A stretch of 64,000 nt of DNA. Source: Escherichia phage vB_EcoM_TH18. The notes below the pieces were generated by a model. That model did no database searches and had not been told where the DNA came from. It worked only from the letters and a program-made list of their open reading frames with translations. The position numbers and the translations under genes were made by a program. Of this stretch, positions 1-64,000 are shown piece after piece; within the stretch, counting starts at the first letter, position 1; each line of letters begins with the position of its first letter. The stretch lies in sequence record ON075799; one strand, given 5' to 3'.

Positions 1-17
1 ACCAATCTGCAATAATT

Positions 18-94
18 TGGTGTGACGGACAGGATTCGAACCTGTGACCACCTAGTCTTCAGCAAGGCACTCTACCAACTGAGTTACCGTCACA
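18..94 (-). tRNA. tRNA-Phe (anticodon GAA)
   Basis: Hand-folded cloverleaf on minus strand: 7-bp acceptor, D-stem actc/gagt, anticodon loop CTGAAGA, T-loop GGTTCGAATCC, CCA encoded. Confidence 0.75.
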
Positions 95-98
95 TAAT

Positions 99-175
99 TG
101 GTGGGCGATGAGGGACTCGAACCCCCAAAATTCAGGTTCTAAGCCTGACATGTATACCAATTCCATCAATCGCCC
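99..175 (-). tRNA. tRNA, anticodon UAG (Leu-like decoding) but short variable loop; atypical
   Basis: Minus strand: acceptor gggcgat/atcgccc, anticodon stem tcagg/cctga with loop CTTAGAA, T-arm with TTCGAGT loop, CCA encoded; type-I length (77 nt) despite Leu-type anticodon. Confidence 0.55.
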
Positions 176-189
176 ATCTATATTAACAG

Positions 190-381
190 TTATGGTTTTC
201 CACGATACACAGAAATAGTTTTCCCATTAGCATTGATAACATAAGCGGTCTGATCCTCAGACAAAAACACTTTTTGATCAATGCCGGAAATAGCTATAGA
301 CTTTTGATGAGCACAATACCCAACAATTTTCCCACAAAAAATTTGTTCATCATTTGGAGAGACGACTTTAACTGTTAACAT
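190..381 (-). CDS. hypothetical small protein (63 aa; ORF 190-462 trimmed to internal ATG)
   Basis: Internal ATG at 381 preceded by AGAGGA; the longer ORF would overlap tRNA-Pro. Confidence 0.4.
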   Translation of the reverse strand: MLTVKVVSPNDEQIFCGKIVGYCAHQKSIAISGIDQKVFLSEDQTAYVINANGKTISVYRGKP

Positions 382-423
382 GGTATCCTCTGTACATTTC
401 TGCTTTGATATGTTTATGTTTGT

Positions 424-501
424 TGGTCTGTCCGGTTGGATTTGAACCAACGACCTGGTCATCCCAAGTGACCCGCGCTACCCAAGCTGCGCTACGGACA
501 G
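424..501 (-). tRNA. tRNA-Pro (anticodon UGG)
   Basis: Minus strand: acceptor ctgtccg/cggacag, D-stem gcgc/gcgc, anticodon stem ggtca/tgacc loop CTTGGGA, T-loop TTCAAAT, CCA encoded. Confidence 0.75.
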
Positions 502-585
502 AGAAATGTAGATTTTAATTGTCCCAGAATCTACTAACTGGTATCGCTGGCTAGGTGATATCTGTGACTTGATTAAGTCAAGAAT

Positions 586-677
586 TGGCGGTTCCTGAAG
601 GATTCGAACCTTCGGTGGGGAGATTCATTCCCAACGGCTTAACAGGCCGTCACCATCGACCACTCGGTCAAAGAACC
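586..677 (-). tRNA. tRNA, type II-like (long variable arm), anticodon loop CTGTTAA (GUU?); identity uncertain
   Basis: Minus strand: acceptor ggttctt/aggaacc, anticodon stem acggc/gccgt, extra stem-loop ggga-atgaatc-tccc, T-arm gaagg-TTCGAAT-ccttc, CCA encoded; 92 nt. Confidence 0.5.
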
Positions 678-686
678 TGAATATTT

Positions 687-763
687 TGGTGGATCTGGTT
701 GGGGTCGAACCAACAATCTCTCGATTAAAAGTCGAGTGACTTAAACCATTTGGCTACAAATCC
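687..763 (-). tRNA. tRNA-Lys (anticodon UUU)
   Basis: Minus strand: acceptor ggatttg/cagatcc, anticodon stem ctcga/tcgag loop CTTTTAA, T-arm gttgg-TTCGACC-ccaac, CCA encoded. Confidence 0.7.
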
Positions 764-780
764 GTTAAATTATCTTTAAA

Positions 781-810
781 ATAGCTAATTACTCGCACAT
801 AATTAGCTAT
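781..810. repeat. perfect 10-bp-stem hairpin (atagctaatt / aattagctat) in inter-tRNA spacer
   Basis: Exact inverted repeat with 10-nt loop read directly from sequence. Confidence 0.6.
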
Positions 811-996
811 ACGCAACAACTCTCCAAGGAGAGCACACTAATGATCGATTACGATTATATGACTAAATTTAGACCATCATAAGTGTTTGGCTTACGCCAG
901 TAAAGAGCGGACTGCTCTGGGGTATCGGTAAGATGGTTGCAGCCATCTACCGAAAAATCACACCAAGCAACTAAACAAGCTACATTAAAGATAACT

Positions 997-1085
997 TGGA
1001 GGAGGCTGACAGAATCGAACTGTCACCATATCTCTACAGCGGGACTGGGTTCAAACCAGCTTGTGCACCATGCACCCCAGCCTCC
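997..1085 (-). tRNA. tRNA-Ser (anticodon UGA)
   Basis: Minus strand: acceptor ggaggct/agcctcc, anticodon loop TTTGAAC, long variable arm, T-arm gacag-TTCGATT-ctgtc, CCA encoded; 89 nt. Confidence 0.7.
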
Positions 1086-1156
1086 AAAGATAGCCTCTGC
1101 CGAGGATATACACCCAACAAAGGAGGCGCTCAGGTCAGAAGAAATCTGAGCCTTAA

Positions 1157-1250
1157 TGGAGGAAGATGCCAGACTTGAACTGGCACACCCATTTCTGGGT
1201 TACTATCTCCTTAGCAGGGAGATCCCTTACCAAATTAGGGTTAATCTTCC
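1157..1250 (-). tRNA. tRNA-Ser (anticodon GCU)
   Basis: Minus strand: acceptor ggaagat/atcttcc, anticodon stem tctcc/ggaga loop CTGCTAA, long variable arm, T-arm gccag-TTCAAGT-ctggc, CCA encoded. Confidence 0.7.
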
Positions 1251-1271
1251 AATACCTTAGTAATTAAAAAC

Positions 1272-1361
1272 TGGTGGAGAAGGAGAGAATCGAACTCTCA
1301 AGCCGTTTTACCAGTCAGCACATTTCCAATGTGCTTTCGTCGCCAATCGATTTGCTTCTCC
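1272..1361 (-). tRNA. tRNA-Ser (anticodon GGA)
   Basis: Minus strand: acceptor ggagaag/cttctcc, anticodon stem gcaca/tgtgc loop TTGGAAA, long variable arm, T-arm gagag-TTCGATT-ctctc, CCA encoded. Confidence 0.65.
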
Positions 1362-1370
1362 GTTTTAACT

Positions 1371-1446
1371 TGGCAGGGGATGGTTGATTCGAACAACCGA
1401 TCACGGGGTCAAAGCCCGTTGCATTAGGCCACTATGCTAATCCCCT
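1371..1446 (-). tRNA. tRNA-Gln (anticodon UUG)
   Basis: Minus strand: acceptor aggggat/atcccct, D-stem gcat/atgc, anticodon stem acggg/cccgt loop CTTTGAC, T-loop TTCGAAT, CCA encoded. Confidence 0.7.
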
Positions 1447-1452
1447 TTTGCA

Positions 1453-1527
1453 CGAGAGTGAGGAATAGAACCTCTTAGTCACTGGTTTTGGAGGCCAGCC
1501 TTCACCCAGTGAAGTTACGCTACTCTC
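1453..1527 (-). tRNA. tRNA-Trp (anticodon CCA)
   Basis: Minus strand: anticodon loop CTCCAAA, T-arm with TTCTATT loop, acceptor gagagt/actctc; CCA not encoded. Confidence 0.6.
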
Positions 1528-1535
1528 ATTAAAAA

Positions 1536-2093
1536 CTATTTTCGAAAAGGACTTATGAAAAATGCCAACATCACTCTCTCTCTTGAAAAAGCTCTGTCTT
1601 CAGGAACCACACTCTTCAGTTTCCAACCGACATAAATTCGCCAGTAAAATTGTTTTCCAAACAATCTAAAAGACGGGACAAACGCGAATACACCCCACGC
1701 ATTGTCATTCCACATCAACAAATAGCCTTGTTGGTTATCCTCCACATCAGAGCTTACATGGAGGTTTCCTTTCCACTTTGTCACAGATGTGATTTCACGT
1801 CCAAGTACGTGATAGGAGAAATTGTAGGCTTTATTTCTCCACAACCAAGCAACTCGTTGTAGGTAAACACCAAAACTTCCTATTTTACGGACTTCTTCCC
1901 ATCTCTCTATGTGTCCTCTATCACCGTCTATAGGATTATCATATGTCTCCATCCACCTGAAAATATAAGGCAGATGCCCTGTCTTCTCATTATAGAACGG
2001 AACAACAAAAGGAGCCAGAATAACACAGAGAACCGACATAACTGGGTCAAGAGGTGCTAACAGGATCCACGATAAATATTTTAAGTATCTCAT
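1536..2093 (-). CDS. hypothetical protein (185 aa, aromatic-rich, hydrophobic N-terminus)
   Basis: Long ORF between tRNA sub-clusters; no recognisable motif. Confidence 0.5.
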   Translation of the reverse strand: MRYLKYLSWILLAPLDPVMSVLCVILAPFVVPFYNEKTGHLPYIFRWMETYDNPIDGDRGHIERWEEVRKIGSFGVYLQRVAWLWRNKAYNFSYHVLGREITSVTKWKGNLHVSSDVEDNQQGYLLMWNDNAWGVFAFVPSFRLFGKQFYWRIYVGWKLKSVVPEDRAFSRERVMLAFFISPFRK

Positions 2094-2320
2094 GCAGGAT
2101 CAAGCCTAGATATAATGTACTGGTTTAAATCTGAATATGGGAAGATACTTTCAAAGATAACCTGTTTAAATCTGAAGCCGCACAAACCGAAAAGTACCTT
2201 CTGACACTCACCAAAAGAGCAATCTTTACCAACTTTTATCACAACCGTATCGGCAATCTGCACACTTTCTATCTCTTTAGATTCATGATGCCGTACTATG
2301 ATTACTTTAGAAACCATCAT
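2090..2320 (-). CDS. hypothetical protein (76 aa)
   Basis: ORF whose stop overlaps the start of the downstream gene by 4 bp (translational coupling pattern). Confidence 0.4.
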   Translation of the reverse strand: MMVSKVIIVRHHESKEIESVQIADTVVIKVGKDCSFGECQKVLFGLCGFRFKQVIFESIFPYSDLNQYIISRLDPA

Positions 2321-2445
2321 ACTCGTCCATATTAAAGCCTTCTACTAAAGATAGTAGATGTCTAGGGTTGGACCGCAAACGCAACCCCATGGAATTTGTT
2401 ACGGTCTTCAGTTGACCCAAGCGGATTTCATTGACATCTTTTAAC

Positions 2446-2520
2446 TGGAGCATCCAGAGGGTATCGAACCCTCGACTTCAGCTTGGAAGGCTGTAGTTTT
2501 CCCAATTAAACTATGGATGC
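2446..2520 (-). tRNA. tRNA-Gly (anticodon UCC)
   Basis: Minus strand: acceptor gcatcca/tggatgc, D-stem gttt/aaac, anticodon loop CTTCCAA, T-arm gaggg-TTCGATA-ccctc, CCA encoded. Confidence 0.7.
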
Positions 2521-2525
2521 ATATT

Positions 2526-2601
2526 TGGTGGGAGTGGTAGGCTCTGCCCCTACGTCCTCTCGATTATCGGTCGAGCGATCTACTAACTGATCTACACTCC
2601 C
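2526..2601 (-). tRNA. tRNA-Ile-like (anticodon GAU), atypical T-loop
   Basis: Minus strand: acceptor gggagtg/cactccc, D-stem gatc/gatc, anticodon stem ctcga/tcgag loop CCGATAA, T-stem gtagg/cctac but loop GGCAGAG lacks TTC; CCA encoded. Confidence 0.5.
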
Positions 2602-2665
2602 AAACTGTACTGGCCCAACAACCACGATTGGAGGGTATCGTCACACATCAAAGCCAGTACAGTTT
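2602..2665. repeat. 13-bp-stem hairpin (aaactgtactggc / gccagtacagttt, 38-nt loop) filling the spacer between two tRNAs
   Basis: Exact inverted repeat read from sequence; no T-loop, so not a tRNA. Confidence 0.55.
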
Positions 2666-2669
2666 TAGT

Positions 2670-2759
2670 TGGTGTGCCGTGATAGAGTCGAACTACCCGA
2701 GTCCCTTTCGAGACAGGAGATTTACAGTCTCCCCCGCTACCCCTACGGTCTAACGACAC
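2670..2759 (-). tRNA. tRNA-Tyr (anticodon GUA), type II
   Basis: Minus strand: acceptor gtgtcgt/acggcac (one G-U), anticodon stem ggaga/tctcc loop CTGTAAA, long variable region, T-arm ggtag-TTCGACT-ctatc, CCA encoded; D-arm irregular. Confidence 0.6.
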
Positions 2760-2760
2760 A

Positions 2761-3108
2761 TTAACCTTGTTTGAATTGAACAATATCCGTCGAGAACGGT
2801 TTAGCTGCCTTAATAGGTGCTTTTTCTGAGTTATCTTTTTCGAGTAACTCTTCGTTTTCCTCATCAAAGTAATCAGAAAGCATCTGCTCACCTTTCTCAA
2901 TAACATAACGAGCTATATTTTCTCTGATATTGTCTTTTGTATTCACATTCTTCATCAAATCCCTAAGAACCTGATGAGCTTCAGGAATCATTGCAATCAG
3001 ATTCGTTTTTAAATCTAGGATATTTTTCTCTAACTGAATTGCATTAGATTCCTCTTTCAGAGGACGACCTTTTCCTCTTCTACGTTTTGTAAGCTGCTTA
3101 GTAGCCAT
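2761..3108 (-). CDS. hypothetical protein (115 aa from internal ATG; acidic C-terminal half)
   Basis: ORF 2761-3333 trimmed to the Met at 3108 because the upstream part overlaps tRNA-Cys. Confidence 0.45.
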   Translation of the reverse strand: MATKQLTKRRRGKGRPLKEESNAIQLEKNILDLKTNLIAMIPEAHQVLRDLMKNVNTKDNIRENIARYVIEKGEQMLSDYFDEENEELLEKDNSEKAPIKAAKPFSTDIVQFKQG

Positions 3109-3193
3109 TTTAAAACCCCACTTAATGATATTATCAAATAAAAACATATCTGTCAAGTGGTATTTTAACATATTTACCAAGAAATTGAAAGTT

Positions 3194-3270
3194 TGGAGCA
3201 CGGTGTCGGACTTGAACCGACATATATCTGTTTTGCAGACAGATCCGTAACCAAATTCCAGCAACCGTGC
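3194..3270 (-). tRNA. tRNA-Cys (anticodon GCA)
   Basis: Minus strand: acceptor gcacggt/accgtgc, anticodon stem tctgt/acaga loop CTGCAAA, T-arm with TTCAAGT loop, CCA encoded. Confidence 0.7.
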
Positions 3271-3356
3271 AATAAGTACCCCAGGTAGAGAACCTATAGA
3301 GTGGGTCTTACGAGCCGCGCTGACGATTCTCAAGTTGGGGTTAATCTGGTCGAGGA

Positions 3357-3433
3357 GACAGGATTCGAACCTGTGACCTACGGCTTAGAAGGCCGCTGCT
3401 CTATCCAACTGAGCTACACCCCGAAAATAAGAA
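3357..3433 (-). tRNA. tRNA-Arg (anticodon UCU)
   Basis: Minus strand: canonical D-arm tagctcagttggatagagc, anticodon stem gcggc/gccgt loop CTTCTAA, T-arm acagg-TTCGAAT-cctgt, CCA encoded. Confidence 0.7.
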
Positions 3434-3623
3434 TGCTTTATAGTGTATGGTTACTCAACCTCACTCCAACTTCCACAGTTGGTGCTCTACGAGCATGACT
3501 ACGTTTGAAATCAACGTTGCGCACCGATAGCTTTCTCACGCATTGTATGCCTCATTCCCAACAAATGCTGATCAGACATTTATATCGAATAATATAAGCT
3601 AATACACTATAAAACAAACTTGT

Positions 3624-3720
3624 GGCTGGGTGATGGAATCGAACCACCTATGTATTCAACGGCTTCCCCGTCTATTTTCAGGATTATAAATCCTCGCCCT
3701 TGCCAAAGGGCTTACCCAGC
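3624..3720 (-). tRNA. tRNA-like gene, unusually long (about 97 nt); anticodon loop TTTATAA (UAU?) with about 30-nt insertion before the T-arm
   Basis: Minus strand: acceptor gctgggt/acccagc, D-stem gccc/gggc, 4-bp anticodon stem agga/tcct, extra hairpin acgg-ggaag-ccgt, T-arm ggtgg-TTCGATT-ccatc; CCA not encoded. Confidence 0.4.
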
Positions 3721-3722
3721 AT

Positions 3723-3797
3723 TGGTGCTCGCAGCAGGTTTCGAACCTGCAACCCCCTGCTTACAAGGCAGGTGCTCTACCGTTGAGCTATACGAGC
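3723..3797 (-). tRNA. tRNA-Thr (anticodon UGU)
   Basis: Minus strand: acceptor gctcgta/tgcgagc, D-stem gctc/gagc, anticodon stem cctgc/gcagg loop CTTGTAA, T-arm gcagg-TTCGAAA-cctgc, CCA encoded. Confidence 0.75.
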
Positions 3798-4162
3798 AAT
3801 AAGACATTGCTTCCGATTAACAGCCTTGAGGCTTTACAGACCATATCTTGTGAGCCATAACCTGTGCCAAGGATTTCAGATGATAAACGAAATTTTATCT
3901 TTCAAGAGTCAACTTTCAAGTTTCATCTTTTACATTTAACCATTGACCTTTATTGTATGAACTTTTACTTAGTGGAAACAACAAGGCATCTTCGTGTGCC
4001 TCGCTGCATCTATGTCCTGTATTATCCTCATACATATACGATACATGGTGGGGGATATTTAACCTCCAACCCCCAGGAGGCAAGATGATGTAAACTTCGT
4101 TAATCAAAAGCAATGTTTTAAATTTCAAAACAAAGGAACGATAATGATATTATCAGAGCCTT

Positions 4163-4810
4163 TTAGAGAGAGTGCTCAATCTCAATTTCTGTCTTAGCGT
4201 TTGACTCAGACAACGCAAAATCAACGTTAGACAAGAAATCTTCAATCTCTTCTTCAAGAGAACGAATCTTAGAAGCCAGTTCAAGAGGATCCACAACCGA
4301 TGGTGTGTTCATCATTCGAATAGGAGCTTCCACAGTCTTAATCTGCTCTGCATCTGGCGCTTTATCACGTTGGATATATGGCGCTCTTGCATTTTCAAGT
4401 TTATCTTCCAGAGATTTTTCTTCTTTTGCCAGAAGAAGCTGTGCAGAAGCACGCTGTGCACAAAGTTTGTTTAACAACTCTTGTTTAAAGCAAATCGTCC
4501 GTTTGCGTTCGATTGCCTCAGCAACTGTCATAGACACATTACCAATTTTGACAATTGTCTCAGCATTAGACTTAACAATTTTTGCTTTCAGTTCATCACG
4601 CACTGCCAAGAGGTCTTGCAGACTTTGATAGTCGTTGATCGCAGATTTCTTAAAATCATCAACAGAGCCGATATAACCCGGAATCTTACAATTATTCTCA
4701 GTTCCTTTTGCAATCTTAATACAATCAAGATTGTAGATACGCTTATTGATCTTATCTTCAATTTTAGAGATAGAAGCAAGTGCACGAGTTACGGAAATCT
4801 TAGTAGACAT
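4163..4810 (-). CDS. hypothetical protein (215 aa, predicted coiled-coil, K/E-rich)
   Basis: Long ORF; composition only. Confidence 0.55.
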   Translation of the reverse strand: MSTKISVTRALASISKIEDKINKRIYNLDCIKIAKGTENNCKIPGYIGSVDDFKKSAINDYQSLQDLLAVRDELKAKIVKSNAETIVKIGNVSMTVAEAIERKRTICFKQELLNKLCAQRASAQLLLAKEEKSLEDKLENARAPYIQRDKAPDAEQIKTVEAPIRMMNTPSVVDPLELASKIRSLEEEIEDFLSNVDFALSESNAKTEIEIEHSL

Positions 4811-4883
4811 GCGATCTCTCCTATGTAAATCAGCTTTGATAAAGTAACTATCCAGAAAAACAAAAACTATGTCAAGAAAAATT

Positions 4884-5075
4884 TTAATCTTTTACAGCAT
4901 CTTTTATAGAATCACAAAGATCTTGAACAACATCAGATGTCGGTGACAAAATCATCTCGTCGGCTGCTGCTATAGCATCTGATGCTAAATCAACAAACGG
5001 AGTTGTTACCGCAGAAGTCACTTCAACAGCCGTTATTGTTACTTCGCTTGCAATCTTAAGCAAAGATCCTATCAT
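4884..5075 (-). CDS. hypothetical protein (63 aa)
   Basis: Small ORF downstream of the tRNA-Met gene. Confidence 0.3.
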   Translation of the reverse strand: MIGSLLKIASEVTITAVEVTSAVTTPFVDLASDAIAAADEMILSPTSDVVQDLCDSIKDAVKD

Positions 5076-5151
5076 AATCTCAACCCTCCTGAATATCCGT
5101 GATTCCCTTTATTTAACGACGCTGGCTCACGGTGGCACTCTCGTCAATAAA

Positions 5152-5475
5152 CTATTTTTTAGTTTTCTTACCGTTTTCTACAGAAATGCTTGTTTTCTGT
5201 TTCGCTTCTCGTTCGCGCTTTGTTTTCCCAGTGCGAATACGATATGAAGCAGAAATAACTTCACCACCAATGACACGAGACACAGATTCGTAATACATTT
5301 CAGTATTACCGTCTTCATCTTTGCGTTTTTTCAGAACTGCTACAGTTTGCGTTTTACCACCAAGGCGCACATCGTGCGGTGCAGAATGTGTCTGCGTGGA
5401 TTTTGATCCAAACTGAAAAGGTTGCTTTATCGCCTCGATAGCTGACACCTTTTTAGCAGACTGTTTCTTAGCCAT
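5152..5475 (-). CDS. hypothetical basic protein (107 aa from internal ATG, Lys-rich)
   Basis: Internal ATG at 5475 preceded by GGAGG; Lys-rich termini. Confidence 0.45.
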   Translation of the reverse strand: MAKKQSAKKVSAIEAIKQPFQFGSKSTQTHSAPHDVRLGGKTQTVAVLKKRKDEDGNTEMYYESVSRVIGGEVISASYRIRTGKTKREREAKQKTSISVENGKKTKK

Positions 5476-5527
5476 TAAGTTTTCTCCTCCGAAAACAATA
5501 AACATAGTTTATTTCGTGTGCCACATT

Positions 5528-5604
5528 TGGTGGCCCCTGCTGGACTTGAACCAGCGACCAAGCGATTATGAGTCACCTGCTCTATCCAACTGAGCTAAGG
5601 GGCC
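5528..5604 (-). tRNA. tRNA-Met (anticodon CAU; elongator-type or Ile2-type)
   Basis: Minus strand: acceptor ggcccct/aggggcc (G1-C72 paired), canonical D-arm, anticodon loop CTCATAA, T-arm gctgg-TTCAAGT-ccagc, CCA encoded. Confidence 0.7.
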
Positions 5605-5936
5605 GAATCTCTTAATATGAGATGATATTATCCTGTATGATCTACATTGTCAAGAGATATTTTAAAATTTTATACATCCCAGTTTTCTTCTTGATAACAA
5701 CCTTCCCCGAATCCAACTTCTTTTTCAAAATCAATACCTTTTTTCATACATTCCTCACATTAACAGATATTGTTTTCAAACTCAAAACGTAAAATACGAA
5801 CTCTGTCAATACACTGCTGTAATCTACAAAGCAACAACTCAACTTGTTTATGCGTCTCTTCAGTATACGTTTTGGTCATCTTGCTTTTCTCCGTGATCTT
5901 TTCATTGCAGCTTCTGCACGTCTTTGTTTACGATTT

Positions 5937-6185
5937 TTAGATGGTTGTTCTAAGGATCCTGATAACGTACTTTGTTGTGCTAATCCCTTCGATGGGGTAG
6001 AAATAATATAATCCCCCTTCTTCACCGAACGATGCAATATATTTCCAGGATTCAATTCCAAAACCAGTTGTAGAAAAAGCGACATCATCCGCTTCTTCAA
6101 GCGCATCATCATGTGTTTTATGGAAAGACTCATGTTCTACGTACTCCCCGTTATCAGACTTAAGAACCATTTTTAATTTAAACAT
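5937..6185 (-). CDS. hypothetical acidic protein (82 aa); overlaps an alternative-frame ORF 5876-6133
   Basis: Two overlapping minus-strand ORFs in different frames; the true product is unclear. Confidence 0.3.
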   Translation of the reverse strand: MFKLKMVLKSDNGEYVEHESFHKTHDDALEEADDVAFSTTGFGIESWKYIASFGEEGGLYYFYPIEGISTTKYVIRILRTTI

Positions 6186-6253
6186 AACAAATCACCACTA
6201 ATTTTATTTTTATCTTGTTATTAGATCTTATCAGTGGTGTTTATTTTTGTCAA

Positions 6254-6460
6254 TTAAACTATTCCAAAAGCCTTGACACCACGCTCGTATTCTGCTACTG
6301 CAAGCTCATGAGGAGAAAGGTCACATGAGGCATCCTTGCAAAGACCGACTTCGATGTAATGTTCTTCTAGTCCATCAAGGATATCTGGCTCCCACGCTTT
6401 TTTCATGTCTGGATGGACTGATGCACGATTTCTATCGTACTTCGCTACGAGATTTCTCAA
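6254..6460 (-). CDS. hypothetical protein (68 aa)
   Basis: Small ORF just downstream of the NAMPT gene on the same strand. Confidence 0.35.
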   Translation of the reverse strand: MRNLVAKYDRNRASVHPDMKKAWEPDILDGLEEHYIEVGLCKDASCDLSPHELAVAEYERGVKAFGIV

Positions 6461-6513
6461 AACATTCTCCTCAAAATAAAAACCCCTCCATGTGGAGGGG
6501 AATGATTATGGTG

Positions 6514-8229
6514 TTAAAGCTGTGATAAGGCTCTTTGGCGAATTTCTTCAAGATCCTCATCCACAAGCAGCTTACCATTAACAAAAACTGTTCTAAGCTC
6601 GTTATCATGGTCAGATACTTGGTTAATACCAAGATTATCTACCAGCTTCAACTCGCCATCATCACCACGAATAACTTTAACAAAACCTTTCGCAGATTTC
6701 TTCCCAAGATCAGTCTTAGGCTCTTTTACGACCATTACTTGTCTGCCATCAATCACAGCACCAGTAGCTTTTACAGCCATCCCAAGAGAATCACGGGTTG
6801 TATATTGCGTTGTATAAGACCCTACACCAAACACAATGTTACTGGAAGCAAACCCTCGTTCTTCAAGGCGCTCAAAGATCTCTTTAGCACGGGAGATTGT
6901 GATAGAGTCTCCGTAGATTAAACCAACATGGCTATCAAGAACTTTGTAACCCAAAGAGTTTACACTACCACCAAAGATTTCCCACAAGCATTGTACAGCA
7001 CCCTTAACTTCCTCTTTTGTCAGATAATTTGTAAATTCATCACCTGTCAAAGATTTCCAATCTACGAGGTTGCCTTCCGAATCTCGCATCCATGAAGTGT
7101 CTCTGGACATCTCGTATAAAGTGACATATTTGCCATTTTTAAACAGCACAGCATCCATGTCACAGCACTGCCCCGTTGCCCATTCTTCCTGAGAGCACAC
7201 GCGATAACCAGCAATGATGTGCTCTGGGATCCCACTGTCAGGTCGGAAGACCAGCTTGCCATCACGAGACATAATCTCATCTTTCAGGATTTTTGCTGCC
7301 TGTGTAATGATTGCCCAAAAATCATAGCTGTCAGCGACGTATGAAGCATAACCTGATGGGAAAATCTCTGTCACATAACGCTTTAAGAACTCAACTTCAG
7401 CACGAAAACGTGCTTCATCAAGCGGCATATCAGGATTTTCCTGCTGGATACGCTCAACAATAAAACCAATGTTCGTTGTCGCTACGCTATGCTCAGATGC
7501 GGGAATAGACCCAGCAACAAAGCGACCTTTCATGTTGTAATAGCGATTTGCGTAAACAATCGCTGGAATTGTATCTGTGCCCATTGAGCTAATCAGTTGC
7601 CCAAATTCGCTCTGTGCTGCGTCATGTGTTCCAGCTTCACCACGGTATGCAAAACAATGGTTCTGGAAAGGAACATGATCGTTGTTATCACATGTTTTCT
7701 TTGCCCACAGTTCTGATAGTTTACGGTATTGCCAGAAAGTCGTTGCCGTGGTAATTGTCTTCCAAGTCTCCGATGAGATCACGCTCTCAAGGAAGTTCGG
7801 CAGCCAGTAAAAATCAGGATGCGTGTTCTGAATCGTGAACATGGGAACCTGAACAGGAACAAGAGTTCCTTCAGGCAAAGCCCTAATTTCAATTGGGAGA
7901 TAACCAAGGTCATGCAATTTCTCAAAACCCCAAGTTTCAACAGCATCCTTCCCAATGCTCAAATCACAAATCTCTTTGTAATCCTGAATCGCCTTTTCTT
8001 TCGGTAAAGCGAAGAAATTATTATTAAACATGTCGATCAGGAACCACTTGATAAATCCCTGAAGACCTGCAAACATCACACGATGGTCATCATCTGCAAA
8101 GTGTACAAAGTGTTTCACATTGCGTGGGGTCATGTTGTCTTGAACAAACTGTGAACGTCTATCGTACATCGAGATGTGACTTGGTTTATAAAAATCTGCG
8201 AACAGCAATGGACTTTCTTTGTGAAGCAT
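6514..8229 (-). CDS. nadV: nicotinamide phosphoribosyltransferase (NAMPT/NadV-like)
   Basis: 571-aa ORF; remembered NAMPT-family signatures including the RPDSG motif and GSYT segment. Confidence 0.8.
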   Translation of the reverse strand: MLHKESPLLFADFYKPSHISMYDRRSQFVQDNMTPRNVKHFVHFADDDHRVMFAGLQGFIKWFLIDMFNNNFFALPKEKAIQDYKEICDLSIGKDAVETWGFEKLHDLGYLPIEIRALPEGTLVPVQVPMFTIQNTHPDFYWLPNFLESVISSETWKTITTATTFWQYRKLSELWAKKTCDNNDHVPFQNHCFAYRGEAGTHDAAQSEFGQLISSMGTDTIPAIVYANRYYNMKGRFVAGSIPASEHSVATTNIGFIVERIQQENPDMPLDEARFRAEVEFLKRYVTEIFPSGYASYVADSYDFWAIITQAAKILKDEIMSRDGKLVFRPDSGIPEHIIAGYRVCSQEEWATGQCCDMDAVLFKNGKYVTLYEMSRDTSWMRDSEGNLVDWKSLTGDEFTNYLTKEEVKGAVQCLWEIFGGSVNSLGYKVLDSHVGLIYGDSITISRAKEIFERLEERGFASSNIVFGVGSYTTQYTTRDSLGMAVKATGAVIDGRQVMVVKEPKTDLGKKSAKGFVKVIRGDDGELKLVDNLGINQVSDHDNELRTVFVNGKLLVDEDLEEIRQRALSQL

Positions 8230-8292
8230 GATCTCAACCCTCCAACCTAAAAGCGTATTTTTTCACTAAAACGTATCTTTGTCAAGATGTAA

Positions 8293-9102
8293 TTAAAAAT
8301 TTTCTGTCCAGTCGTAGTACGCATAGATTTCGTCAACGCCACCGTTGAGAATAAATTCTTTCCCACGAGAGAAAATCCCATGCGTGACATACAAGATAAC
8401 ACGTTTAGCACCAGCAGCTTTCAAGGCTTGAGCTAAGTTTGTAAACGTAAACCCACCATCGCAGATATCATCAACAATCAGGCACATCTTCCCATCGACA
8501 TCACCAAACACTGTTGTGCCTGTGATTGCCCCTGTTCCCACATCACGGATTTTACCAGCTTCAACCACAGATAGTTCCAAGGCATCAGCTACCTTCTGGG
8601 TCTTCTTGCGTGCACCTGCATCTGGAGCAACCAACACAAGCGATTCGTCCGTAAGCAGATCAAAATCAAACTTCATGTTCAAGAACAATTCAGTCTGAGA
8701 ACGAATTTTCACGTTATCAAGCAGTGCTGCGGATACGTCACTGTGTGGGTCATCGACGATGACTTTGTGGAAACCCAGCGAGTTAATCATTGTGGCAAAG
8801 ACTTTCACCGACAGAGCTTCACCAGGGTTCATAACTCGGTCTTGTCGAGCATACGGGATGTACGGCAGGTGTAAAACCTTTTCCACACCAACATCCAAAT
8901 TGCCAAGACGATTGACTGCATCAACAAGCAACGCAAGACACATCACATCTTGGGAGTGCTTAATGCGAGCGAAGATATCCACAAAACCAATCGAACCCTT
9001 AGGGATATAGTGCATATCGATCTTCACCTGCTCCTCACCACCACTGAAGGTAAAATGGTCAACTGGAACATGCAACTTGTTCAAACTCAAACGAATATTC
9101 AT
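8293..9102 (-). CDS. prs: ribose-phosphate pyrophosphokinase-like (PRPP synthetase)
   Basis: 269 aa; PRPP-binding loop VDDICDGGFTF (type I phosphoribosyltransferase fold); next to NAMPT. Confidence 0.75.
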   Translation of the reverse strand: MNIRLSLNKLHVPVDHFTFSGGEEQVKIDMHYIPKGSIGFVDIFARIKHSQDVMCLALLVDAVNRLGNLDVGVEKVLHLPYIPYARQDRVMNPGEALSVKVFATMINSLGFHKVIVDDPHSDVSAALLDNVKIRSQTELFLNMKFDFDLLTDESLVLVAPDAGARKKTQKVADALELSVVEAGKIRDVGTGAITGTTVFGDVDGKMCLIVDDICDGGFTFTNLAQALKAAGAKRVILYVTHGIFSRGKEFILNGGVDEIYAYYDWTENF

Positions 9103-9500
9103 GATTTATCTCCTCTAGCACGATTGACGATAATATAATTTCTTGGTTTCACGTTACCATCAGAATCCTGAAATCCTGATCTGACACGCCTGACATAACC
9201 AAAGCTCTCCATCCGAGACAGAAATTCAGACACTTTGGTTCGTGAGTTTTCGTTCCACCCCAACAGACCACACAAGGATTGCTGTGACGGAAAGAATACC
9301 AGTTCCCCACCCAAGGGGTTCCGACTCTTGAAATACTCGTATCTCCACAACAAGCGTATCAGTCTTTGCAGATCGCTTGGTGATAACCGTTCATCAAAAA
9401 CCCACTCTGTCGGCACAGCGATGTACGACCCAGCTTTCGGATTTACATGGAAACCCCCAACATTCGATTTCAAGGCAAACTCCGGTGTGTAATTCAACAC
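9099..9500 (-). CDS. hypothetical protein (133 aa), first gene of the leftward operon
   Basis: ORF whose stop overlaps the prs start by 4 bp; sits immediately left of the AT-rich control region. Confidence 0.5.
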   Translation of the reverse strand: MLNYTPEFALKSNVGGFHVNPKAGSYIAVPTEWVFDERLSPSDLQRLIRLLWRYEYFKSRNPLGGELVFFPSQQSLCGLLGWNENSRTKVSEFLSRMESFGYVRRVRSGFQDSDGNVKPRNYIIVNRARGDKS

Positions 9501-9540
9501 CGAGAATGCTACTCATAACACCACACAATGTCAACCCCTC

Positions 9541-9859
9541 CCATATGTCCCCATTTCAGGGACATTATGATCTAATATAATATATATTATATAATATAAT
9601 TTAATATAATACTACGTATTATATATATTATAATATATATATATAATTTATATAAAATACACTAAGTCTTGAAGAATGTCAAGACTTGATTTTAAATATT
9701 TTTGTTGATATGATTCGATTGAGTCGAATCGTATGGTTCGATGATTTCGAATCATAGAGTTCATGTTGTTTTGCCTGAAATCGTGAGTCGATGAGACTCT
9801 TCAGGCAATACGTGAGTGTGTAAGATGCTCACTGCGCTGATAGCTTGTGATCATCTAAC
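9541..9859. promoter_or_regulatory. divergent intergenic control region: about 80-bp near-pure A/T tract (9585-9660) plus short palindromes and TCGA-containing repeats
   Basis: Composition and repeats read directly; lies between the leftward (tRNA/NAD) and rightward (small-gene) transcription units. Confidence 0.5.
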
Positions 9860-9978
9860 CCTCATGAGCCATTCTGAGATAAACCCACATCAACAAACCC
9901 CACAGGTTTGTCTCTGTGTGTTAATCTCAATCATGGATTCGGGTTGTCACAAGTCACTATGTGACTCTGTGTGGGGAT
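9860..9978. repeat. 119-bp inverted repeat, copy A (identical to the reverse complement of 63882-64000)
   Basis: Base-by-base comparison of the reverse complement of the window end with 9860-9978: 119/119 identical. Confidence 0.9.
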
Positions 9979-10094
9979 TTCGAATGTGTACCGGAGCATG
10001 GCGCACAGGACTGGTTCATCTGTCCGTCTCAACTGGGGCGCGGCGGGGGTTAAGGTTTAGTTTTACGTTTTGTGTGGGTGTGGAGGAGAGTTTT

Positions 10095-10373
10095 ATGGCC
10101 TACGATGAAAATTCTATCCGGGTGCTGTCACCTGATGATATCAAACAACGATTTGACTGGGTACGCATCGGGGATTTGGTTCACGAATATAACTTACCTG
10201 TGGATTGGGTCAGACGTGGCTTTGAAGCGTGCTGGAGGTTAAACATCGAGCCTGATTATTTTATCAACAAGTACATCCTCAAGCAGGATGTTGAACCTGT
10301 ACCTGATTTCGAGGTTGTTTTTAAAGAGATTGTTATGGAGTCTCGATTCAAGGATCAGGTATGCTCCAGGTAG
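10095..10373 (+). CDS. hypothetical protein (92 aa)
   Basis: ATG at 10095 preceded by GGAGGAGAG; the upstream part of ORF 9816-10373 is the repeated non-coding sequence. Confidence 0.45.
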   Translation: MAYDENSIRVLSPDDIKQRFDWVRIGDLVHEYNLPVDWVRRGFEACWRLNIEPDYFINKYILKQDVEPVPDFEVVFKEIVMESRFKDQVCSR

Positions 10374-10491
10374 TCTCAAAAACGCACCTGTGAATCAGAT
10401 TTGCAAATGTAGTCCACAGATAGGTAAAAACATCAACGCAAATCGATTCTCCGCTGGATCTACAGAGTAAATTTTCAATTTTCGGAGAAAA

Positions 10492-10866
10492 ATGATGAAA
10501 CGTACCATGACAGACAAAGAGCGCGAAATTGCCCTCCAGTTAGCAAGAGAAAAAAGAGAGCAACAAAAGCGAGAATGGGCTGCGCTGGCAGAAGCGGGAA
10601 AAATACGCCAACATTTCGCTGACGCTAATCACTGGGCAAGGCTCCGTAGTCAATACGGGATTACATCTCCGTACAAATTAGCTCCGGCAGAAAGTGATCA
10701 TGGCATGAAAATTCTTAGACGAACGATCAGACTGACCGGAGGATTCGAGTGGTTCAATGAGTCTTTCGGTATGGACATCAAGCAGTTTGTCAGAATGAAC
10801 CCTACGTGGTCTGCATACGCTATTCAGGGGGTAATCCTTGAAGAGTGGGATGATTATCAGAATTGA
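10492..10866 (+). CDS. hypothetical protein (124 aa)
   Basis: ORF with GGAGA ribosome-binding site; followed by hairpin and T-run. Confidence 0.5.
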   Translation: MMKRTMTDKEREIALQLAREKREQQKREWAALAEAGKIRQHFADANHWARLRSQYGITSPYKLAPAESDHGMKILRRTIRLTGGFEWFNESFGMDIKQFVRMNPTWSAYAIQGVILEEWDDYQN

Positions 10867-10908
10867 TTTTTGTTGTGTTTCTGGTAATCAACTGGTATGT
10901 TTATTACA

Positions 10909-10944
10909 GGGAGTGATAACCACTCCCGTGTTACTTGTTTTATA
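10909..10944 (+). terminator. hairpin gggagtg-ataac-cactccc followed by T-rich tract
   Basis: Stem-loop and downstream T-rich sequence read from the sequence. Confidence 0.45.
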
Positions 10945-10959
10945 CAGGAGTATTAATAT

Positions 10960-11583
10960 ATGTCTTGGCCTTTTTTGATTTATCTTATTGATGTTCTTAG
11001 CACAGACGGGAAGTATGAAGGTTGGGGATTCTTGTTGTTTCTGTGTGTTATTGTATACATGCTGATGCGTATTCTTCCAAAGATCCTCGAAGAACCTAAG
11101 CTGGATATCTATCCAGGACAAAACCTTGTTTTAGCACAAGACTGGTCACGATTTAAAGCCGGAGATGTTCTTGTTGTGAAGGATACTGCGGGTGGTGATG
11201 TTCTTCTTCGCCACGGGGAGGAATCACTTGGTTCTTGGGTGAGTAAGAGCATTTTACGAAAAGTGTGTAAACTTGATGAAAAACAAGGATATATCCCACA
11301 GCAAGATGCGATGGAAACACCGCGAAAGTTAACTGTGATTGCTATGGTTGTCTGTGTGATGGGTATTCTATACGCCAACTTCATGCCGCAGAAAGAGACT
11401 TCTTACAAGATGCTTGCTGCGTATGTTGGTCAAAACATTGTAGAATCTCCAAGGACTCAACAACTTGCGGATAGCACAATCAAGTATCTGGATGCCCAAA
11501 TCAAGAAGTACACTCAAGAATTAGGTGATACTTCAGGAGTGGCGAGTAAGGATTCTAAGCCTGGTGAGAAGGTGAAAGAGTGA
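10960..11583 (+). CDS. membrane protein (207 aa, two hydrophobic segments)
   Basis: AGGAG ribosome-binding site; hydrophobic stretches at the N-terminus and mid-protein. Confidence 0.55.
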   Translation: MSWPFLIYLIDVLSTDGKYEGWGFLLFLCVIVYMLMRILPKILEEPKLDIYPGQNLVLAQDWSRFKAGDVLVVKDTAGGDVLLRHGEESLGSWVSKSILRKVCKLDEKQGYIPQQDAMETPRKLTVIAMVVCVMGILYANFMPQKETSYKMLAAYVGQNIVESPRTQQLADSTIKYLDAQIKKYTQELGDTSGVASKDSKPGEKVKE

Positions 11584-11945
11584 TGGGAAAGTCATTTGAA
11601 ACAAAACGAATAGCGTTGGACTTTGATGATACTTTCACGCTAGAGCCTGAGAGATGGTCACAATTTGTTGCTCTATTTGCAGCAAAGGATTCAGGTTGGT
11701 GTGTTAAATTTGTTACTTATCGCTTCGATTCAGATGATAACTCTGATATCCAGTTTTGGGCTGAAAAACTAGGTATCGGAATAATTTATTGCAATGGTGT
11801 CCAGAAAGCACAAGTTTGTGCGGAACTTGGCTGGATCCCAGATGTGTGGATAGACGATTTTCCTGTTCTCATCCCTGTGAAACAACAACTACAGGGTATG
11901 CTTTTAGGGATAGAAAATAACGAAGAAAAACATAATGTTAAGTAG
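11580..11945 (+). CDS. HAD-superfamily hydrolase-like small protein (121 aa)
   Basis: DxDxT motif (ALDFDDTFT) and late WIDD motif; 4-bp overlap with the upstream gene. Confidence 0.45.
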   Translation: MMGKSFETKRIALDFDDTFTLEPERWSQFVALFAAKDSGWCVKFVTYRFDSDDNSDIQFWAEKLGIGIIYCNGVQKAQVCAELGWIPDVWIDDFPVLIPVKQQLQGMLLGIENNEEKHNVK

Positions 11946-12130
11946 TTTAAGGGGGAGTGTTGAGAAGCATTGCGTATTACAAATTCAAATGTTGGGAGAA
12001 ACTCTATGATTTGAGCTACCTTATTTTTGGGAATCTCCCTGTCACTGAAGACATTAAACACAAAATGTATCTTTCATACATGAAATACCGTCTCCACGAA
12101 AGAAAGAGTGGTTGATGAGAATGTTATAAT

Positions 12131-12160
12131 GCCCTGTAGAGAGTGTCTACAGGGCTTTAA
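12131..12160 (+). terminator. hairpin gccctgtag-agagtgt-ctacagggc
   Basis: 9-bp perfect stem; only a weak T-run follows. Confidence 0.35.
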
Positions 12161-12182
12161 TGCTTAATCACAGGACTTACCA

Positions 12183-13013
12183 ATGACAAGTATTTTACAC
12201 ACGACAGGTATTTTACCACACTATCAGAAGGAATATTCTTTCCCTGATTTATCTGGGGATATGTTGCAAATATACGACAAAGTGCAAGGCGAAGTGTCGG
12301 AGCTACAATTTAGTTCAGACCCTGATGATGAGCAAGAGTTTGATAAACAGATTTGTCGTGTAGAAAACGAGCTTATAGAGCTACAATCATTAGCCAAATC
12401 AACAGATATCGAAGACTTAAGGCGACACGTTGAGAATCTTGAAAATTTAGTGTTCGGGCTTTCGCAAGCTATTATAAACATTGGTGAAATTGCTAAAATT
12501 GCCTCTGACAAGTTGCCAGACAACACAGAAGATATTGAAGAAGCGTTGCAGAATATCTGCTATGAAGGAAGTTCTGCTCTCGGTTGTGAATGTAATCTAG
12601 GAAATGCTCTTGAAGAGCGTGGGTGGAACCTGTTCCAAAAAACTTTTGTTTATCGTGTTATTGGTGGTGAGTTTCCTCGGCTCATACAACTTAATGCCCT
12701 TTTTGGAAACAGCCAGGGTGATAATATTGCATTAGGTATTGATGGCTGGTTCTGTTTAAGAGGTAAAGAATTAGCATTTTGTTGTGGCGATGATGTGTTA
12801 ATTCTCAATGCTTATAAACCAGGTGTTGAAATAACAACAAAATTAAATGGTAAGTCCACTAAATTTCACACCAGAGAGTTGGAAGATATTTTCATGGACA
12901 TATTTGATCCTACAGAAGACGAAATTCTTATGTATGAAATGACCAGTGGAAAAAGATATGATATTTTGTCGTGGAGAAATATTTTTGGCAAGAAGAGAAA
13001 GCCTGTAGCGTGA
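12183..13013 (+). CDS. hypothetical protein (276 aa)
   Basis: Long ORF, no recognisable motif. Confidence 0.55.
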   Translation: MTSILHTTGILPHYQKEYSFPDLSGDMLQIYDKVQGEVSELQFSSDPDDEQEFDKQICRVENELIELQSLAKSTDIEDLRRHVENLENLVFGLSQAIINIGEIAKIASDKLPDNTEDIEEALQNICYEGSSALGCECNLGNALEERGWNLFQKTFVYRVIGGEFPRLIQLNALFGNSQGDNIALGIDGWFCLRGKELAFCCGDDVLILNAYKPGVEITTKLNGKSTKFHTRELEDIFMDIFDPTEDEILMYEMTSGKRYDILSWRNIFGKKRKPVA

Positions 13014-13036
13014 TATTTTATCACTGATATTTGTTT

Positions 13037-13064
13037 TCCCTGTGATATTTTTGTCACAGGGAAA
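13037..13064. repeat. 10-bp-stem hairpin ttccctgtga / tcacagggaa
   Basis: Perfect inverted repeat immediately after the 12183-13013 gene. Confidence 0.5.
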
Positions 13065-13273
13065 GTTTCAATAGTGGATATTTTCTTGATACTTTAAATT
13101 CCTACCAGAAATTTAAATTCTGTAAATTTAGAAAACTATTACTTATAGGCGTTTCGACACAATTTTGTTATGAAAGCCTTGTTTTTATATAAAAACCTGT
13201 TTTAGCATGGGTGGTAGGATCACACTCCATACTACCTTTATTCCTACAGATGAGCATCTCCATGTTCGAAAAC

Positions 13274-13458
13274 TCGGTTCTCGATCGAAAATTCATTTTC
13301 CAGATCGTATTTGCTCCTTACGGAGAAAATTTTTTAGGGCTACAAGTTTCAGTTCTCGATCGGTTTTTCGATTTCAAAATCGTATTTGTTTTTTCTTGCG
13401 AAATTTTTCGCACGCTCAGTTCTCGATCGAGTTTTCAAAATCGAAATCGTATTTGCTC
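13274..13458. repeat. iteron-like direct repeats (three units of about 42 bp containing GTTCTCGATCG ... ATCGTATTTG)
   Basis: Three imperfect direct repeats at about 13274, 13350 and 13417, plus a tgcgaaa/tttcgca palindrome between the second and third. Confidence 0.6.
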
Positions 13459-13860
13459 TATAGTGCGAAAAAATTTTTATGGGTATCATAATTCTATCAC
13501 ACACTTAAACGCAAAGCAACATAAAAATTTTTGTTGAATGATAATCATTCTCATTTGCAGAATGACAGGTAGGATCAGTGTCTTATCCTCCCCCGTTGAC
13601 CATCGTCGCCGTAGTTTGAAGTTTATAGCCGTTCTCGGCTTATCTCTTTGTTAGAGATAGATTACCATAATTGATAAAGAAAGCAAGCGTTAATTGTAAT
13701 CTTTACGTTTCTTTACAAATTTATTTTAGACAAACTACCGGCGATCGACCTTCCAACCAGCGCCCTGGTATGTTAGCCCCGCCTTTACGCCGTGGGGATG
13801 GCGTTGCCTCTTCTGTATGTTAGGCATTATAAGCCCAATCCCTGGGCTTGTCAAACATTT

Positions 13861-14124
13861 TTATTTATTTTCTTGCCAGGTTAGGACACCTAACCAGAAA
13901 TGGCAATCACCTTTCGCCCATTGTGGTATATTGCTTTCTTTCCCACCTTCCCGCGCCCAGGAATAACCGCCCGTGTAACTTTGTAATTGATAACTATCCT
14001 CGACCTTATAATCTGACAGGTTGAGAACTGTTTCTACCTTTAAGCCTGTTGCGCTCGCTACCTGGTGGATAGTTCCCCCTTGCCAGCCTAACGCGTGCAT
14101 AAGGTGCATTGTGGTAGTGGTCAT
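13861..14124 (-). CDS. hypothetical protein (87 aa), possible helix-turn-helix regulator, divergently transcribed
   Basis: AGAGGA ribosome-binding site; own sigma70-like promoter; segment GTIHQVASATGLKVETV weakly resembles a helix-turn-helix. Confidence 0.35.
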   Translation of the reverse strand: MTTTTMHLMHALGWQGGTIHQVASATGLKVETVLNLSDYKVEDSYQLQSYTGGYSWAREGGKESNIPQWAKGDCHFWLGVLTWQENK

Positions 14125-14156
14125 TTTTTCTATTCCTCTGTTAGTTGGTTGTCAGA

Positions 14157-14185
14157 ATTGTATCTATAACCAACCAGGTTAGCAA
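14157..14185 (-). promoter_or_regulatory. sigma70-like promoter (TTGCTA-17-TACAAT) for gene 13861-14124
   Basis: -35 and -10 hexamers with 17-bp spacer on the minus strand. Confidence 0.5.
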
Positions 14186-14220
14186 GATAAATAAAAGAGA
14201 AAAATTTTTTAAAAATACTA

Positions 14221-14249
14221 TTGACAGCTAGATAGTATAGGTCTACTAT
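14221..14249 (+). promoter_or_regulatory. sigma70 promoter (TTGACA-17-TACTAT) with AT-rich upstream element
   Basis: Consensus -35, 17-bp spacer; the upstream A/T tract is nearly identical to the one at 19246-19263. Confidence 0.6.
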
Positions 14250-14303
14250 GTGCACATCAAGGCGATACACCGCCACCAACCAACCTAAAAGGGGTAAATC
14301 AAT

Positions 14304-14927
14304 ATGAAAACCATTGTTAACGCTGAGAATGTATCTTTCGATAAGTTGAACGACGCACAAAAAGAAAAAGCCATTGATCTTATTCGTGAGCGTGAAAGAG
14401 AAAGCGCCGATAATTTCTTTGCGGATAGTGTCATTGAAGACTATAAGAATGACATTTTACCAGAGTACGGGATCGATGACGCGGTTATCTATTGGTCAGG
14501 ATTCTGGTCGCAAGGCGACGGCGCATCTATCAGCACTGATCGCGTGGATATTGAAAAATTTTTAAGAAAAGTTAAATCTTTAACAAAATTTAGAGGTATC
14601 CGCAAACTATTTGATCTTGGTGAATATAGTCAGTTATACGCAAGCATTGAGCGGGATAATTACAGCCGCTACCATCATGAAAATACTGTTTCCGGTTACG
14701 TTGAAACTATGTATTGTGGTGATTTAACGGCAAAACAGGAAGATCTAGCCAATCAGCTTGAAAACTTGTTAACTGAAACGATCCGCGATCTGTCTTGTAA
14801 ACTTTACAGAGATTTAGAATCAGCCTATGATGACCAGTTTACAGATGAAGCCATCACCGAATCAATTGAAGCCAATGATTATCGTTTTGATATTGATGAA
14901 GATGGAGAAGTTTACGCTATCGCTTAA
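14304..14927 (+). CDS. hypothetical acidic protein (207 aa)
   Basis: Ribosome-binding site AAAGGGGTAAAT; strongly D/E-rich. Confidence 0.6.
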   Translation: MKTIVNAENVSFDKLNDAQKEKAIDLIRERERESADNFFADSVIEDYKNDILPEYGIDDAVIYWSGFWSQGDGASISTDRVDIEKFLRKVKSLTKFRGIRKLFDLGEYSQLYASIERDNYSRYHHENTVSGYVETMYCGDLTAKQEDLANQLENLLTETIRDLSCKLYRDLESAYDDQFTDEAITESIEANDYRFDIDEDGEVYAIA

Positions 14928-15014
14928 AAGTACTTGCATTCAGTTTTAAAATAGTATTATACTACTAAAACAGGACGGGGAACTGCTCCCCGTCACATTC
15001 AGGAGATCATCAAA

Positions 15015-15227
15015 ATGGCTAATATTCGCACCTTGTTAAAAAATGCAAAGCAAGTTTTATTTTCCGATCACGATTATTTCAATAAAGACATTACAGGCGT
15101 AAAGAATATCAAAGACGTAAAAAATGTCATGGGTATCTATTGCAATATGAAGCGAGTAGGCACATTTGGCAATAAAGTATTATATCAGGCAGGTGACTAT
15201 AATTTTACTTTGACAATTATTTCATAA
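15015..15227 (+). CDS. hypothetical protein (70 aa)
   Basis: AGGAG ribosome-binding site; preceded by hairpin gacgggga-actgc-tccccgtc. Confidence 0.5.
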   Translation: MANIRTLLKNAKQVLFSDHDYFNKDITGVKNIKDVKNVMGIYCNMKRVGTFGNKVLYQAGDYNFTLTIIS

Positions 15228-15292
15228 AACCACTTGCAAAGTTATATAGCTCTGTTATACTACCAACATTGACAAACGAGAGGTAAATAAAA

Positions 15293-15649
15293 ATGGCAAT
15301 CCAGGCAATCATGTTAGAACTTACAGATTTCCGTAATACTGTAAAAAATTTATCTAAGAAACAGGTTGACAATATCATCAACGGATACCGTAGCAAGATT
15401 AAAGATCTTCCGCTTAAACGCGATCAACATGCGGCTAATATGATGTTTAATGCTATGATTAAAAAGATGATCCAATGTGATCTTTCTCTGGCTTATGAAT
15501 ACGCTGGCGATCTCTTTGCAACGTATAACAAGCCCGTGCTAGGTATGAGCACCACGGAAGAATTACACGCCTTAAATCTGCGGCAAGATGCTTGGGATAA
15601 TATGCACCGCGTTATGGTGTGGGTAGAAAGCGGTAAAATTTATCAATAA
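15293..15649 (+). CDS. hypothetical protein (118 aa)
   Basis: Promoter TTGCAA-16-TATACT at 15235-15262 and ribosome-binding site GAGAGGTAAAT. Confidence 0.55.
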   Translation: MAIQAIMLELTDFRNTVKNLSKKQVDNIINGYRSKIKDLPLKRDQHAANMMFNAMIKKMIQCDLSLAYEYAGDLFATYNKPVLGMSTTEELHALNLRQDAWDNMHRVMVWVESGKIYQ

Positions 15650-15703
15650 AAGTAGTTGACTTTTAGTTATGCCGTGATAGAATACACGGCATAGATAAGA
15701 GAA
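15650..15703 (+). promoter_or_regulatory. 54-bp repeated promoter/operator element, copy 1 (TTGACT ... TAGAAT with the -10 inside an 8-bp-stem palindrome)
   Basis: Direct repeat of 19883-19936 with one mismatch. Confidence 0.6.
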
Positions 15704-15725
15704 ACTACTTATCAGAGTTTAAAAG

Positions 15726-15944
15726 ATGAAAAATATTACGGGTAAAACCGAACTATTAAAGGCGCTTTCTGTTGGTGAGTCAGCTTTATGGGTATGTGAA
15801 AAAGATCGCCTACCATCGCGAGAGATGGCCTTATTTAAGGCTTTATCTCTGAAGCTGAAAATTAAATTATCCCAAAAATTAGCGGTTGTTGCCGCACCGA
15901 GGGAAACCGCTTTCAGTGTTGTAATGGTTAAACGGTTGGAGTAG
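15726..15944 (+). CDS. hypothetical protein (72 aa)
   Basis: Small ORF immediately downstream of repeated promoter copy 1. Confidence 0.5.
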   Translation: MKNITGKTELLKALSVGESALWVCEKDRLPSREMALFKALSLKLKIKLSQKLAVVAAPRETAFSVVMVKRLE

Positions 15945-16030
15945 AAAAAAATTAAAAATTATCTTGACAAGCAAAACAGCAAAAATTAAACTTACACACA
16001 GTTAAACAAACAATATTGACGAGGTAAATC

Positions 16031-16402
16031 ATGAAACAGTTAACCGCTTCCCAAAAAACAATGATCCGTGAGTATGTTTTAAATTCTCTTTCTTTTGATC
16101 TTGAATCTGATCTCAAACAAGATCAGATTCAAGAATTAAAAAACCGCTTTGAATCTGAATACTGGTACGATAGCAACAAGAAACGCTATCAAAATGATAA
16201 AGTACAAGGCCTTAAAAACTGGCTACAAGGCTTGCCAAGCGGTGTTGATATTGATTTCACTTATTACGATATTGAGCAACGCCTTAAGGATTTTGGAATC
16301 ATCACCGACACGACCAGAGAAAGCACCATTGAAAAATATGTTTCTGAGTGGTGGGATCTAGTAGCGCCGTTTTATGTGGGTCTGATCGTAAACTTAAAAT
16401 AA
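16031..16402 (+). CDS. hypothetical protein (123 aa)
   Basis: Promoter TTGACA-17-TAAACT at 15964-15992; ribosome-binding site GAGGTAAAT. Confidence 0.55.
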   Translation: MKQLTASQKTMIREYVLNSLSFDLESDLKQDQIQELKNRFESEYWYDSNKKRYQNDKVQGLKNWLQGLPSGVDIDFTYYDIEQRLKDFGIITDTTRESTIEKYVSEWWDLVAPFYVGLIVNLK

Positions 16403-16479
16403 TTCTTGAAAACTGTTTTAAATTGGCTTAAATTAAAGGGGTGAATTTAATCACCCCCAACATGAAAGAGGTTAATCAA

Positions 16480-16791
16480 ATGAATACTTATTTTTCTACT
16501 CGTTCACTTGCACGCATTGCAGCGAAAGAAACAGGCGGTAAAGTTTTAGACAATGGCAAAGATTCACCGATCGGTAAACGTTGGCAGGTTATCCCCGGTT
16601 ATGTTGTCGAAGCCTCCCAGGATACAGCAAAACAACGCGCGGAGATGGAAAATAAACCAGTAGTTACCTTATCCATCGGCAAGCGTAGCAATGTAGCGAA
16701 TAAAGCCCGTAAGGCGCTTTATTACGCCATCAATTACGCAAGAAATAATAAAACTGTACCAGTTTATCATAAGCGTTCATTTAAGAAATAA
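16480..16791 (+). CDS. hypothetical basic protein (103 aa)
   Basis: Ribosome-binding site AAAGAGGTTAAT before the ATG at 16480. Confidence 0.55.
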   Translation: MNTYFSTRSLARIAAKETGGKVLDNGKDSPIGKRWQVIPGYVVEASQDTAKQRAEMENKPVVTLSIGKRSNVANKARKALYYAINYARNNKTVPVYHKRSFKK

Positions 16792-16861
16792 TTTTTAATT
16801 AGATAAAAAAGCGCCCTAGGAAATGGGCGCTAAACAAAAACACTTAAAGAGGTAAATTATT

Positions 16862-17212
16862 ATGACTAATATTGCAGAAGCTTTTCAAAAAGCTATCGAA
16901 AATAAAAACGCTGAGTTGTCTTTAACTTCTCTGGATTTTACGGATGTGTACGGTAACACTTATTTTGTTTATGAGCTTGCTTTTACTTGTCCTGAGTTAA
17001 AAACATGGGAAACGTTGCATAAATCTCGCGAGCTGCAATATGGTTATGGCGATCATGTTCTTCATGTTGCAATGAAAGACCTTTCAACTATCGCCGAGGT
17101 AAAATCTGAGGCCGCATATATTACCCGTTGGGCGCATGACAACGGCTTAAAAATTAGTGTCAACAAGCGCACCAATTGCCGGAAAAAAGATTTAAAACAG
17201 TTTATCGCTTGA
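16862..17212 (+). CDS. hypothetical protein (116 aa)
   Basis: Ribosome-binding site AAGAGGTAAAT. Confidence 0.55.
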
Positions 17213-17237
17213 TCCTGTTAATCATCTTGGTGGTTGT

Positions 17238-17588
17238 ATGATTCAGTTTTATATAATCATCGCGGCGCTTGCAATTTACTTAGGATTGCACAAAAAAGTA
17301 TTCAGGTTAATTCTCTGGTTTTATTACGAGTACAGGATCAGAATGGTTTTCCATTATATTGAATACTCTTTCCACGGTGAGAGATACCACACAAGGAGAT
17401 CCGGCCCATTAAATGATCTTGAGGGAAACGGTTTAATCTGTGAGGTTAAAAAGCGTGGCGGGAAAATTCTTTACCACAAAGAGGGCACTTTTGATTATAT
17501 TGATGAGGTGATTAATTTTAGGCAACAAGCCGTAAAAGATCACGCAAGCAAAATAATCAACGGCAGCTATAAACGCAAAGCGGGGTAA
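17238..17588 (+). CDS. hypothetical protein with N-terminal transmembrane segment (116 aa)
   Basis: Hydrophobic N-terminus IIIAALAIYLGL. Confidence 0.5.
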   Translation: MIQFYIIIAALAIYLGLHKKVFRLILWFYYEYRIRMVFHYIEYSFHGERYHTRRSGPLNDLEGNGLICEVKKRGGKILYHKEGTFDYIDEVINFRQQAVKDHASKIINGSYKRKAG

Positions 17589-17589
17589 T

Positions 17590-17772
17590 ATGCGGAATTT
17601 TGAAAAAATTGTTAAAGCTAATCGCCTGGAATACGGGGAAACAGACGAAAAACGGGAACGGGTAGGCAAACGCCACAAGCCTAAAAAGGTTCCTAAATTG
17701 TGGTGCCCTGATAAATACGACCACAAATTAAAACAACGCATCGCTGAAAAACAGCGATTAAATGCAAGATAA
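17590..17772 (+). CDS. hypothetical basic protein (60 aa)
   Basis: Lys/Arg-rich ORF followed directly by a terminator. Confidence 0.45.
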   Translation: MRNFEKIVKANRLEYGETDEKRERVGKRHKPKKVPKLWCPDKYDHKLKQRIAEKQRLNAR

Positions 17773-17779
17773 CAGACAA

Positions 17780-17803
17780 GGCCGGAACTATCCGGCCTTT
17801 TTA
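17780..17803 (+). terminator. rho-independent terminator (ggccggaactatccggcc + TTTTT)
   Basis: GC-rich hairpin immediately followed by a T-run. Confidence 0.7.
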
Positions 17804-17991
17804 GCACCTAGTAGCGCCTGTAACGATTAAAAAGGCCAACGGTGGCATGATGCACCACAAAATAAAATAGCTCGTTAGAGAGTGTTTTAGAGGCCTTAAA
17901 ATCGATCCGAAAAATATCTATAAAAATGCTTGCAATGCTTTCCCGCTATCGTTATAGTGTTCCCAACAAGCAAGCAAACGAGGTAACGGCA

Positions 17992-18129
17992 ATGATTGAG
18001 ATTCTTAAAAATCCTATTTTGTGTGGTATGGTTGTTTCTGTGTCACTTCCGATCGTGCTGTTAGTCGTTAGCGAAATAGATGATTTTATTTTCAATAAAA
18101 GACTTGCCAACAAGTCAAAAACAAATTAA
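17992..18129 (+). CDS. small membrane protein (45 aa)
   Basis: Promoter TTGCAA-17-TATAGT upstream; ribosome-binding site CGAGGTAA; hydrophobic core. Confidence 0.35.
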   Translation: MIEILKNPILCGMVVSVSLPIVLLVVSEIDDFIFNKRLANKSKTN

Positions 18130-18166
18130 TATAGTACCAACATACTAACTAGCGAGGTGATTTAAT

Positions 18167-18385
18167 ATGTTTGGTTTTATTGTTCTATCTTGTTCTCTTT
18201 CTGTTACTGCTGCAAAGGTAGAATGTAACTACACTGTAAAAGAGACTTTTAATGATGAAAAGTCTTGCAATGTATACGAAAATAATTATAAACTAGGAGA
18301 CGGGGAGCAGTTCGGGATCTGTGATGAATTAAAGGACGGTATCAAGAAAGGCGATAAGCGCCCGATCTTGGTCCTGAAAAAATAA
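18167..18385 (+). CDS. small secreted or periplasmic protein (72 aa, signal-peptide-like N-terminus, 4 Cys)
   Basis: N-terminal hydrophobic segment ending in AAK; ribosome-binding site GCGAGGTGAT. Confidence 0.5.
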   Translation: MFGFIVLSCSLSVTAAKVECNYTVKETFNDEKSCNVYENNYKLGDGEQFGICDELKDGIKKGDKRPILVLKK

Positions 18386-18426
18386 TTTTTCTAATCATGT
18401 TGATCAATTTTTAAGAGGTGAATAAA

Positions 18427-18714
18427 ATGTTTGAAGTTTTCGCGGGTATGTGTTTTTATACAGCTTTGGCAATTCGTCAGTGTGATGATTATATCGTTGA
18501 ATCATACGATGATCAGCTGACTTGCGAAATAGTCGCTAATGACTACGGCAAAAAAGATCGCTGGATTAATCCGGCTTGCATACCATCCCCAGAGGTAGAA
18601 GCCATGCCGGAAGGGGAAGAGGTATCAGATCCAGTTGTGGCGGTATCCTCCTTTTTCGTTGACAACCTGGACGCCCAAGAATTGATCGACATGTATGTAA
18701 AAAATCAAAAATAA
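18427..18714 (+). CDS. hypothetical protein (95 aa)
   Basis: Ribosome-binding site AAGAGGTGAAT before the ATG at 18427. Confidence 0.5.
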   Translation: MFEVFAGMCFYTALAIRQCDDYIVESYDDQLTCEIVANDYGKKDRWINPACIPSPEVEAMPEGEEVSDPVVAVSSFFVDNLDAQELIDMYVKNQK

Positions 18715-18716
18715 CG

Positions 18717-18754
18717 CTTGACGTTGATTTGTGCCGCTTTATAATAGGCGGCAT
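18717..18754 (+). promoter_or_regulatory. sigma70 promoter TTGACG-17-(T)ATAAT with the -10 inside the palindrome tgccgc...gcggca
   Basis: Hexamers plus a 6-bp inverted repeat flanking the -10. Confidence 0.5.
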
Positions 18755-18804
18755 AGGCAAGCGAAAGCGGATATAAATCTTAAACAAGTTAAGAGAGGTA
18801 AATC

Positions 18805-19125
18805 ATGGAACAAGCGAATAAATTTTTCTTTCTGGCTGGGATCGTGGATAATGTGAAATGTGATTTCAAGCGTGAAAATGATAAGACGTTACTCACTTTC
18901 TGCGATATGCTTGATCATGAGAATGCCGACACGTTACGAATCGAGATCCGCACGATAACCAATATCGACAATTTAAGCCGTTTAATTTATAAATCTCATT
19001 CTATAGCCTACAACCTGGAAACATCAACAAGCTGCCTCCAACAAGGAGAGAGCTTGCCCATTCTAAATAGTGCCGATGTATTTGGCGCGGTTGTTGCAAT
19101 TGTAAATGATGTTTTTTCTCGTTGA
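18805..19125 (+). CDS. hypothetical protein (106 aa)
   Basis: Ribosome-binding site AGAGAGGTAAAT. Confidence 0.5.
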   Translation: MEQANKFFFLAGIVDNVKCDFKRENDKTLLTFCDMLDHENADTLRIEIRTITNIDNLSRLIYKSHSIAYNLETSTSCLQQGESLPILNSADVFGAVVAIVNDVFSR

Positions 19126-19263
19126 TTGGTGTTAATATTATGTTAGAGAATATTGTGTTCTTGTGTGGTGTCGTTCTTGCTGTTGTGGTTGGCCTCCTGG
19201 CGACGATGGCGAATATTGTGATCTCAAACAACCTGGCAGGGTAAAAATTTTTAAAAATAGTAT

Positions 19264-19291
19264 TGACATACTTGCGGCATATGGTATTATT
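19264..19291 (+). promoter_or_regulatory. sigma70 promoter (TTGACA-16/17-TATTAT) with repeated AT-rich upstream element
   Basis: The upstream A/T tract plus -35 nearly duplicates 14199-14226. Confidence 0.6.
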
Positions 19292-19341
19292 TACCACATG
19301 AAGGGGCAAGATTGACTTGCCTCACTAACGAAAGGTAAATA

Positions 19342-19611
19342 ATGATGAACATTTCTAAAACTACTTTTAACTTTGCTAAAAAGCGCGGTATTGAGCTTGA
19401 GCTGATCGAAGCGGATGATCGCTTGGTCCTGGCTTTTTATGAGGCTAAAAATGAATGTGAATGGATGTTCTCTTATAATGTTAATCATGATTGCCTAACA
19501 TGGCGCGGCAATATCTATCTTTCAAACGAAGTAAAAGAGGAGTTACCCGCCACGATCACGACTGAGAAAAAACTACGTGAGGTTATTGATTTCATCTCTA
19601 AAAATATCTAA
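19342..19611 (+). CDS. hypothetical protein (89 aa)
   Basis: Ribosome-binding site GAAAGGTAAAT. Confidence 0.5.
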   Translation: MMNISKTTFNFAKKRGIELELIEADDRLVLAFYEAKNECEWMFSYNVNHDCLTWRGNIYLSNEVKEELPATITTEKKLREVIDFISKNI

Positions 19612-19658
19612 GATTACATGAAAAGGGGCGAAAGCCCCTACCGAAGAAGGTAATAAAA

Positions 19659-19883
19659 ATGGATAAAGTAACAAAGATTGAGCATGAGGTAATTGACTTG
19701 GCACGGGCCAACAAGCCATTTGATAAGATTTATTCTAAGGAGAATAAAGAGATCTTGAAAGACCTAACGCAAGGTCAAAAAGATGGCTTGCGCCGCTTAT
19801 ATCGTGAGGCGTATGACTATTTTCGTTGGTGGGAAATAGAAGAGGCTAACGCGAAAATAGAAGGCCTAGAAAATTTAGTATAA
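19659..19883 (+). CDS. hypothetical protein (74 aa)
   Basis: Ribosome-binding site GAAGGTAAT; preceded by hairpin gggcgaaagcccc. Confidence 0.5.
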   Translation: MDKVTKIEHEVIDLARANKPFDKIYSKENKEILKDLTQGQKDGLRRLYREAYDYFRWWEIEEANAKIEGLENLV

Positions 19884-19936
19884 AAGTAGTTGACTTTTAG
19901 TTATGCCGTGATAGAATGCACGGCATAGATAAGAGA
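19883..19936 (+). promoter_or_regulatory. 54-bp repeated promoter/operator element, copy 2
   Basis: Direct repeat of 15650-15703 with one mismatch. Confidence 0.6.
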
Positions 19937-19978
19937 GACGGCACAAGCCATTGATTAAACTTAAAGAGGTAAATTATT

Positions 19979-20380
19979 ATGAATACTTACAAAACTGTTT
20001 TTAATTTCGACAATTTCAAAGCTATCTGCGACGACCAGATCGGCAAGTGCCGTAAAGAAAAAGGATTCTATAAATCTTATAAGTTGATTGCGGTTGTTGA
20101 TGAAGAGATCACCGAAGTGGCAACGCTCAACCTGTACCACACTAACGCTACTAATTACGCTTGCTTATGGATGCACTGGGCCAATATTAAAGGTTGGGAT
20201 CATGGCTATGTTGGCGGGAAAGCAAGCGGATACGGTTACAACAGGGAGGAGGCCGCGATCCATGTCGCAGCTAATAAACTCGGTATCACTGGCAACTGGT
20301 TTAACGGTGAACAATTGTTAGATGCAATGGCACGTAATTTTGATATGAAAGGCGCGAAGGTTATCTGCTGCAACGCGTGA
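19979..20380 (+). CDS. hypothetical protein (133 aa)
   Basis: Ribosome-binding site AAAGAGGTAAAT. Confidence 0.55.
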   Translation: MNTYKTVFNFDNFKAICDDQIGKCRKEKGFYKSYKLIAVVDEEITEVATLNLYHTNATNYACLWMHWANIKGWDHGYVGGKASGYGYNREEAAIHVAANKLGITGNWFNGEQLLDAMARNFDMKGAKVICCNA

Positions 20381-20427
20381 TCACTCAATAGCGGGGAATA
20401 TTCCCCGCTTATAGATAGGGCATAATC

Positions 20428-20886
20428 ATGATTTACGATCTTAAATATTACGACGAATTGAGTATTGCAGCACAATTAACCGCCCGTGTCAATATTATAG
20501 CAGACCTGGAAAATCACCATAGAAAGCGCATAGTCCAGACTATAGCCAGTTTTAAAAATGATCCTCATAAAGTGATTAATGACACGAAGCACATTCAACG
20601 CCTCATAAACGGCGCAAAGACGCTTTATAGTGTACGTCATTACGGGGATGATTACCTTATAAAGTTTATTCGTGATAATCGTTTGATCTTTACCCCTGGT
20701 GGTAGCTATATAACCTATAGCGACGGCTTTATGATGATTATTGGAGGTAAGGAATACACCCCCACGGCCTCACAACAAAAAGCATTGAGAGAGCTTTATA
20801 TAGCCATTAATGAGCGTGGTCAATCATATCATGATTGGTTATATAGAATGCACCACAAAATAAAAATTTTTATGATTCCCGCTTGA
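20428..20886 (+). CDS. hypothetical protein (152 aa)
   Basis: ORF preceded by hairpin ggggaatattcccc. Confidence 0.55.
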   Translation: MIYDLKYYDELSIAAQLTARVNIIADLENHHRKRIVQTIASFKNDPHKVINDTKHIQRLINGAKTLYSVRHYGDDYLIKFIRDNRLIFTPGGSYITYSDGFMMIIGGKEYTPTASQQKALRELYIAINERGQSYHDWLYRMHHKIKIFMIPA

Positions 20887-20964
20887 CACCTACATAAAAA
20901 CGCCTTATTATCTATCTCATAAGGCGGGGAGCGGTTCCCCGCCACACTTAAGAGGTAAATAATC

Positions 20965-21354
20965 ATGCGTAACCTGGTTCATGTTTCCAACGTTGAAAAA
21001 TTCCAATCTTTACAGGCTATCGTAAACGATACAGCGCCTTTTATCGTTAAAGGCTTGATTGCCAGAATGCAACAGAAAAAACCTGAAATCTGGGCTAATT
21101 ATTGCCTTGATAATGATGATCAGGCTGCCGCTTTCATGGTTGGCGAACTGCTGGGAAGTGTAGGGAACATGCTACCGGAAAACATCGCAGAAGAGATCAC
21201 CTACCGTTATAATATGGCGATAACTTATCAGGAAGTCGCACAATTTAACCTGATGGATGACGACGAACAACAGGATCAGGAAATTTTCTGGGAGTATGCC
21301 GACCGCCAAGCCGTTTTTGATGAGCGGTTAGAGATGTACTATAACGAATGGTAA
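20965..21354 (+). CDS. hypothetical acidic protein (129 aa)
   Basis: Promoter TTGACA-17-TATTAT at 20883-20911; ribosome-binding site TAAGAGGTAAAT. Confidence 0.55.
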   Translation: MRNLVHVSNVEKFQSLQAIVNDTAPFIVKGLIARMQQKKPEIWANYCLDNDDQAAAFMVGELLGSVGNMLPENIAEEITYRYNMAITYQEVAQFNLMDDDEQQDQEIFWEYADRQAVFDERLEMYYNEW

Positions 21355-21359
21355 TAAAC

Positions 21360-21389
21360 AGGCCGCTAATATGCGGCCTTTAATTTTTC
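21360..21389 (+). terminator. rho-independent terminator (aggccgc-taatat-gcggcct + T-run)
   Basis: Hairpin followed by TTTAATTTTT. Confidence 0.65.
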
Positions 21390-21450
21390 TATTGACAATA
21401 TCGCACTAACCTTTAAAATGTTCTTTGTTAAGTATCTTTAAAGGTGTAAC

Positions 21451-21630
21451 ATGTTCCAATCAATCATTGATATTCTATCAGTCGCTAATAACGTGATGAA
21501 CGTAATTACAATGATTAAACTTGTTGCGTGGTTTGTTTCCGGGGATTATCGCTATATTAAATGGCGCAAGCCAACCATAAAAGACGTAGTGAAGATCTCA
21601 TTTGAAGCAATGACAGAATATTATCTATAA
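21451..21630 (+). CDS. hypothetical small protein (59 aa; below the ORF-track cutoff)
   Basis: Promoter TTGACA-16-TAAAAT at 21393-21420, ribosome-binding site AAAGGTG, and an open frame translated by hand. Confidence 0.35.
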   Translation: MFQSIIDILSVANNVMNVITMIKLVAWFVSGDYRYIKWRKPTIKDVVKISFEAMTEYYL

Positions 21631-21986
21631 CGATTATTTTTTGTTGACATCCAAAAGATTTTTCAATACCATTGATCACATAAGGGCGGCAATGATGCTG
21701 CCCACAACTGAAAGAGAAATCACCATGGCGCTTAAAAAACTAACAAGTAATACACGTTGGGATGAAATCGGCGGGGAAGTATACATTTTTACCCGTAAAC
21801 CAGGTGACCAAAAATGATCAAAGGCTTTTACTTGCCACCCTGCAACCATAGACCTGATAAAAAGGGAAGGTTTACGCGAAGCAGTAGCAAGAAGTTTACT
21901 GATCCCTTATAAAAAATAGTTTGAAATTAATTTCACTATTGATAAAATATTATATAAAACTTTAACCTAAAAAGGGGTAAATTAAT

Positions 21987-22187
21987 ATGAAACGTTTTAC
22001 TTATGGTGTGGTTGATGGTTATGTATCTAACCGTTTTTACAATACCGAGCGTGGTGCTAAAAATGCGGCTACCCGTGAACATGGCAATAGTGTAAATTTA
22101 CAAGTTGGCTATATTAGCAAAATTAGCGGTATGTTTATTCCGGTTGCTCAACGCGGCATGTATTGCATAAACTGGATGCCAATGTAA
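21987..22187 (+). CDS. hypothetical protein (66 aa)
   Basis: Ribosome-binding site AAAAGGGGTAAAT. Confidence 0.5.
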   Translation: MKRFTYGVVDGYVSNRFYNTERGAKNAATREHGNSVNLQVGYISKISGMFIPVAQRGMYCINWMPM

Positions 22188-22202
22188 AAAGGAGTAATAA
22201 AA

Positions 22203-22394
22203 ATGGATGTATCACAAGTTAGAAAGGTATTAGCAGCGTTACGCTATCACAATCATAGCAAGGTGAAGAATGATCCTGATTATGTTGATTCAAGTCTGGA
22301 GGAAGACACCTTGCAAGCTATAAGCCATATGCAGGAATTGCTTAAGCGTATGACAGAGAAGAACAGATCTGACTATATAGGTGACGAGATCTAA
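22203..22394 (+). CDS. hypothetical protein (63 aa)
   Basis: Ribosome-binding site AAAGGAGTAAT. Confidence 0.5.
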   Translation: MDVSQVRKVLAALRYHNHSKVKNDPDYVDSSLEEDTLQAISHMQELLKRMTEKNRSDYIGDEI

Positions 22395-22490
22395 TCTTTA
22401 CAATCTCGCCTATTGACACCGGATCACGCTTACATTATTATCTATCTTGTAGGGCAAGCAATACCGCAAGCCCACAAAGAGGACAATAAA

Positions 22491-22859
22491 ATGAGCAAAT
22501 CAGCAATTAAAGCACTTGAAAAAGCGCAAAAAGTGATCGCTACTTCCACCACTGGCGCAAGTATTAATCTGATCGCTTACTTGGAAGATGAAACTATCCG
22601 TAAAAATTGGCGTAATACTGATTTGCTGGCTTGCTTATTGATTAATAGTGTTGCTAATGCTTTCCAGTGTGAAACAGCCGAGAGCCTGGAAGAAAACTTG
22701 TTTGACAATATGGATCAAGCCATTGAAACCTATATCCAATCAAATCTGGATAGCTGGAACAGTAAAACATGGCCCGACAGCTTACGCGATACAACTGACC
22801 AACTGATCCGCCTTGCGGTGATGGTTGAACGCGATAACGTTTACAGCCGCACAAAGTAA
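22491..22859 (+). CDS. hypothetical protein (122 aa from internal ATG)
   Basis: Promoter TTGACA-17-TATTAT at 22415-22443; ribosome-binding site AAGAGGA before the ATG at 22491. Confidence 0.55.
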   Translation: MSKSAIKALEKAQKVIATSTTGASINLIAYLEDETIRKNWRNTDLLACLLINSVANAFQCETAESLEENLFDNMDQAIETYIQSNLDSWNSKTWPDSLRDTTDQLIRLAVMVERDNVYSRTK

Positions 22860-22867
22860 GATAGTAC

Positions 22868-22897
22868 AAAGGGCGCTTAATGCGCCCTTTCTTTTTG
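22868..22897 (+). terminator. rho-independent terminator (aagggcgc-ttaa-tgcgccctt + T-run); end of the plus-strand module
   Basis: Hairpin followed by TCTTTTTG. Confidence 0.7.
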
Positions 22898-22929
22898 CCC
22901 TAACAAACATGATAAGTTTTATCTATCAA

Positions 22930-23230
22930 AACACCACACAGAAAGAAAGTGAATAAAACGCGGTATCGAGCTAAACGAGGGTGGGCAATACAACGGCAAG
23001 GCTAAACAATTAAGGCTGTTATAACGCGATTTAGGCCGCTTAAAATCGATCCCCACCACAAACAACACCCACAAAATGACCAAAACGACACAACATGACT
23101 TAAATGATAACCATTCCCAACAACATAAGCATTTTTATGCAATTTGAGTGAATATCTATTTAAATGATAATGACTCTCAACAACAAACTAACACGACCGA
23201 AGCGATTCAATCGCCTACCACAAAATTAAT
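22930..23230. repeat. C/A-rich, G-poor tract with repeated CACCACA(C)A motifs and a 28-bp imperfect direct repeat (about 23098 and 23158)
   Basis: Motifs read from sequence; reverse-complement orientation of the TGTGTGG motifs at 24044-25283. Confidence 0.5.
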
Positions 23231-23284
23231 CACTTGTAAAGAGTAATTTGAAAAAAGCTGCGTAGGTGGCGCGACCGTAGGGAG

Positions 23285-23361
23285 CGACACAATAACGCAG
23301 TAGTAGCCCCTCACCCCTCCTTCCAGTCGCCCCCGGTATCGGGGCAGCGTTATTGTGTCGC
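23285..23361. repeat. 15-bp perfect inverted repeat (gcgacacaataacgc / gcgttattgtgtcgc) around a 47-nt C-rich loop
   Basis: Exact reverse-complement match read from the sequence. Confidence 0.8.
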
Positions 23362-23373
23362 TAAGCGACAACG

Positions 23374-23437
23374 CGTTAACAATTTTGCAAGATTTTATTA
23401 ATACTTTAACTGTTATAATTTTATTGCAAAATTGTTA
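23374..23437. repeat. 16-bp perfect inverted repeat (gttaacaattttgcaa / ttgcaaaattgttaac), 32-bp spacer
   Basis: Exact reverse-complement match read from the sequence. Confidence 0.8.
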
Positions 23438-23444
23438 ACCTACT

Positions 23445-23555
23445 GCGTTATTGTGTCACGTAGTGATTAGTTACATATGTAACTAACAGCTATCACTGCA
23501 AAATTGTGTCACGTAGTGATTAGCTGAGAATCAGCTAACCCGTAAAACGGGCTAA
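23445..23555. repeat. direct repeat ATTGTGTCACGTAGTGATTAG (two copies), each followed by a palindrome (ttagttacatatgtaactaa; agctgagaatcagct), then cccgtaaaacggg
   Basis: Exact repeats and palindromes read from the sequence. Confidence 0.75.
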
Positions 23556-23799
23556 ATTGTGTCCGGTACGGATGAGATAATCTCTCATTAATCCCCGATT
23601 ATTACGCAGTAAATCACCATGAATCACCTGTTTTTAACCCTGTTATTGTGTTCTTGCCCAGGGATAACCGCTTACTATGCGGTTAAATGCTGTATAGTCG
23701 CTACGCGATTAAGCGCGATGCGCTTAACCTGCAAAGCAGGCTTCTAAGTGCCTGAAATGCCAGATCAATTTGGTCACTGCGTGATCATGATTGCGACAA

Positions 23800-23995
23800 T
23801 AATTTGCTTATGATTTGCTATTTATTTGTTTGTAGTTGGTTATAGTTGTTATGGTTTGTTTGTTAATAGTTGCTATAATTTTGCTTTATTTGATTTTATT
23901 TGTTAAACACCCTTTTATCATTCCTCTTACATTTTCGCAATATTTATTTTTGTTATCGTTTTCCCTCATTTCATTTCGTTATTGAAAACAAGAAT
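23800..23995. repeat. AT-rich tract of short phased T/G-rich repeats (GTTAT, TTTGTT)
   Basis: Composition; possible DNA-unwinding or bending element. Confidence 0.4.
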
Positions 23996-24043
23996 TATTA
24001 TCAATGCGCCTTAACAGGCTGACAGGTCTGTTAGTGGGCTAGC

Positions 24044-25283
24044 TCTCTGTGTGGTTATGTGTCGGCTGTTATTGTTAGCTTGCTTATTGTTGTGTGGTGT
24101 ATGTACCAGTTAACTAGTACATTGTGTGGTGCGCATAACGTGTATTATGTTAAATCGCTAAGCCCACAAATCAGGTGACTTGTCAATAACAATAAGTGCT
24201 GTGTGCGGTAGGTCTGACCTATCAGTGTGCCCCTTTGTTGTGTGGTGCTTCCAATGGCTGGTCTGCCTGCTGTCTGTGCTGCGTCAGGAATCGAGGGGAC
24301 TCGATCGCAATAGCTGTAAGATATTTTGTAAAGATTCGTAGTTTTTCTTGACACCCACAATCGTCTGCCTAACCCTTCAGAGATAAATACTTCAGAGATT
24401 TATCTGGGCTTTTTACCCTTCAGGTATAGAGACGTGTGTTTTATCCCTCACTTCTGAGATAAAGCCGTAGATATTTTCACTCTTCACATCATGTGCAAGT
24501 TAATACATGTATGTCTTTACAGACGGGGTGGGGTAACAATCAGGAAGTGGTCTGGCAGTGATAACGCACTGGATAAAAGCTCTGTGTGGATTGTCGATGA
24601 TATTTGTGTGTGTGGGAAATGCTGATAGGCAAGAGATAAGACACTTGTCTCCGGCAGGGGTGGGGTGTGGAAAAGAAATGGGCCTGTCCGACCCATTGTG
24701 TTACAGAGATGAAACGCCTATCTCACCATTGACCAGGTAAGCCAATATCAAGGCCAAATTCGTGACATTCATCCCAGTCAAGACTTTGATTCCAGTTTGT
24801 AACTGTTTGCTCTGTGTGGTGGGTGTGTGATGCTCTCTGTGACTGCTTGGGCATCTTTTTTGTCTGGGATTTCCCGAAGAGAGGTGTGTTGTCATTAAGT
24901 CTTCCGGCAGCCTTTTCACCCTTTTTGACTTGTCTCCCACGGGCATTCCACTGCTCCAGTGTCCTGTAACACATAAAATGATTCTCCTGTAATATCTGGT
25001 GTGGGAATGATAGTGGAGAATGTCAGTCGTGTCAAGTAGGTTGCTCAGAGGCGCTATTATAAAAATTTTTTGGTGGCTTTCTGGGGCTTGTTGTGGGACT
25101 GTAAACAAGCTGTGGAGCCAGATGTGACGGGGCTTTCAGCCATGTTGTGTGTTGATAGCAAATAAGGATAAAATAATCAATATAAATGCGGATAAATGTT
25201 GTTTTATTGCGGTTGTGTGACTAGTGTGTCAATTCTTGATAGGCTATGTCTTGTACATATTTTGTACAATTGTGTGGTGTGTG
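24044..25283. repeat. dispersed same-orientation TGTGTGG(T)(G) motif, at least 7 copies
   Basis: Copies at about 24044, 24087, 24121, 24235, 24580, 24810 and 25268; no convincing ORFs in the region. Confidence 0.6.
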
Positions 25284-25365
25284 GAGTTTGGGTGGCAATT
25301 CCCCAGACGGGGTAGGGTAGGTTATGGTGGGGAGCAGGGGCATGGTTAGCCCCATATGATCAGGG

Positions 25366-25683
25366 TTATGCGTCTGTTTGTTTGAACTGGTCTTTTGAAC
25401 GTATTATATAGCTGCATCCGTATTTTCTTAGCCAGACAAGTTCCCATGGACTATCACTCAGGTTCTTCCTGTTTATCTCTTTTAGCTGGGCAACCGCATC
25501 GTCCCATGATGTGACTTCGAGATAACCGATAAGACAGTCCTCTCCAAAATCTCCGTAATCAAATGTGCATCTGACCTTGGCGATAAACTCTGTTTGTGGG
25601 CTTGTTGGTTTTACAAAAGCCCGGTGAAAGATTTGTTCTGTGCAGTGCTCATTAACCCATCTGATTTGTGTGGTCATAATCAC
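25366..25683 (-). CDS. hypothetical protein (105 aa); last gene of the leftward block
   Basis: ORF; hairpin ggggctaaccatgcccc downstream. Confidence 0.5.
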   Translation of the reverse strand: MIMTTQIRWVNEHCTEQIFHRAFVKPTSPQTEFIAKVRCTFDYGDFGEDCLIGYLEVTSWDDAVAQLKEINRKNLSDSPWELVWLRKYGCSYIIRSKDQFKQTDA

Positions 25684-25686
25684 CCC

Positions 25687-26310
25687 TCATCGTATAATTT
25701 CGCCTCGGAAAACTGTCTCTTGCTCCTGAAGATGCCTTGTCATGTAGTCTTTGATCCGATCATCAACCCATTTAATACGTTCTGGGTTGGTGTGGCAATT
25801 AGCGTTGGTACTTTCCAACCAGTAAGCCGCCTGGTCCGTGGCGAATGGAAAATTCAATGGACGACCCGCAGCTACGAATTGTGCTTGCATCTCCCGAAGT
25901 AAGTTATCCCTTTCTCGCCATGACCAGCGCCATTCTGCATAAGCCTTCAGATTGTTTTTCAGGCCTGTCTGTGTTGAAAACTTATACCCTAAATATTTGT
26001 CAGGGTCATTAAGCCATTTCTGGTAAGCCGTGTAAAACTCATACAGTTTTTCACTTGAAACTTTTATCTTTGTTGCCTGTGTGGGTGGCAGAGGCAGATA
26101 TCTCCAGTGTGTTGGTTCACACACAATACGCGTGTCATCGTGGTAAGCATACTGAAACACACCTTGCCCAATATGAGCACCAACAAACATTTCTTTAGTG
26201 TCTGAACAGAACACCAGAACATCTACAAAATCTTGTGGTAACTTATCGGAACACATTGCCCATGTATCTTGATGATAGGTTTTTAATTCCGCAAAAAATT
26301 TATTTTCCAT
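25687..26310 (-). CDS. hypothetical protein (207 aa from internal ATG)
   Basis: Internal ATG at 26310 with GAGGG ribosome-binding site; avoids overlap with the upstream gene. Confidence 0.5.
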   Translation of the reverse strand: MENKFFAELKTYHQDTWAMCSDKLPQDFVDVLVFCSDTKEMFVGAHIGQGVFQYAYHDDTRIVCEPTHWRYLPLPPTQATKIKVSSEKLYEFYTAYQKWLNDPDKYLGYKFSTQTGLKNNLKAYAEWRWSWRERDNLLREMQAQFVAAGRPLNFPFATDQAAYWLESTNANCHTNPERIKWVDDRIKDYMTRHLQEQETVFRGEIIR

Positions 26311-26312
26311 AC

Positions 26313-26558
26313 CTACACCCTCAAAAATAAGGAAAACAGACAGGCAATCCCACCGAATACACTGACGCAACTTAGAAGAATACCCCTGAGCCTTTTCCAA
26401 CCTTTAACAGAGGCACTTTCCCAGAGTCCACTGACTGCCAATACGAAATTGGCAATCCCAAGAAAGGCTAGTAGTAAATTTAATAGTATATCCATTATCG
26501 GCATCACCCAAACCACATTACTATCCCCAGTACCACGAAAAGAAACCCAAGTAAACAA
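26313..26558 (-). CDS. small membrane protein (81 aa or shorter)
   Basis: Two hydrophobic segments. Confidence 0.4.
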   Translation of the reverse strand: MFTWVSFRGTGDSNVVWVMPIMDILLNLLLAFLGIANFVLAVSGLWESASVKGWKRLRGILLSCVSVFGGIACLFSLFLRV

Positions 26559-26860
26559 AAGGAGGTCATTCTCTCTTTCTTTTTAAACTCTTTTGTTGGG
26601 TTGTAATTTTCCTGTTTTAATACAAGGTTCTCATCATACCAAGTAATCCGTTGCCCGTTCAGGTTATAATACCGCTTATGAAGCTGCACAGCTTTTTTGG
26701 CAATATCTCCTGTTGGGTATGGGTTTGAGTACATGGCATCGCCATCATCTGAAACTACTGTTTGATTTATCGCATTACCATCGTAGTACACTTCCCAGCA
26801 GGATTTAGTTATAACCCCATCAACCATGTCTTCTATGTGGTATATATTGTACTTGCTCAT
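26504..26860 (-). CDS. hypothetical protein with C-terminal transmembrane anchor (118 aa)
   Basis: Hydrophobic C-terminus. Confidence 0.45.
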   Translation of the reverse strand: MSKYNIYHIEDMVDGVITKSCWEVYYDGNAINQTVVSDDGDAMYSNPYPTGDIAKKAVQLHKRYYNLNGQRITWYDENLVLKQENYNPTKEFKKKERMTSFCLLGFLFVVLGIVMWFG

Positions 26861-27210
26861 ACGTACTCTTTTATCTCCTGGATTGCATCTTTCGATAGCC
26901 AGTTATCAACAGGAATACTACTGAAATCCTTGTGCCCCTCCCTATGGTCAAGGGGACATATATCCTCTGGCACTTTAAAATGAATGCCTTCGATATCGTA
27001 ATAGTTTCCGTCTATAAGGGTATAGACGTGTCCTTGTATCCTGCTATAGCATATTTGTGCTTGTGGAAAAATGTGTTTAAGTACTAATGCCACCTGGTAG
27101 CACTTTCCATTCTGACCAACCCACACACTATCTACTTGTGGTGGGAAAATATCTCTGATTTTTCTTATCAAAGATGTTATATGGTTCTCTACACAACCTG
27201 CCATACTCAT
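26857..27210 (-). CDS. hypothetical protein (117 aa)
   Basis: ORF with 4-bp overlap coupling to the downstream gene. Confidence 0.5.
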   Translation of the reverse strand: MSMAGCVENHITSLIRKIRDIFPPQVDSVWVGQNGKCYQVALVLKHIFPQAQICYSRIQGHVYTLIDGNYYDIEGIHFKVPEDICPLDHREGHKDFSSIPVDNWLSKDAIQEIKEYV

Positions 27211-27503
27211 CGCCTTGTTTTTAGCAGTGCCTTGAAAAATTTTCTCGCTGCTTTTTCTGCTTGCCCCTTACGAGAAAACTCATTCTCTCTGAATCTCCAT
27301 TTCCCAGTGTCCTCGTCCTTCCAGACTTCTGTGTCAAGGAAATCAAGGATAGTCATCTTGTCTATGTACATAGTGCTTGGAATCATTCCAATATCCTCAT
27401 CTGTAAACCAGTATTTTATAACTCCGTTATAGACTTCTCGGAGGTACTCTCTACGATCATTACCAGAAATCATATTTTTCCCTGATAGCTGCTCCCAGTC
27501 CAA
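27207..27503 (-). CDS. hypothetical protein (98 aa)
   Basis: ORF only. Confidence 0.45.
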   Translation of the reverse strand: MDWEQLSGKNMISGNDRREYLREVYNGVIKYWFTDEDIGMIPSTMYIDKMTILDFLDTEVWKDEDTGKWRFRENEFSRKGQAEKAARKFFKALLKTRR

Positions 27504-27645
27504 TACCGATAGCTAATAATACTGCCACAGTGATCAACCAAAAGAGATAAGCATTGCCAAAAATGGTTGTTGGAAACACAACAATGAACAAAACAAGCAG
27601 TACGACAGGAACCCCGATACACAAATTCTTCAGCACTTCCTTCAT
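27460..27645 (-). CDS. small membrane protein (61 aa)
   Basis: Two hydrophobic segments. Confidence 0.4.
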   Translation of the reverse strand: MKEVLKNLCIGVPVVLLVLFIVVFPTTIFGNAYLFWLITVAVLLAIGIGLGAAIREKYDFW

Positions 27646-27647
27646 AA

Positions 27648-27968
27648 TTACAAACTATCCTCTTTCTTTGGTAAAGGTTTAAAGCATGGCGGTAATTCAC
27701 CACCTAACGACCAACGTAGAAGATAATTATATCCTGGAAGTCTCTTGATACCGCCTTCTCCTTTATACACCCACGGAACAAGCGTAGATTCAAATTTTCT
27801 CTTGCCTGTCTTTGACTCATACAATAGCCACATACCTTTGGTATTGGTTCCTGTATCCGTCCAGTTTATCTGCCACTCTGATGTTCCCACTAATTCGAAA
27901 TTGTCTGTTTCTTTCTTTTTCTTAAACCATCCAAACATTACTCTATCCTTACTGATACATATCGCCAT
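27648..27968 (-). CDS. hypothetical protein (106 aa)
   Basis: ORF only. Confidence 0.45.
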   Translation of the reverse strand: MAICISKDRVMFGWFKKKKETDNFELVGTSEWQINWTDTGTNTKGMWLLYESKTGKRKFESTLVPWVYKGEGGIKRLPGYNYLLRWSLGGELPPCFKPLPKKEDSL

Positions 27969-28095
27969 GTTCTTTTGTAATATTCTACAGTTTCCTTCAG
28001 TTTGTCAAGAGGTACTTTGGTTTTCAACACCCACCAGTTTCCCAAGTATTCGGCAGAACATGCACTCATCCTGCCACATATGGTATACGTTGCCA

Positions 28096-28296
28096 CTACA
28101 TCCTCCACGTTAGTTTCTGAGCGATCTCTAACAAGGCATCTATCTTGTGCATATACTCTTTCCTTTTCTCACTACCAGGAGGGAATTGGTCTCTCGTTTG
28201 CATCAAGGTTTTTATCTCTTCAGACAGATGATTAAGGATTTCAACGCGCTCACGTTTTCGACCTAGTTGCTCAATTTCTTTATCACGACAATTCAT
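28096..28296 (-). CDS. hypothetical protein (66 aa)
   Basis: ORF, divergent from the plus-strand gene at 28376. Confidence 0.4.
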   Translation of the reverse strand: MNCRDKEIEQLGRKRERVEILNHLSEEIKTLMQTRDQFPPGSEKRKEYMHKIDALLEIAQKLTWRM

Positions 28297-28375
28297 AATA
28301 CACCCTACAGTGTTGTCAAACTATGAGAGTATGATAATATATGGTGCAACAACTTACAATAGCAGGAGACGATTT

Positions 28376-28657
28376 ATGACTGTAAAAATCCCTAAAGGTG
28401 GCAGACCAGATAGAAATGCATGTGACATGCGTGTAAGGGTAGGGAGAATGTGTCTAATTTATGGAATAACTTATCCACCAATGGTGCGACTTAATGGTAA
28501 AATATGTAAGGTCATCGACATACCAAAAGATAACACAACACGCTTCTTGTGCAAGGTCAAAGATGAAGAGAAGGTTTTTAACATCCCACACAAAAACCTA
28601 ACAGTTTTGGATCTTAATGACAACATTGTTATCTCTAAATACCGTTGTATAAGCTAA
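28376..28657 (+). CDS. hypothetical protein (93 aa); lone plus-strand gene inside the minus-strand block
   Basis: Own promoter TTGTCA-16-TAATAT (about 28312-28345), AGGAG ribosome-binding site, and a bidirectional terminator downstream. Confidence 0.45.
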   Translation: MTVKIPKGGRPDRNACDMRVRVGRMCLIYGITYPPMVRLNGKICKVIDIPKDNTTRFLCKVKDEEKVFNIPHKNLTVLDLNDNIVISKYRCIS

Positions 28658-28660
28658 CAT

Positions 28661-28684
28661 AAAAGCCCCGCATGGGGCTTTTAT
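28661..28684. terminator. bidirectional rho-independent terminator (AAAA-gcccc-gcat-ggggc-TTTT)
   Basis: Hairpin flanked by an A-run and a T-run, between convergent genes. Confidence 0.7.
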
Positions 28685-28686
28685 GT

Positions 28687-29490
28687 TTATTCAAAATCAT
28701 CAACACCACTATCGGTAAGGTTTTCTCTGCTTGAAGGTTTTGTCGAAAGAACTTGCTCAAGCAGAGAGGAAAATTTCTGCAAATTACTTACAGAAGAAGT
28801 ACCTGCTGCCATGGCAAGCATATCCACTTCTTTTTCGGTAGGTTGAGCCCAGTCTAGAAACATCTCTTTCATGTACAACGTTGATGACCCTATTGGTGTG
28901 GCGAGGTCAACCCTATCAGCATAGATCCAGAAAAGAACCTCTTTCTCTATACATACACACAAAGCAGCACCCAACGAGTATCCTGTAACGATGGATGGAT
29001 ATCTTGCAACGAGGATCTCGACATTCAGGTCATCCCAGTGAAATACAACACCCAAATACTTCATACCCACAATGTCTTCCACTGCGGGTTTTAGCTCCTC
29101 ATGGGAAGAAAGGGAGTCATAGTTAATATTCTTTATGAATTTAAGAACGTCTTGGCGGTTGTAGGCACAATCGTTATCACCTTGCTTCCAATAACCCCAA
29201 AATGAAGTCGATAAATTCAACCAAAAACTTGCAGTTGTCCCTAATGTCTCAGCCAGTTTTTCAGCCACATCTTCTGATACTTCTTCCATGTTATAAAGGA
29301 TGGTTCTCAACTTATTTACCGGTATACCAGATTTGTCGGCAAGATCATCCACACACCAACCTAATGGATCTAGATATTCGTGGATAATAACCTCACCTGG
29401 TGATACTGGTGCTCTTTCTTTTAACATTCTTGCTCCTCTATCTATATCAGAAAACCCTGCAAAGCAGCAGGGTTCTGTCACTCTTAACAC
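28687..29490 (-). CDS. HigA/XRE-type helix-turn-helix domain protein with about 170-aa C-terminal domain of unknown function
   Basis: N-terminal segment SPGEVIIHEYLDPLGW...IPVNKLRTILYN...AEKLAETLGTTASFWLNLST matches the remembered HigA-antitoxin helix-turn-helix pattern. Confidence 0.55.
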   Translation of the reverse strand: MLRVTEPCCFAGFSDIDRGARMLKERAPVSPGEVIIHEYLDPLGWCVDDLADKSGIPVNKLRTILYNMEEVSEDVAEKLAETLGTTASFWLNLSTSFWGYWKQGDNDCAYNRQDVLKFIKNINYDSLSSHEELKPAVEDIVGMKYLGVVFHWDDLNVEILVARYPSIVTGYSLGAALCVCIEKEVLFWIYADRVDLATPIGSSTLYMKEMFLDWAQPTEKEVDMLAMAAGTSSVSNLQKFSSLLEQVLSTKPSSRENLTDSGVDDFE

Positions 29491-29687
29491 TTAGGTGAGC
29501 ATTTATCGCACGAACATGAAATTCCGTGGAAACACAATCCTGTCCCGTCTTTCTTGACCCCTGTTCCACCACACTGGGGACAACTATCGTGTAAACATTT
29601 TGTTTTTGTTGTCTCCTCTTTATCTTTATTAAAGAGGTTTTTCATAATCATTTTCTGTTGTTCAATCGTAAACATTTGCGTCCCCAA
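29484..29687 (-). CDS. Cys-rich small protein (67 aa, zinc-finger-like)
   Basis: C-x2-C and repeated Cys pairs (CPQCGG ... CFHGISCSCDKCSPKC). Confidence 0.45.
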   Translation of the reverse strand: MGTQMFTIEQQKMIMKNLFNKDKEETTKTKCLHDSCPQCGGTGVKKDGTGLCFHGISCSCDKCSPKC

Positions 29688-29968
29688 AATCTTTCAAGTG
29701 CTTCTGCCTCTTCCATGTTCGGGAAGATACCGTAGAAACAGAACTTACCTTTAGAGAAGTACGGAATAAATACCCGCCCATCACTGGTTTCAAACATCTT
29801 ATCAAAATTTGGTAGCTTCAGGTGTGATTTTATAGCCTCTTTAATACTTTTATCCCATTGATGCTGCCATTTACAGGCTTTTAGGTATTCACTAATATTG
29901 TAAGAACCTACTCTCCTCAAAATACTGGTGAGAAACTTTTTGTTTTTACGAATAATCTTCTTTTTCAC
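29648..29968 (-). CDS. hypothetical protein (106 aa); paralog of 29946-30251
   Basis: Shares N-terminal MKKK(I/L)xRxNKxFL(T/S) with the adjacent gene. Confidence 0.5.
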   Translation of the reverse strand: MKKKIIRKNKKFLTSILRRVGSYNISEYLKACKWQHQWDKSIKEAIKSHLKLPNFDKMFETSDGRVFIPYFSKGKFCFYGIFPNMEEAEALERFWGRKCLRLNNRK

Positions 29969-30251
29969 TCAAAAGCCTCATTTCTTCAAACTGCTCTGGT
30001 GTCAATAAACTTGTTCCTACACGACTGCCATTACCACACATAAGAGGTACGGCAATCATATGGCTATCCTTTTCTGCATTACCTAAATCAAGGTACTCCC
30101 CATAACGTTTGATAAGTCGAATGCTCATTTTTGAATTAGCTAAAGCCCTTGTGTTATAGAGATAATCCTCAAGGTACAAATGTAGATCGTTTGCCACCTT
30201 TAAAGATTTTGATAAGAATAATTTATTACGCCGTGCCAGTTTTTTCTTCAT
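29946..30251 (-). CDS. hypothetical protein (101 aa); paralog of 29648-29968
   Basis: Tandem duplicate by N-terminal similarity. Confidence 0.5.
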   Translation of the reverse strand: MKKKLARRNKLFLSKSLKVANDLHLYLEDYLYNTRALANSKMSIRLIKRYGEYLDLGNAEKDSHMIAVPLMCGNGSRVGTSLLTPEQFEEMRLLSEKEDYS

Positions 30252-30444
30252 ACACCCCTCGCTTGTGCCTGTACATTGCCAGAGGCCATACAGAACTCAC
30301 TATAAAGCATTTCCATGCCCAACCCCATGCAGTTTTTGGTGCATAGACCTGTTCAAGTGTTTTACTATTCTCCATCTCTGCGGTATGCACAAACCATACC
30401 GCAATATACAATGTAACTGTAATGTAGATAAAGCTATTAATCAT
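30226..30444 (-). CDS. small membrane protein (72 aa)
   Basis: Hydrophobic segments. Confidence 0.4.
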   Translation of the reverse strand: MINSFIYITVTLYIAVWFVHTAEMENSKTLEQVYAPKTAWGWAWKCFIVSSVWPLAMYRHKRGVYEEKTGTA

Positions 30445-31498
30445 TCATCTTATCCCAACACATTTGTTGCGCTGTCATCAAGACGTCAGCAGCAAAATCA
30501 AGGTCTGTTGACTTCGGTAAATGCGTGCTCTTGTACAGAGTGTTACGAATATAATCATCCTTCTCTTCTGCCCAAGCCAAGAGCTTCTCCAAAGACCATG
30601 CACCATTCCTGATTGCAAGAAGCTCCTGAGCATCAGGTCTTTTTACTAAGACTTTACCTTCTGCTAGGATCTCCTCAGCCATACGCATCAATCTTACCAA
30701 ATGGAGAGCATGTTTGCAATCGTACCCGTACTTTTCTTCTAAGTCATGCCGAACCAGATTTCTGTTTTTAACCCATGCCCAGTAGTTCTTATGTTTTTCC
30801 TTTGCTTGTTTATGCTCCTCTGCCAGATATTTAACAATTAAAATTGGCTTACGTCTCTTATCCTCGTCAGAGAACTGCTCGTAAGGAACTTTACGAATAG
30901 AACCATCAGAGTTAAACAAGCCAGCATTGTCGTGTGTTCCGATCACGCCATAGATATTATCACCCATGGGTAAAAAGACACACAACTTGTTAAGATCATC
31001 CAACATTTTCTGGAAGTCTTTGTGTTTTGTAAGATTATCATCCATCCACGAGTGTGTCAAGCGCATGAACTCTTTTTGTGTTGGTTGCTCTTTAGGTTGC
31101 GGGTTATTAATCCATTTATTATGGCCTTTGATACGCTTAAGTTGCGCCATCGCATACCCAGAAAAAGTAAAAGCAACTTTGCTGGATAGGAGTTTTGGCG
31201 CTTGCTCGCGTAGGTACTCGTAAACATCTGAAGTTTGCAGAATGTCACCTCTATCAACAAACATAAGCTCGATGATGTTTGGGTTCATATCAACGAACAA
31301 CTTCATGTAGTTTGTTAGCTCATACAGCTTACCATCCTCTTCATCAATAAGGGTCATTTCTCTGTCAACGAAAAATGGGGTAAGAATGCTTTTAGGCTCT
31401 GCACAATAAATTCCGCGAATATCCACATCGGATGTTGGTAAGTTAGTTCCATATGCAATGCTGCCGGAGTAACAGCGCATTAGTTCTAGTTTCTTCAT
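30437..31498 (-). CDS. nucleotidyltransferase-fold protein (Pol-beta superfamily, GS...DxD motif), 353 aa
   Basis: N-terminal YSGSIAYGTNLPTSDVDIRGIY matches the minimal nucleotidyltransferase signature; substrate unknown. Confidence 0.5.
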   Translation of the reverse strand: MKKLELMRCYSGSIAYGTNLPTSDVDIRGIYCAEPKSILTPFFVDREMTLIDEEDGKLYELTNYMKLFVDMNPNIIELMFVDRGDILQTSDVYEYLREQAPKLLSSKVAFTFSGYAMAQLKRIKGHNKWINNPQPKEQPTQKEFMRLTHSWMDDNLTKHKDFQKMLDDLNKLCVFLPMGDNIYGVIGTHDNAGLFNSDGSIRKVPYEQFSDEDKRRKPILIVKYLAEEHKQAKEKHKNYWAWVKNRNLVRHDLEEKYGYDCKHALHLVRLMRMAEEILAEGKVLVKRPDAQELLAIRNGAWSLEKLLAWAEEKDDYIRNTLYKSTHLPKSTDLDFAADVLMTAQQMCWDKMND

Positions 31499-31857
31499 TC
31501 TCGTACCTTTGTGCTTTTTCTTACATTATCCCAAAAATCAAGGATATTTTGGTATCGGATCTTGTCTTCCATATATTCAGCCTCATCACGAAGATCGCAT
31601 ACATGGTCTATTAAGGCACACACTTCATTATAGTGTTCTGTATCACTTGTGATGTGCTTAATCATACAAGATCCTGCTTTCCACTTTGAAAGTGAGTATC
31701 TCAGATTATCATCTTTCTCTGTGGGGGACGCGTCAACTAATATTTTTGCCTTATTGCCTTTTATCTTTTGTACCACCCCTCTGCGCAATTCATTATTACC
31801 CCAATAGATAAATACTGTATCGCCAACAAACAGTTTTGTTCCGCTTGCGTCTCTCAT
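31495..31857 (-). CDS. hypothetical protein (120 aa)
   Basis: ORF coupled to the downstream gene. Confidence 0.5.
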   Translation of the reverse strand: MRDASGTKLFVGDTVFIYWGNNELRRGVVQKIKGNKAKILVDASPTEKDDNLRYSLSKWKAGSCMIKHITSDTEHYNEVCALIDHVCDLRDEAEYMEDKIRYQNILDFWDNVRKSTKVRE

Positions 31858-31858
31858 T

Positions 31859-32203
31859 TTAAGACCCTAGTAAGAAGAAATAATAAATGGTTATTGCTGC
31901 AAAGTAAGTAATCCCGCTCAATAACCCAAACCAACATTGCTTGGCAGTATAAACTTTCTCTGACAAAAGATTATTCCCTGCTACAATATGCCTACACAAC
32001 CAAACTCCCATCAAGAATCCACCTATTAAGCCACCCGTCGGAGGTGTTAACATGGTGATCATTGCAAGACCTTCAAGCAAAGAGAATATTAAAAAACATG
32101 GGAATGCTTTTCTTTTACATTTAAAACCTTTTCCATCGACACAAACTTTGGCTAGGCTTGCTATGCAAAAGACCGTCCAAAGCACATACAATGTATAAAC
32201 CAT
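31859..32203 (-). CDS. membrane protein (114 aa)
   Basis: Multiple hydrophobic segments. Confidence 0.5.
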   Translation of the reverse strand: MVYTLYVLWTVFCIASLAKVCVDGKGFKCKRKAFPCFLIFSLLEGLAMITMLTPPTGGLIGGFLMGVWLCRHIVAGNNLLSEKVYTAKQCWFGLLSGITYFAAITIYYFFLLGS

Positions 32204-32267
32204 AATCCACTTAACCTTCGAATGTTAACCTCTCCTATTCTATCAGAGAGGTTTCAAAAATGATCTA

Positions 32268-32765
32268 CTACTCACCTTTTAGCTTAAAACTTTTCAACGT
32301 TTTGATAAAGTCTTTCTCTGCTGGTGTGTAAGTGTGAACTAAACCTGTTTCTTCACAGGTGTAGGTATCATTAACCTCCATTGCATGTTGAGGGATAAAT
32401 GTACCTTCAGGAACAGGCTTATATTCTGGGTTGTAGATAAACTCCGGCAGCACAACAGCCACAGCAGTCATTGCTCCATTCAAGGCTTCCTCTTCTTCAC
32501 GCCACCAAGCATATGGATAAGTTTTGAGAGGCATAAGTTGAGCAAGAAAATCTTGGAGTACTGACTGATAACCACCATTTAAAATAATGATGGTCTTATC
32601 TTTTTCTCTCCAACATTTCAACCAGTGGTGTGCGGTTAACTCCTCTGGCGCTCCTGCTGGTTGGTCATACCATGTCATGAGTTCCGCAATAGCATGTGCC
32701 GATTGGATACCTGCATGGATACCGGAGATATACTGATTAACAACACAATACATTCTTGTTTTCAT
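32268..32765 (-). CDS. hypothetical protein, possible PTH2-like peptidyl-tRNA hydrolase fold (165 aa)
   Basis: Weak motif resemblance (GIHAGIQSAHAIAE versus remembered PTH2 GKxAAQCSHAA); needs a profile search. Confidence 0.35.
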   Translation of the reverse strand: MKTRMYCVVNQYISGIHAGIQSAHAIAELMTWYDQPAGAPEELTAHHWLKCWREKDKTIIILNGGYQSVLQDFLAQLMPLKTYPYAWWREEEEALNGAMTAVAVVLPEFIYNPEYKPVPEGTFIPQHAMEVNDTYTCEETGLVHTYTPAEKDFIKTLKSFKLKGE

Positions 32766-33043
32766 TTTTCTTTCTTCCTAAAGATTATTCTATCTTCACT
32801 AAAAATTTCCTGTAACCCAGCAGCTATCAGTGCAAATATTGCTACCCACCATACAACTAACAGGAGTACCCCAACAAGCAAATCTCTACCTGTGATCTGT
32901 TGCTCAACCCTGTAGGTAATAATAAAGAAAGCTACGGATACTAAAGCACCAACAAAGAAGTAGATAAACACTTCAGTCATTATCTCTTTTCTCCAAGTAC
33001 CTTTTTTACCATAAGGGCCACAACGTAAATTCCCACAAGACAA
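32762..33043 (-). CDS. membrane protein (93 aa)
   Basis: Hydrophobic segments. Confidence 0.45.
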   Translation of the reverse strand: MSCGNLRCGPYGKKGTWRKEIMTEVFIYFFVGALVSVAFFIITYRVEQQITGRDLLVGVLLLVVWWVAIFALIAAGLQEIFSEDRIIFRKKEK

Positions 33044-33291
33044 ATCCAGAATGTGAAAATAATAGGTAAAAGCATTACCGCAAGCGTTATAAACAGTGGT
33101 CCTGCAACAGTGACGAATGCTGTTCCAAGCAACAACAAAAATACTACATATCTAACCGTTTCATCCACCTTCTTAAGATACACACCTAAACACACAGAAG
33201 ACAATAGGAATGATAGAATGGACAGCAACAGATACCAATTATCAATGAAAATGACAATTGGACTAGCAACATTTTCTAACCACCACATCAT
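32980..33291 (-). CDS. membrane protein (103 aa)
   Basis: Hydrophobic segments. Confidence 0.45.
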   Translation of the reverse strand: MMWWLENVASPIVIFIDNWYLLLSILSFLLSSVCLGVYLKKVDETVRYVVFLLLLGTAFVTVAGPLFITLAVMLLPIIFTFWICLVGIYVVALMVKKVLGEKR

Positions 33292-33305
33292 ATATTCATA
33301 CCTCT

Positions 33306-34562
33306 TTAGAATAACATATCCCTGCTAATTGCTTTACGAATAGCATCAATACGGGCTACTCGCACAGCTTCACCAATCTCTTTACCCTTCTTACCTTTTT
33401 CCAGAAGAGGGTTTGTGATAGCTTTAGAATCAACTTTTGTCATAGCGTCATAGGCTTCCAACAAAATATGACCTTGAAGGTAAGGTTTATGCCTAAAATC
33501 ACCACCTCTTCCTTTAGCATCACAATAACATGCATCTGCAAGTGTGTAAACCTTCATTTTCTGATCAGCTTGTCCAGCAGCTTCAAATATTTTCATGATG
33601 CTTTTTGGTTTCAAACCGTTGTTACCATCTGTGGGAGAGATGGCGTGCACTTTTGTGTGATTTTCTGCAACATATTTTGCCGTGTCACGATAGATATTAT
33701 AAATCTTTAACCTTTCGCACAAAGATTGGATAACATCCGCACCAGCTTTTTCATGACCATGCAAATTACCATTGTTCTTGTAAGTTACAGCTTTGCCAAA
33801 ATCATGGCAAAGCACAGCAAACTTGGTCAGTGGATCAGCTTCTAATTCATCGGCAACCCGTAACGCTAGAATTGTATGAGTGTAAGCATCCCCTTCTGGG
33901 TGGTGTTCTTTAGGTTGTTGTACACGACGCAGGGCTTCCAGTTCAGGAAGCTCGCCAATACGTCCCATATTGACAGCAAAAGATCTGAAATAATCACTCT
34001 TTAAGGCTTTCAACATTTCATTCCATTTACGCTCGGCGCTTATTTCTGCCAAAGAGTGTCGGTTGTCATAAGCCAGTTTAAAAGTCTCTGGGTGGATATG
34101 CCATTCTTCCCCAAGCTGGGCTTTAAATCTAAACAGGCGTAGAATACGTAACGGGTCTTCAATAAATGCCTGTGATGTATGACGTAATGTTTTAAGTCCT
34201 AAATCAACCTGGCCACCAAAAGGATCAATAATCTCACCACTGTCAACATCCATCGCCATGGAGTTGATGGTTAGATCTCTACGTGCCAAATCCTCTTCCA
34301 GAGTTACATCTGGGCTAAAGCATACCTCAAATCCTTTATGGCCTTCGCCTGTTTTTCTTTCTGTGCGTGCAAGAGCGTACTCTTCTTTTGTTTCTGGGTG
34401 AAGATAAACTGGAAAAGATGCGCCAACTTGTGTGAACCCTCTTTTCAACATCTCTTCATGCGTAGCTCCAACAACAACATAATCACGGTCTGATAATTCA
34501 CGACCCAATAATTTATCTCTAACCGCCCCACCTACCAAATATACCTTCATTTCTTCACCCAC
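33306..34562 (-). CDS. cca: tRNA nucleotidyltransferase (CCA-adding enzyme) with HD domain
   Basis: YLVGGAVRD and RRDLTINS motifs of class II nucleotidyltransferases; C-terminal HD-like histidines; 418 aa. Confidence 0.85.
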   Translation of the reverse strand: MGEEMKVYLVGGAVRDKLLGRELSDRDYVVVGATHEEMLKRGFTQVGASFPVYLHPETKEEYALARTERKTGEGHKGFEVCFSPDVTLEEDLARRDLTINSMAMDVDSGEIIDPFGGQVDLGLKTLRHTSQAFIEDPLRILRLFRFKAQLGEEWHIHPETFKLAYDNRHSLAEISAERKWNEMLKALKSDYFRSFAVNMGRIGELPELEALRRVQQPKEHHPEGDAYTHTILALRVADELEADPLTKFAVLCHDFGKAVTYKNNGNLHGHEKAGADVIQSLCERLKIYNIYRDTAKYVAENHTKVHAISPTDGNNGLKPKSIMKIFEAAGQADQKMKVYTLADACYCDAKGRGGDFRHKPYLQGHILLEAYDAMTKVDSKAITNPLLEKGKKGKEIGEAVRVARIDAIRKAISRDMLF

Positions 34563-34873
34563 ATGTTCATATAATTAACAATATCTTTTATGGTTCTCTT
34601 GCCGTCCAGTGGATAAACCATGTCATCGCTCATCCCACCGTGTTTTAGCATTGCTACCAGCCTAGTATATACCCCTTTTGGTCTTTTGCAAGTTCTTTTC
34701 TTCCATTTATGACCGTCTGGGGAGTACTCCTTATCTTCAAGAGAGATATGAAGTATATCTCCTATAAACTCTTTTGCCTGTGTGCTGTAAAGTGGACGGT
34801 AGAATATGTAGAATTTCATCGCTTGCTCCTTTGTTGTAATAACAATACCAGTGCAAGCCACCTGTGTCAACAC
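34547..34873 (-). CDS. hypothetical protein (108 aa or shorter)
   Basis: ORF only. Confidence 0.45.
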   Translation of the reverse strand: MLTQVACTGIVITTKEQAMKFYIFYRPLYSTQAKEFIGDILHISLEDKEYSPDGHKWKKRTCKRPKGVYTRLVAMLKHGGMSDDMVYPLDGKRTIKDIVNYMNMWVKK

Positions 34874-34908
34874 ATAAAGAAAAACCCGCTAAAAAGCGGG
34901 TTAATCTC

Positions 34909-35190
34909 TTACCATGTTACAAATATGTTTATAGATGTGCCTTGTTTTGTTGGTTGATAGCTAATAATATCCACCATGAAACCACCACCACGAAGATCGC
35001 CAACAATATGAGGCAGGTAATCACCCATTTCCTCCGGGAACTGTAGTGACATACCCATTCCAAATAGACCTTTCTTTGCACATTGGCTTATCCCGTTTAC
35101 TATCTGGTCGTACAGTTCCACCAGAGATTTTGGGGTATCCTTCTTTGACTTGTTCGCTATCTCTCTCATTTTGCTGGCGACATTTGCCAT
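34909..35190 (-). CDS. hypothetical protein (93 aa)
   Basis: AAGAGG ribosome-binding site; overlaps the 3' end of the methyltransferase ORF in another frame. Confidence 0.45.
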   Translation of the reverse strand: MANVASKMREIANKSKKDTPKSLVELYDQIVNGISQCAKKGLFGMGMSLQFPEEMGDYLPHIVGDLRGGGFMVDIISYQPTKQGTSINIFVTW

Positions 35191-35701
35191 CTTTACCTCT
35201 TAAAAAATAGAAAGGCTTCAAATTAAGGGTGTTCTTTTTGTCCCACACATACCATGCATACCCGCTTCCATCTGTCTTACCATCCTCTGTAAAAGATGGT
35301 CTTTGAGAAAGTACAAGCAGAGATGTTGGGGGATTATCTTGCCACCACTCCCACCTTTTCATACTTTCAAGAAAACCAAGACGTAGAAGCATGATAACGA
35401 CATCAGCATCACGTAGAGCTTTCTCAACAAACTCTTGAGCCAGTGAGTATGGAGGGTTAGAGATTATGATGTCTGTGTGATTATACTCTGTTGTCAGATA
35501 ATCAACACCTTGGCGTATTTCTCCCCAAGCACTTCCGATTGGTAGAAAATTATAAATCCTACCGGAAGCTCTGCACGGCTCCATATATTTCTTTTTCATA
35601 TCTATGGGGATGACTTCCAACAGGGCTTCAACAGCCCATACTGGGGTTTCATACGTGTCGTACTCTCTCCGATCACCCTTCCTTTTCAGAGGTGCTACCA
35701 T
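35021..35701 (-). CDS. DNA amino-methyltransferase (N6-adenine or N4-cytosine), NPPY motif
   Basis: IISNPPY catalytic motif and upstream SAM-binding-like segment; C-terminal 50 aa low-complexity, possible frameshift. Confidence 0.6.
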   Translation of the reverse strand: MVAPLKRKGDRREYDTYETPVWAVEALLEVIPIDMKKKYMEPCRASGRIYNFLPIGSAWGEIRQGVDYLTTEYNHTDIIISNPPYSLAQEFVEKALRDADVVIMLLRLGFLESMKRWEWWQDNPPTSLLVLSQRPSFTEDGKTDGSGYAWYVWDKKNTLNLKPFYFLRGKDGKCRQQNERDSEQVKEGYPKISGGTVRPDSKRDKPMCKERSIWNGYVTTVPGGNG

Positions 35702-36648
35702 CAGTTACCAACCTTTTCGATAGTTTCTTTCAAAATATCTTCGGAAACACTAAGAATTTGATTCAGTAGAATGTCTCTTTTGTGTGGTATTACTCTGGTC
35801 TCATTCTCACCATATTGCAGGTTGTTTAATTGCGCAAGAATTTCTTTTAGCTCGTCAACGTTAAAACCATCAAAATCACGGTCGTTCAAAGTTGACATAT
35901 TGAAACTAAAATTCTCGCCACCAACGGTAATGTTCATAAGCATTTCTTGTACCTCACCCTTAGGAACGGCATCTATGTTTTTGGGTGTGACATTCTTAAC
36001 CACTGTTGTTTTTGTGGTTTTTAGGCCAGTTACATACCGCAAACCTTGCTGTTCTCTTCGGATATTCTCTTTATCCAGTAAAGCGGCTTCAGTGCGTACC
36101 AAAATATCTTCTTCTGTCAGCCAAACTTCCCCACCACCTTTAATGGTTTCCATTTCTTCAGGTGTTAGCACATCCTTATAGAAATGATCGAAGACACGAT
36201 CAAAGTAGTCTTTTTGGAACACAGCTTGGCGGTAAATGTTGGATCCGTCCCCGCCTATCCAACCCTGATAGTTATGGAACATAAAAATTGTCAATGGTGA
36301 GACAGTTCTGCGCTCACATGCCAACCATAATACTGTTCCTGCTGAACACACTTGGCCTTCTGCATGAACAATAACCATGGCCTGACTTTCTCGGATGGCG
36401 CTAACGTATGCCATAGCAATAGCAACATCCCCACCCAATGTATTTATAATAATGCGTACTGTATCCTCTGGATTGGCTGCACGAATTGTTTGTAATCGCT
36501 CTTGGTGGTCTTCCAACCAATGCATCTCATTAACGTATATGACATGATTATTAGCATGAGCACGATATGTAAAAACGTTAGCAGTCTCTACACGGTTAAC
36601 ATTAAAACCATTATTCAGTTTTTGCATTACAACCTTCTCCGTTTTCAA
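35701..36648 (-). CDS. ClpP/S14-like serine protease family protein (315 aa)
   Basis: INTLGGDV and GQVCSAGT segments resemble ClpP active-site regions. Confidence 0.5.
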   Translation of the reverse strand: MKTEKVVMQKLNNGFNVNRVETANVFTYRAHANNHVIYVNEMHWLEDHQERLQTIRAANPEDTVRIIINTLGGDVAIAMAYVSAIRESQAMVIVHAEGQVCSAGTVLWLACERRTVSPLTIFMFHNYQGWIGGDGSNIYRQAVFQKDYFDRVFDHFYKDVLTPEEMETIKGGGEVWLTEEDILVRTEAALLDKENIRREQQGLRYVTGLKTTKTTVVKNVTPKNIDAVPKGEVQEMLMNITVGGENFSFNMSTLNDRDFDGFNVDELKEILAQLNNLQYGENETRVIPHKRDILLNQILSVSEDILKETIEKVGN

Positions 36649-37108
36649 TGAGGATGCCCCTCAAAATATGACTATTACTCAAAAGCCAATCTATGTTTAT
36701 GCCACACTCCTCATCAACAATAACTTTGTCGCTGTACATGGAGCACCGGATAACTCTACGGGCATATTCAGCCGCTATAGCTGCTTGGTGTATAATTGTA
36801 AACCTATCGAGATCTTTTTTAGCAAGATAAATGAACTTAGATTTGCCATTCATACAGATAAGGTGCTCTAGCAACTCAATTCTGTTAGAGAACATCAATT
36901 CGGCATCCCTCTTAGCAGCACTTTCAGAATAAAACATACTAGCCAAGAAGCCTTTATTAACAATTCTCAAAGAATTAGCTACTGTGATCATATATCTATT
37001 ATAAAGCTCAGTAGCCATCTCTTCAAACACGTCAGGCTCTACAACCCCACAATTCTGTAACTTTACCAAGGTATCGTTTGTTAAGACACTGTAGACAGTA
37101 CTTTTCAT
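36611..37108 (-). CDS. hypothetical protein (165 aa)
   Basis: ORF only. Confidence 0.5.
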   Translation of the reverse strand: MKSTVYSVLTNDTLVKLQNCGVVEPDVFEEMATELYNRYMITVANSLRIVNKGFLASMFYSESAAKRDAELMFSNRIELLEHLICMNGKSKFIYLAKKDLDRFTIIHQAAIAAEYARRVIRCSMYSDKVIVDEECGINIDWLLSNSHILRGILIENGEGCNAKTE

Positions 37109-37114
37109 TGTCCC

Positions 37115-37444
37115 CTACCTAGCAATTAAATATCGTATCTTTCCGTCATCTTCCTGATACCCGACATCTACAACATAGTATTCTCCAACATCAGGAATCA
37201 ACAACTTATCCCCAACTTCATACTCTTTTTGGGTATGATACACCATTGACTCTGTAAAATATTTGTACTTATTTGTATCGTTAATGTTGCATGAAACTTC
37301 CATTTCTCCGCTCTTGTTGAGGATAAGAATATCCTCACCATTCTTTTTTCCAACCACATAACCGCCAGCCAATGTCTTGACCAAGCACAGTGTTTTATTG
37401 AGTTTGTCTTGGAACTTTGGCAAAAGAGTCCTCCATCTTGTCAA
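37115..37444 (-). CDS. hypothetical protein (109 aa)
   Basis: ORF only. Confidence 0.5.
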   Translation of the reverse strand: MTRWRTLLPKFQDKLNKTLCLVKTLAGGYVVGKKNGEDILILNKSGEMEVSCNINDTNKYKYFTESMVYHTQKEYEVGDKLLIPDVGEYYVVDVGYQEDDGKIRYLIAR

Positions 37445-38039
37445 GGAAAGTTTTTAGGAGTTTTATTCTTTCTGGTGTGTTAAGATTAAGAGTTTTAATC
37501 CCTTTCATTTTGGCAAGGTTGACAGCAGTGGCTGTACCTCCTTTCGGGTTTCCGTTCTTATCTTCTTTTGCAAAGTAAAGCACAAAGGAAGATGGCTTTG
37601 GGTTGTTAATATTCACTCCCAATACTTGATGCACATTCCTGGAATGTAGAGCAAATGCTGCTCTGTTTCTCAGCAATGCTTGTGGGTTTGGATGCACCTT
37701 TTGTACTAACTCATTTCGGTATTCCATTTGCTCGATATACAGATGGTTAATATATTGTAAGTCATAATCCCAGTTATCGTACAAATCAGCTTCTTTATCA
37801 CCAAAACCTTTCCATGGTATGTAAATTTCTGCGAGTCTGTTACCATACAACATCTTTGTTTTATCGTCAAGGCTATTGAAATATCGCTGCATCCCTCTCT
37901 GGAACGCTGCATCGGCTCCTTCTGCCTTACCGCTCCGCAATGTAAACCCTAACCCAGCCAGTCTAAAAGCAGCGTCTTCCATGACGCTGATAACTTCTGG
38001 GGGTGTTTCACGAGAACCTACCCCAGTATAATAACGCAT
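37395..38039 (-). CDS. DprA/Smf-like Rossmann (SLOG) domain protein (214 aa)
   Basis: GVGSRETP ... SGKAEGADAAFQRG resembles the remembered DprA GSR...SGxAxGxDxAAH pattern. Confidence 0.45.
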   Translation of the reverse strand: MRYYTGVGSRETPPEVISVMEDAAFRLAGLGFTLRSGKAEGADAAFQRGMQRYFNSLDDKTKMLYGNRLAEIYIPWKGFGDKEADLYDNWDYDLQYINHLYIEQMEYRNELVQKVHPNPQALLRNRAAFALHSRNVHQVLGVNINNPKPSSFVLYFAKEDKNGNPKGGTATAVNLAKMKGIKTLNLNTPERIKLLKTFLDKMEDSFAKVPRQTQ

Positions 38040-38047
38040 AAACCCCC

Positions 38048-38833
38048 TTATGATGCCATTGGTGTGTAAATACCTTTATCTCTGTCTTTCAACAATCCCT
38101 TGGCGATCTCCTTGACAACACCACCACGGACTACATCCTGTAGTTGATTAAATTGAACAATACCCACACCAGAAATATTATGTCTGTGGAGAAAATCTTC
38201 AACCCATTCCAAACCAGAGACACCACGTATATCTTTTTGACTTTCATCCCCCATGATGACAAGAGTGCAATTATCTGAAATGCGAGTTACAATACTCAGC
38301 ATTTCTTCTGGAGTGCTTTGTTGTGCCTCGTCAATCAGCAGGAAGCTGTTTTCATCAAACGATCTTCCTCTAATACTTTCCAACTCTTGCACCTCGATAC
38401 GTCCATGCAATCCATCTTTCAATGAATTGTAATACGCCCCATCACCCATTCTTTTACGAATTGTGTCGAGCATATTTCTTACGTAAGGATATAGTTTCTC
38501 CAGAGTAGAACCAGGTTTGAAGCCTGAGGTCTTTCCCGTTTGCACATATGGTCTTGCCACAATGATTTTATCTATCTCATTTTTCCTGAGAAGATCAGCA
38601 GCATATGCAGAGGCGAGATATGTCTTTCCTGTTCCAAAGATCCCTTTTGCTATAATGATGTTACAGGTCTTAAGTTTTTGGAGGTAATCTTGTTGCTTTC
38701 TATTCATGGCAACAAGTGCTGGGGCGCTGTTTCTATCTTCATCAAACTTAGGATTGTATTTCATCTTTCTTTCAGCGCGTGCTTTCTTCCTTGCGGCAAG
38801 TTTCAAAGCACGCGTCTCTTTACTTCTTCCCAT
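38048..38833 (-). CDS. phoH: PhoH-like ATPase
   Basis: Walker A GTGKTYLA and overall PhoH-like layout; 261 aa. Confidence 0.8.
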   Translation of the reverse strand: MGRSKETRALKLAARKKARAERKMKYNPKFDEDRNSAPALVAMNRKQQDYLQKLKTCNIIIAKGIFGTGKTYLASAYAADLLRKNEIDKIIVARPYVQTGKTSGFKPGSTLEKLYPYVRNMLDTIRKRMGDGAYYNSLKDGLHGRIEVQELESIRGRSFDENSFLLIDEAQQSTPEEMLSIVTRISDNCTLVIMGDESQKDIRGVSGLEWVEDFLHRHNISGVGIVQFNQLQDVVRGGVVKEIAKGLLKDRDKGIYTPMAS

Positions 38834-38845
38834 CAGAGGGTCTCC

Positions 38846-39550
38846 TTAAGAGTTCAGAACAGATTTAGCTTTATTATAGTATGCAGTTCTTTCAGACAGA
38901 TGGTTTGTCCCACCATTCACAAGTTTTGTTATTTTTACAATATCATCAGCATCACAAGCTGCATTAATATTCCTAGATTGCCAGTACCAACCAGCACTTA
39001 ATACAGCATATTCCGGCTGCTCAAGAAGCTCTGGGTGATTAATCAAATCTATGCCTAGAGCTTTGCCACAATCTCTGTAATTGGCATAACCTGTAATCTG
39101 GATAAGGCCTCTTCCTTTATACTTTGCCCCATCACCATCTTTTTCCGGTGTATTGCCGAGTTTTTTTGCTAGGCTACCTGTGTCATACTTGTCAAAATAG
39201 GAATCATTCCCAAGTTCCCTAACATATTTAAATTCAGCAGATTCAACCCCTATCTGGGATAGGAAACCAGCTATCCTGTTTGTGGTGTTTATATTTGTCT
39301 TTGAGAATAGCTCATTCAGAGGCTCAAGAAATTTAGAATTTCTGTTGGCTTTCGCACCTGTAGGAAAGATCTTATCTAGTTGCGATTGTGTTAGTAGTGT
39401 ATTCCCCCCGTTTGTTGAGTTAGCTTTCTGTATGCATTTTTCCAATGCGGATTTAGTGGCGGGGCCATATATTCCATCAGCCCCTGATTTTCCTACACTA
39501 AAACCACCATTTATCAGCATACGTTGAATTTCGGCTATCGCAGAGTTCAT
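38846..39550 (-). CDS. endolysin: peptidoglycan-binding domain plus GH19 (chitinase-like) catalytic domain
   Basis: N-terminal peptidoglycan-binding repeat (GADGIYGPATKSAL); GRGLIQITGYANY GH19-like motif. Confidence 0.7.
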   Translation of the reverse strand: MNSAIAEIQRMLINGGFSVGKSGADGIYGPATKSALEKCIQKANSTNGGNTLLTQSQLDKIFPTGAKANRNSKFLEPLNELFSKTNINTTNRIAGFLSQIGVESAEFKYVRELGNDSYFDKYDTGSLAKKLGNTPEKDGDGAKYKGRGLIQITGYANYRDCGKALGIDLINHPELLEQPEYAVLSAGWYWQSRNINAACDADDIVKITKLVNGGTNHLSERTAYYNKAKSVLNS

Positions 39551-39565
39551 TTTCCCTCTTCTGTG

Positions 39566-40024
39566 TTAGCCCTCTCCAATTGCCTCACTAAAAGCTGTTT
39601 GAAAACTGGAAGCAACTCCAGCAAGTTTAATCGTAATTCTTTCTTGATAAATTGCATACGCTAGCTCATCTGGCGAGAGAGCTTCTTTCAAATGACCAGC
39701 CATTACACCCATTACTTTCTCAAGTGTATCTTCAGATAACATCTTCTTGAGCCGTTTCTGGGCTGTGTTTAACTCTTTCTCAAGAGTTGGATTAGAGTCT
39801 TTCTTAGCTTGCGCTTTCATCATCTTCATGGAATCAATCATTAACTGAGTGTCCTCAGTCACCTGATTAATCAATCTTGGGAAGATCAATTCTGCGAAAA
39901 TATAGGCCAACTCTTGATGAGTTTTAAGGAGTAAACTATCAATCGCTAGTTTTGGTGCGTACAAGTTTTCTTCATTAATGATATCTGCCATGATATTATC
40001 CTCTACGGGTTGCTCGTGCTGCAT
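39566..40024 (-). CDS. hypothetical protein (152 aa)
   Basis: ORF only. Confidence 0.5.
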   Translation of the reverse strand: MQHEQPVEDNIMADIINEENLYAPKLAIDSLLLKTHQELAYIFAELIFPRLINQVTEDTQLMIDSMKMMKAQAKKDSNPTLEKELNTAQKRLKKMLSEDTLEKVMGVMAGHLKEALSPDELAYAIYQERITIKLAGVASSFQTAFSEAIGEG

Positions 40025-40142
40025 TATCAGCCATTACCTGAAACAATTCCTCTTCGGTAATTTTTCTTTTCTTGCGTTTTCCACTGCGCAGCGCCAGCGC
40101 AAGCTCTTTTTCATATGCTTTTCGTAGAGTTTTCTTACTCAT

Positions 40143-40616
40143 TTAAATCTCCTCTTTCCACAAACCATCTTTTTTAACCCACATTTTTTGGTTATCAGAA
40201 CCCCTGAACCTTTTGGTTGTAGGCTTAGACATATCATACTTACCATCTATAACAATGTCAACAAGATTTTTAATACTTTCAGGTATTTCTTCAAATAAAT
40301 ATCCTGTCCACAGCCAAATGTCTTTATCATCTCCGTAAACTGACCGTACCTTTAAAATAATCTTTATAACACCATCAATATTTTGTGGATCAAGTGGTTC
40401 CCCACCTAAAATTGAGAGTCCTTTTATTTGCTTACGTGCCAAATCCTTTATAATTCTATCTAAGTGTTCGTCTGTAAACATTTCACCATAGCTATATGAC
40501 CAAGCTCTTTGGTTAAAGCATCCGCGACAACAATGACCACATCCGCTAACCCAGAGGGAGCATCGCACTCCCTCCCCGTTGATCATATCTGTTGGTTCAT
40601 AACCGCAGAAATTCAT
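40143..40616 (-). CDS. nrdG: anaerobic ribonucleotide reductase activating protein (radical SAM)
   Basis: CxxxCxxC-type cluster (CGHCCRGC) near the N-terminus; 157 aa; adjacent to nrdD. Confidence 0.8.
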   Translation of the reverse strand: MNFCGYEPTDMINGEGVRCSLWVSGCGHCCRGCFNQRAWSYSYGEMFTDEHLDRIIKDLARKQIKGLSILGGEPLDPQNIDGVIKIILKVRSVYGDDKDIWLWTGYLFEEIPESIKNLVDIVIDGKYDMSKPTTKRFRGSDNQKMWVKKDGLWKEEI

Positions 40617-40993
40617 GTATGTTTCACTCTCTCTACAACTTCTTGCATCTTACCCTTGTTATAAGGACGGCTGTTTGGAGCAGACAAATATCCAGACACA
40701 CGTCTAATCACACTTATTGTTTCTTCATCATGATTGCCACAAGAAGGGCACTCGAATCCCTTAGCTGTGGCCTTGAACTCACCAGAGAAACCACACTCGT
40801 AACATCTATCTACAGGCTGATTTATACCAAAATAAGGGATGTGTTCATATCCATAATCCACTAAGGCTTCCAACGCTTGCATGTTGTTTCTTAGATTAGG
40901 AACTTCCACATAACCTATGTTACCACCATTGCTTATCTCAGCAAACCCACATTCATAATCCCATTTGGAGAATGGATCAGACGTTTTCCACAC
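40613..40993 (-). CDS. nrdD: anaerobic ribonucleoside-triphosphate reductase NrdD, C-terminal segment (exon 3; frame open upstream to about 41116)
   Basis: Zn ribbon CYECGF...CPSCG and glycyl-radical motif RRVSGYL; upstream in-frame YLTNSFH. Confidence 0.75.
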   Translation of the reverse strand: MWKTSDPFSKWDYECGFAEISNGGNIGYVEVPNLRNNMQALEALVDYGYEHIPYFGINQPVDRCYECGFSGEFKATAKGFECPSCGNHDEETISVIRRVSGYLSAPNSRPYNKGKMQEVVERVKHT

Positions 40994-41092
40994 TGGTTGA
41001 TGAAACGAGTTTGTCAGATAATCTCTTTCGATTAATCCTGGGTATGCTTCTTTAAGTTTTGTGGCAAATTTATAACACAGAGATTCTGCCGA

Positions 41093-41379
41093 TGTACCGC
41101 TGCTTTCGCAGTATTTTCACGGACTAGACTATATCACGATCTTGTGACCACTCACAAGACCCTCCACATTTCGCCATTCAAGGCTACTCTACTCGCTTCT
41201 TCACATCAGGTGAAGCTGATGCTATGCTTTCGATAGTCGTTAGAGACAATCTCTTGCCTACGGGGTTAGCTCTGCCCCAACAGGGTTTAGCCTTTCTTAC
41301 CAGCTTATTGTTTATTCAGCTATGCCCGTTTAGTGGAGTTATTCGACAACCATCACTGGTTGAAGGCCCAATTGTGTTT
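41093..41379 (-). other. intervening sequence B in nrdD (about 290 nt, no ORF); candidate group I intron
   Basis: Conserved NrdD motifs FSLYGTP and SAESLC...YLTNSFH are separated by non-coding sequence with stops in frame; boundaries approximate. Confidence 0.45.
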
Positions 41380-41871
41380 AGGCGTGCCATATAGGCTAAA
41401 TGCTAAACCACTTCGCTCTTTAAAATCAGCACAAATATCCTTCATATATTTCAAGATATTCATTGCCATCTCTTTACGAACTGGTTCGCCATACAAAATT
41501 TCAACTGCTTCATAAAGACCCACATAGCCAATACTGATTGATGCGTAGCCATTAAAGAAGAGTTTACTAATCTTTTCATCAGGTCCGAGCCGTGCAATAG
41601 CCCCCTCCATAAACATTGTGGGATTCTGGGATGCTTTTACATCCATCAATCTACCGACTCTAACCATGTGCGCTTTATACGCCATTTCCATGTGCTTTTC
41701 AAGCAATTCGGTAAACAGAGTTTTCTTAGATTTTGCTTCTGCTGCAATCATAGGTAAGTTTAGAGAGACAACACCAAGATTGAATCTACCATCATATTTC
41801 TCACCATGTTCTGTTGCATAATAAGATAAGAAACTTCTACACATTATGTTCGAAGTGGTTCGCAAGGCCAC
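41353..41871 (-). CDS. nrdD: NrdD, middle segment (exon 2)
   Basis: Contains MCRSFL and NLGVVSLNLP motifs as remembered from class III RNR. Confidence 0.7.
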   Translation of the reverse strand: MALRTTSNIMCRSFLSYYATEHGEKYDGRFNLGVVSLNLPMIAAEAKSKKTLFTELLEKHMEMAYKAHMVRVGRLMDVKASQNPTMFMEGAIARLGPDEKISKLFFNGYASISIGYVGLYEAVEILYGEPVRKEMAMNILKYMKDICADFKERSGLAFSLYGTPKHNWAFNQ

Positions 41872-42120
41872 TCCCGCACCACTACGTGCTGCTGCATGTC
41901 ACCATGCAGACCAGACCATATCTTCATGCTTAAAGCATGTCTGCCGTTTGGGGTGTCATCAGCTTACACTCTACATCCCTACATTCATCAGGATTGGTCG
42001 TTAGGCATTTACGGTTGATACCGATTTAGCACGGGATTCCCTCCATAGAGGATTCCCCCGTTTAGGCAGATTTTACATGAGCAGTTATAGTTTACCCATG
42101 CTTGTAACACGCCCGTCTGA
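41845..42120 (-). other. intervening sequence A in nrdD (about 275 nt, no ORF); candidate group I intron
   Basis: Lies between the motifs GDPNYD...KKVTGS (exon 1) and MCRSFL (exon 2); stops in all frames; boundaries approximate. Confidence 0.45.
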
Positions 42121-43260
42121 AGAACCTGTTACCTTTTTATTCAACGGTACAGATATGAAATCTGGATAAATCCTTTCAACACAACACTCCATGGCTAATT
42201 GCTTTAAGTCGTAGTTGGGATCGCCAGGTTTCATGTTTACACCATCTTCCAAGAAGAAGATAACTTTTGGAAAAACAGGTGTGACTTTGTCTTTGCCAAG
42301 TCCGTTTTTGTGAACAAGAAGATAATTCTTTGTAATCATTCTCCCAAAATAGGAAGTATCAAGCCCAAGACTCAAGGTGATAAATGGGCATTGACCGTTA
42401 GCACTCATCAAGGTATTTACCTGATAAAGCAATGTCTGCATAGCATCGTAAACATCTTTTTCCGTCATCTGCATAGCTACACCTTCTGGGTCTGGCAGCC
42501 ATTGCTCCTGACAAAATTTTAGATTTTTATCGTAACTTGCCTTGGCATATTGTTTTAATCCTTCATCAATATGGGTGTATGACTGACCACCATATTGAAC
42601 CGAAGAAACTGATTGGGATATCTGGCTAAGAATGGTACAGGCAACACCTATCGATTTCGGCTTTTCTATTTTTGCATTGCCAATTTTAAAACCGTTCTCC
42701 AACATATCCCTATAATTTACAAGACTGCAATTAGTTAATGGGCTTATCAAATAATCTAAGTCATGTATATGACCATAACCATTTGTATGCCATTCAGCCA
42801 ATTCTTTTGGTAGAATTTGAGTTAGTGAGACGTGCTTGCTAAGGATACCCGCGAGAAGATCACGATGGCTACTAACCACCCCACTTGGTTTATTAGCGTT
42901 TTCTTTAGTAAATTCATCGGCAGTTTGTTCTAAGAATCCCGTAATATCTGCAAACAGTTTTCCTTTACCTTCCCTAACGTTATCACGCGTTTTACGATAT
43001 TCAATATACGCCCGTGCAGCGTTCTTGAGGTCAAGATCCATTAGTGAATCTTCCACAATGCGGTGAATATCACAAACAGCCACTTTCTCTTGCGGTGGTT
43101 CTGATTTTTCCAGAGTTTCATAGGCTTGCTCGCCAACTGCACACGCCAGAGGATATGATTTCTCACCATAACCAGCAGCAATTAAAGCGGCTTCTGCCGC
43201 TTTAATAACTTTCACACCATCATAATCTTCTTCACGCCCATCACGTTTAACAACTTTCAT
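42085..43260 (-). CDS. nrdD: NrdD, N-terminal segment (exon 1, ATP-cone plus catalytic core start)
   Basis: N-terminal MKVVKRDGREEDYD ATP-cone-like start; GDPNYD motif near the end. Confidence 0.75.
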   Translation of the reverse strand: MKVVKRDGREEDYDGVKVIKAAEAALIAAGYGEKSYPLACAVGEQAYETLEKSEPPQEKVAVCDIHRIVEDSLMDLDLKNAARAYIEYRKTRDNVREGKGKLFADITGFLEQTADEFTKENANKPSGVVSSHRDLLAGILSKHVSLTQILPKELAEWHTNGYGHIHDLDYLISPLTNCSLVNYRDMLENGFKIGNAKIEKPKSIGVACTILSQISQSVSSVQYGGQSYTHIDEGLKQYAKASYDKNLKFCQEQWLPDPEGVAMQMTEKDVYDAMQTLLYQVNTLMSANGQCPFITLSLGLDTSYFGRMITKNYLLVHKNGLGKDKVTPVFPKVIFFLEDGVNMKPGDPNYDLKQLAMECCVERIYPDFISVPLNKKVTGSSDGRVTSMGKL

Positions 43261-43263
43261 TGT

Positions 43264-43566
43264 TTATTCCCCCAGTTCAGTATTAATAAACGCAATAAAT
43301 TCATCTGCCGTGCCAACATATACAGTATCGACACCGCACTCATAAAAAATCCGTGGGACTGTTTTTGGGATAACAGGAGAGCATTTTAAGACCAATTCCT
43401 CTTTGGTGAAATCTTCTCCTAATTTCTTATAGATAAAGTTAAGTCCTTTTTGTTTTGCAAACTCTTTTGCTCTTACACAATGAGGGCAATTATCTTTCCC
43501 ATAAATTACAAACGTGCATTCTTTAAAGTTCATCTTAAAAATCCCAGATTTCTTCTTCTGCATCAT
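43264..43566 (-). CDS. glutaredoxin/NrdH-like redoxin (CPHC active site)
   Basis: CPHC dithiol motif near the N-terminus; 100 aa; between nrdB and nrdD. Confidence 0.7.
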   Translation of the reverse strand: MMQKKKSGIFKMNFKECTFVIYGKDNCPHCVRAKEFAKQKGLNFIYKKLGEDFTKEELVLKCSPVIPKTVPRIFYECGVDTVYVGTADEFIAFINTELGE

Positions 43567-44623
43567 TCACCGTTGTGTTAACACGATAGTCTGTGTTGGA
43601 CATTTCTTGGTTAGCCGTCTGCTGCAATGCAGGATTCATCCATACTTGCATTAACGGTAAAGGGTCTTTGGAAGGAGGGTTGAAGTCCCTATCAAATCCA
43701 AAATGGTCATAGATAGGAGCACAATTATAATCAACCCACTCTTTCAGCAATGATTCGTTAAGGCCAATGATTGCCCTACCATCACTGAAGATATAGTGAC
43801 TCCAACTATACTCTTTAAATCTAACTTCGTCAAGAATTTCTTTCAATTCATGTTTGATGGCATTAAAGCTGTTCAACCATACAGGATCTTCTAACAGAAT
43901 TTCAATAATTGCAAAGTCGTTTTTTGTATGGAGAATCTCATCAAGCATTATTTTTTGCACAAGCTGTGCAACTTGAACAAAAATCCCCTGTTCCGCTAGA
44001 GCAAATGTGCACGCAAAACTGGATATGAACTCTATGGCCTCTAGGCCAAGCAGAGCAAACATAGCTCTCAGAATACCTCTACGGATATCTTCTTTATCTA
44101 TAGAAGCAGGATCCAGTCTGTATTTAGCACCAAGAACTTCTAGTTCACGCATATATTTGACAATGACACCAGATCTGTTTAAAACTTCTTGGTTGTTTTG
44201 TACTTCTTCAATAATTTCTCGTGCATTTGGCAAACACTGTCTGACAATTTCTGAGTATGTCAAAGCATGAAGCACTTCGATTTCTGCCTGTTTCATCATC
44301 AAAGCGTATAATTCACTGTTTGTGATGAATGGGGCAAATAAACAGATAATTGATTGCGCTGCAACACTATCAGCTTCCCATTGCCACATCAAAGTTTGCA
44401 CCATAACATCATAGGTTGATTTACTGCATGTAGCAAAATCTGAAATTGATTGTACTAAATCAACTTCGTCTTCTGACCAGTCTTGCTCTTTTTGTTTTTT
44501 ATACAAATCGAAAAGTTTTGGGTATTTTTTATTAATGGAGTCATACATCCCCATCTGCTGACCAAGAAACAGAGGGTAATCCCCAGTTTTATGTGCTGTG
44601 TTTTCTGTATTGAATAATGCCAT
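43535..44623 (-). CDS. nrdB: ribonucleotide reductase small subunit (class Ia beta)
   Basis: 362 aa, immediately downstream of nrdA, with Glu/His-containing helices typical of a di-iron site. Confidence 0.8.
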   Translation of the reverse strand: MALFNTENTAHKTGDYPLFLGQQMGMYDSINKKYPKLFDLYKKQKEQDWSEDEVDLVQSISDFATCSKSTYDVMVQTLMWQWEADSVAAQSIICLFAPFITNSELYALMMKQAEIEVLHALTYSEIVRQCLPNAREIIEEVQNNQEVLNRSGVIVKYMRELEVLGAKYRLDPASIDKEDIRRGILRAMFALLGLEAIEFISSFACTFALAEQGIFVQVAQLVQKIMLDEILHTKNDFAIIEILLEDPVWLNSFNAIKHELKEILDEVRFKEYSWSHYIFSDGRAIIGLNESLLKEWVDYNCAPIYDHFGFDRDFNPPSKDPLPLMQVWMNPALQQTANQEMSNTDYRVNTTVNDAEEEIWDF

Positions 44624-44663
44624 TTAAACCTCGATGAAAAAGGGGCTTTCGCCCCTTAATAAA

Positions 44664-46979
44664 TTACAATGCACAACTCTCGCAGTACGGATCTTCAACT
44701 GAACTGTCTGCAATCAAAGGATAGTTCTTTTTAGTTTCTTCCTCAGCTTGTCTCTTCGCGTGAAGTTCCGCTGTCAAGGAATCACCAGCACCAACCTTAG
44801 AATTTAGATAGTACCACGTTTTCATACCCACTTTTGTTGCTTTGATAAGATACCCTAGCTGCTCTTTCATAGAAATCTTACCATCTTTTTGTTTGGTGTA
44901 ATCAAGGTAGAGATCTGCACTGATCGTCTGCCCAGTAAATTTCTGGAATAGAGCATAGATATCTATCATGTCATTTGTTGGTGTATCCCAAGCAGATGTG
45001 TAGTAATCTTTTAATTCTTCATAATCAGGGACAATAAAAAGAACCTGACCTTGAGGTGATTTTTTAAAGATCACATGATCACGAACAGGGTATATACCAT
45101 TTGTTGTGTTTGTTGCCAAAGACGAACTTTCGTTCGGCATGTAGGCTTCCAGCACACTGTTCCTTATTCCACCAAAATCAATAATCTCCTTGCGTAATGA
45201 CTCCCAATCCTGTTTGAGTGTGGGATCCTCCACCACACTATCAATCGCCTTATTATAGGTATCGATCGGTAGCCAGCCAGACGGGTATTTTGTTTTACCA
45301 ATCCACTCACAAACACCACGTTCTTTAGCTAACCGCAGACTTGCCTTATGAAGGCTGTAGCTGTGCAATTCAGCTAAATCATGTACCAACTGTTTGCTCT
45401 CAGGAGAACCATAAGGAACTCTATGTGTCGCAATATAATGTGCCACGTTTGTGATGCCAACACCAATAGACCTGCGTTTTTTAACTGTACTCTCCATATT
45501 TTCATACGGATAGGTCATGATATCCATCACGTTGTCAATCATGAGTACGGTATAGTATGCCACATCTTCATATTCTTCTGGTTTAACTCTGCCAGCAACC
45601 AACGAGGCCAAGAAGCACAAAGCAACTTCACCATCTTCAGCATCATACTTGAAGAGGTTACGCATATCTGAATAACCTTTTGTTGGGAGTGATATCTCAC
45701 AACACAGATTGCTTGAATAAATAATTTCCTTAAATGGGGTGTGTCTATTCATCTCGTCAGTCCAGTAAACATAAAGTCTACCAGTTTCTGTACGCTGGGT
45801 AATTATCTCTATTGCCAAATCTCTTGCCTTAATCCAAGTTTTTGGAATAGAAGCATCTTTGGCAATCTTATCAACTTCAGAGTCAAACTCCTCCATTGTC
45901 ATAGTGAACATCCCATCATGGAGTTGTGGGGCATCTTTATAAGATACCAGCATCCAATCCAAGTTTTTCGCAACACGATTGACAAAAGATTTGTTAATAC
46001 CAACGGAATAATCCATTGTGTTAATTCGCTTAGATGTCACAGTCATAGGGTTACGTAAGCGAATTAATTCATCAATTTGTGGATCAAGAGCTAAGAAAGA
46101 AACTGTTGCTGAACCACCTCTGGACTGTTGCCTATTCTCTTTTACCCCAGCATCAATACCACGATAGTAAGGTAGTTTGCCCATATGCTTGATTGTGTTC
46201 CCTCTAACACCATCACCAATAGAGCGAGATGCTAGATAATAACCAATACCAGCTTGATTAACAGTCATCGTATATGCAACTTCTCGTGCAACACCGATGG
46301 ATTTAGCTGTATCGTCTGCCTTGATTACACAACATGAAGCATATCCTGTTTTTCCGGTACGAAGCCCGTTAAGGTATGGTGTCGGGGCGTTAATCTTAAG
46401 ATCAGACAAATATGTGTACAATTTTGTCACATCTTTAATACGACGAGCCTTGGGCATATTCTTCATAACTGCCATTGCCATCCCCATAAACATCATCTGC
46501 GGGGATTCAAAAAGGATGTCATTAACAGCGTCCTTAATACCGTACTTATCACGGAACTGTTTCAATACAGCATACCCATAAGACAGGTCTTTACTATGGT
46601 CGATAACAGCTTCTAATGCTGTTAGTTCCAAACCTGTGTATTTCATATCTTCCCAATAGCCTGAATCAACCATACGGTGATAGAAATTTGGCAAACTAGG
46701 AATTTTTGTGAACCCACCAAAGGCTTCTTTATAAATCTGCCCGACTAAAACTCTACCAGCCATCCGTGCATGTGCTTCATCTTTACGGCTAATACACGCA
46801 TCTATAATAGCTTGGTTAACTTCTTTTGTTGTGCAACCATCATATAATCTTCTATATGCGTCAAGAGCAATGTGTGACCAGTTGCCGTTGCCATCATCAC
46901 CAAAAATGGCAGCTTTGTTAAGACGCTCAGGATCGAACACTACCTCTGACCCATCGCTTTTAATAACTTTAGTAATCAA
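44664..46979 (-). CDS. nrdA: ribonucleotide reductase large subunit (class Ia alpha)
   Basis: 771 aa; N-terminal ATP-cone-like start (VIKSDGSEVVFDPERL), NxCxE-like active-site segment (SNLCCEIS). Confidence 0.85.
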   Translation of the reverse strand: MITKVIKSDGSEVVFDPERLNKAAIFGDDGNGNWSHIALDAYRRLYDGCTTKEVNQAIIDACISRKDEAHARMAGRVLVGQIYKEAFGGFTKIPSLPNFYHRMVDSGYWEDMKYTGLELTALEAVIDHSKDLSYGYAVLKQFRDKYGIKDAVNDILFESPQMMFMGMAMAVMKNMPKARRIKDVTKLYTYLSDLKINAPTPYLNGLRTGKTGYASCCVIKADDTAKSIGVAREVAYTMTVNQAGIGYYLASRSIGDGVRGNTIKHMGKLPYYRGIDAGVKENRQQSRGGSATVSFLALDPQIDELIRLRNPMTVTSKRINTMDYSVGINKSFVNRVAKNLDWMLVSYKDAPQLHDGMFTMTMEEFDSEVDKIAKDASIPKTWIKARDLAIEIITQRTETGRLYVYWTDEMNRHTPFKEIIYSSNLCCEISLPTKGYSDMRNLFKYDAEDGEVALCFLASLVAGRVKPEEYEDVAYYTVLMIDNVMDIMTYPYENMESTVKKRRSIGVGITNVAHYIATHRVPYGSPESKQLVHDLAELHSYSLHKASLRLAKERGVCEWIGKTKYPSGWLPIDTYNKAIDSVVEDPTLKQDWESLRKEIIDFGGIRNSVLEAYMPNESSSLATNTTNGIYPVRDHVIFKKSPQGQVLFIVPDYEELKDYYTSAWDTPTNDMIDIYALFQKFTGQTISADLYLDYTKQKDGKISMKEQLGYLIKATKVGMKTWYYLNSKVGAGDSLTAELHAKRQAEEETKKNYPLIADSSVEDPYCESCAL

Positions 46980-47254
46980 ACATTCTCCTTCTCTTCTACA
47001 TCATATCTAGCCAAAAATAAAGCAGCTTCATCATTAAGATCTTCTTTTAAAGAGTCTCTATCATCTGCAAGGATATTAATTACTTTTCCTGTGTATGCGT
47101 CATAATAAACATCATCATACATCTTGCTATCATCTGTAAGATCATTAAAATATAACCACCCAGCATAATGATATTTATCATCAAAACCGCGATCTTTCCA
47201 TTTGGTCTTTTCTCGTGCCATTAATCCCCCAGACCAAACATATCGCCAAGCCAT
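46976..47254 (-). CDS. hypothetical protein (92 aa)
   Basis: ORF coupled to nrdA. Confidence 0.45.
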   Translation of the reverse strand: MAWRYVWSGGLMAREKTKWKDRGFDDKYHYAGWLYFNDLTDDSKMYDDVYYDAYTGKVINILADDRDSLKEDLNDEAALFLARYDVEEKENV

Positions 47255-47697
47255 GATTCATCTTTAGAATCAAAGTTAATATCTAAACTCTGCTTTCTTT
47301 CTCCACGCTTTGTGTATTTTCTGACATTGACTTTTTCTGTCACAGGAAGATCATACGGAAGATCAATAACAAATTCCATATCCTTTTCTGAATACATTTC
47401 TACATCAAGAATATCTATGCCATTATAAATTCCTGCGTATGGATAATCATTCCTCATATCACCTACAAAAATTGTTGTTTTTCTATAGGTTGATGGGTAG
47501 TTGGCACAACGAACATTCTTGTTGTGTAGCATTGTAATATGTTTAGGAAGTCCATCAGCATCACTGACTTGGAATCCAATAGCATACAACGCAGCACGAA
47601 GTTGATTTTCTTCTTTAATATTAAAACCGGGGATTGTGCGAAGAAAGTCCAGCGTCACAGAAATATGCTGTGTAGGTTTACGTTTTGTTTTTTTCAT
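47221..47697 (-). CDS. hypothetical protein (158 aa)
   Basis: ORF; promoter-like TTGACA-17-TATTAT upstream at about 47750-47785 on the minus strand. Confidence 0.5.
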   Translation of the reverse strand: MKKTKRKPTQHISVTLDFLRTIPGFNIKEENQLRAALYAIGFQVSDADGLPKHITMLHNKNVRCANYPSTYRKTTIFVGDMRNDYPYAGIYNGIDILDVEMYSEKDMEFVIDLPYDLPVTEKVNVRKYTKRGERKQSLDINFDSKDESWLGDMFGLGD

Positions 47698-47781
47698 ATA
47701 TTCTCCACCACATTTGCAAACTAGGGGACAAATAGCCCCCTATACATCATGCAAACATAATATGTATTTTTATTAAATTTG

Positions 47782-49671
47782 TCAACCTGCCACAACATTG
47801 TTGGGAACTAGTTGGCGGTATTGTACCCACCCACGTAGATTTCCTGACCACATGTTTCCCTTTCTATCCATATGCGTCACGCCGTCACTTGCCTGTCCAT
47901 CCCACCACAATGAAGCCTCATTCTCCAACATAGGTGTTGCAACATGCTCAAAAGGAGAGGCGTGTACCTTATCACCACTTGTTAACTTTTTATAGATATC
48001 AAGGGCTTTATCCTTAGTGTTGTTAAGCACGCGATAAGAGACTTGTGCACAACAAGACACAGAAATAGCAATTGCCTCATCAACACGTAGCATCACAGGT
48101 TCGTTGTTTTCGTCTAAAACACAATACCCCTGAAATTCTCCAACACCCTCACCAACCTCAACTGTGTAGAGGTGCGCTACATATGGGGTGTGCCACTGCC
48201 CAGGTTCTAATGGTTCAGGTACAGACTCATCCACAGCTTGTTTCATGAGAGATGCTAGTTTATGGATCGTCGGGTCCGCATCTCCATCTTCGCGCAGATG
48301 GAAAAAATTATTCCAATCCGTAGCAGTAACAACAGTTTTCATCCTCTGGAACGGTTCCAGTAAGCGATTTGCCACCTGCTTGTGGTATCCAGCTTGTGAG
48401 TATGCTTCGGCAAAACGTGATGCACTTAAAGCCGCCAATTGCCACCAATCCTCTGGGGAATATCCAGCATCTATTTCAGCATTGTGATTACCATCATCTT
48501 GCATACCAGGTTTATTCTTACCAAATTGAACAGGCATGGCAGGATTTTTTCGTACTTGCTCAATCATCTTAGAGATTGGAATTGCTCTGCTACTCATGGC
48601 ATTCCTGCTAAACAGTCTATGCGTCATAAGTTCACAGTTCCCACTGATAAATACGACACCTTCCCTTCGAACAACCACGTAGGAGGTGTCTACACTTACA
48701 CAATACACCTTCCCTACATAGTCCTCATACTCGAAGATATCTTTATCCTGCCTTAGACTAATGTAGTTCGTAACTTTAAATGAGCATTTATACAGAGAGC
48801 CATACTTACGAATATTCACAGAGTCACCATTCAGGTGAGCTAACACCTGAATTTGGTTAATCAGTGTTTTGGATGTGGTGTTATACTCCATGTTGTCAAT
48901 ATTGCCGTCTGAGAGTAGCAATGCTCTCTTAAATAAGCGGTACTGCTCCTTATTTAACCCTCTGATATATTTTGGTAATTTTTTCTCCCCTTCTCCAGTG
49001 TAACATGCTTCTGTTAATGGGTTTTTATTAAAACTGATAACTATATCGTCCCCATATATAGAGGTGCTATATTCGTATCCACACTCTTCAAGGATACGTG
49101 TAACTTCCTGTACCTTCCGAGACTTTTTAAAGTGGAAGTTTGCCTTATTCCCCTTTTCTGGGGTATGCCCATCAGCAGCAAACCAAACACAAAATTCAAT
49201 CTCCGCATCAGAAAGGTCACACTTTGCATCCATTACCCCAGACTGCTCGATACGTAATGTTCCATAGTCTCCTACAAGTTCCTCAGCAAGAATCGTCTTA
49301 CTTACAAATTTACCCCCAGTGGTCCTTTTTTTTTTCGTAAGGACTCGATGCTTGTCTGTAACAAGCATGGGGAACTTCTTCTTGTTCAGAGATACCATCC
49401 GATGACGACCTTCGTTCTCTATGTGTGCGGATGGGGTTACAAAGCTAATAGCTCCTGTTGTATCATCATACTGTGCTACCTTAGCATTGAGTGCAAATAC
49501 TTCCCTGAAAGATCTGAACTCTGGCAATTCCGAGTTAATCTGACTGAGTATCTCTGTCTTCTCGTCAAAGCAGTGAATAATGCGAGGGTATTCCAACTCA
49601 AAAGTGGTAATTCTGATACCTTGTGGGGAAATACTGTCAGCTACGATATGTACAGAAATCTGATTATTCAT
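47782..49671 (-). CDS. thyX: flavin-dependent thymidylate synthase (ThyX)-like protein interrupted by an intein
   Basis: C-extein begins CELMTHRLFSRNAMSSR, matching the ThyX HRxxSxNxxSxR signature; 629-aa precursor. Confidence 0.55.
   Translation of the reverse strand: MNNQISVHIVADSISPQGIRITTFELEYPRIIHCFDEKTEILSQINSELPEFRSFREVFALNAKVAQYDDTTGAISFVTPSAHIENEGRHRMVSLNKKKFPMLVTDKHRVLTKKKRTTGGKFVSKTILAEELVGDYGTLRIEQSGVMDAKCDLSDAEIEFCVWFAADGHTPEKGNKANFHFKKSRKVQEVTRILEECGYEYSTSIYGDDIVISFNKNPLTEACYTGEGEKKLPKYIRGLNKEQYRLFKRALLLSDGNIDNMEYNTTSKTLINQIQVLAHLNGDSVNIRKYGSLYKCSFKVTNYISLRQDKDIFEYEDYVGKVYCVSVDTSYVVVRREGVVFISGNCELMTHRLFSRNAMSSRAIPISKMIEQVRKNPAMPVQFGKNKPGMQDDGNHNAEIDAGYSPEDWWQLAALSASRFAEAYSQAGYHKQVANRLLEPFQRMKTVVTATDWNNFFHLREDGDADPTIHKLASLMKQAVDESVPEPLEPGQWHTPYVAHLYTVEVGEGVGEFQGYCVLDENNEPVMLRVDEAIAISVSCCAQVSYRVLNNTKDKALDIYKKLTSGDKVHASPFEHVATPMLENEASLWWDGQASDGVTHMDRKGNMWSGNLRGWVQYRQLVPNNVVAG
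48637..49572 (-). mobile_element. intein with LAGLIDADG homing-endonuclease domain (about 312 aa) inside the thyX-like gene
   Basis: N-terminal Cys (CFDEKTEIL), TxxH block (LVTDKHRVLT), two LAGLIDADG-like motifs (FCVWFAADGHT; RALLLSDGNID), C-terminal ...FISGN then Cys. Confidence 0.6.
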
Positions 49672-49991
49672 TATAAAGCCCCTTCCAGTTTCTTTAGAAA
49701 GTCATCTTTAAAACTATCTACCAGTTTCATATATTCTTCTGCAATCATATCCTCAATAATCCCACGGCGTTCAGAATATTTTTTATCGAAGGAGATCATT
49801 TCTTCGATTTCTTCTGCGGTGAAGATTTTTAAGTGCATATCGTTAATAATTTTAGTAACAAATTCCTCTGTGATACCCAGATCTTCAATTGTGATCCCTG
49901 TTCCTTCAAGGCCAAGGATAGGGATGATTTTACCTGCACGAGCAATCATTTCAGTCTTAAGGTATTCAAAAGATTCTTTTTTCAACATCAT
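49671..49991 (-). CDS. hypothetical protein (106 aa)
   Basis: ORF only. Confidence 0.45.
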   Translation of the reverse strand: MMLKKESFEYLKTEMIARAGKIIPILGLEGTGITIEDLGITEEFVTKIINDMHLKIFTAEEIEEMISFDKKYSERRGIIEDMIAEEYMKLVDSFKDDFLKKLEGAL

Positions 49992-50185
49992 CTTCCTCTC
50001 TTTTTTATCTTGAACTTTGTTTGTGGATCCATGCCAGCTTTAAAAACAAGATATCTTGTAAGAATATCGTTACACATATCGCTGGTAGCTTTAAAAGATA
50101 TTAAGAAGTCTCCACTCTCTGTGAAAACTTCTACCCAATCTCCATATTTTACTACAAAATCACCTTTTGTGCATCGTCTAATCAT
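49988..50185 (-). CDS. hypothetical protein (65 aa)
   Basis: ORF only. Confidence 0.4.
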   Translation of the reverse strand: MIRRCTKGDFVVKYGDWVEVFTESGDFLISFKATSDMCNDILTRYLVFKAGMDPQTKFKIKKRGR

Positions 50186-50787
50186 GCTATATCTAAAACA
50201 AAATCACGTATTGTATACCAATCATCTGTTTCAAGGTCTAGGGATGTCTTTAATTCTTCAGACTGATCGTAAGGTGTTTTAAATTTAATTTTAATAACCT
50301 CTGGACCAAACTGATTAAGGAACTCATTCCTATCATCAATAATAACATCAACATCTACCCCAGCTTTATGCTTTGTTGCATAGAAAGCATGACCGGAACC
50401 AGGCTCTAGGCTGAAAAACTCTTCTGTTTCTCTTTTTAGAAAGCGCACTTTAGATGAAAAATGACCTTTCATGCAATAAGAGACAAAATGATTAAAATGA
50501 CCAGCTTTAGCCCATGCAGCCACGGCTTCCACTGCACCGGGGAGAGGTTTCAACTTATCGTAAAGATAAGGATCCTCCCAAAATTCATAAGGACTAAGCT
50601 GATGCACCTTCGCAGGTGGGAAATACTTAGAAACATTGTAATACAGCATACCTTGTGGATTAGGTGGTGGTAATGATAAATCCATTTTAACACCATAAAC
50701 CTTTTCCAACCACTCAATCCAAGGTGTTCCAGAGTCAACAAATGTCAAATCCACATCAATTCCGATCTTAAGCCTGTTCATCCTCAC
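50182..50787 (-). CDS. HAD-family 5'(3')-deoxyribonucleotidase-like hydrolase
   Basis: N-terminal DxDxT motif (IGIDVDLTF); 201 aa. Confidence 0.55.
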   Translation of the reverse strand: MRMNRLKIGIDVDLTFVDSGTPWIEWLEKVYGVKMDLSLPPPNPQGMLYYNVSKYFPPAKVHQLSPYEFWEDPYLYDKLKPLPGAVEAVAAWAKAGHFNHFVSYCMKGHFSSKVRFLKRETEEFFSLEPGSGHAFYATKHKAGVDVDVIIDDRNEFLNQFGPEVIKIKFKTPYDQSEELKTSLDLETDDWYTIRDFVLDIA

Positions 50788-51392
50788 TTCACCTCACCAA
50801 GACCAGTTACTGAAAAAACGAACCACTTATGGATTGATTTGGCACACTCTTCCATCTTACCATCAATATTCTCGAAATCTCTTTCGTACCCTCGGATCCC
50901 GTCTAAACAGAGCCAATTACGACTATCATTGCCCCAGTCGCAACCTTCTCTGTGAATACGTGCCAAGAAGAATTTACCGCCAGTTTCATAGGCATAGTTG
51001 GAAAGCTCAAGAATCTCTTCTTTAAAACCACCATCTGAAAAAACAACCAACCACGCTTCTTGATAATTTTTCTTTAAGTTCTCTACAGCAGCTTTGCCAA
51101 ATGCATTCTCACCGAAAATTGGTTTAATCACATTCTCTGAACAATGGATCATCCATTCTCGTGGTGAAACATGCTTTCCATCAATTTGCAGGTAAGGGCA
51201 CGGTTTTTCTTTGTATCTACGGTCATAAAGACTGTTCCATAAATCTTTTGAAACTCCAGAAGACCTAACAGCAACTTCAAAAAGCAATTTCTTCACTTCT
51301 TCGTGAAAAACACCAGAAATATTCTCACACAAATAAGAGCAAATAGCGTCTTTTCCAGCACCAGGTGGTGCATTTAAAACAAGAATATGCAT
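50784..51392 (-). CDS. P-loop nucleotide kinase (dNMP kinase-like)
   Basis: Walker A NAPPGAGKD at the N-terminus; 202 aa; nucleotide-metabolism context. Confidence 0.55.
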   Translation of the reverse strand: MHILVLNAPPGAGKDAICSYLCENISGVFHEEVKKLLFEVAVRSSGVSKDLWNSLYDRRYKEKPCPYLQIDGKHVSPREWMIHCSENVIKPIFGENAFGKAAVENLKKNYQEAWLVVFSDGGFKEEILELSNYAYETGGKFFLARIHREGCDWGNDSRNWLCLDGIRGYERDFENIDGKMEECAKSIHKWFVFSVTGLGEVK

Positions 51393-51406
51393 TCAATCTC
51401 CAACAA

Positions 51407-52381
51407 TCAGATGATATTGACAAGAGTATTAGCCATCTCTTCTTTGGTGCGGATATTACGTCTATCACGCATAACAGATCCGCAACATTCGCAACGGTAA
51501 GCCTGGAATTTTGATAAATATGTTGTCCCTACCTTACCATCCATAACTGACAAATTATCAGAATTGCATCTTACGCAACGAAGCCCCACATTATCATCCG
51601 GCTCATTAAAAAGCGTAACGTTAGGATGTTTTTTCATAAAAGGTCTTACTTTAAGGTAAATACCTTCCAGTGTTGGAATATCACCAATATTATAGTACTC
51701 CATTTCCTCAAACGCCTTAACATCTCCGTGGCAGCATCGTTTCCACAAAGAGATCCCTTCGTGGTGTCTTTTACGAGCTTCCAGTTGAAAGTAGTTACAC
51801 GCAGCTTCTAAGGAGTTAGAAGGTAATGAAAAAGCATTCTTTAACTCAGCAAGAGTATCAATAACAATATATGGCGAGGGGGGGTTCATACCATGAAAAG
51901 CAAATCTTTGGTTTGCCCAACCCTTATCAAATTTAGCATTATGTGCAATAAAAATATCACACTCATCCAGAATATGCCACAAATCTTCCACAAGCTCTCT
52001 GTCATTATGGATATCTGTTTTAAATGTTTCGTAGTCAGGTAATTTACGACTTAATATTGCGGGGTTGTCTAACCACTTTCCTGCCCATGTTAACATATAT
52101 GGTTCGCTCTCTACGTGGGACGGAGAGATGTTTTCTTTAACTCTTCTAAAAACCCAAGCCAATGTTGGTGCTACTTCCACATCACCAAGAAAAATCTTTG
52201 CCCCTGGTTTTTTAGTTAGGACTTCGACAATCTGTTTTGATGCCCCAGCATTCTGAGCGTGAGCTTTAAGAACTAACCTGATATGGGACTCTTTGCTTTC
52301 TTTTCCCAGATACCGACGAGCTATTTCTCTGTTGCTCAAGCCTTTAGATTTTAACTCTAGAATTTCTTCTGCACTAAGCAT
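51407..52381 (-). CDS. DEDD-family 3'-5' exonuclease (DnaQ-like) with N-terminal helix-turn-helix and C-terminal zinc ribbon
   Basis: FLGDVEV (Exo I-like), IAHNAKFDKGW (Exo II-like), C-terminal CxxC...CxxC; N-terminal GLSNREIARRYLG. Confidence 0.55.
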   Translation of the reverse strand: MLSAEEILELKSKGLSNREIARRYLGKESKESHIRLVLKAHAQNAGASKQIVEVLTKKPGAKIFLGDVEVAPTLAWVFRRVKENISPSHVESEPYMLTWAGKWLDNPAILSRKLPDYETFKTDIHNDRELVEDLWHILDECDIFIAHNAKFDKGWANQRFAFHGMNPPSPYIVIDTLAELKNAFSLPSNSLEAACNYFQLEARKRHHEGISLWKRCCHGDVKAFEEMEYYNIGDIPTLEGIYLKVRPFMKKHPNVTLFNEPDDNVGLRCVRCNSDNLSVMDGKVGTTYLSKFQAYRCECCGSVMRDRRNIRTKEEMANTLVNII

Positions 52382-52593
52382 TACACCTCTCTAACAAACT
52401 CGATGATATCGTTAACAGCAAAATCACGGACATCACCCTTGTCGATATCGTATGCCCTCATTAACCATTGGGGTTTTTTGTGATAAGGGGTCGTTCCAAA
52501 CCACAATTTTGGGTCTAAAACATTCCTGTACCCACACTTACCTTTCCAGTTTTTATAATAAAAACGTAGAGGGTTATTCAAATCTTCAGCCAA
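52381..52593 (-). CDS. hypothetical protein (70 aa)
   Basis: ORF only. Confidence 0.4.
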   Translation of the reverse strand: MAEDLNNPLRFYYKNWKGKCGYRNVLDPKLWFGTTPYHKKPQWLMRAYDIDKGDVRDFAVNDIIEFVREV

Positions 52594-52873
52594 ACTTCTC
52601 CTCCGTCTGCCTCACAAATTCCTTCAAATACAAGATGATACTATCCTGCTTCTTAGCAGTTGAAGGAATGTCTAATCCAAGGTCTTGTTTTGCTCTTTCG
52701 ATAATCTTTTCATTAGAGCATCTTCTTAAGAATTTTAGCATGTCATCCTTATATGAGGGATGTAATGGGTAACTGCTAAAATCCCTCTCAAGATAATCTG
52801 CAAGGTTTCTTAATGCTGTAGACAAAGATGTTTCTGTGTGAAGTGACACATACTTCATCCAAGCCTTCAACAC
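52586..52873 (-). CDS. hypothetical protein (95 aa)
   Basis: ORF only. Confidence 0.4.
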   Translation of the reverse strand: MLKAWMKYVSLHTETSLSTALRNLADYLERDFSSYPLHPSYKDDMLKFLRRCSNEKIIERAKQDLGLDIPSTAKKQDSIILYLKEFVRQTEEKFG

Positions 52874-53097
52874 GTAACCTTCGAAAGTGTTAACACACTG
52901 ACTAAGGACTCCACGGCATTTTCCTTCAAAATGGTCATGATCAAGACAAGGGTTGCGAAGTGGCTCACCTAAAACAGGATCAAGACCATTCTGGTCTAAG
53001 ATCAGATATTCTCTAAACTCAGCTATTTGCTTAGGATTTTTTAACCAGAGACTATCGTTGAGAGGGACGCTTACTGCTTTCTTCCTTGGCTTACGTT

Positions 53098-53727
53098 TTA
53101 CTTTCTGTTGTTTTTGTCTTTTTCTTGGGATAATTCCTCCAAGAATTTTTTACCTATTAGGTAAGCATCAGCATAATCGGATTTACCAGCAGCCAATGTA
53201 ATACCATCTAACCAACCAGGACAAACACAATCAACAGCTCGTATCATGTGTGATTTTTCCATCTTTACTTTACGAGATGAGTATACCTTTTTCCCAGTCT
53301 TTTTGTCAAGTCTTTCTTTAACTATTTCTCTATCTTTTTCTGGGAGTAAGTTTCTGGCAAAAGACTTTAGAGAAGTTGGTGGTATTTTATGTATATTATC
53401 AAGCCACTCAGGTGATTTATCACATAAGGCATAGACAATGCAATGGAACAAACCTGCCAAATCACGCGTCGCATTCCCTACAGATCCGAAACTCAAATCC
53501 TCCATCACATACTTATCTATCTTGTACTTATCAACTAATTCCAAGATCTTTTGAACTATGTGTCTGATTTGTTCGTAGACTGTATCGTAATAAACGACAT
53601 CTTTATTTTTCTTAGACCTGCTGGAGTTAGATCCTGTTCTAATCATCTCTCTATATATGGGAACACCATGCTCCCATATAACAACAGCGCAGTGGGAGAT
53701 TGACTGGTCAACCGACATCAGTCGCAT
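53098..53727 (-). CDS. hypothetical protein, possible RuvC-like (RNase H fold) nuclease
   Basis: Weak resemblance only (acidic residues spaced as in RuvC-like resolvases); needs a profile search. Confidence 0.3.
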   Translation of the reverse strand: MRLMSVDQSISHCAVVIWEHGVPIYREMIRTGSNSSRSKKNKDVVYYDTVYEQIRHIVQKILELVDKYKIDKYVMEDLSFGSVGNATRDLAGLFHCIVYALCDKSPEWLDNIHKIPPTSLKSFARNLLPEKDREIVKERLDKKTGKKVYSSRKVKMEKSHMIRAVDCVCPGWLDGITLAAGKSDYADAYLIGKKFLEELSQEKDKNNRK

Positions 53728-54037
53728 CTAAACCCCCGCCAAAATCTTCAACAGCCTGATCTTTAAATAAAACTAAACCACATTCTAAATCACCATGCAA
53801 CACACTTGTCAGAAGAACTAGTCTTTCTCCTTCTACCAACTCACAATCTTCTAAAATCTGTGCAGCAAACATTTTATCCTTGTTTATAAAATCATCCTTA
53901 AAAAGGATATGATCACCATTCTCATCTTCTACTAATTTCCACTGCCCTGTACCAACCAAGAACTTCGGTTTCAAAGACGATACAGAAAGTGCTTGGGAGT
54001 CCCTCATCACAGCTTCTATAATCATCACATCTATCAT
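53708..54037 (-). CDS. hypothetical protein (109 aa)
   Basis: ORF only. Confidence 0.4.
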   Translation of the reverse strand: MIDVMIIEAVMRDSQALSVSSLKPKFLVGTGQWKLVEDENGDHILFKDDFINKDKMFAAQILEDCELVEGERLVLLTSVLHGDLECGLVLFKDQAVEDFGGGLDATDVG

Positions 54038-55167
54038 AGTACCCCTACCCTTTTCAATTCTGTTGCTAGTGTTGTTTTATCATTGGGGTGTCTTTTCATG
54101 TAAACCATCTGGAAAATTACAGATGCCCATTGACCAGCACTCATCTTTTTAAGGCTTCCATCCCAAGATGTAAATTCAACCCCGTTTGGAAACCATGCCT
54201 TATACTGGTCAACAATTGCTTCCCACATCTCTTTTTCTGTTCCAAGATGCCCGATCAAATTGAAAGCCGCAGTATCCCCAAATCTTCCGTTTATATCAAA
54301 GCACTGGTATGGCTTAATATTGTCAGAAATATCACCACAAAGCATCTGATAACCGAAGAACTTTTTGCCCCAGCCTTTAATCTTACTACCTTCCATCCAT
54401 ATTTCACCCATTGAGTCATCAATCAGCATTGGGGTTGGATGTTTCCACTGCTTCTCCCCGTTATCGCGCATCGTATCAAATAGCAGACCTGGTGTTCCTT
54501 TCTGATCCTTATCGAAGGATGCTATCAAGAAATTAAACTTACCTGTCTTCTTATAATTTTCCCACCCTGTGTACATTAGTACGGATAAGTAATCATCTGC
54601 TTCAACACCATTGATGACTTTTGCATTGTACTTCTTCTTAACGTAATCTCGCGTTTCCTGTAAAAGCAACGGCCTGAGTAGATCTTCCCTATTACCTTTA
54701 TATCTTTCTGGGGCAGGAAGCATAAGACGGAAATTATTCTCGCCACCAAGAACACCAACACCTTGCTTGCTGCTAATTTCAAGATGATCAAAAATAGCAT
54801 TAATCTTCATTTTTAGGAGATGCAAGCAATTCTCAACAGGCTCTGGTGTTTGGATATCCTCAACAAGGAAGTCTTCCCTCGTCCATGGTGTAAATGATTT
54901 TCCTGCGGCCTTCGCTTTCATTTCCATATTAGCATTTTGGTCTTTTAGCCAACCGCCTACAACTTTTTTTGTTGATCCCCAAAACTCTGTGCGATTACGA
55001 AACTCTTTAGATTTCCCAGATTTAATATGCGTCGCTCGGATGGTTCTTTTTTCAGAGCCAGCAGCCGATACGTAACATGTTTGATCTAAATCCAAGACAA
55101 TTACACAATCATTTGTGATTTTATCTTTCCAGTTTTTATCGTATGGATACCCCACAACACCTCTCAA
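54034..55167 (-). CDS. 5'-3' exonuclease / flap endonuclease (FEN-like)
   Basis: GVEADDYLS and LCGDISDNIKPY motifs as remembered from 5' nuclease domains; 377 aa. Confidence 0.65.
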   Translation of the reverse strand: MRGVVGYPYDKNWKDKITNDCVIVLDLDQTCYVSAAGSEKRTIRATHIKSGKSKEFRNRTEFWGSTKKVVGGWLKDQNANMEMKAKAAGKSFTPWTREDFLVEDIQTPEPVENCLHLLKMKINAIFDHLEISSKQGVGVLGGENNFRLMLPAPERYKGNREDLLRPLLLQETRDYVKKKYNAKVINGVEADDYLSVLMYTGWENYKKTGKFNFLIASFDKDQKGTPGLLFDTMRDNGEKQWKHPTPMLIDDSMGEIWMEGSKIKGWGKKFFGYQMLCGDISDNIKPYQCFDINGRFGDTAAFNLIGHLGTEKEMWEAIVDQYKAWFPNGVEFTSWDGSLKKMSAGQWASVIFQMVYMKRHPNDKTTLATELKRVGVL

Positions 55168-55601
55168 GTATTACCTAAATAATCTTTCAAATAGCTAACG
55201 TCAAGTTCCCATTCCTGACGCTTACTTCTCTCACGATACAAAGCAAATGCATCTTCAACATATTTTTCGGCTACATGTTGGGGGATGTTGTTGACTTTCA
55301 TGAAATGCTTCAAAGCTATATGCCCTCTACCTCGTAAACTAGCCAAACCGATATGTTTAACTTCGTGACACGATGGACATAGTGCAATAAGACCTTTCAG
55401 GGTGATCTTACCATCTTCAAAATCCCACACCTCGTGGCATTCAACAGGGTGTTTATGCCCTTTCCCTCCGCAGATTTCACATTTGTAACCTGCCTCTACA
55501 TAACATTTCTTTCTTACCTTGTCCCATTCTGATTTTGATAAGTAAGAACGTAGATTGTTGAACCATGCCGTTTTAGGTACTAGCTCAATAGTTAATTTCA
55601 T
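55164..55601 (-). CDS. HNH endonuclease
   Basis: CEICGG...H...CPSCHEVKH: paired CxxC zinc ligands with His-Me finger pattern. Confidence 0.55.
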   Translation of the reverse strand: MKLTIELVPKTAWFNNLRSYLSKSEWDKVRKKCYVEAGYKCEICGGKGHKHPVECHEVWDFEDGKITLKGLIALCPSCHEVKHIGLASLRGRGHIALKHFMKVNNIPQHVAEKYVEDAFALYRERSKRQEWELDVSYLKDYLGNT

Positions 55602-55779
55602 TCTTATTTCTCCCGAAGTACATATGCAAAATTCTCATCCAACTAGGCATTGGTAAAAGAGCCAGTAGAGAACATATCATTAATGCCTTCAAATCATAAT
55701 CTTGGCAAACAAGCCATCCAATGCTTACCAAACATAAAGACAGGATAAAACTTAACAACATTATTAACATATTTTTCAT
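55585..55779 (-). CDS. small membrane protein (64 aa)
   Basis: Hydrophobic segments. Confidence 0.35.
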   Translation of the reverse strand: MKNMLIMLLSFILSLCLVSIGWLVCQDYDLKALMICSLLALLPMPSWMRILHMYFGRNKNEINY

Positions 55780-55799
55780 AACAATCTATGTTCTATGTT

Positions 55800-56033
55800 T
55801 TAATGAAAGGTTCTTTTTGATGGGCAGCTTCCAGCACCTTCTTTAACCACTGCTTCTGTTCTATGCCCGTCGCTATAGATACAGACTTTGGAATCACCAT
55901 CACGATATTCTGCCTCAAGGCTCAAGGTGTTTGTGGTAGAAATTGCTAGAGGACTAAACAGAAGTGATGAGAAGAGGATAATGTTTTTAGCTTTCATTTT
56001 TACCACCTTTGAAAAAGCCCGATGAAAGCTCAT
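55800..56033 (-). CDS. small secreted protein (77 aa, signal peptide)
   Basis: N-terminal signal-like segment KNIILFSSLLFSPLAIS. Confidence 0.4.
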   Translation of the reverse strand: MSFHRAFSKVVKMKAKNIILFSSLLFSPLAISTTNTLSLEAEYRDGDSKVCIYSDGHRTEAVVKEGAGSCPSKRTFH

Positions 56034-56051
56034 CGGGCATACGGTATATTA

Positions 56052-56942
56052 TTACTTACCTGTAGGTAATGTTACAAACGGGGCTTGTGCTCCACTAGTC
56101 ATATACACAGGTGTTACACCATTCCATTTATTAATTGCTTCAAGCTGCATAATCTCTGGATTTTTACGCAGGGCAGCACCACGTAATTCAATAGACTCTG
56201 CATCACCTTTGGCAATCAGAATTTTGGCATCTGCCTCGCCTTGTGCCTGTAGACGTTTAGACTCAGCCTCACCACGAGCAGCCTCGATACGTTTCTGAGC
56301 TTCAGCTTTCACTTGCTGAATTTCGTTTTCACGAAGCAGTGCTTTTTGGGTTGCTTCGATCTTAGCATTGATGGAAGCCGTCACCTGTGGTGGATACACC
56401 AGATCGTCTGTATAAGACAGCTTCACAAGCACAATACCAACAGGATCAAGTTTTTGTTTCAGATGCTTGGTTACACGCTCAAGCAGTTGTGTTTTTCCAT
56501 CTCCAGCTAGTGTACCGATATCCATTGAACCAGCTTCCTTGATCAAGGCATCAGAGATATTCTGGCGAATATTTACCTCTGTAATTTCTTGCACACCTTT
56601 ACGGTACGTCTGGAAAATAGTTGTTACTTTAGAACGATCAACATAATATTCAACACCAATTTTCGCAGAAACTGTCATAGAGTCTTTTGTCTGGAAATTG
56701 AATGGTTGATCATAGTTATGCAACTGGTTAAAAGTCGGGAACTGATAAATCTCTTCGTTCCAAGTCAGCCAGTATTTACCTACCCCAACTTCTTGTTGTT
56801 GGACACCTTTTTCATCGCCGTACAGGTCAACTTTAACGCCAACGTAACCTGCTGGAACGGTTGCACGCTCACAACCTGTCAGACCAATTGCAGAGACTGC
56901 AAGAATACCTGCAAAAATAACTCGTTTAATAGATTTAAACAT
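56052..56942 (-). CDS. SPFH/band-7 domain lipoprotein (HflC/HflK-like)
   Basis: Lipobox LTGC after a signal peptide; Ala/Glu-rich coiled-coil tail typical of SPFH proteins. Confidence 0.7.
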   Translation of the reverse strand: MFKSIKRVIFAGILAVSAIGLTGCERATVPAGYVGVKVDLYGDEKGVQQQEVGVGKYWLTWNEEIYQFPTFNQLHNYDQPFNFQTKDSMTVSAKIGVEYYVDRSKVTTIFQTYRKGVQEITEVNIRQNISDALIKEAGSMDIGTLAGDGKTQLLERVTKHLKQKLDPVGIVLVKLSYTDDLVYPPQVTASINAKIEATQKALLRENEIQQVKAEAQKRIEAARGEAESKRLQAQGEADAKILIAKGDAESIELRGAALRKNPEIMQLEAINKWNGVTPVYMTSGAQAPFVTLPTGK

Positions 56943-56955
56943 TAAAACAATCTCC

Positions 56956-57168
56956 TTACTTTTTACGTTTCCCAGTCTTCTTCTTAGAAGACTTGCCTAA
57001 GAATACCTTACGCCCCCAGACAAAAATAATCATCGGAGACACAAGCAACATTGCAAATCCACACACTACCATCAGTGTGTCTTTTGCAGACAGCATTGTT
57101 GGCACTACAAATCCAATAATGACACAGATAAAAACAAGAATACCAACGCAATTTAAATACGTCTTCAC
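56956..57168 (-). CDS. small membrane protein, possible NfeD-like partner of the SPFH protein
   Basis: 70 aa, two transmembrane segments, Lys-rich tail; immediately upstream of the SPFH gene. Confidence 0.4.
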   Translation of the reverse strand: MKTYLNCVGILVFICVIIGFVVPTMLSAKDTLMVVCGFAMLLVSPMIIFVWGRKVFLGKSSKKKTGKRKK

Positions 57169-57170
57169 AA

Positions 57171-57488
57171 TTATCCCTCACTACCAAACAAAATATCCAC
57201 CTCAGCCATTTGTTCGATCTTCTCTTCAAGATCTTTACGTTTCTTTCCTGCTTGGTATTGTCGATCAAACAGAGCATTGATCATGGCATTAATAAATTTA
57301 GGATCGTAGCCGTGACTTTCTTTTTCTACTGAAACGATATCTTTAAGCATGTCACCTGCGTCTTTTTGCATGATGCGAGCTTCAACACCTTCCAAGATAA
57401 CTTTTTTCAGTCGATCGCACTCGACAGGATCAGAAGGTAAAGTATTTTTCAGTTCAATTTTTGTTTTAGGCATACGTGGCATTTTCAT
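57171..57488 (-). CDS. hypothetical protein (105 aa)
   Basis: ORF with strong upstream promoter. Confidence 0.5.
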   Translation of the reverse strand: MKMPRMPKTKIELKNTLPSDPVECDRLKKVILEGVEARIMQKDAGDMLKDIVSVEKESHGYDPKFINAMINALFDRQYQAGKKRKDLEEKIEQMAEVDILFGSEG

Positions 57489-57512
57489 CTCCTCTGTCTA
57501 CGTATAAATTTA

Positions 57513-57540
57513 ATTATAAAATTTTTATATGGTTTGTCAA
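57513..57540 (-). promoter_or_regulatory. sigma70 promoter (TTGACA-16-TATAAT) on the minus strand
   Basis: Consensus hexamers read on the reverse complement. Confidence 0.6.
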
Positions 57541-57546
57541 GGGGTG

Positions 57547-57753
57547 TTAAAGAAAATCTACACCAACCAAATCACCATCACAACGAGCAATATTATCTGC
57601 CACACTGCTAAGTTCATAGACATAGCAAGTATGAGCATATTTCTTAGCTCCACCCCAACGACGCTTCACAACAAAGCGTACAACACACTTCTGAAACAGT
57701 GTTTCTGTACCACCGCGTTGTTCTATCTTCTTGATAATATCTTCGATATTCAC
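57547..57753 (-). CDS. hypothetical protein (68 aa)
   Basis: ORF only. Confidence 0.4.
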   Translation of the reverse strand: MNIEDIIKKIEQRGGTETLFQKCVVRFVVKRRWGGAKKYAHTCYVYELSSVADNIARCDGDLVGVDFL

Positions 57754-57808
57754 TTTTCACCACACTTCCAAAACAAGCCCCTCATAAGGGGCTATTGTTA
57801 TAGATTGA

Positions 57809-58498
57809 TTATACTTTAATAATTGGTTCAACAAAGGTAATTGGTTTCATAATTTTACCATTGCCATCCATAAAAGCAACACGTTCACCGACCTGAGCAT
57901 GGATTACAGAATTATAACGCCCTTTTGAACGGCGTTCAATCTCTTTACATTCAAACTCCAACATCTCAAGTTCTTTATCCTTGTAGTCAGGATATTTAAC
58001 AAGTAGTTGTGTGATTGTTGGGAATTTAGAGTCGTTGGAATTAAGAACCTCTTCCATATTGTATCCAAGATTGATATCCAAATTATAGCATAAAGCCACA
58101 ACTTGTTTCAAAATCTCTGCATAATCAGAGATCGTCAACTTATCTTTGTGCACCAGGTCAAGTAAGCTGCCAATTTTCAACTCAACCATGTCTGATGGGA
58201 CCATACATGACTCCCATTTTTCAGTGTCCCATTGCACCAAACGCAAAGCGTAAGAGCTTACGACAAAAAGATCACATGCTGCATCAATAACCCCTGCCTT
58301 GTCGGATGAGGATAAGGCCTCAATAAGCTCAGAAAGCTCCTCTTTAATAAGATTTGTTTGTAGTTTAATATCTGTTGACATTCCTCCACGCCCAATCCTT
58401 GCCACCTCATTCCATTGGGCAACACGATGACCATATGCAATCATGTTATCAGGCTTGCTCATGGCTTCAAGTGTGGAATACATATTTTTTAAATTCAT
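57809..58498 (-). CDS. MazG-like nucleotide pyrophosphohydrolase (putative)
   Basis: EELSELIEA ... DAACDL spacing resembles the MazG EExxE/D motif pair. Confidence 0.4.
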   Translation of the reverse strand: MNLKNMYSTLEAMSKPDNMIAYGHRVAQWNEVARIGRGGMSTDIKLQTNLIKEELSELIEALSSSDKAGVIDAACDLFVVSSYALRLVQWDTEKWESCMVPSDMVELKIGSLLDLVHKDKLTISDYAEILKQVVALCYNLDINLGYNMEEVLNSNDSKFPTITQLLVKYPDYKDKELEMLEFECKEIERRSKGRYNSVIHAQVGERVAFMDGNGKIMKPITFVEPIIKV

Positions 58499-58507
58499 CT
58501 CTTCTCC

Positions 58508-58879
58508 TTAATTTACTACATCTGATGTATGATCGCCATCTGGTTGATCACGAATTATTCTTAGAGGTAACAAAGAACCATTTTTGCCTGTGAACAGACA
58601 TTTATCTGCATAACTACCATTCTTGTACCAAGAGTATGATGTATTAACTTTATAAGTCATCCCATCAAACTGGCAAGCAACAGTGTTAATTATTGGCCTA
58701 ATAAGACAAAATGTTAAGATACCAATAACAACAAACCATGCGATAATGATCTTACGAATATTTGGTTTTACCCAATCAATAAAATCATCTAATTTATCCC
58801 GTCTGAACCTATAAGCCAGATACACACATACAGCGAACAGTACAGTAGTCAGTAGAACGAACACCCAATACCAAATCAT
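58508..58879 (-). CDS. membrane protein (123 aa)
   Basis: Two or three hydrophobic segments. Confidence 0.45.
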   Translation of the reverse strand: MIWYWVFVLLTTVLFAVCVYLAYRFRRDKLDDFIDWVKPNIRKIIIAWFVVIGILTFCLIRPIINTVACQFDGMTYKVNTSYSWYKNGSYADKCLFTGKNGSLLPLRIIRDQPDGDHTSDVVN

Positions 58880-58891
58880 AATTATTAACCT

Positions 58892-60181
58892 TTAATATAT
58901 AGGGTCCCACGTCAAAGAATCTACCTCACGAACACATTTACCAACAGGGAATTGCGGAACACCGTCATCAGTCCTTGCTTGGTAGGTAAAAGTTATATAT
59001 TTGCCGATAAGTTTTTTCATATTCTCTTGTGAGCGTTCTTCGTGTGTGCCTCTCATCTTACAGTTAAATTGTGTACCATCCTTCTCAGCACACAACAGGA
59101 CACCTTCTCCATTCTTATCCTCAAAAGAATCAATAACTCTGGCCTCACCATCCTGAAACAGTTTCCACTTTTGGAGATCAGAGGATCTTTGCCCGAACTC
59201 ATACTTTCCGTGAAAGTTTCGTATTACAACACCCTCATAACCTGATTCCATAAACTCCTTGATGAGCATTTTAACACGATCCTCACCAGACACTATTGCT
59301 CCGTGCACTACTTTAATTAGGTTATAAGGCCATGTATATTCAGAGACTTTCTGTAAATTATTAAACCTACACCCGTTTGTGTCAGAAGACATCCATGGTG
59401 TGTCATCTTCCGAAGGGATATCGAAAATATGATATTCTAAGTCTAAACTTGAATAACCACAATACTTATTAATATTTTTCTCTGGTTTCTTTGTGATAGG
59501 ATGTTCTAACCCTTCGGAGTCTTTCCAAAATTCATCACCATTGTTAATTGCTTTTTCAAATCGCTTTATGTCTGATTGATAGTCTTTTTCTATCTCAGCT
59601 TCTATCTCTTCTGGGGATCTCCATTTTTTAGCTAAGGAGACTATTTTCTGTAAACTTAATCCATGAATATACAATTCCCCATCAAACATTTTCAATCCTG
59701 TCTTTTTGGCTAGTTTAGACATCTGATCAAGCAATTGGCCTTGTACAGGATATGTTTTATTGCCACGACTATTGAATACAGGCACGCCATCATCACAAAC
59801 CAGAACAAGTGCTCTGACACCATCAAGTTTTGGTTGAACATGCAAAGGATACACTAAAGAACTTTTCCTTTTTATGGCATCATGTGCAAGCATTGGTGAG
59901 AAATCTTGTGTTTTTGTCAGGTCATTCTTGGATACACGATAGCCAAGCCTGACTTGTTTTTCCCACTTAGCTTTTGCTTCTAAAGCAGCTTGTTCTTCAT
60001 CCGTTGTTTCGTTCTTCTTTCCAATATTTTTAGCAAAGCATTTGGTACGTTTATACTGCATTTTACCGTTTTCTTTGCCAAATTCAACTACGATCTCTGA
60101 CCCTTCTGTCCACACATTCCACACTTGGTGTGATCCATCCCTGTTCAGGGCATACAATGTTGGAAGATTATTCTCAGGCAT
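58892..60181 (-). CDS. ATP-dependent DNA ligase
   Basis: Nucleotidyltransferase motifs I (KLDGVR), III (FDGELY), IV (EGVVIR) and V (KWKL). Confidence 0.7.
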   Translation of the reverse strand: MPENNLPTLYALNRDGSHQVWNVWTEGSEIVVEFGKENGKMQYKRTKCFAKNIGKKNETTDEEQAALEAKAKWEKQVRLGYRVSKNDLTKTQDFSPMLAHDAIKRKSSLVYPLHVQPKLDGVRALVLVCDDGVPVFNSRGNKTYPVQGQLLDQMSKLAKKTGLKMFDGELYIHGLSLQKIVSLAKKWRSPEEIEAEIEKDYQSDIKRFEKAINNGDEFWKDSEGLEHPITKKPEKNINKYCGYSSLDLEYHIFDIPSEDDTPWMSSDTNGCRFNNLQKVSEYTWPYNLIKVVHGAIVSGEDRVKMLIKEFMESGYEGVVIRNFHGKYEFGQRSSDLQKWKLFQDGEARVIDSFEDKNGEGVLLCAEKDGTQFNCKMRGTHEERSQENMKKLIGKYITFTYQARTDDGVPQFPVGKCVREVDSLTWDPIY

Positions 60182-60959
60182 TAAAGTCCTCGCTTGTTAC
60201 GACATGTTTTCCTTCAAGGTGATTCTCTACCAACTCAATAAGTTTTGGGTTACTAAATGCTTCAACCGCCCCACAACGCATTTGGTACACACCAAATTTA
60301 TCATACTGCTCTTGCTCAAAGTAATTGATCGCTGGGTTTATCACAACAAGTTTAATACCTCGTTTTGCGATTGCATGTAACAATTCCCAGTTAAAATCAA
60401 TAACTTGGTTAGAGCAGCCAACAAGAAGCACAAGGTCTTGGGTATTAAGGTCATCAAGCATAGTAAACATGTCCTGATAAAGTAGTGCATTCTCACCGAA
60501 GAACACCACATTCGGCTTGCACCACCAGTAATCATCAGGATCAACACTCGTATATCCAACATCCATAACGCGCTTAGGAAATTCTTCACCATTCTGTACG
60601 ACAATCTCTTTTAGGAAACCATGCACATGGAGAATATCTTTCTTTGGGATTCCAGCGCGTTCAAGTAAATCGTCAACGTTAGTTGTAAGATTACGTACTT
60701 GTCCTGGATAACGGTTATACCATTCTGCTACACGCAGATGCGCCATGTTGGGATGTACAGTCTTCAATTCTTCACGACGTTTGTTATAAAACTCGTGTGT
60801 TTTGTGGTAAAAATTACCACGAAATGCATGAATATTACATACTTCTTCAAGATCATATTCTTCCCAGAGGGCTTTACCTGACGAAGTATCTGTACGGAAT
60901 GTGCGGATACCGCTTTCTGTTGACATACCTGCACCACTGATCACAAGTAATCGACGCAT
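60174..60959 (-). CDS. Sir2-family NAD-dependent protein deacylase / ADP-ribosyltransferase (sirtuin-like)
   Basis: GAGMSTESGIRTFR, TTNVDDLLERAG, HG and KPNVVFFGE sirtuin motifs. Confidence 0.75.
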   Translation of the reverse strand: MRRLLVISGAGMSTESGIRTFRTDTSSGKALWEEYDLEEVCNIHAFRGNFYHKTHEFYNKRREELKTVHPNMAHLRVAEWYNRYPGQVRNLTTNVDDLLERAGIPKKDILHVHGFLKEIVVQNGEEFPKRVMDVGYTSVDPDDYWWCKPNVVFFGENALLYQDMFTMLDDLNTQDLVLLVGCSNQVIDFNWELLHAIAKRGIKLVVINPAINYFEQEQYDKFGVYQMRCGAVEAFSNPKLIELVENHLEGKHVVTSEDFNA

Positions 60960-60967
60960 ACAACCAC

Positions 60968-61375
60968 CTATTGTAATTTTAAAGAGTTACGTAAACGTGC
61001 TTCTTGACGGTCACGAATAAACTGCGGAACAGCATGAATGCTTTCGTTGCCATGATAATTTTCCACAACAACAGATGTTACATCATAGCAGTACTTTTCT
61101 GCTAAGTCAAGATAAGGTTTCAACTCTTTCACAGAAGTTGTTGTGTTTGAAACAATAATCTTTTCAACTCCATTTTGCATATGGAGTTCTACCTTGTCAC
61201 GACACCATTGATGAGCTTTGTGGACATTTTCTTCCTTCCACTCATACACACCTTCTTCGGTGTAATGAAATTGGTCAGCTTCACATACAGGCCAACGACC
61301 ATCATCAGACAACTCTTTAGCAAGAGTTGACTTTCCTGACCCAGAGACACCACGTAAAATAAATAACTTTTTCAT
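60968..61375 (-). CDS. P-loop polynucleotide 5'-kinase-like protein (Pnk kinase-domain-like)
   Basis: Walker A GVSGSGKST at the N-terminus; 135 aa; resembles the kinase domain of T4 Pnkp from memory. Confidence 0.5.
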   Translation of the reverse strand: MKKLFILRGVSGSGKSTLAKELSDDGRWPVCEADQFHYTEEGVYEWKEENVHKAHQWCRDKVELHMQNGVEKIIVSNTTTSVKELKPYLDLAEKYCYDVTSVVVENYHGNESIHAVPQFIRDRQEARLRNSLKLQ

Positions 61376-61385
61376 TAGTTTCCCT

Positions 61386-61718
61386 TTAGTATTGGTGACG
61401 ATAAAACTTTATACCTAGAGTGTTTCCAAAATATTCTCTCGCCAACATAAACTTGTTCACGGCAGATGGGTTAGAGCTATGTACGTGAATTTCTTTAAGA
61501 TTCATGAACTTGCCATCGTGCAATTCACGTTCAACATAGAGGAAAGCATCATAACCTTCCTCATCACCACCCAAATCATTATCAAAATGAATGGAATCAA
61601 TGTCACTATCACTCATAAATTTTAGTAATGAGTAGAAGCTGGAGAGATTCTTACACCATATGGCATTAGGGTATCCATAATCTACTGGATTTCGCAGATC
61701 ATCCAACCACAGTCTCAA
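61386..61718 (-). CDS. hypothetical protein (110 aa)
   Basis: ORF between the kinase and ligase genes. Confidence 0.45.
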   Translation of the reverse strand: MRLWLDDLRNPVDYGYPNAIWCKNLSSFYSLLKFMSDSDIDSIHFDNDLGGDEEGYDAFLYVERELHDGKFMNLKEIHVHSSNPSAVNKFMLAREYFGNTLGIKFYRHQY

Positions 61719-62647
61719 ATTGCACCTCCGAAAAAATCCTCAATAATTTCACGACGGAATTGTTCATGCAAACATTCCCAATGTTCTTTAGAATAGTTAT
61801 CACGTAAATAATTTAAAAGGTTATAATACTCTTCATCAACTTTCTTCTTAGCTTCTTCTGGGTTTCCCCAAATCATATCCCACTTGTTCTTACCGCCACG
61901 CATCAAAAATTTCTTCGCCAAATAGTGTGGCGATTTGATCTTCAAGAGAAGATCTTGCTGTCCTGTAGCAGCACGCACAACAAATCCTTCATGTTTGCAT
62001 TCTTTAGACATTTTCAGGATGTCTGAAAAGTGCATATTTATGTAAATCTCTGGTCGTTTAAAACCGAACTCTTTTGCGATAAGATCAAGAGCTTTTTCAC
62101 TAAGCATAGAAGTTAATTTGTCTTTGTGAAATCGAACACCAATCAAATACACACCAGCCTTTTCTGGTACAATGTGTGGATCTGAAGGAGAGCAAATCTC
62201 AAAGATAAATGTTGTCTTTGGTTCTTCCACACATGATAACAACATTGGCAAATTAGTACATTCTGCCATGATCATACCTTTTGCAAGTTTTGCAAAATCG
62301 GAATCTAAAGTTCCTGTTGTTGAAACAATCAGCTCACCATTGTATGAGCTTACTGCTGCCATAAAGCCATTAACTTTACGTGCTGCATTCACAACCATAT
62401 CTTTTGGAAGATCAGTACCGTTCTCTAAATGGTTGAAAATTTTAGTAAAAGGCCACACAATGATGTTGTCATCACTGTCAACAACCATACCACGGCAATC
62501 AAGCAACCGACTATCTTGACACCACAGATTTTCCCAGAAAACTTTATTGCTGTATTTCAAAACAGACAAACCTTTAAACTCACCACTGGTATAAGTCTTC
62601 TTTTTAACAAGACCTTTTGATACTAAATCTTCAACATTGAATTTCAT
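61715..62647 (-). CDS. RNA ligase-like nucleotidyltransferase (putative)
   Basis: Motif I KVNG, motif IV EGFVVR, motif V LLKIKS; 310 aa; distinct from the DNA ligase at 58892. Confidence 0.5.
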   Translation of the reverse strand: MKFNVEDLVSKGLVKKKTYTSGEFKGLSVLKYSNKVFWENLWCQDSRLLDCRGMVVDSDDNIIVWPFTKIFNHLENGTDLPKDMVVNAARKVNGFMAAVSSYNGELIVSTTGTLDSDFAKLAKGMIMAECTNLPMLLSCVEEPKTTFIFEICSPSDPHIVPEKAGVYLIGVRFHKDKLTSMLSEKALDLIAKEFGFKRPEIYINMHFSDILKMSKECKHEGFVVRAATGQQDLLLKIKSPHYLAKKFLMRGGKNKWDMIWGNPEEAKKKVDEEYYNLLNYLRDNYSKEHWECLHEQFRREIIEDFFGGAI

Positions 62648-62844
62648 TTGTTTTCACCGTCACAATTGCAGAATTGTTTATTCAATGACTCTATTATACA
62701 TGTTGATCTTCTTGCGTCAACAGACTGGCTTGTTAAATCTTTAGCAACTAACAGCTTTTCCACATCATCTTTTCTGATGGATCCATAAGCACCAGAATCC
62801 ATCGTGAAAAAGATTTTATCCTCTGTTATCTTGTGTATTTTCAT
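62644..62844 (-). CDS. hypothetical protein (66 aa)
   Basis: ORF only. Confidence 0.4.
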   Translation of the reverse strand: MKIHKITEDKIFFTMDSGAYGSIRKDDVEKLLVAKDLTSQSVDARRSTCIIESLNKQFCNCDGENK

Positions 62845-62865
62845 TCATAAAATCTCAATAATTAT

Positions 62866-63444
62866 TCAATGACCATCAGCAGTGAAAATGTCTTTTTCCA
62901 TGCACATTTGGTATGCTTCTGGTAGATCCAAAATTCTCCCATGTACATCCCAACCCACATCAAGGATCCGCCCTTTCGCACTGTAAGATCCGTGGCAATG
63001 ACCGTGCAAGAATACAGACCCATAGTGAGATTTATTCCACGCGGCAAACGGGTAATGACTCATACAAATTTTTTGTTCATAATCGTTAAATTCGTAATAA
63101 TCGCACACATCATGACCACGTTTTTTGAATGTTTTAATCGCATCAAAATTGTCATGATTGCCTTTGACAAGGACGATATGCCCCACAAGTTCATCAAGAA
63201 TTTCTTCAAGTCTTTTAATAACTTGCTTGCCATGACCGAAACAGAAATCACCAAGCACAAAAGTCACAGTGTCAGCATTTGCGCCGTGGTTAAATTTCAC
63301 TGTGAGGTCTTGGTTCATTTGTTCAACGGTTTTGTACAAATCACCACGAAAACGTTTTGAACTCTCAAAGTTCAGGATGTTTTTATGCCAGTAATGTAAA
63401 TCAGATGTTACACGGTATTTAGTTCCCATTTCTCTCTCCCACAC
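62866..63444 (-). CDS. calcineurin-like metallophosphoesterase (phosphatase)
   Basis: Motifs SDLH, GDFCFGHG, GNHD, HGHCHG. Confidence 0.8.
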   Translation of the reverse strand: MWEREMGTKYRVTSDLHYWHKNILNFESSKRFRGDLYKTVEQMNQDLTVKFNHGANADTVTFVLGDFCFGHGKQVIKRLEEILDELVGHIVLVKGNHDNFDAIKTFKKRGHDVCDYYEFNDYEQKICMSHYPFAAWNKSHYGSVFLHGHCHGSYSAKGRILDVGWDVHGRILDLPEAYQMCMEKDIFTADGH

Positions 63445-63451
63445 ACCAAAA

Positions 63452-63889
63452 TCACTGTCGCTCTAACAAATCTTCTGCTGGATAAGCATACAGCATGTAT
63501 TCCCAACCACGATGATAGTGTCTGTGTTGCCAGTTGATTAATTTTAGACACACAATGTTCACCACGTTCCTGTCCCCATGAATAAAAACACAAGTCTCAA
63601 GGATTGACTTTCCAAACTCAACATGGCTGTCAAGATACAGTTTTGTGTTGTATCTTTTTTCAGCATCCAGCATGATCTGTTTCAGTGCCTGAAATGCCTC
63701 ACAACACACAGATTTTTCATCAGAAATCATTTTGATATTCAAGCATTCACCCCCACCCAGGCAACCACGTAAATCGTGTCTGATCACCACAACATAATCG
63801 GTTTGAAACAAACCTGTTTGACACACAAAACACATCGTCGTAGTGTCATGCCCAAACACAGACAGACATGATACGACGAAGATCCCCAC
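63452..63889 (-). CDS. hypothetical protein (145 aa or shorter); first gene after the right-hand inverted repeat
   Basis: ORF begins at a GTG inside the repeat; the true start is probably an internal ATG. Confidence 0.35.
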   Translation of the reverse strand: MGIFVVSCLSVFGHDTTTMCFVCQTGLFQTDYVVVIRHDLRGCLGGGECLNIKMISDEKSVCCEAFQALKQIMLDAEKRYNTKLYLDSHVEFGKSILETCVFIHGDRNVVNIVCLKLINWQHRHYHRGWEYMLYAYPAEDLLERQ

Positions 63890-64000
63890 ACAGAGTCACA
63901 TAGTGACTTGTGACAACCCGAATCCATGATTGAGATTAACACACAGAGACAAACCTGTGGGGTTTGTTGATGTGGGTTTATCTCAGAATGGCTCATGAGG
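63882..64000. repeat. 119-bp inverted repeat, copy B (reverse complement of 9860-9978); truncated by the window edge
   Basis: 119/119 identity after reverse complementing. Confidence 0.9.

What the first reader, a model, noticed from the sequence alone, without database searches (positions are those of the whole stretch)
24360..24470. Local repeat family CTTCAGAGATA with an embedded 8-bp inverted repeat
CCCTTCAGAGATAAATACTTCAGAGATTTATCTGGG, then ACCCTTCAGG and CTTCTGAGATAAAG, give three copies of (C)TTCAGAGATA(A) within 100 bp, including the inverted pair agataaat / atttatct. It lies between the palindrome core and the TGTGTGG field and is distinct from both.
Basis: seen in the sequence. Interest (0 to 1): 0.35.

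Follow-up and report, generated by a model that had tools for sequence, protein, structure and literature searches.

The report
Repeats flanking a phage terminal-repeat boundary
The short CTTCAGAGATA repeats are real and begin right next to the spot where, judging from three related phages, this phage's linear DNA is cut, so they are most likely part of the signal that guides cutting and packaging of the genome, although this has not been tested.

Summary
CTTCAGAGAT occurs exactly at 24375 and 24390. Degenerate copies lie at 24418 (CTTCAGGTAT) and 24451 (CTTCTGAGAT), all on the + strand. The 8-bp inverted repeat (24381-88 / 24398-405) is present but weak.

The window is a Vequintavirinae (rV5-like) phage of the Avunavirus group. 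The repeats lie in its ~2.5-kb ORF-poor region.

Three relatives have mapped genome ends: the Hena1 annotation, KPP-1 by PhageTerm and coverage, and the KP12 record break. Their alignment places the right edge of a ~0.5-kb direct terminal repeat (DTR) at ...GTCYGYC|TAAC. This is always 32 nt after a conserved box, GATATTTTnnAAAGATYC. In the window that edge is 24369|24370, and the predicted DTR is 23906-24369 (464 bp).

Copy 1 overlaps the conserved boundary motif. Copies 1-3 sit in a block 90-100% identical to Av-05, next to stretches of only 30-40% identity. Copy 4 is not conserved. Related same-strand motifs (YTCAGR, GATATTT) recur just outside the boundary in other genera; rV5 has CTCTTCAGG five times.

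Best reading, inferred and untested: a cis-acting terminus-processing or packaging signal. The hairpin is probably incidental. This is a new member of a known kind and of moderate interest.

The parts
23906..24369 (.). Predicted direct terminal repeat (DTR), 464 bp, present once in this assembled sequence.
   Evidence: The left motif YTA|AACAC and the right motif GTCYGYC|TAAC align with the DTR ends of Hena1 (annotated 1-519), KPP-1 (116316-116829 by PhageTerm and 2x coverage, PMC9862379) and the KP12 record break. Identity between the window and Av-05 rises sharply at 23905.
23900..23913 (+). Left DTR boundary motif TTGTTA|AACACCCT. The cut is predicted between 23905 and 23906.
   Evidence: [GT][CT]TA|AACAC is kept in all 10 relatives matched, across four genera, giving DTR lengths of 453-519 bp.
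24290..24305 (+). ATCGAG-GGGA-CTCGAT element (a pair of CTCGA repeats, or a small hairpin) inside the DTR.
   Evidence: CTCGA doublets occur at the same place in Av-05, Seunavirus and Henunavirus.
24320..24337 (+). Conserved 18-bp box GATATTTTGTAAAGATTC.
   Evidence: GATATTTT[GC][TA]AAAGAT[CT]C is present in all 12 sequences from four genera.
24338..24369 (+). 32-nt spacer between the box and the boundary. It contains TTGACA at 24350-24355.
   Evidence: The length is exactly 32 nt in all 12 sequences although the sequence diverges (Hena1 against KPP-1). DTR length elsewhere varies from 453 to 519 bp.
24363..24379 (+). Right DTR boundary motif GTCTGCC|TAACCCTTCA. The cut is predicted between 24369 and 24370.
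   Evidence: Consensus tGTCcGtc|TA.Cac.tcaGA. The boundary equals Hena1 position 519 and KPP-1 record position 116316. The KP12 record is linearised exactly at this point.
24372..24388 (+). Repeat copy 1, ACCCTTCAGAGATAAAT. It overlaps the boundary motif.
   Evidence: It is conserved in Av-05 (ACCCTTCAGAGATAGAT) and is homologous to the Seunavirus sequence TAACACCTCAGACATAGAG.
24388..24404 (+). Repeat copy 2, TACTTCAGAGATTTATC.
   Evidence: The core is identical in Av-05.
24415..24431 (+). Repeat copy 3, ACCCTTCAGGTATAGAG.
   Evidence: family D7. In Av-05 this copy is ACCCTTCAGAGATAGAT, identical over 17 nt to that phage's copy 1.
24448..24464 (+). Repeat copy 4, TCACTTCTGAGATAAAG. It is specific to this lineage.
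   Evidence: It is not alignable in Av-05, and the surrounding 24436-24520 is 30-42% identical.
24373..24414 (+). Weak stem-loop: CCC, a 5-nt bulge, AGATAAAT, a 9-nt loop, ATTTATCT, GGG, followed by C and TTTTT.
   Evidence: It was not called by the terminator scan.
24470..24477 (+). GATATTTT, a second copy of the box core, 101 nt outside the boundary. A further GATATTT lies at 24599.
   Evidence: GATATTT is kept at +119 in Av-05 inside an otherwise diverged stretch. All 10 genomes examined carry one or two + strand copies 25-119 nt outside the boundary.

Best explanation
The CTTCAGAGATA family is the unique-sequence flank of the right boundary of a ~464-bp direct terminal repeat (23906-24369) in a Vequintavirinae phage genome. 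It is most likely part of the cis-acting signal for cutting and processing the genome ends.

Proposed mechanism:
- In replicating concatemers, one DTR copy separates neighbouring genomes.
- The packaging nuclease (terminase) nicks at the two similar boundary motifs: left TTA|AACACCCTT and right GCC|TAACCCTT.
- The 464 bp between the nicks is copied by strand displacement, as in T7-type DTR phages.
- The right nick is positioned at a fixed 32 nt from the 18-bp box GATATTTTGTAAAGATTC, which lies inside the DTR.
- Same-strand repeats just outside the DTR (copies 1-3, then GATATTTT at +101) give the recognition protein a second, asymmetric set of contacts. These mark this boundary and its polarity.
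- Copy 1 is the boundary motif itself. Copies 2 to 4 are lineage-specific duplications of it.

Shown: the repeats are real and clustered; copies 1-3 are under constraint; their position relative to the mapped ends of relatives; related motifs recur in other genera.

Inferred: that this phage has the DTR; that terminase or a partner protein binds these repeats; that the inverted repeat is incidental.
For: (1) Identity of the phage. The window is 100% identical to Escherichia phages 18-1-2, 19-1-2 and 24-2-1, and 81-91% identical to Av-05 (Avunavirus, Vequintavirinae).

(2) Three independent end determinations in relatives fall on the same aligned positions. These are the Hena1 DTR annotation 1-519, the KPP-1 DTR 116316-116829 by coverage and PhageTerm (PMC9862379), and the KP12 record, which is broken exactly at C|TAGC. 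The pattern box-N32-|TA[AG]C recovers these ends to the base and places the window boundary at 24369|24370.

(3) The left motif YTA|AACAC is kept in all 10 relatives matched and gives DTR lengths of 453-519 bp.

(4) The identity profile against Av-05 is 28-46% at 23805-23904, 62-100% (mostly 80% or more) from 23905 to 24425, and 30-42% at 24426-24530. The constrained block therefore starts at the predicted DTR start and runs about 65 bp past the DTR end, covering copies 1-3.

(5) Copy 1 is homologous to the conserved boundary motif of other genera (TA.Cac.tcaGA). Other genera also repeat part of the boundary motif about 31-32 nt downstream: CACCTCAGA twice in Mydovirus, and AACACCT twice in Seunavirus.

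(6) YTTCAGR occurs 29 times on the + strand and twice on the - strand in the 1 kb outside the boundary, summed over 10 genomes. rV5 has CTCTTCAGG five times on one strand against 0.04 expected, four of them in the equivalent arm.

(7) In Bas54, another member of the subfamily, the homologous ~2-kb intergenic region tolerates no transposon insertions (bioRxiv 10.1101/2025.11.20.689424). This fits essential cis-acting sites.
Against: - No read-level or biochemical data exist for this phage or for Av-05. The DTR and the cut position are inferred by homology.
- Some papers report rV5-genus phages as circularly permuted or headful-packaged by PhageTerm. DTR packaging may therefore not be universal in the subfamily.
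- No terminase small subunit or other binding protein has been identified.
- The repeat sequence is not conserved between genera. One Seunavirus-like contig (L021) lacks TCAGA after the boundary, and the two Henunavirus genomes have no YTTCAGR in that kilobase.
- Spacing between copies is irregular (15, 28 and 33 bp).
- Copy 4 is unconstrained.
- Part of the strand bias may come from coding sequence further out and from shared ancestry of the genomes.
Confidence: 0.45

Rival explanations
1. RNA 3' end or intrinsic terminator. The stem-loop 24373-24408 plus the T-run 24410-24414 stops + strand transcripts leaving the DTR, so that they do not run antisense into the converging - strand genes. On this reading the repeats merely form the stem.
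For: The only arm substitution in Av-05 (A to G) keeps a G.U pair on the + strand RNA but would give C.A on the - strand. The GGGCTTTTT tail is identical in both phages. The predicted fold includes the full stem.
Against: The stem is AT-rich with a 5-nt bulge: -8.3 kcal/mol, z -1.2, and 26 of 200 shuffles fold as well. The terminator scan did not call it, and no + strand sigma-70-like promoter was found inside the DTR. No comparable hairpin follows the boundary in Seunavirus, Mydovirus or Henunavirus (z -0.3 to +0.2). This reading does not explain copies 3 and 4 or the cross-genus motif recurrence.
Confidence: 0.12
2. A protein-binding array with a function at the genome end other than packaging. 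Examples are a DNA-entry pause or early-control site like the repeat-dense region at the inner edge of the T5 terminal repeat, or binding sites for a replication or regulatory protein (iterons).
For: In the virion the array would lie 465-570 bp from the left physical end. It is close to a small - strand gene with an 11/12 sigma-70 promoter (25035-25007) and a terminator (24697-24677). T5 has an essential, untranslated, repeat-rich region that straddles the inner border of its terminal repeat (bioRxiv 10.1101/866236). GATATTT also clusters six times at 12885-13077, far from the DTR, so its binding factor need not be the terminase.
Against: Spacing is irregular, there is no adjacent initiator gene, and DnaA boxes are not enriched (9 found against 10.9 expected). 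The most origin-like structure, the nested palindromes at 23283-23457, lies 1 kb away. The fixed 32-nt distance to the mapped end, and the overlap of copy 1 with the boundary motif, point to the cutting event itself.
Confidence: 0.2
3. Mostly non-functional. Only the boundary-proximal motif is constrained, and the extra copies are recent slippage or gene-conversion duplicates in a fast-evolving spacer.
For: Copy 4 is absent from Av-05. The repeat modules are shuffled between close Mydovirus relatives (CAGATGGTG against CAGACAGTG). The repeat sequences differ between genera. L021 lacks TCAGA after the boundary.
Against: Copies 2 and 3 lie in a block 90-92% identical to Av-05, directly next to stretches of 30-42% identity. 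Duplication of the boundary motif downstream recurs in separate genera. The rV5 CTCTTCAGG enrichment is extreme. GATATTT is retained within an otherwise diverged stretch.
Confidence: 0.2

Closest known systems
T7/T3-type short direct terminal repeats and their concatemer-junction processing signals
   Same: A DTR of a few hundred base pairs with fixed ends. PhageTerm called the relative KPP-1 'T7 type'. There are defined sequences at both DTR borders and cis elements flanking the junction. An inverted repeat just outside the repeat recalls the hairpin intermediate proposed for T7 (from my own knowledge of Chung, Nardone and Hinkle 1990; not checked here).
   Different: This is a ~140-kb myovirus with no phage RNA polymerase. 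There is no sequence similarity to T7 pac or concatemer-junction elements. The box-N32-cut architecture and the CTTCAG/GATATTT vocabulary are specific to Vequintavirinae. The terminase-DNA interaction is uncharacterised.
Repeat arrays that position terminase next to the cut site (lambda cosB R sites, P1 pac hexamer repeats, SPP1 pacL/pacR)
   Same: Several short same-orientation repeats flank a specific cut made at a fixed distance. The repeat sequence differs between related phages (comparison from my own knowledge).
   Different: Those systems produce cohesive ends or headful series, not DTRs. Binding is demonstrated there and is not demonstrated here.
T5 Repeat Region 3, the 'injection stop signal' region
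   Same: A large untranslated, essential, repeat-, inverted-repeat- and palindrome-dense region that straddles the inner border of the terminal repeat and is conserved in order among relatives.
   Different: The T5 repeat is 10 kb and carries genes. Its region contains ordered DnaA boxes, which are not enriched here. Two-step DNA entry is not known for Vequintavirinae.
The ~2-kb 'non-coding' region of rV5-like phages
   Same: It is the same locus. It is drawn as a 'non-coding' box in the rV5 genome paper (PMC3606486) and is reported to tolerate no transposon insertions in Bas54.
   Different: In the papers I could search, none of those describing this region places the DTR inside it, defines the boundary motifs, or describes the flanking repeat families.

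Membership tests
Short-DTR (T7-type) genome ends | Fixed physical ends with the same few-hundred-bp sequence at both ends of virion DNA | not testable with these tools
   No reads or virion DNA are available for this phage. The feature is inferred from base-exact alignment to the mapped ends of Hena1, KPP-1 and KP12.
Short-DTR (T7-type) genome ends | Conserved sequence at both repeat borders | tested here: met
   Left border YTA|AACAC in the window and all 10 relatives matched. Right border GTCYGYC|TA[AG]C exactly 32 nt after the conserved box, in the window and 11 relatives from four genera.
Terminase recognition array (cosB / pac-like) | Several short repeats in one orientation next to the cut site | tested here: met
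   Copies at +5, +20, +48 and +81 relative to the boundary, and GATATTTT at -50 and +101, all on the + strand.
Terminase recognition array (cosB / pac-like) | Sequence constraint on the repeats | tested here: inconclusive
   Copies 1-3 lie in a block 90-100% identical to Av-05, while copy 4 is unconserved. Only two lineages of this genus are available: three of the four collection scans found nothing further and one found only Av-05.
Terminase recognition array (cosB / pac-like) | Specific binding by the small terminase subunit, and dependence of cutting on the repeats | not testable with these tools
   This requires EMSA or footprinting and mutant phages.
Intrinsic (Rho-independent) terminator | G+C-rich stem of at least 5 bp, short loop, followed by a T-run | tested here: not met
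   The stem is 8 A-T-rich pairs plus 3 G-C pairs across a 5-nt bulge, and the loop is 9 nt. The scan did not call it. The fold is -8.3 kcal/mol with z -1.2. Only the T-run (24410-24414) fits.
Replication-origin iterons | Three or more regularly phased repeats of about 17-22 bp, with an adjacent A+T-rich unwinding element, DnaA boxes or an initiator gene | tested here: not met
   Spacing is 15, 28 and 33 bp. DnaA boxes number 9 against 10.9 expected in the window, with only one in the region. No initiator gene is adjacent.
Known RNA families (Rfam) | Covariance-model match at or above the gathering score | tested here: not met
   The only hit within 22000-26500 is a sub-threshold mir-19 match at 23371-23443 (28.5 bits against a cutoff of 50). 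Nothing matched at 24360-24470.

The most novel reading that the evidence does not exclude
Vequintavirinae would use a previously undescribed end-forming signal. A terminase complex docks on an 18-bp box inside the DTR and nicks exactly 32 nt away. Duplicated 'pseudo-boundary' repeats on the unique side (here CTTCAGAGATA) set the polarity of packaging and define where the terminal repeat ends. This would account for part of the unexplained essentiality of the 2-kb intergenic region in this subfamily.
Probability: 0.3. Interest if true: 0.55.

Novelty: new member of a known kind. Interest (0 to 1): 0.4.

Why it matters
rV5-like phages are widely isolated and are used as therapy and biocontrol candidates. 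Their ~2-kb non-coding region has been an unexplained box since the rV5 genome paper, and it was recently reported to tolerate no transposon insertions.

This analysis places the terminal repeat inside that region. It defines both borders to the base by comparison across four genera, and it identifies the conserved box, the fixed spacer and the flanking repeat arrays.

The practical gains are:
- Concrete mutations and probes to test how these phages cut and package their DNA.
- A simple rule for orienting and correctly terminating genome records: YTA|AACAC ... box-N32-|TAAC.
- Guidance on which bases must be left untouched when engineering these phages.

Tried and rejected
- **Rfam scan of 22000-26500.** It found nothing relevant.
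- **Sigma-70 promoter reading of TTGACA-N16-TAACCC.** I rejected this. The -10 element is poor, and in 4MG and Henunavirus the TTGAC sits 10 bp further upstream while the box-to-boundary distance stays at 32 nt.
- **Conserved hairpin after the boundary.** Other genera show no stability above shuffles.
- **Origin or iteron reading.** DnaA boxes are not enriched.
- **Genome-wide polar motif (Chi- or KOPS-like).** CTTCAGR is not polar across the window. It is only a local cluster.
- **Mirror-image CTTCAG copies left of the DTR.** The few - strand hits at -113 to -180 sit in an unrelated hairpin context.
- **Search for more relatives of this lineage.** Exact-pattern scans of viral, metagenome and bacterial genome contigs returned only Av-05 or nothing. 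Most of the 120 hits to the 16-mer box in IMG/VR were chance matches, and only about 9 were Vequintavirinae.
- **PBES 02 as a fourth end determination.** Its record is broken at the centre of the large palindrome, not at a DTR border.
- **Boundary analogues in Certrevirus, Septuagintavirus and rV5.** Candidates such as TGCCTGGCA and CAGRCA can be proposed, but no mapped ends support them.

Full report
**1. The observation**

- CTTCAGAGAT occurs exactly at 24375 and 24390.
- One-mismatch or partial copies lie at 24418 (CTTCAGGTAT, preceded by ACC as in copy 1) and 24451 (CTTCTGAGAT).
- All four are on the + strand.

With up to one mismatch, the 11-mer has 6 hits in the 64-kb window against 1.46 expected, and 0 of 100 shuffles reach 6. 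Three of the hits fall within 90 bp. An unbiased scan for 10-mers with at least two further near-copies within 100 bp ranks this site among roughly six clusters that are not low-complexity sequence.

The 8-bp inverted repeat (24381-88 / 24398-405) is real but ordinary. It is one of 51 such repeats in the window and it folds weakly: RNA -8.3 kcal/mol with z -1.2, DNA -5.5 kcal/mol with z -2.5.

**2. Where it is**

The window belongs to a Vequintavirinae (rV5-like) phage. It is 100% identical to Escherichia phages 18-1-2, 19-1-2 and 24-2-1, and 81-91% identical to Av-05, genus Avunavirus.

The finding lies in a ~2.5-kb ORF-poor stretch (22900-25366) between converging gene blocks. The + strand block ends at a terminator at 22868-22890, and the - strand block ends at 25366.

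This is the region drawn as 'non-coding' in the rV5 genome paper (PMC3606486). In Bas54 it is reported to tolerate no transposon insertions, 'suggesting an important functional role' (bioRxiv 10.1101/2025.11.20.689424).

**3. The key result: it abuts a terminal-repeat boundary**

A distant-similarity search starting from the Seunavirus version of the neighbouring sequence hit Erwinia phage Hena1 inside an annotated 'direct terminal repeat'. Three separate end determinations then fall on the same aligned bases.
- **Hena1.** The annotated DTR 1-519 ends ...GGTTGTCCGTC|TAACAGATCAGAC and starts GTGCTA|AACACTTTTC.
- **KPP-1.** A 514-bp DTR at 116316-116829, supported by two-fold coverage and PhageTerm (PMC9862379). 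In the window's orientation it starts ...TTGCTA|AACACAATTC and ends ...GCTGTCCGTC|TAGCACCGCAG.
- **KP12.** The linear record is broken exactly between ...GTCCGTC and TAGCACC....

The pattern GATATTTT[GC][TA]AAAGAT[CT]C, then 32 nt, then |TA[AG]C matches the window, Av-05, three Seunavirus genomes, five Mydovirus genomes and two Henunavirus genomes. It returns position 519 for Hena1 and record position 116316 for KPP-1, both exact.

In the window the boundary is 24369|24370 (CGTCTGCC|TAACCCTTCAGAGATA).

The left border [GT][CT]TA|AACAC is kept in all 10 relatives matched. It gives repeat lengths of 453-519 bp, and 464 bp for the window (23906-24369).

The 32-nt spacer keeps its length although its sequence diverges and the DTR length varies elsewhere.

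**4. Constraint**

In the window against Av-05, identity is 28-46% just left of 23905. It is 62-100% (mostly 80% or more) from 23905 to 24425, and 30-42% at 24426-24530.

The constrained block therefore begins at the predicted DTR start and overruns its right end by about 65 bp. That overrun is exactly the stretch holding copies 1-3 and the T-run.

Copy 4 (24451) is not conserved. However, a GATATTT about 100-120 nt outside the boundary survives in the diverged stretch.

In Av-05, copies 1 and 3 are identical over 17 nt (ACCCTTCAGAGATAGAT).

**5. Relation to other genera**

Copy 1 is the Avunavirus form of a conserved boundary motif. The consensus is tGTCcGtc|TA.Cac.tcaGA, and Seunavirus has TAACACCTCAGACATAGAG.

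Other genera also repeat part of that motif about 31-32 nt downstream: CACCTCAGA twice in Mydovirus, and AACACCT twice in Seunavirus.

The motif vocabulary is shared across the subfamily.
- YTTCAGR occurs 29 times on the + strand against twice on the - strand in the kilobase outside the boundary, summed over ten genomes. All ten carry + strand GATATTT 25-119 nt outside.
- In several genera the two motifs are fused, as CTTCAGGGATATTTTCG.
- rV5 itself has CTCTTCAGG five times on one strand against 0.04 expected, four of them in the equivalent arm.

There are exceptions. One Seunavirus-like contig lacks TCAGA after the boundary, and the two Henunavirus genomes have no YTTCAGR there.

**6. Mechanism**

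The best-supported reading is that the repeats belong to the cis-acting signal for forming the right DTR border. A nuclease nicks at two similar border motifs (window: TTA|AACACCCTT and GCC|TAACCCTT). The right nick is placed 32 nt from a conserved box inside the repeat. Same-strand repeats on the unique side supply asymmetric contacts. In kind, this resembles cosB- or pac-type repeat arrays and T7-type junction processing.

Positions, conservation and recurrence are shown. The existence of the DTR in this phage, the binding protein and the role of each copy are inferred. I put this at 0.45.

Rivals:
- A weak + strand terminator (0.12). One G.U-compatible substitution and a conserved T-run favour it. 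Poor energetics, no scan call and no counterpart in other genera count against it.
- A binding array with another end-related role, such as DNA entry or early control as proposed for the T5 region, or iterons (0.2).
- Largely neutral duplications of the one constrained boundary motif (0.2).

**7. Novelty**

DTRs of ~0.5 kb are already reported for some Vequintavirinae: KPP-1 at 514 bp, Hena1 at 519 bp and Jab at 475 bp. Some rV5-genus reports call permuted ends instead.

In the library I could search, I found no description of the border motifs, the box-N32 rule, or the flanking repeat families.

I file it as a new member of a known kind, a terminus-adjacent recognition repeat, and rate it of moderate interest.

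Noticed in passing
window 24128-24156: GTGGTGCGCATAACGTGTATTATGTTAAAT, inside the predicted DTR, is the most widely conserved element of the region. It is 90-97% identical across Certrevirus, Seunavirus, Mydovirus, Henunavirus and rV5, and 93% identical over 29 nt in the unrelated siphovirus Seurat and its relatives. It resembles a -10 region (TATTAT) with a poor -35. Its function is unknown.
   Followed up: partly
window 23283-23457: Nested perfect inverted repeats of 16-18 nt (GACACAATAACGCAGTAG; GTTAACAATTTTGCAA; AGCGACACAATAACGC) form a large palindromic core about 450 bp left of the predicted DTR. Equivalent palindromes exist in Seunavirus, Mydovirus, Henunavirus and Certrevirus, and the PBES 02 record is broken exactly at the centre of its copy. 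This is a candidate origin or hairpin-forming site.
   Followed up: partly
window 23445-23576: Three copies, spaced 53 bp apart, of GC(A/T)AAATTGTGTC, each followed by a different small hairpin (family D2).
   Followed up: no
window 12885-13077: Six + strand GATATTT motifs within 200 bp, at the 3' end of ORF 12183-13013 and just downstream of it. This is the same core as the conserved box beside the DTR boundary, so the factor that reads GATATTT may act at more than one locus.
   Followed up: partly
window 13275-13460: Three repeats of about 60 bp of the form (G/A)GTTCTCGATCG...TTTTC...ATCGTATTTG. The CTCGATCG core also occurs in the DTR at 24300-24307.
   Followed up: no
window 24723-24974 (- strand), with promoter 25035-25007 and terminator 24697-24677: The 'non-coding' region contains a real small gene of 83 aa. 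It matches phrog_25175 at E about 1e-36 (unknown function) and is 90% identical to Av05_0046. It has an 11/12 sigma-70 promoter and an intrinsic terminator. Its N-terminus shows a sub-threshold resemblance to the ArdC N-terminal ssDNA-binding domain (E 0.0016, below the cutoff). It would lie about 0.8-1.1 kb from the predicted left genome end.
   Followed up: partly
window 24048-25278 (+ strand) and 22930-23200: The right arm is G/T-rich on the + strand: TGTGTGG nine times, and GGGGT(G/A)GGG three times on the + strand only. The left arm is C/A-rich on the + strand. Transcripts entering from either converging gene block would therefore be C-rich and G-poor, as expected of Rho-utilisation sites. 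This is an untested idea for the 'TGTGTGG field'.
   Followed up: no
window 23100-23185; L004 4230-5360; L002 1600-2200; L130 2340-2500: Palindromes resembling the Fur-box consensus (AATGATAATCATTCTC and variants) recur several times in the non-coding region of every genus examined, including the phi92-like Stephanstirmvirinae. The copies in this window are degenerate (TTAAATGATAACCATTCCC and TTAAATGATAATGACTCTC).
   Followed up: no
window 24101-24122: A 22-bp near-perfect palindrome, ATGTACCAGTTAACTAGTACAT, inside the predicted DTR. It is conserved in Av-05 (96% block) but absent from other genera.
   Followed up: no
L130 2290-2310 and 2735-2760 (CR3); L129 2740-2760 (A73); L147 about 2470 and 2945 (rV5): In genera that lack the TAAC border, the aligned left and right border positions share a different short motif: TGCCTGGCA in Certrevirus and CAGRCA in rV5. 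They are spaced about 450-470 bp apart. This suggests that the two border motifs change together between genera, but no mapped ends are available for these genera.
   Followed up: partly
window 18-5604 (- strand): A cluster of 15 tRNA genes. A low-complexity (TA)n-like stretch at 9570-9620 coincides with the start of the partial record of phage 18-1-2.
   Followed up: no

Follow-up and report, generated by a model that had tools for sequence, protein, structure and literature searches.

The HigA antitoxin family (TIGR02607/COG3093), which includes E. coli YbaQ (2EBY), P. putida GraA (6F8S) and Coxiella VapI (3TRB), consists of proteins of about 95-120 residues. In a canonical HigBA operon, as on plasmid pWL297-3, the two genes are co-oriented and the toxin lies upstream. 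Many lytic phages also carry orphan HigA-like genes annotated as "plasmid antitoxin with HTH domain"; to our knowledge, none of these genes has been characterised. A closely related known locus is gp172-gp173-gp174 of Salmonella phage PVP-SE1 (Seunavirus), in which convergent genes meet over terminators and are followed by divergent promoters. Here we analysed the corresponding locus in a 64-kb stretch of DNA (the window) of a lytic phage that infects E. coli and belongs to the Avunavirus group. Residues 5-76 of a 246-residue protein at this locus resemble the HigA family, but the protein has an extra domain of ~160 residues, is far more acidic, comes from a virulent-type phage rather than a toxin-antitoxin operon, and is accompanied by no HigB/RelE gene, whether upstream or elsewhere in the window. 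The locus shares with PVP-SE1 the convergent genes over a terminator, the divergent promoters and a gp174-like gene, in addition to matching nucleotidyltransferase, membrane-protein and zinc-finger genes upstream. However, gp172 of PVP-SE1 stands alone, with 164 residues, and is encoded after gp170 and gp171, whereas in the window gp170 and gp171 are missing and a HigA-type helix-turn-helix (HTH) is joined to the N-terminus of the gp172-like domain.

The initial annotation had assigned a 267-residue protein starting at GTG 29490. The true start is ATG 29427, preceded by the ribosome-binding site (RBS) GAGGAG 6 nt upstream; it agrees with the annotated coding sequences in 18-1-2 and Av-05 and is shared by every homologue, so that the longer frame was over-extended. 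The protein is strongly acidic (pI 4.45, net charge -19) and matches phrog_1381 at 1e-85, a family in the PHROG category "moron, auxiliary metabolic gene and host takeover". Across all collections searched, the fusion was found only in Avunavirus, and a search of IMG/VR for distant or differently fused relatives gave only Av-05, PVP-SE1 and 4MG. No DNA match was present among 5,426 complete E. coli genomes, and a recent capture from the host was rejected. The coordinates of all features are listed in the table.

Table. Features of the HigA::gp172-like locus, in window coordinates (RBS, ribosome-binding site)
Feature	Coordinates	Strand	Basis or remark
66-aa helical protein, PVP-SE1 gp174 homologue	28096..28296	-	phrog_19160 (8e-35)
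Predicted sigma-70-like promoter of the 93-aa gene	28313..28340	+	TTGTCA, 16 nt, TGaTAATAT (extended -10); scan 9/12 plus TG
Predicted divergent sigma-70-like promoter	28331..28359	-	TTGTAA, 17 nt, TATCAT; scan 9/12
Lone plus-strand gene, 93 aa, PVP-SE1 gp173 homologue	28376..28657	+	phrog_13562, tblastn, AGGAG RBS
Bidirectional intrinsic-terminator-like hairpin	28656..28687	both	fills the gap between two convergent stop codons
HigA-type HTH + gp172-like fusion CDS, 246 aa	28687..29427	-	RBS, annotated records, phrog_1381, dN/dS
Acidic tail, aa 231-246	28690-28737	-	after the gp172-like domain
gp172-like domain, aa 85-230, orphan alpha/beta fold	28738..29175	-	
HigA-family helix-turn-helix, aa 5-76	29200..29415	-	TIGR02607, solved relatives, dN/dS
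Hairpin between zinc-finger and fusion genes, then UUUUCU	29452..29475	-	8-9 bp stem AACCCTGC/GCAGGGTT
Zinc-finger protein, 63 aa, CPQCGGTG ... CxC..C	29484..29675	-	phrog_17149

The N-terminal domain, previously described as HigA-like, scores 58.1 bits against the curated TIGR02607 antidote_HigA model over residues 5-74, above its cut-off of 47.7 bits, and the description is upheld. The generic Pfam HTH_3 model remains below its own cut-off (17.5 versus 23). Among solved structures, the best matches are YbaQ (2eby, 7e-11), GraA (6f8s, 6e-8) and VapI (3trb, 7e-8). The domain carries the N-terminal P-x-x-PGE motif of the HigA family as well as FWLNL; its identity to plasmid HigA antitoxins is 38-40%. 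It is the most constrained part of the fusion, with a dN/dS of 0.03-0.08. Residues 1-84 have a net charge of -7, compared to -3 to +1 in its relatives. The recognition helix keeps the polar/basic segment NKLRT, so that the domain may bind DNA.

The C-terminal ~160 residues gave no family in Pfam or NCBIfam, nothing meaningful in PADLOC, and no match in a profile search of the PDB at E values up to 10. A full HMMER search against 1.8 billion representatives returned their own cluster and a single marginal match to a 1730-residue repeat protein (E 2e-4), which we judged spurious. In agreement with the earlier description of a domain lacking any recognisable motif, it matched neither an ordinary enzyme family nor a solved fold. 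It is related to PVP-SE1 gp172: it matches phrog_19128 at 9e-10, with all 19 aligned members matching, and aligns with a gp172-like protein by BLASTP at 4e-12, and Foldseek against the SSE121 homologue gave a TM score of 0.68. PVP-SE1 gp172 and its relatives are standalone proteins encoded in the same last slot before the terminator, convergent with the gp173 homologue. The gp172-like domain is an orphan fold restricted to Vequintavirinae. The label "putative pirin" in GenBank record KM190144 is inconsistent with the protein, which lacks the Pfam Pirin/cupin β-barrel signature, and was rejected.

The 93-aa protein encoded opposite to the fusion is basic (pI 9.6) and matches phrog_13562 (PVP-SE1 gp173-like) at 7e-14. 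Using tblastn, we found homologues with 35-40% identity in 68 phage records across Seuna-, Mydo- and Henunavirus. Compared with gp173-like proteins, identity is 36-41%, with invariant G.PD.N..D and LNG motifs; one homologue search with this protein returned two close relatives only. Compared to L008, the gene has 11.5 synonymous changes, and amino-acid differences are restricted to the last five residues. Neither Pfam nor the PDB gave a match for the protein. Its N-terminal segment KGGRPDRN was considered as an AT-hook and rejected, as the arginines are not conserved. An apparent paralogue in the tail-fibre cluster of Klebsiella phage K54lambda1.1.1 proved to be an artefact of a feature table out of register with its sequence. 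The gene had been described as the only plus-strand gene in the minus-strand block; it is indeed the only substantive coding sequence annotated on this strand within that block of the identical record, the only others being two ORFs of 41 and 44 aa at the edge of the block.

The 66-aa gene has a dN/dS of 0.03-0.06 and homologues at the same position in PVP-SE1, GAP31 and K54lambda. It had been taken for the divergent partner of the 93-aa gene; the gene itself is real, as indicated by its phrog_19160 match and dN/dS, but it just opens the next, downstream minus-strand transcription unit. At the other end, the zinc-finger protein, with homologues of 39-56% identity in PVP-SE1, GAP31, K54lambda and pEp_SNUABM_01, marks the conserved upstream border of a variable slot.

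Between the two convergent stop codons lies a perfect 14-bp inverted repeat (28656-28669/28674-28687) closed by a 4-nt loop, AACATAAAAGCCCC-GCAT-GGGGCTTTTATGTT, the core of which is the bidirectional terminator proposed earlier at 28661-28684. The predicted folding energies on the two strands are -21.6 and -22.1 kcal/mol (z -5.5 and -5.3), and none of 200 shuffled sequences folded as well. With an A-tract and a T-tract bordering it on each side, the hairpin has the sequence features expected of a bidirectional intrinsic terminator, and terminators are annotated at the equivalent site of PVP-SE1. It escaped a simple pattern scan, which counted the T-run as part of the stem. Upstream of the 93-aa gene, both predicted promoters reach consensus-level matches of 9/12, which in the scan are not enriched over shuffles and are thus at chance level. 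The initial annotation had assigned the 93-aa gene a promoter of its own; this is backed by TTGTCAA at the -35 position, invariant in four phages of four genera, and by promoters annotated in PVP-SE1 at the same place as both predicted ones, but not by the consensus match alone. The divergent promoter is predicted to restart transcription of the minus strand. Within this region, our operator search found no inverted repeat. The hairpin upstream of the fusion is present in Av-05 with a different loop length and has a z-score of only -2.1; it could be a weak terminator, an attenuator or a stabiliser. For both the locus and the Av-05 insert, Rfam gave nothing above its gathering threshold.

All-against-all BLASTP of the ORFs of four genera revealed that homologues of the nucleotidyltransferase, the membrane protein, the zinc-finger protein, and the 93-aa, 66-aa and 106-aa proteins are conserved throughout. 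In all four, the strand carrying the 93-aa gene is opposite to that of its neighbours, and the gene is framed by the terminator on one side and the divergent promoters on the other. The complete layout of plus-strand gene, terminator, divergent promoters and 66-aa gene is found again in Seunavirus, where terminators and promoters are annotated around PVP-SE1 gp172-gp174, and the gene arrangement alone recurs in Mydovirus and Henunavirus. This synteny with related phages is ancestral, which contradicts the proposal that the locus was inserted into an early operon. Seunavirus, Mydovirus and Henunavirus, three of the four genera, have no HigA domain. What varies is the content of the slot bounded by the zinc-finger gene and the terminator: Seunavirus has gp170-172, Mydovirus a 159-aa membrane protein and an HNH protein, Henunavirus gp160/gp159, and Avunavirus a single chimeric HigA::gp172-like protein.

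On balance, we lean towards reading the locus as a boundary between transcription units that is conserved in the non-Vequintavirus Vequintavirinae and adjoins a variable slot for accessory genes, whose cargo here is a non-essential fusion for early host interaction. In this arrangement, an early minus-strand unit would run from the nucleotidyltransferase gene through the small membrane protein and the zinc-finger protein and end at the bidirectional terminator, into which a single small opposite-strand gene, of 93 aa here, would also be transcribed. Of the back-to-back promoters, one would drive this gene and the other would restart the minus strand at the 66-aa gene. The cargo of the slot differs by genus, and the Avunavirus fusion has an orphan HigA HTH ahead of a domain that stands alone as gp172 in the sister genus Seunavirus. 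The anatomy of the locus, its homologies and conservation pattern, the purifying selection and the lack of a toxin partner are direct observations; we infer the timing of expression of the fusion, the activity of the promoters and terminator, and the molecular target. The fusion itself is most likely a non-essential early accessory protein, a view based on its PHROG moron/host-takeover class, its Avunavirus-only distribution and a deletion in metagenomic contig L015. This contig lacks the equivalent of window positions 28896-25012 (~3.9 kb), so that the fusion is cut short at about residue 175, and the terminator, both the 93-aa and the 66-aa gene and the small genes after them are missing; it stems from a single sample and may be mis-assembled.

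Two other explanations find little room in these data. That it is an artefact, with two genes joined by a frameshift or assembly error, or a decaying non-functional remnant, is hardly credible: the 1-nt indel that Av-05 has in the adjacent 93-aa gene, the truncated allele of L015 and the inconsistent original GenBank label would fit, but the frame is intact in Av-05, 18-1-2 and metagenomic proteins P0001-P0003, and the same holds for the three marmot phages and for independent metagenomic clusters with 61 and 55 members. Moreover, the gene has a strong RBS and a dN/dS of 0.10-0.14 against Av-05 and L008, and purifying selection acts on both of its domains as well as on the 93-aa and 66-aa genes. 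It is also very unlikely that the locus is what the initial annotation took it for, a self-contained cassette, regulatory or toxin-antitoxin-like, that was inserted into the early operon and in which the HigA-like protein would be an antitoxin or a regulator, with the 93-aa (or 66-aa) protein as toxin or partner. The HigA-family domain, the compact gene spacing with its own signals, and a toxin-sized basic protein beside an acidic HigA-like one all suit such a cassette. However, the charge complementarity is reversed in PVP-SE1 (gp172 pI 7.8, gp173 pI 5.1) and was discarded as evidence of pairing, and the 93-aa family shows no likeness to RelE, ParE or HigB (hhalign probability against a RelE/ParE toxin, 0.06). 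The expected co-occurrence of partners fails as well, since homologues of the 93-aa and 66-aa proteins hold the same place in Seuna-, Mydo- and Henunavirus, which have no HigA domain. Unlike the genes of a HigBA operon, the fusion gene and the 93-aa gene point towards each other across an insulating strong hairpin, with the 66-aa gene beyond the promoter pair, and the gene directly upstream of the fusion is not a cognate HigB/RelE toxin but the zinc-finger gene, conserved in genera without HigA. No HigB/RelE-like ORF was found in the window, the best match (E 0.11) having no Pfam support, and no neighbouring gene belongs to a Pfam toxin family. The cassette is thus unsupported and, judged by the comparative data, largely refuted; its correction is the main outcome of this work. 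Presumably, then, the fusion is not an antitoxin with a toxin of its own.

How the fusion acts can be put more tentatively. Perhaps its HigA module is an antitoxin-type binder that sequesters a HigB/GraT/RelE-fold toxin from a toxin-antitoxin defence system of the host or a plasmid, the toxin being one that would be set free during infection; the very acidic gp172-like domain might then serve oligomerisation or bind a second target. The fusion may neutralise a host toxin, as suggested initially, and the acidity of the fusion and its HTH is easier to square with a decoy that binds protein than with a typical DNA-binding repressor. Against a decoy, the HTH is just 38-40% identical to known HigA antitoxins and has no close copy in the host. 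Toxin-antitoxin pairs are usually specific, and cross-neutralisation by the fusion is therefore not a given. A DNA-binding transcription regulator is possible too, if rather doubtful: the dimeric HigA/XRE HTH would act on phage or host operators, for instance the back-to-back promoters at 28313-28359, and the gp172-like domain would serve oligomerisation or as an effector. With similar doubt, such a regulator might adjust the switch from early to middle expression, or act as a repressor of its own transcription unit like AcrIIA1-type fusions. The fold and sequence of an HTH family whose members autorepress their operons, the strong constraint on the HTH and a promoter pair about 330 bp from the gene all argue for regulation, and joining a DNA-binding head to an existing standalone protein is a common way to a regulator. 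Conversely, the minus strand between 29427 and 30000 contains no promoter-like site, the sole palindrome upstream of the fusion is the transcript hairpin rather than a convincing operator, and besides this hairpin there is only the RBS. The lack of an inverted repeat between the divergent promoters and the strong acidity, that of the HTH included, also argue against a regulator, as does the fact that the same promoter/terminator frame serves three genera with no HTH protein in the slot. It is unlikely, although conceivable, that the fusion is a bifunctional counter-defence factor, in which the HigA head binds a RelE-fold toxin of an E. coli toxin-antitoxin or abortive-infection system and the gp172-like domain, standalone in Seunavirus, is a new inhibitor or host-takeover module.

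Whichever applies, the reading of the locus as a conserved boundary beside an accessory slot makes the frame formed by the terminator, the lone gene on the opposite strand and the divergent promoters a landmark for accessory-gene slots in Vequintavirinae. It also offers a natural experiment, with the gp172-like domain carrying a HigA head in Avunavirus and none in Seunavirus within an otherwise identical frame, to which L015 adds a candidate natural deletion variant. If the HigA head neutralises host toxins, counter-defence by orphan antitoxins, shown to date for DarG-like enzymes, would come to include the large HigA family; if the protein is bifunctional, the slot from the zinc-finger gene to the terminator would be an anti-defence island of these phages; and if it is a regulator, it would exemplify how phages build regulators through domain accretion.

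Compared to known phage proteins, the fusion shares its HTH, and the lack of a toxin, with the orphan proteins that lytic phages encode under the label "plasmid antitoxin with HTH domain" (phrog_1381; for example phiR1-37 g309, Aes012, FBKp24 and ZCKP1). Those consist of the HTH alone, matches to them stopping at about residue 75-90, whereas a gp172-like C-terminal domain follows only in Avunavirus. In overall architecture, the fusion resembles AcrIIA1, in which a GraA-like HTH that works as a repressor precedes a Cas9-inhibiting domain (PMC9410906): both have an antitoxin-like HTH followed by a phage-specific C-terminal domain and are encoded among accessory early genes. Unlike the self-regulated fusions of the AcrIIA1 type, it has no promoter or operator of its own directly upstream. 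Orphan antitoxin homologues also have a precedent in phage counter-defence, the DarG-like case (PMC11825919). Altogether, the AcrIIA1 (PMC9410906) and DarG-like (PMC11825919) cases provide precedent for phages borrowing antitoxin modules.

The fusion gene begins at ATG 29427, 6 nt 3' of GAGGAG, and encodes 246 residues, in agreement with the annotation in Escherichia phage 18-1-2 and with the start of all close homologues; the 267-aa ORF opened at GTG 29490 in the initial annotation was over-extended. Residues 5-74 score 58.1 bits with the NCBIfam model TIGR02607 (HigA family addiction module antitoxin), over a curated cut-off of 47.7, and the best sequence matches among solved structures are E. 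coli YbaQ (2eby, 7e-11), P. putida GraA (6f8s) and Coxiella VapI (3trb). As the generic Pfam HTH_3 model matches only below threshold, the domain is better called HigA-like than, as initially, textbook HigA/XRE. By tblastn the N-terminal 76-88 residues match orphan HigA-like genes in many unrelated phages, and PHROG divides the protein likewise, between phrog_1381, labelled “plasmid antitoxin with HTH domain”, and phrog_19128, a family of unknown function. The protein is acidic, with a net charge of -19 overall and of -7 in the HTH domain, compared to -3 to +1 in relatives.

The fusion, 93-aa and 66-aa ORFs are all genuine genes. The dN/dS ratio is 0.10-0.14 for the fusion gene (N-domain, 0.03-0.08; C-domain, 0.14-0.21), showing that both domains are under purifying selection, and 0.03-0.06 for the 66-aa gene. 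Compared to the diverged metagenomic relative L008, the 93-aa protein has amino-acid changes only in its last five residues, with 11.5 synonymous changes. An artefactual fusion was rejected, as the same frame is found in Av-05, the three marmot phages and independent metagenomic clusters. The fusion is restricted to Avunavirus in every collection searched, and no DNA similar to the locus was found among 5,426 E. coli genomes. RefSeq already labels the gene “plasmid antitoxin with HTH domain”; the domain fusion itself is described in none of the annotated records or papers searched.

The C-terminal part, initially described as a domain with no recognisable motif, is not peculiar to this protein: residues ~82-230 are homologous (27-33% identity by tblastn) to standalone ~164-aa Seunavirus proteins, among them PVP-SE1 gp172, GAP31_104 and those of SSE121 and 4MG. 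The structure predicted by AlphaFold2 from a 19-sequence alignment (pLDDT 79, pTM 0.73) consists of three short helices, a six-stranded antiparallel meander and two long helices. A Foldseek search of this model against viral models retrieved a Seunavirus homologue alone (TM 0.68), profile searches against PDB sequences retrieved nothing, and exhaustive HMMER searches of 1.8 billion representative proteins yielded its own cluster and one marginal match, to a 1730-aa repeat protein (E 2e-4), judged spurious. On these grounds the modelled domain is best described as an orphan fold that only a few genera of Vequintavirinae possess. The label “putative pirin” in the original Av-05 record is without support. 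At its C-terminus the protein has an acidic, low-confidence tail that is Avunavirus-specific, Seunavirus gp172 terminating differently; it may resemble the SSB-type and T7 gp2.5-type tips, acidic tails with a near-terminal aromatic residue.

Coordinates of the features described (window positions unless a locus is named)
Feature	Position	Strand	Remarks
15-tRNA cluster	18-5604	-	window start: Phe, Leu, Pro, Asn, Lys, 3 Ser, Gln, Gly, Tyr, Cys, Arg, Thr, Met
66-aa gene	28096-28296	-	gp174 homologue
93-aa gene	28376-28657	+	gp173 homologue; AGGAG RBS
Terminator inverted repeat	28656-28669 / 28674-28687		perfect 14 bp, 4-nt loop
Fusion gene	28687-29427	-	HigA-type HTH and gp172-like domain
Acidic tail of fusion protein	28690-28737	-	residues 231-246: ...SSRENLTDSGVDDFE
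Transcript hairpin	29452-29475		conserved; directly upstream of fusion gene
Zinc-finger gene	29484-29675	-	63 aa; DnaJ-like motif CPQCGGTG ... C.C..C; phrog_17149
Two overlapping small genes	29648-29968, 29946-30251	-	adjoining
Split class III ribonucleotide reductase gene	~40613-40993, 41353-41871, 42085-43260	-	three separate CDSs in identical record
Group I catalytic intron	41892-42132	-	Rfam RF00028
Av-05 convergent region	L001 5683-6121		= window 28600-28690
Shared upstream motif	L004 ~5130-5175, L006 (K54lambda1.1.1) ~3700-3740, L007 ~3685-3720	-	upstream of gp170-like genes

The 1.8 kb around the locus is 100% identical in Escherichia phages 18-1-2, 19-1-2 and 24-2-1 and 94% identical in Av-05, all Avunavirus of the subfamily Vequintavirinae. 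In the window, the tRNA cluster is followed by a plus-strand gene block and, from ~24.7 kb to the end, by a second block, on the minus strand, with early genes and genes for replication and nucleotide metabolism. In this block the 93-aa gene is the sole substantive plus-strand CDS of the identical annotated record, although not, as initially stated, strictly the only one. The block also holds a group I intron that splits the gene for the large subunit of the anaerobic ribonucleotide reductase, scoring 79.8 bits where the gathering score is 50 (E 7e-20); an Rfam scan of 40000-44000 found no RNA family in the second gap of that gene (40993-41353). In addition, the two overlapping small genes have in common only a basic N-terminal segment (MKKK..R.NK.FL., 10/18 residues identical); the other genera compared yielded no homologues, and the pair may represent a diverged tandem duplication or share an N-terminal signal.

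The inverted repeat fills the gap from one convergent stop codon to the other. Its hairpin has a predicted energy of -21.6 kcal/mol (plus strand) or -22.1 kcal/mol (minus strand), which no shuffled sequence out of 200 equalled. AAAA and TTTT border the GC core, the pattern expected of a terminator working in both directions, in keeping with the bidirectional terminator predicted initially. Av-05 differs at this point by an unrelated ~340-bp non-coding stretch with its own terminator-like hairpin; this insert matches nothing in other phages and no Rfam family, and contains no convincing ORF. A 1-nt G insertion, which may be a sequencing error, frameshifts the Av-05 93-aa gene to 68 aa. L008 has a gap of similar length (~360 nt) between the convergent genes, with the 93-aa gene intact. 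The promoter assigned to the 93-aa gene fares less well by consensus, since promoter-like sites match at 9/12 positions and such matches are no commoner than in shuffled sequence. Support for the putative promoters is comparative: the plus-strand -35 sequence TTGTCAA is invariant in four phages, and PVP-SE1 has annotated promoters at the equivalent place.

Comparison across genera revealed that the frame of the locus is shared. In PVP-SE1, gp173 is likewise a lone opposite-strand gene, convergent with gp172 across annotated rho-independent terminators and preceded by annotated divergent promoters, beyond which lies gp174; the promoter/terminator/lone-gene frame is therefore already on record in that phage. 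GAP31 has the same layout and Erwinia Henunavirus pEp_SNUABM_01 a similar one, and ORF analysis of Klebsiella Mydovirus K54lambda1.1.1 gave the order zinc-finger protein, 159-aa membrane protein, HNH protein, convergent 98-aa homologue and 67-aa homologue. All-against-all BLASTP across the loci delineated a conserved set (nucleotidyltransferase, 72-aa membrane protein, zinc-finger, 93-aa, 66-aa and next 106-aa proteins), the zinc-finger protein being 39-56% identical across four Vequintavirinae genera; between its gene, the upstream border of the variable slot, and the terminator, everything varies by genus. Because the layout recurs and only the slot contents vary, the plus-strand gene, terminator, promoter pair and 66-aa gene are, as judged by synteny, an ancestral frame independent of the HigA domain, and not the insertion into the early operon first envisaged. 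What is Avunavirus-specific is the slot cargo, a single gene. A motif common to Seuna-, Mydo- and Henunavirus, (C/T)(A/G)TGATAAAAT(G/A)GA, lies ~25-30 nt upstream of an AGGAGGT RBS and resembles an extended -10 element or a phage-specific promoter for the slot's virion-protein gene; that gene is absent from the window's slot, and the 66 nt separating the zinc-finger and fusion genes showed no such motif. An apparent paralogue of the 93-aa gene in the K54lambda1.1.1 tail-fibre cluster proved false: the feature table of OY979426.1 is out of register with the sequence, so that tail-fibre labels cover early-region ORFs and the translation of one annotated CDS contains 6 stop codons.

Several defining features of HigA are present at the level of the domain, but not at that of the system. 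In the HigBA of plasmid pWL297-3 (38% identity between its HigA and the N-domain), the toxin lies upstream and co-oriented, whereas here the upstream gene encodes the conserved zinc-finger protein, and the terminator insulates the fusion gene from the convergent 93-aa gene. No Pfam family matches the 93-aa proteins, and profile comparison gave no similarity to a RelE/ParE toxin (probability 0.06). Two HigB-type toxins, one of them as an approximate sequence, were used as queries against the window's 706 stop-to-stop ORF segments of 40 aa or more; the best match had an E of 0.11, to an ORF without Pfam support. The acid-base pairing of the fusion protein (pI 4.45) with the 93-aa protein (pI 9.6) was rejected as a conserved property, as it is reversed in PVP-SE1. 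Layout, family, toxin search and charge reversal together led us to reject the proposed toxin-antitoxin-like cassette.

The fusion gene is the last of an early-region transcription unit. L015, a metagenomic contig (run ERR2241694), is collinear with window 30720-28897 and then 25011-24526, the two segments being joined by an unrelated ~130-nt stretch. This ~3.9-kb deletion (window 25012-28896) leaves the fusion truncated at ~aa 175, while the terminator, the 93-aa and 66-aa genes and the following small genes are lost. As this allele is truncated, the fusion protein appears dispensable, although L015 is a single contig from a single sample and might be a mis-assembly or chimera. From the slot position, the apparent dispensability, the lack of similar E. 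coli DNA and the strong acidity, we infer an accessory host-interaction protein.

Among such roles we tentatively rank first an antitoxin-type decoy, a possibility short of an even chance, which would bind RelE-fold toxins freed as infection shuts off host gene expression. In the HigA family, the folded HTH domain itself contacts the toxin. Orphan antitoxin homologues serve phages as counter-defence (PMC11825919). Nearly as likely, though doubtful in itself, is a DNA-binding regulator: the recognition helix retains polar and basic residues, and the GraA-like HTH of AcrIIA1, joined to an effector domain, can act as a repressor (PMC9410906), but no promoter or operator was seen directly upstream of the fusion gene, where only the conserved transcript hairpin lies. 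The main value of the locus is as a tractable test case for the role of orphan HigA-like genes in lytic phages.

Compared to PVP-SE1, the window has the same lone opposite-strand gene, terminator, divergent promoters and gp174 homologue. However, gp172 is standalone in PVP-SE1, whereas in the window a HigA head is fused onto the gp172-like domain and gp170 and gp171 are absent. The resulting architecture is similar to that of AcrIIA1, with a HigA-type HTH joined here to a phage-specific domain.

What the first reader, a model, noticed from the sequence alone, without database searches (positions are those of the whole stretch)
29484..30251. Tandem paralogous small genes followed by a Cys-rich zinc-finger-like protein
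Genes 29946-30251 and 29648-29968 share an N-terminal MKKK(L/I)xR(R/K)NKxFL(S/T)xxL(K/R) segment and then diverge, indicating a recent tandem duplication. They are followed by a 67-aa protein with eight or more Cys in C-x2-C arrangements. Diversifying duplicated genes in an early region often encode host-interaction factors.
Basis: seen in the sequence. Interest (0 to 1): 0.45.

Follow-up and report, generated by a model that had tools for sequence, protein, structure and literature searches.

The report
Old duplicated phage genes plus zinc mini-protein
Two neighbouring small genes of an E. coli phage share a strongly basic first 20-30 amino acids left over from an old duplication, and are followed by a widely conserved zinc-binding mini-protein; all three are real genes, of unknown function, and otherwise ordinary.

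Summary
The window is an Avunavirus (Vequintavirinae), 100% identical to Escherichia phages 18-1-2/19-1-2/24-2-1 and 93% to Av-05. All three genes exist on the minus strand, with ribosome-binding sites and dN/dS of 0.04-0.40.

**A/B similarity.** It is real but confined to residues 1-18 (up to about 32 at profile level).
- It beats composition-matched shuffles (at most 2 of 20,000).
- Among 2,917 candidate N-termini in Av-05, each protein is the other's clear best match.
- The DNA there is only 28/60 identical and synonymous sites are saturated, so the duplication is old, not recent.
- Beyond residue ~32 nothing is significant; only gene length and low-confidence predicted secondary-structure order agree.
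- No positive selection was seen.

**Distribution.** A and B occur only in Avunavirus-like phages. They fill a slot that holds an unrelated acidic ~57-aa protein in other genera.

**Protein C.** It has 8 Cys and 2 His and is unrelated to A and B. It belongs to phrog_17149, found across Vequintavirinae and in one lambdoid-like contig. It carries one DnaJ/anti-TRAP-type CxxCxGxG knuckle but meets no curated family threshold.

**Context.** A, B and C end a ~5.4-kb unit bounded by a σ70-like promoter and a conserved hairpin. The unit also encodes the CCA-adding enzyme and an RlaP nucleotidyltransferase.

Function is unknown; interest is low.

The parts
29946..30251 (-). Gene A, 101 aa, basic (pI 9.2). 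Ortholog of Av05_0060 and member of phrog_12809.
   Evidence: ORF. Annotated in Av-05. phrog_12809 E 1.6e-33. dN/dS 0.28-0.40. GAGG ribosome-binding site 5 nt upstream of the ATG. pI.
29648..29968 (-). Gene B, 106 aa, GTG start, very basic (pI 10.0). Ortholog of Av05_0059. Not annotated in the 100%-identical record OK136181.
   Evidence: ORF. Annotations. dN/dS 0.21-0.31. GAGG 7 nt upstream of the GTG. One ortholog (P0004) carries an in-frame 4-codon deletion. Exhaustive HMMER search finds only its own family.
30192..30251 (-). Codons 1-20 of A: the shared cationic N-terminal module (net charge +8).
   Evidence: 18 of 20 columns are invariant among A orthologs.
29909..29968 (-). Codons 1-20 of B: the shared cationic N-terminal module (net charge +9, amphipathic as a helix).
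29484..29687 (-). Gene C, a Cys/His-rich mini-protein. It is 63 aa from the ATG at 29675, or 67 aa from the TTG at 29687. Ortholog of Av05_0058 and member of phrog_17149. Candidate ligands are C27, H29, C32, C35, C48, H50, C54, C56, C59 and C63 (numbering of the 63-aa form).
   Evidence: tblastn finds it in 152 phage records. phrog_17149 E 9.7e-24. Family alignment. dN/dS 0.04-0.28.
29452..29475 (-). Terminator-like hairpin (9-bp stem, 6-nt loop, then UUCU), 8 nt after C's stop codon. It ends the transcription unit.
   Evidence: Centroid fold energy -15.5 kcal/mol. The stem is invariant and only the loop varies in three genomes. The rule-based scan missed it because part of the T-run lies inside the stem.
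30226..30444 (-). Upstream flanking gene, a 72-aa small membrane protein (phrog_11850). It is conserved across Vequintavirinae and marks the left edge of the variable slot. It overlaps A's start by 26 nt.
34842..34870 (-). σ70-like promoter (TTGACA-17-TATTGT with TG), directly after a terminator at 34883-34902. This is the putative start of the ~5.4-kb unit whose last cistrons are A, B and C.
   Evidence: Terminator, promoter and RBS are almost invariant in three genomes: only two variable columns, one of them just upstream of the second promoter hexamer.

Best explanation
**Origin.** A and B are real, translated, lineage-specific paralogs. They were produced by an old tandem duplication in the Avunavirus lineage. 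The duplication sits in a variable slot between a conserved small membrane protein and the conserved zinc mini-protein C.

**What remains.** Only the first ~20-30 residues are still recognisably alike. This is a strongly cationic (+8/+9), predicted helical segment, and selection holds it at the protein level while the DNA has diverged to saturation. The rest of each protein has diverged beyond detection. Both keep the same length and the same predicted helix-helix-hairpin-helix order.

**Protein C.** C is unrelated to A and B. It is a member of a widespread uncharacterised phage family. It most likely binds two zinc ions through C/H pairs and contains one DnaJ/anti-TRAP-type CxxCxGxG knuckle.

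**Expression.** The three genes are the last, translationally overlapping cistrons of a unit running from a σ70-type promoter to a hairpin. The unit also encodes a CCA-adding enzyme, a hydrolase and an RlaP-family nucleotidyltransferase.

**Inferred function (not shown).** A and B are small basic accessory proteins. Their common N-terminal helix docks them to the same polyanionic or protein target, most plausibly RNA/tRNA or DNA. Their divergent bodies supply different specificity. C acts as a zinc-stabilised protein- or nucleic-acid-binding module.
For: - **Genes real:** ORFs and ribosome-binding sites; dN/dS below 0.4 in three genomes; orthologs in every relative that covers the locus.
- **Shared N-terminus significant and unique:**. 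The control comparison is negative.
- **Old event:** 28/60 nt identical and no DNA repeat.
- **Same junction design:** in memb72→A and A→B the downstream gene is in the +1 frame, with 26- and 23-nt overlaps. The upstream TAA is formed by the CGT-AAx codons of the motif.
- **Same predicted secondary-structure order:** A is H2-38, H41-50, E66-71, E77-83, H85-100. B is H2-20, H25-32, H40-50, E68-72, E75-80, H85-95. Agreement peaks at 74% at offsets 0 and -1.
- **Profile hit:** B hits A's PHROG at 1.4e-4 over residues 1-72.
- **Slot replacement:** other genera carry an unrelated acidic 56-58-aa protein there.
- **C family and ligands:**. 8 of 13 members give weak Anti-TRAP hits.
- **Transcription unit:**
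- **Charge:**
Against: - Beyond residue ~32 there is no significant sequence similarity. The local score is below the shuffle mean, and hydropathy correlation gives P 0.3-0.5.
- HMMER reciprocal E-values are only about 0.05 in a search of 4,120 segments.
- The AF2 models are poor (pLDDT 47 and 56).
- Foldseek with B's model against BFVD retrieves only B's ortholog and no A-family model.
- A frameshift allele that destroys B's C-terminal half occurs on 74 contigs, so B's body may be dispensable.
- No tool result bears directly on function. Nucleic-acid binding is inferred only from charge and from operon neighbours.
Confidence: 0.6

Rival explanations
1. Partial (module) duplication. Only the gene-start junction plus the first ~20-30 codons was copied or recombined onto an unrelated ORF. 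A and B would then share a functional N-terminal tag but not a common body.
For: Detectable similarity ends at residue 18-32. No structural match of B's model to any A-family model. The two junctions have the same overlap design.
Against: The two proteins have nearly equal length and the same predicted order and position of secondary-structure elements. B aligns to phrog_12809 over 72 residues. The permissive hhalign alignment is collinear over 84-90 columns and includes LxLxNxxK and (I/V)x(V/I)P. All of these are weak.
Confidence: 0.25
2. Chance or convergence. Lys-rich N-termini are common in phage genes, and both starts are constrained by overlap with the upstream gene. On this reading the likeness does not reflect common ancestry.
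For: Composition-adjusted BLASTP sees nothing. HMMER with bias correction gives only E ~0.05. The first ~8 codons of each are dual-coding.
Against: Order-preserving tests with local composition give at most 2 of 20,000. The motif runs to residue 18, well past the 23-26-nt overlaps. Among 2,917 N-termini the pair stands far apart from all others. No third copy exists in 121 kb plus the 64-kb window. The two genes are adjacent.
Confidence: 0.07
3. One reading: recently duplicated, diversifying host-interaction factors in an arms race.
For: The slot is variable between genera. A is the fastest-evolving gene of the block, with 72-86% aa identity against 94-97% for C. The family is restricted to one genus.
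Against: Gene-wide dN/dS is 0.2-0.4, not above 1. The duplication predates all known relatives and synonymous sites are saturated. No host partner or defence link was found in any library.
Confidence: 0.15

Closest known systems
phrog_12809 (uncharacterised phage protein family containing Av05_0060)
   Same: A matches over its full length (E 1.6e-33). B matches its first 72 residues at E 1.4e-4.
   Different: No function is attached to the family. B is not a clear member. Relatives are found only in Avunavirus-like phages.
phrog_17149 (uncharacterised Cys-rich mini-proteins of Vequintavirinae: Mydovirus, Seunavirus and others)
   Same: C matches at E 9.7e-24. It sits in the same syntenic position after the RlaP nucleotidyltransferase and the small membrane protein. 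The core KCLHDxCPxCGGTG...CFHG..C.C.KC is invariant.
   Different: The Avunavirus C is shorter (63-67 versus 76 aa) because the linker before the Cys-rich core is shorter. Function is unknown for the whole family.
Anti-TRAP (PF15777) and the DnaJ cysteine-rich CxxCxGxG zinc knuckle
   Same: C contains one exact CxxCxGxG (CPQCGGTG). 8 of 13 family members give weak Anti-TRAP hits, best E 0.027. Like anti-TRAP, C is a ~60-aa protein dominated by a zinc motif. From my own knowledge, anti-TRAP inhibits a host RNA-binding protein by direct binding.
   Different: The hits are below Pfam's threshold, and the window's own C gives none. The PDB profile search gives E 6.8 for anti-TRAP. C has extra C-x-H pairs that suggest a second metal site. 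DnaJ has four CxxCxGxG repeats; C has one.
Arginine/lysine-rich N-terminal arms of small phage regulators (for example lambda N-type ARM peptides)
   Same: A and B carry a very cationic N-terminal ~20 residues on a ~100-aa phage protein expressed from a σ70-type promoter. This is a resemblance from my own knowledge only.
   Different: No sequence similarity was tested or found. No boxB-like RNA partner was identified, and Rfam shows nothing in the region. This is a functional analogy, not membership.

Membership tests
Tandem paralog pair (gene duplication) | Statistically significant sequence similarity between the two products | tested here: met
   Met for residues 1-18/32 only. Not significant for the remainder.
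Tandem paralog pair (gene duplication) | Adjacent, same strand, similar length, reciprocal best match in the genome | tested here: met
Tandem paralog pair (gene duplication) | Shared three-dimensional fold | tested here: inconclusive
Recent duplication | Residual DNA identity and unsaturated synonymous sites between the copies | tested here: not met
   28/60 nt identical and 1 of 9 synonymous third positions shared. No direct DNA repeat.
Genes under diversifying selection | dN/dS above 1 between orthologs | tested here: not met
   A 0.28-0.40 and B 0.21-0.31, pairwise NG86 on three genomes. Site-specific tests are not possible with so few sequences.
phrog_17149 (for C) | Significant match to the family profile | tested here: met
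   E 9.7e-24, residues 6-63.
DnaJ cysteine-rich domain (PF00684) | Repeated CxxCxGxG motifs and a match to the Pfam model | tested here: not met
   C has one CxxCxGxG only. No Pfam hit at E up to 1-10.
Anti-TRAP (PF15777) | Match above the Pfam gathering score | tested here: not met
   Best E 0.027 in 8 of 13 relatives and none for the window protein. PDB 3lcz gives E 6.8.
Antitermination protein Q (the name a UniRef source gives to relative P0016) | Match to a Q-family model | tested here: not met
   No Pfam, NCBIfam or PDB match to any Q family. The name appears only as a source label.
Zinc-binding protein (for C) | Bound zinc with four ligands per site | not testable with these tools
   Only inferred from invariant C27, H29, C32, C35, C48, H50 and C59 and near-invariant C54 and C56.
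GIY-YIG nuclease (for B) | Match above threshold covering the catalytic motifs | tested here: not met
   15.2 bits against a cut-off of 22.6, covering only profile positions 43-70 of 78.
Phage_XkdX (PF09693) (for the C-terminal half of A) | Match to the Pfam model | tested here: not met
   A gives no XkdX hit. hhalign to one XkdX protein (L025) gives P 3.6e-5, but that protein was picked by a search seeded on TPEQFEE.

The most novel reading that the evidence does not exclude
The shared cationic N-terminal helix could be a dedicated targeting module. It would bring two different effector bodies (A and B) to the same RNA or enzyme of the co-transcribed tRNA-repair set (CCA-adding enzyme, RlaP nucleotidyltransferase). 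C would act, anti-TRAP-like, as a zinc-stabilised inhibitor of a host RNA-binding or defence protein. Together this would be a small, genus-specific counter-defence add-on to the conserved Vequintavirinae RNA-repair operon.
Probability: 0.08. Interest if true: 0.5.

Novelty: new member of a known kind. Interest (0 to 1): 0.2.

Why it matters
Practically, it adds three small points:
- Gene B is missing from the annotation of at least one identical GenBank record (OK136181).
- It documents a clean case where an old phage gene duplication keeps only a cationic N-terminal module.
- It defines the ligand pattern of a conserved but unstudied zinc mini-protein family, found across Vequintavirinae and in at least one lambdoid-like contig.

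None of this opens a long-standing question. It would become interesting only if the N-terminal module or protein C were shown to target the host or the neighbouring RNA-repair enzymes.

Tried and rejected
**Searches that gave nothing useful**
- BLASTP of A versus B: nothing significant.
- Pfam, NCBIfam and PDB sequence searches for A, B and C: no hit above threshold.
- Exhaustive HMMER search of 1.84 billion proteins with the B profile: only B's own family, plus a spurious Sushi-repeat eukaryotic protein, P0017.
- Word-indexed search of 5.8 billion proteins: only close Avunavirus relatives.
- IMG/VR, metagenome and GTDB genome scans with the A profile: close relatives only, except the seeded XkdX hit.
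- Rfam on 27-36 kb: nothing near threshold.
- Literature searches on Avunavirus and on Vequintavirinae early genes: nothing on these genes.

**Structure attempts**
- AF2 models of A and B have low confidence.
- Foldseek against BFVD finds only B's ortholog.

**Ideas tested and dropped**
- Hydropathy cross-correlation beyond the N-terminus: not significant.
- A or B descending from the acidic slot protein of other genera: hhalign P 0.2-0.3.
- Programmed frameshift or readthrough fusing A and B. B is +1 relative to A in the window and in Av-05. It is in frame after a TGA only in L006. The arrangement is therefore not conserved.
- RHH-like and AP2-like readings of the sequences. These were pattern impressions only, with no tool support, so they are not claimed.

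Full report
**What the window is.** Megablast of 28500-31600 gives 100% identity to Escherichia phages 18-1-2, 19-1-2 and 24-2-1, and 93% to Escherichia phage Av-05. These are Vequintavirinae, genus Avunavirus. In Av-05 the three genes are annotated as hypothetical proteins Av05_0060 (A), Av05_0059 (B) and Av05_0058 (C). In the 100%-identical record OK136181, B is not annotated at all.

- On the minus strand, A is 29946-30251 (101 aa).
- B is 29648-29968 (106 aa). Its GTG is the first codon after an in-frame TGA.
- C is 29484-29687 (67 aa from TTG) or 29484-29675 (63 aa from ATG).
- Each start is preceded by a GAGG/GGGGA-type ribosome-binding site.
- Consecutive genes overlap: memb72/A by 26 nt, A/B by 23 nt, B/C by 28 nt.
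- Pairwise dN/dS between the window, Av-05 and an Avunavirus-like contig in an E. coli assembly (L006) is 0.28-0.40 for A, 0.21-0.31 for B and 0.04-0.28 for C. Neighbouring genes give 0.10-0.33. All three are therefore protein-coding and under purifying selection.
- A is the fastest-evolving, at 72-86% aa identity.

**Is the A/B similarity more than chance?** Composition-adjusted BLASTP finds nothing. Other tests do:
- An unadjusted Smith-Waterman alignment scores 52 over residues 1-18. None of 5,000 whole-protein shuffles reaches that.
- Shuffling only the N-terminal segment keeps its Lys/Arg richness. The observed score is then reached in at most 2 of 20,000 trials.
- Profile-profile comparison of the two ortholog families gives P 2e-5 and 77% probability over 32 columns. 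The acidic slot protein of other genera, used as a control, gives P 0.2-0.3 against either family.
- In six-frame HMMER searches of all of Av-05 plus the window (4,120 segments), each family's best non-self hit is the other, at E ~0.05.
- No third copy of the motif exists.
- An anchored comparison of residues 2-20 with all 2,917 candidate N-termini of Av-05 puts B far ahead for A (40 versus next 22) and A far ahead for B (50 versus next 19).

The similarity is therefore specific, not just low complexity.

**How far does it extend, and how old is it?**
- Beyond residue ~32 there is no significant sequence signal. The local score for residues 21-end is below the shuffle mean. Hydropathy cross-correlation gives P 0.3-0.5, although its best offset is 0.
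- A permissive hhalign alignment is collinear over 84-90 columns, including LDLGNAEK/LKLPNFDK, IAVP/VFIP and C..G. Its posterior confidence is low.
- B matches A's PHROG profile over residues 1-72 at E 1.4e-4.
- The AF2 models are poor (pLDDT 46.8 and 56.4) but give the same order of elements at the same positions. A is H2-38, H41-50, E66-71, E77-83, H85-100. B is H2-20, H25-32, H40-50, E68-72, E75-80, H85-95. Secondary-structure agreement peaks at 74%, at offsets 0 and -1.
- Foldseek against BFVD returns only B's Av-05 ortholog (TM 0.88) and no A-family model.
- At the DNA level the shared 20 codons are 28/60 identical. Only one of nine synonymous third positions at identical residues matches. 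No direct repeat links the genes.
- Every relative that covers the locus carries both genes: Av-05 and the contigs L006, L007, L008 and L020-L023.

The duplication is old, so 'recent' is not supported.

**Junction anatomy.**
- In both memb72→A and A→B, the downstream gene lies in the +1 frame.
- In both, the upstream TAA is formed by the CGT-AAx codons of the R(R/K)N motif.
- This fits a duplicated unit that included the overlapping start junction. The A-rich codons force much of the resemblance, so it is weak evidence.
- In L006 a 1-nt deletion ends A eight codons earlier, at a TGA directly abutting B's GTG. A's last eight residues are therefore not conserved, and no recoding event fusing A and B is conserved.

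**Distribution and slot.**
- A and B have relatives only in Avunavirus-like phages.
- Across Vequintavirinae the order RlaP nucleotidyltransferase, ~70-aa membrane protein, slot, Cys-rich protein is conserved. In Mydovirus and Seunavirus the slot holds an acidic 56-58-aa protein, plus a 51-aa one in GAP31. These are unrelated to A and B.
- A and B are basic (pI 9.2 and 10.0). Their first 20 residues carry net charge +8 and +9. B's segment is clearly amphipathic as a helix (μH 0.61, P 0.036), and A's less so.

**Protein C.**
- tblastn finds C in 152 phage records of Klebsiella, Salmonella, Cronobacter, Erwinia and other hosts.
- It matches phrog_17149 at 9.7e-24.
- The family alignment shows invariant K26, C27, L28, H29, D30, C32, P33, C35, G36, G37, T38, G39, K42, C48, F49, H50 and C59. 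C54 and C56 are near-invariant.
- A relative in an unrelated, lambdoid-looking IMG/VR contig (L016) keeps the same core but lacks the last Cys.
- The pattern is C-x-H, C-x2-C, C-x-H, C-x-C-x2-C. I infer two metal sites from it.
- CPQCGGTG is an exact DnaJ/anti-TRAP-type CxxCxGxG.
- 8 of 13 members give sub-threshold Anti-TRAP hits, best E 0.027, but the window protein gives none.
- The PDB profile search has no significant hit. The best are L32 at E 0.063 and weak zinc-ribbon-like matches.
- The label 'Antitermination protein Q' on one relative has no support.
- With the TTG start, C's N-terminus (MGTQMFTIEQQK) aligns without gaps to MSYGLLTPEQAK of the 76-aa homologs. The true start therefore remains open.

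**Transcription context.**
- A terminator (34883-34902) is followed by a σ70-like promoter, TTGACA-17-TATTGT with TG, at 34842-34870. An AAAGGAG ribosome-binding site follows. All are almost invariant in three genomes.
- Eight nucleotides after C's stop lies a 9-bp hairpin followed by UUCU, at 29452-29475. Its stem is invariant and its loop varies.
- Between promoter and hairpin lie a 90-aa ORF, a CCA-adding/HD enzyme, small membrane proteins, a hydrolase, DUF7205, the RlaP nucleotidyltransferase, memb72, and then A, B and C.
- A, B and C are thus the last cistrons of a ~5.4-kb unit that could be read by host RNA polymerase. 'Early' is plausible but untested.

**Interpretation.**
- *Shown:* the genes are real; the N-terminal likeness is specific and reciprocal; the event is old; selection is purifying; the pair is restricted to one genus; C belongs to a wide family; the promoter and terminator motifs are conserved.
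- *Inferred:* whole-gene rather than module duplication (about 0.55 versus 0.25); two zinc sites in C; nucleic-acid or host-factor binding through the cationic helix.
- No tool result addresses function.
- The finding is a tidy but ordinary example of phage accessory-gene turnover.

Noticed in passing
L006 3716-5815 (also L020-L022); corresponds to window 30437-31498: In several relatives the RlaP nucleotidyltransferase gene encodes 699 aa instead of 353. A 346-aa insertion lies between ...EEKYGYD and CKHALHLV.... It begins CYSFDTEF and ends SLHGN, which is intein-like, and it has a weak LAGLIDADG_3 hit (E 5e-4, 20.7 bits against a cut-off of 22.5). The window's copy lacks it.
   Followed up: partly
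L020 1501-1806 (protein P0006); corresponds to window ~29790: A 1-nt deletion at about codon 60 of B (TTTCAAACA to TTTC-AACA) replaces B's C-terminal half with 41 out-of-frame residues. This exact allele is on 74 contigs from ERR321xxxx runs, so B's body may be dispensable in that population.
   Followed up: partly
L006 6270-6290; window 29960-29975: In the E. coli-assembly contig a 1-nt deletion makes A end at a TGA directly before B's GTG. This puts A and B in the same frame, separated by one stop codon.
   Followed up: yes
window 29648-29968: Gene B is not annotated in the 100%-identical GenBank record OK136181 (phage 18-1-2), although it is annotated in Av-05 and is under purifying selection.
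   Followed up: yes
L016 2411-2614: A 67-aa protein with the same KCLHDSCPQCxGTG...C.H...C.C.KC core as C sits in an unrelated 13.6-kb IMG/VR contig, among small Cys-rich ORFs that resemble a lambdoid nin-like region. The zinc module is therefore not confined to Vequintavirinae.
   Followed up: partly
L025 2094-2246 versus A residues 53-92 (window 29976-30095): A's C-terminal half (YLDLGNAEKDS...LLTPEQFEEMR) resembles a 50-aa Phage_XkdX family protein (hhalign P 3.6e-5, 49% identity over 35 columns). The hit came from a search seeded on TPEQFEE, and A itself does not hit the Pfam model.
   Followed up: partly
window 18-5604: A cluster of 15 tRNA genes lies on the minus strand: Phe, Leu, Pro, Asn, Lys, three Ser, Gln, Gly, Tyr, Cys, Arg, Thr and Met.
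   Followed up: no
window 28687-29427: Directly downstream of the terminator is a 246-aa protein with an N-terminal HTH (phrog_1381, 'plasmid antitoxin with HTH domain', E 1e-85). No toxin-like partner gene was looked for.
   Followed up: no
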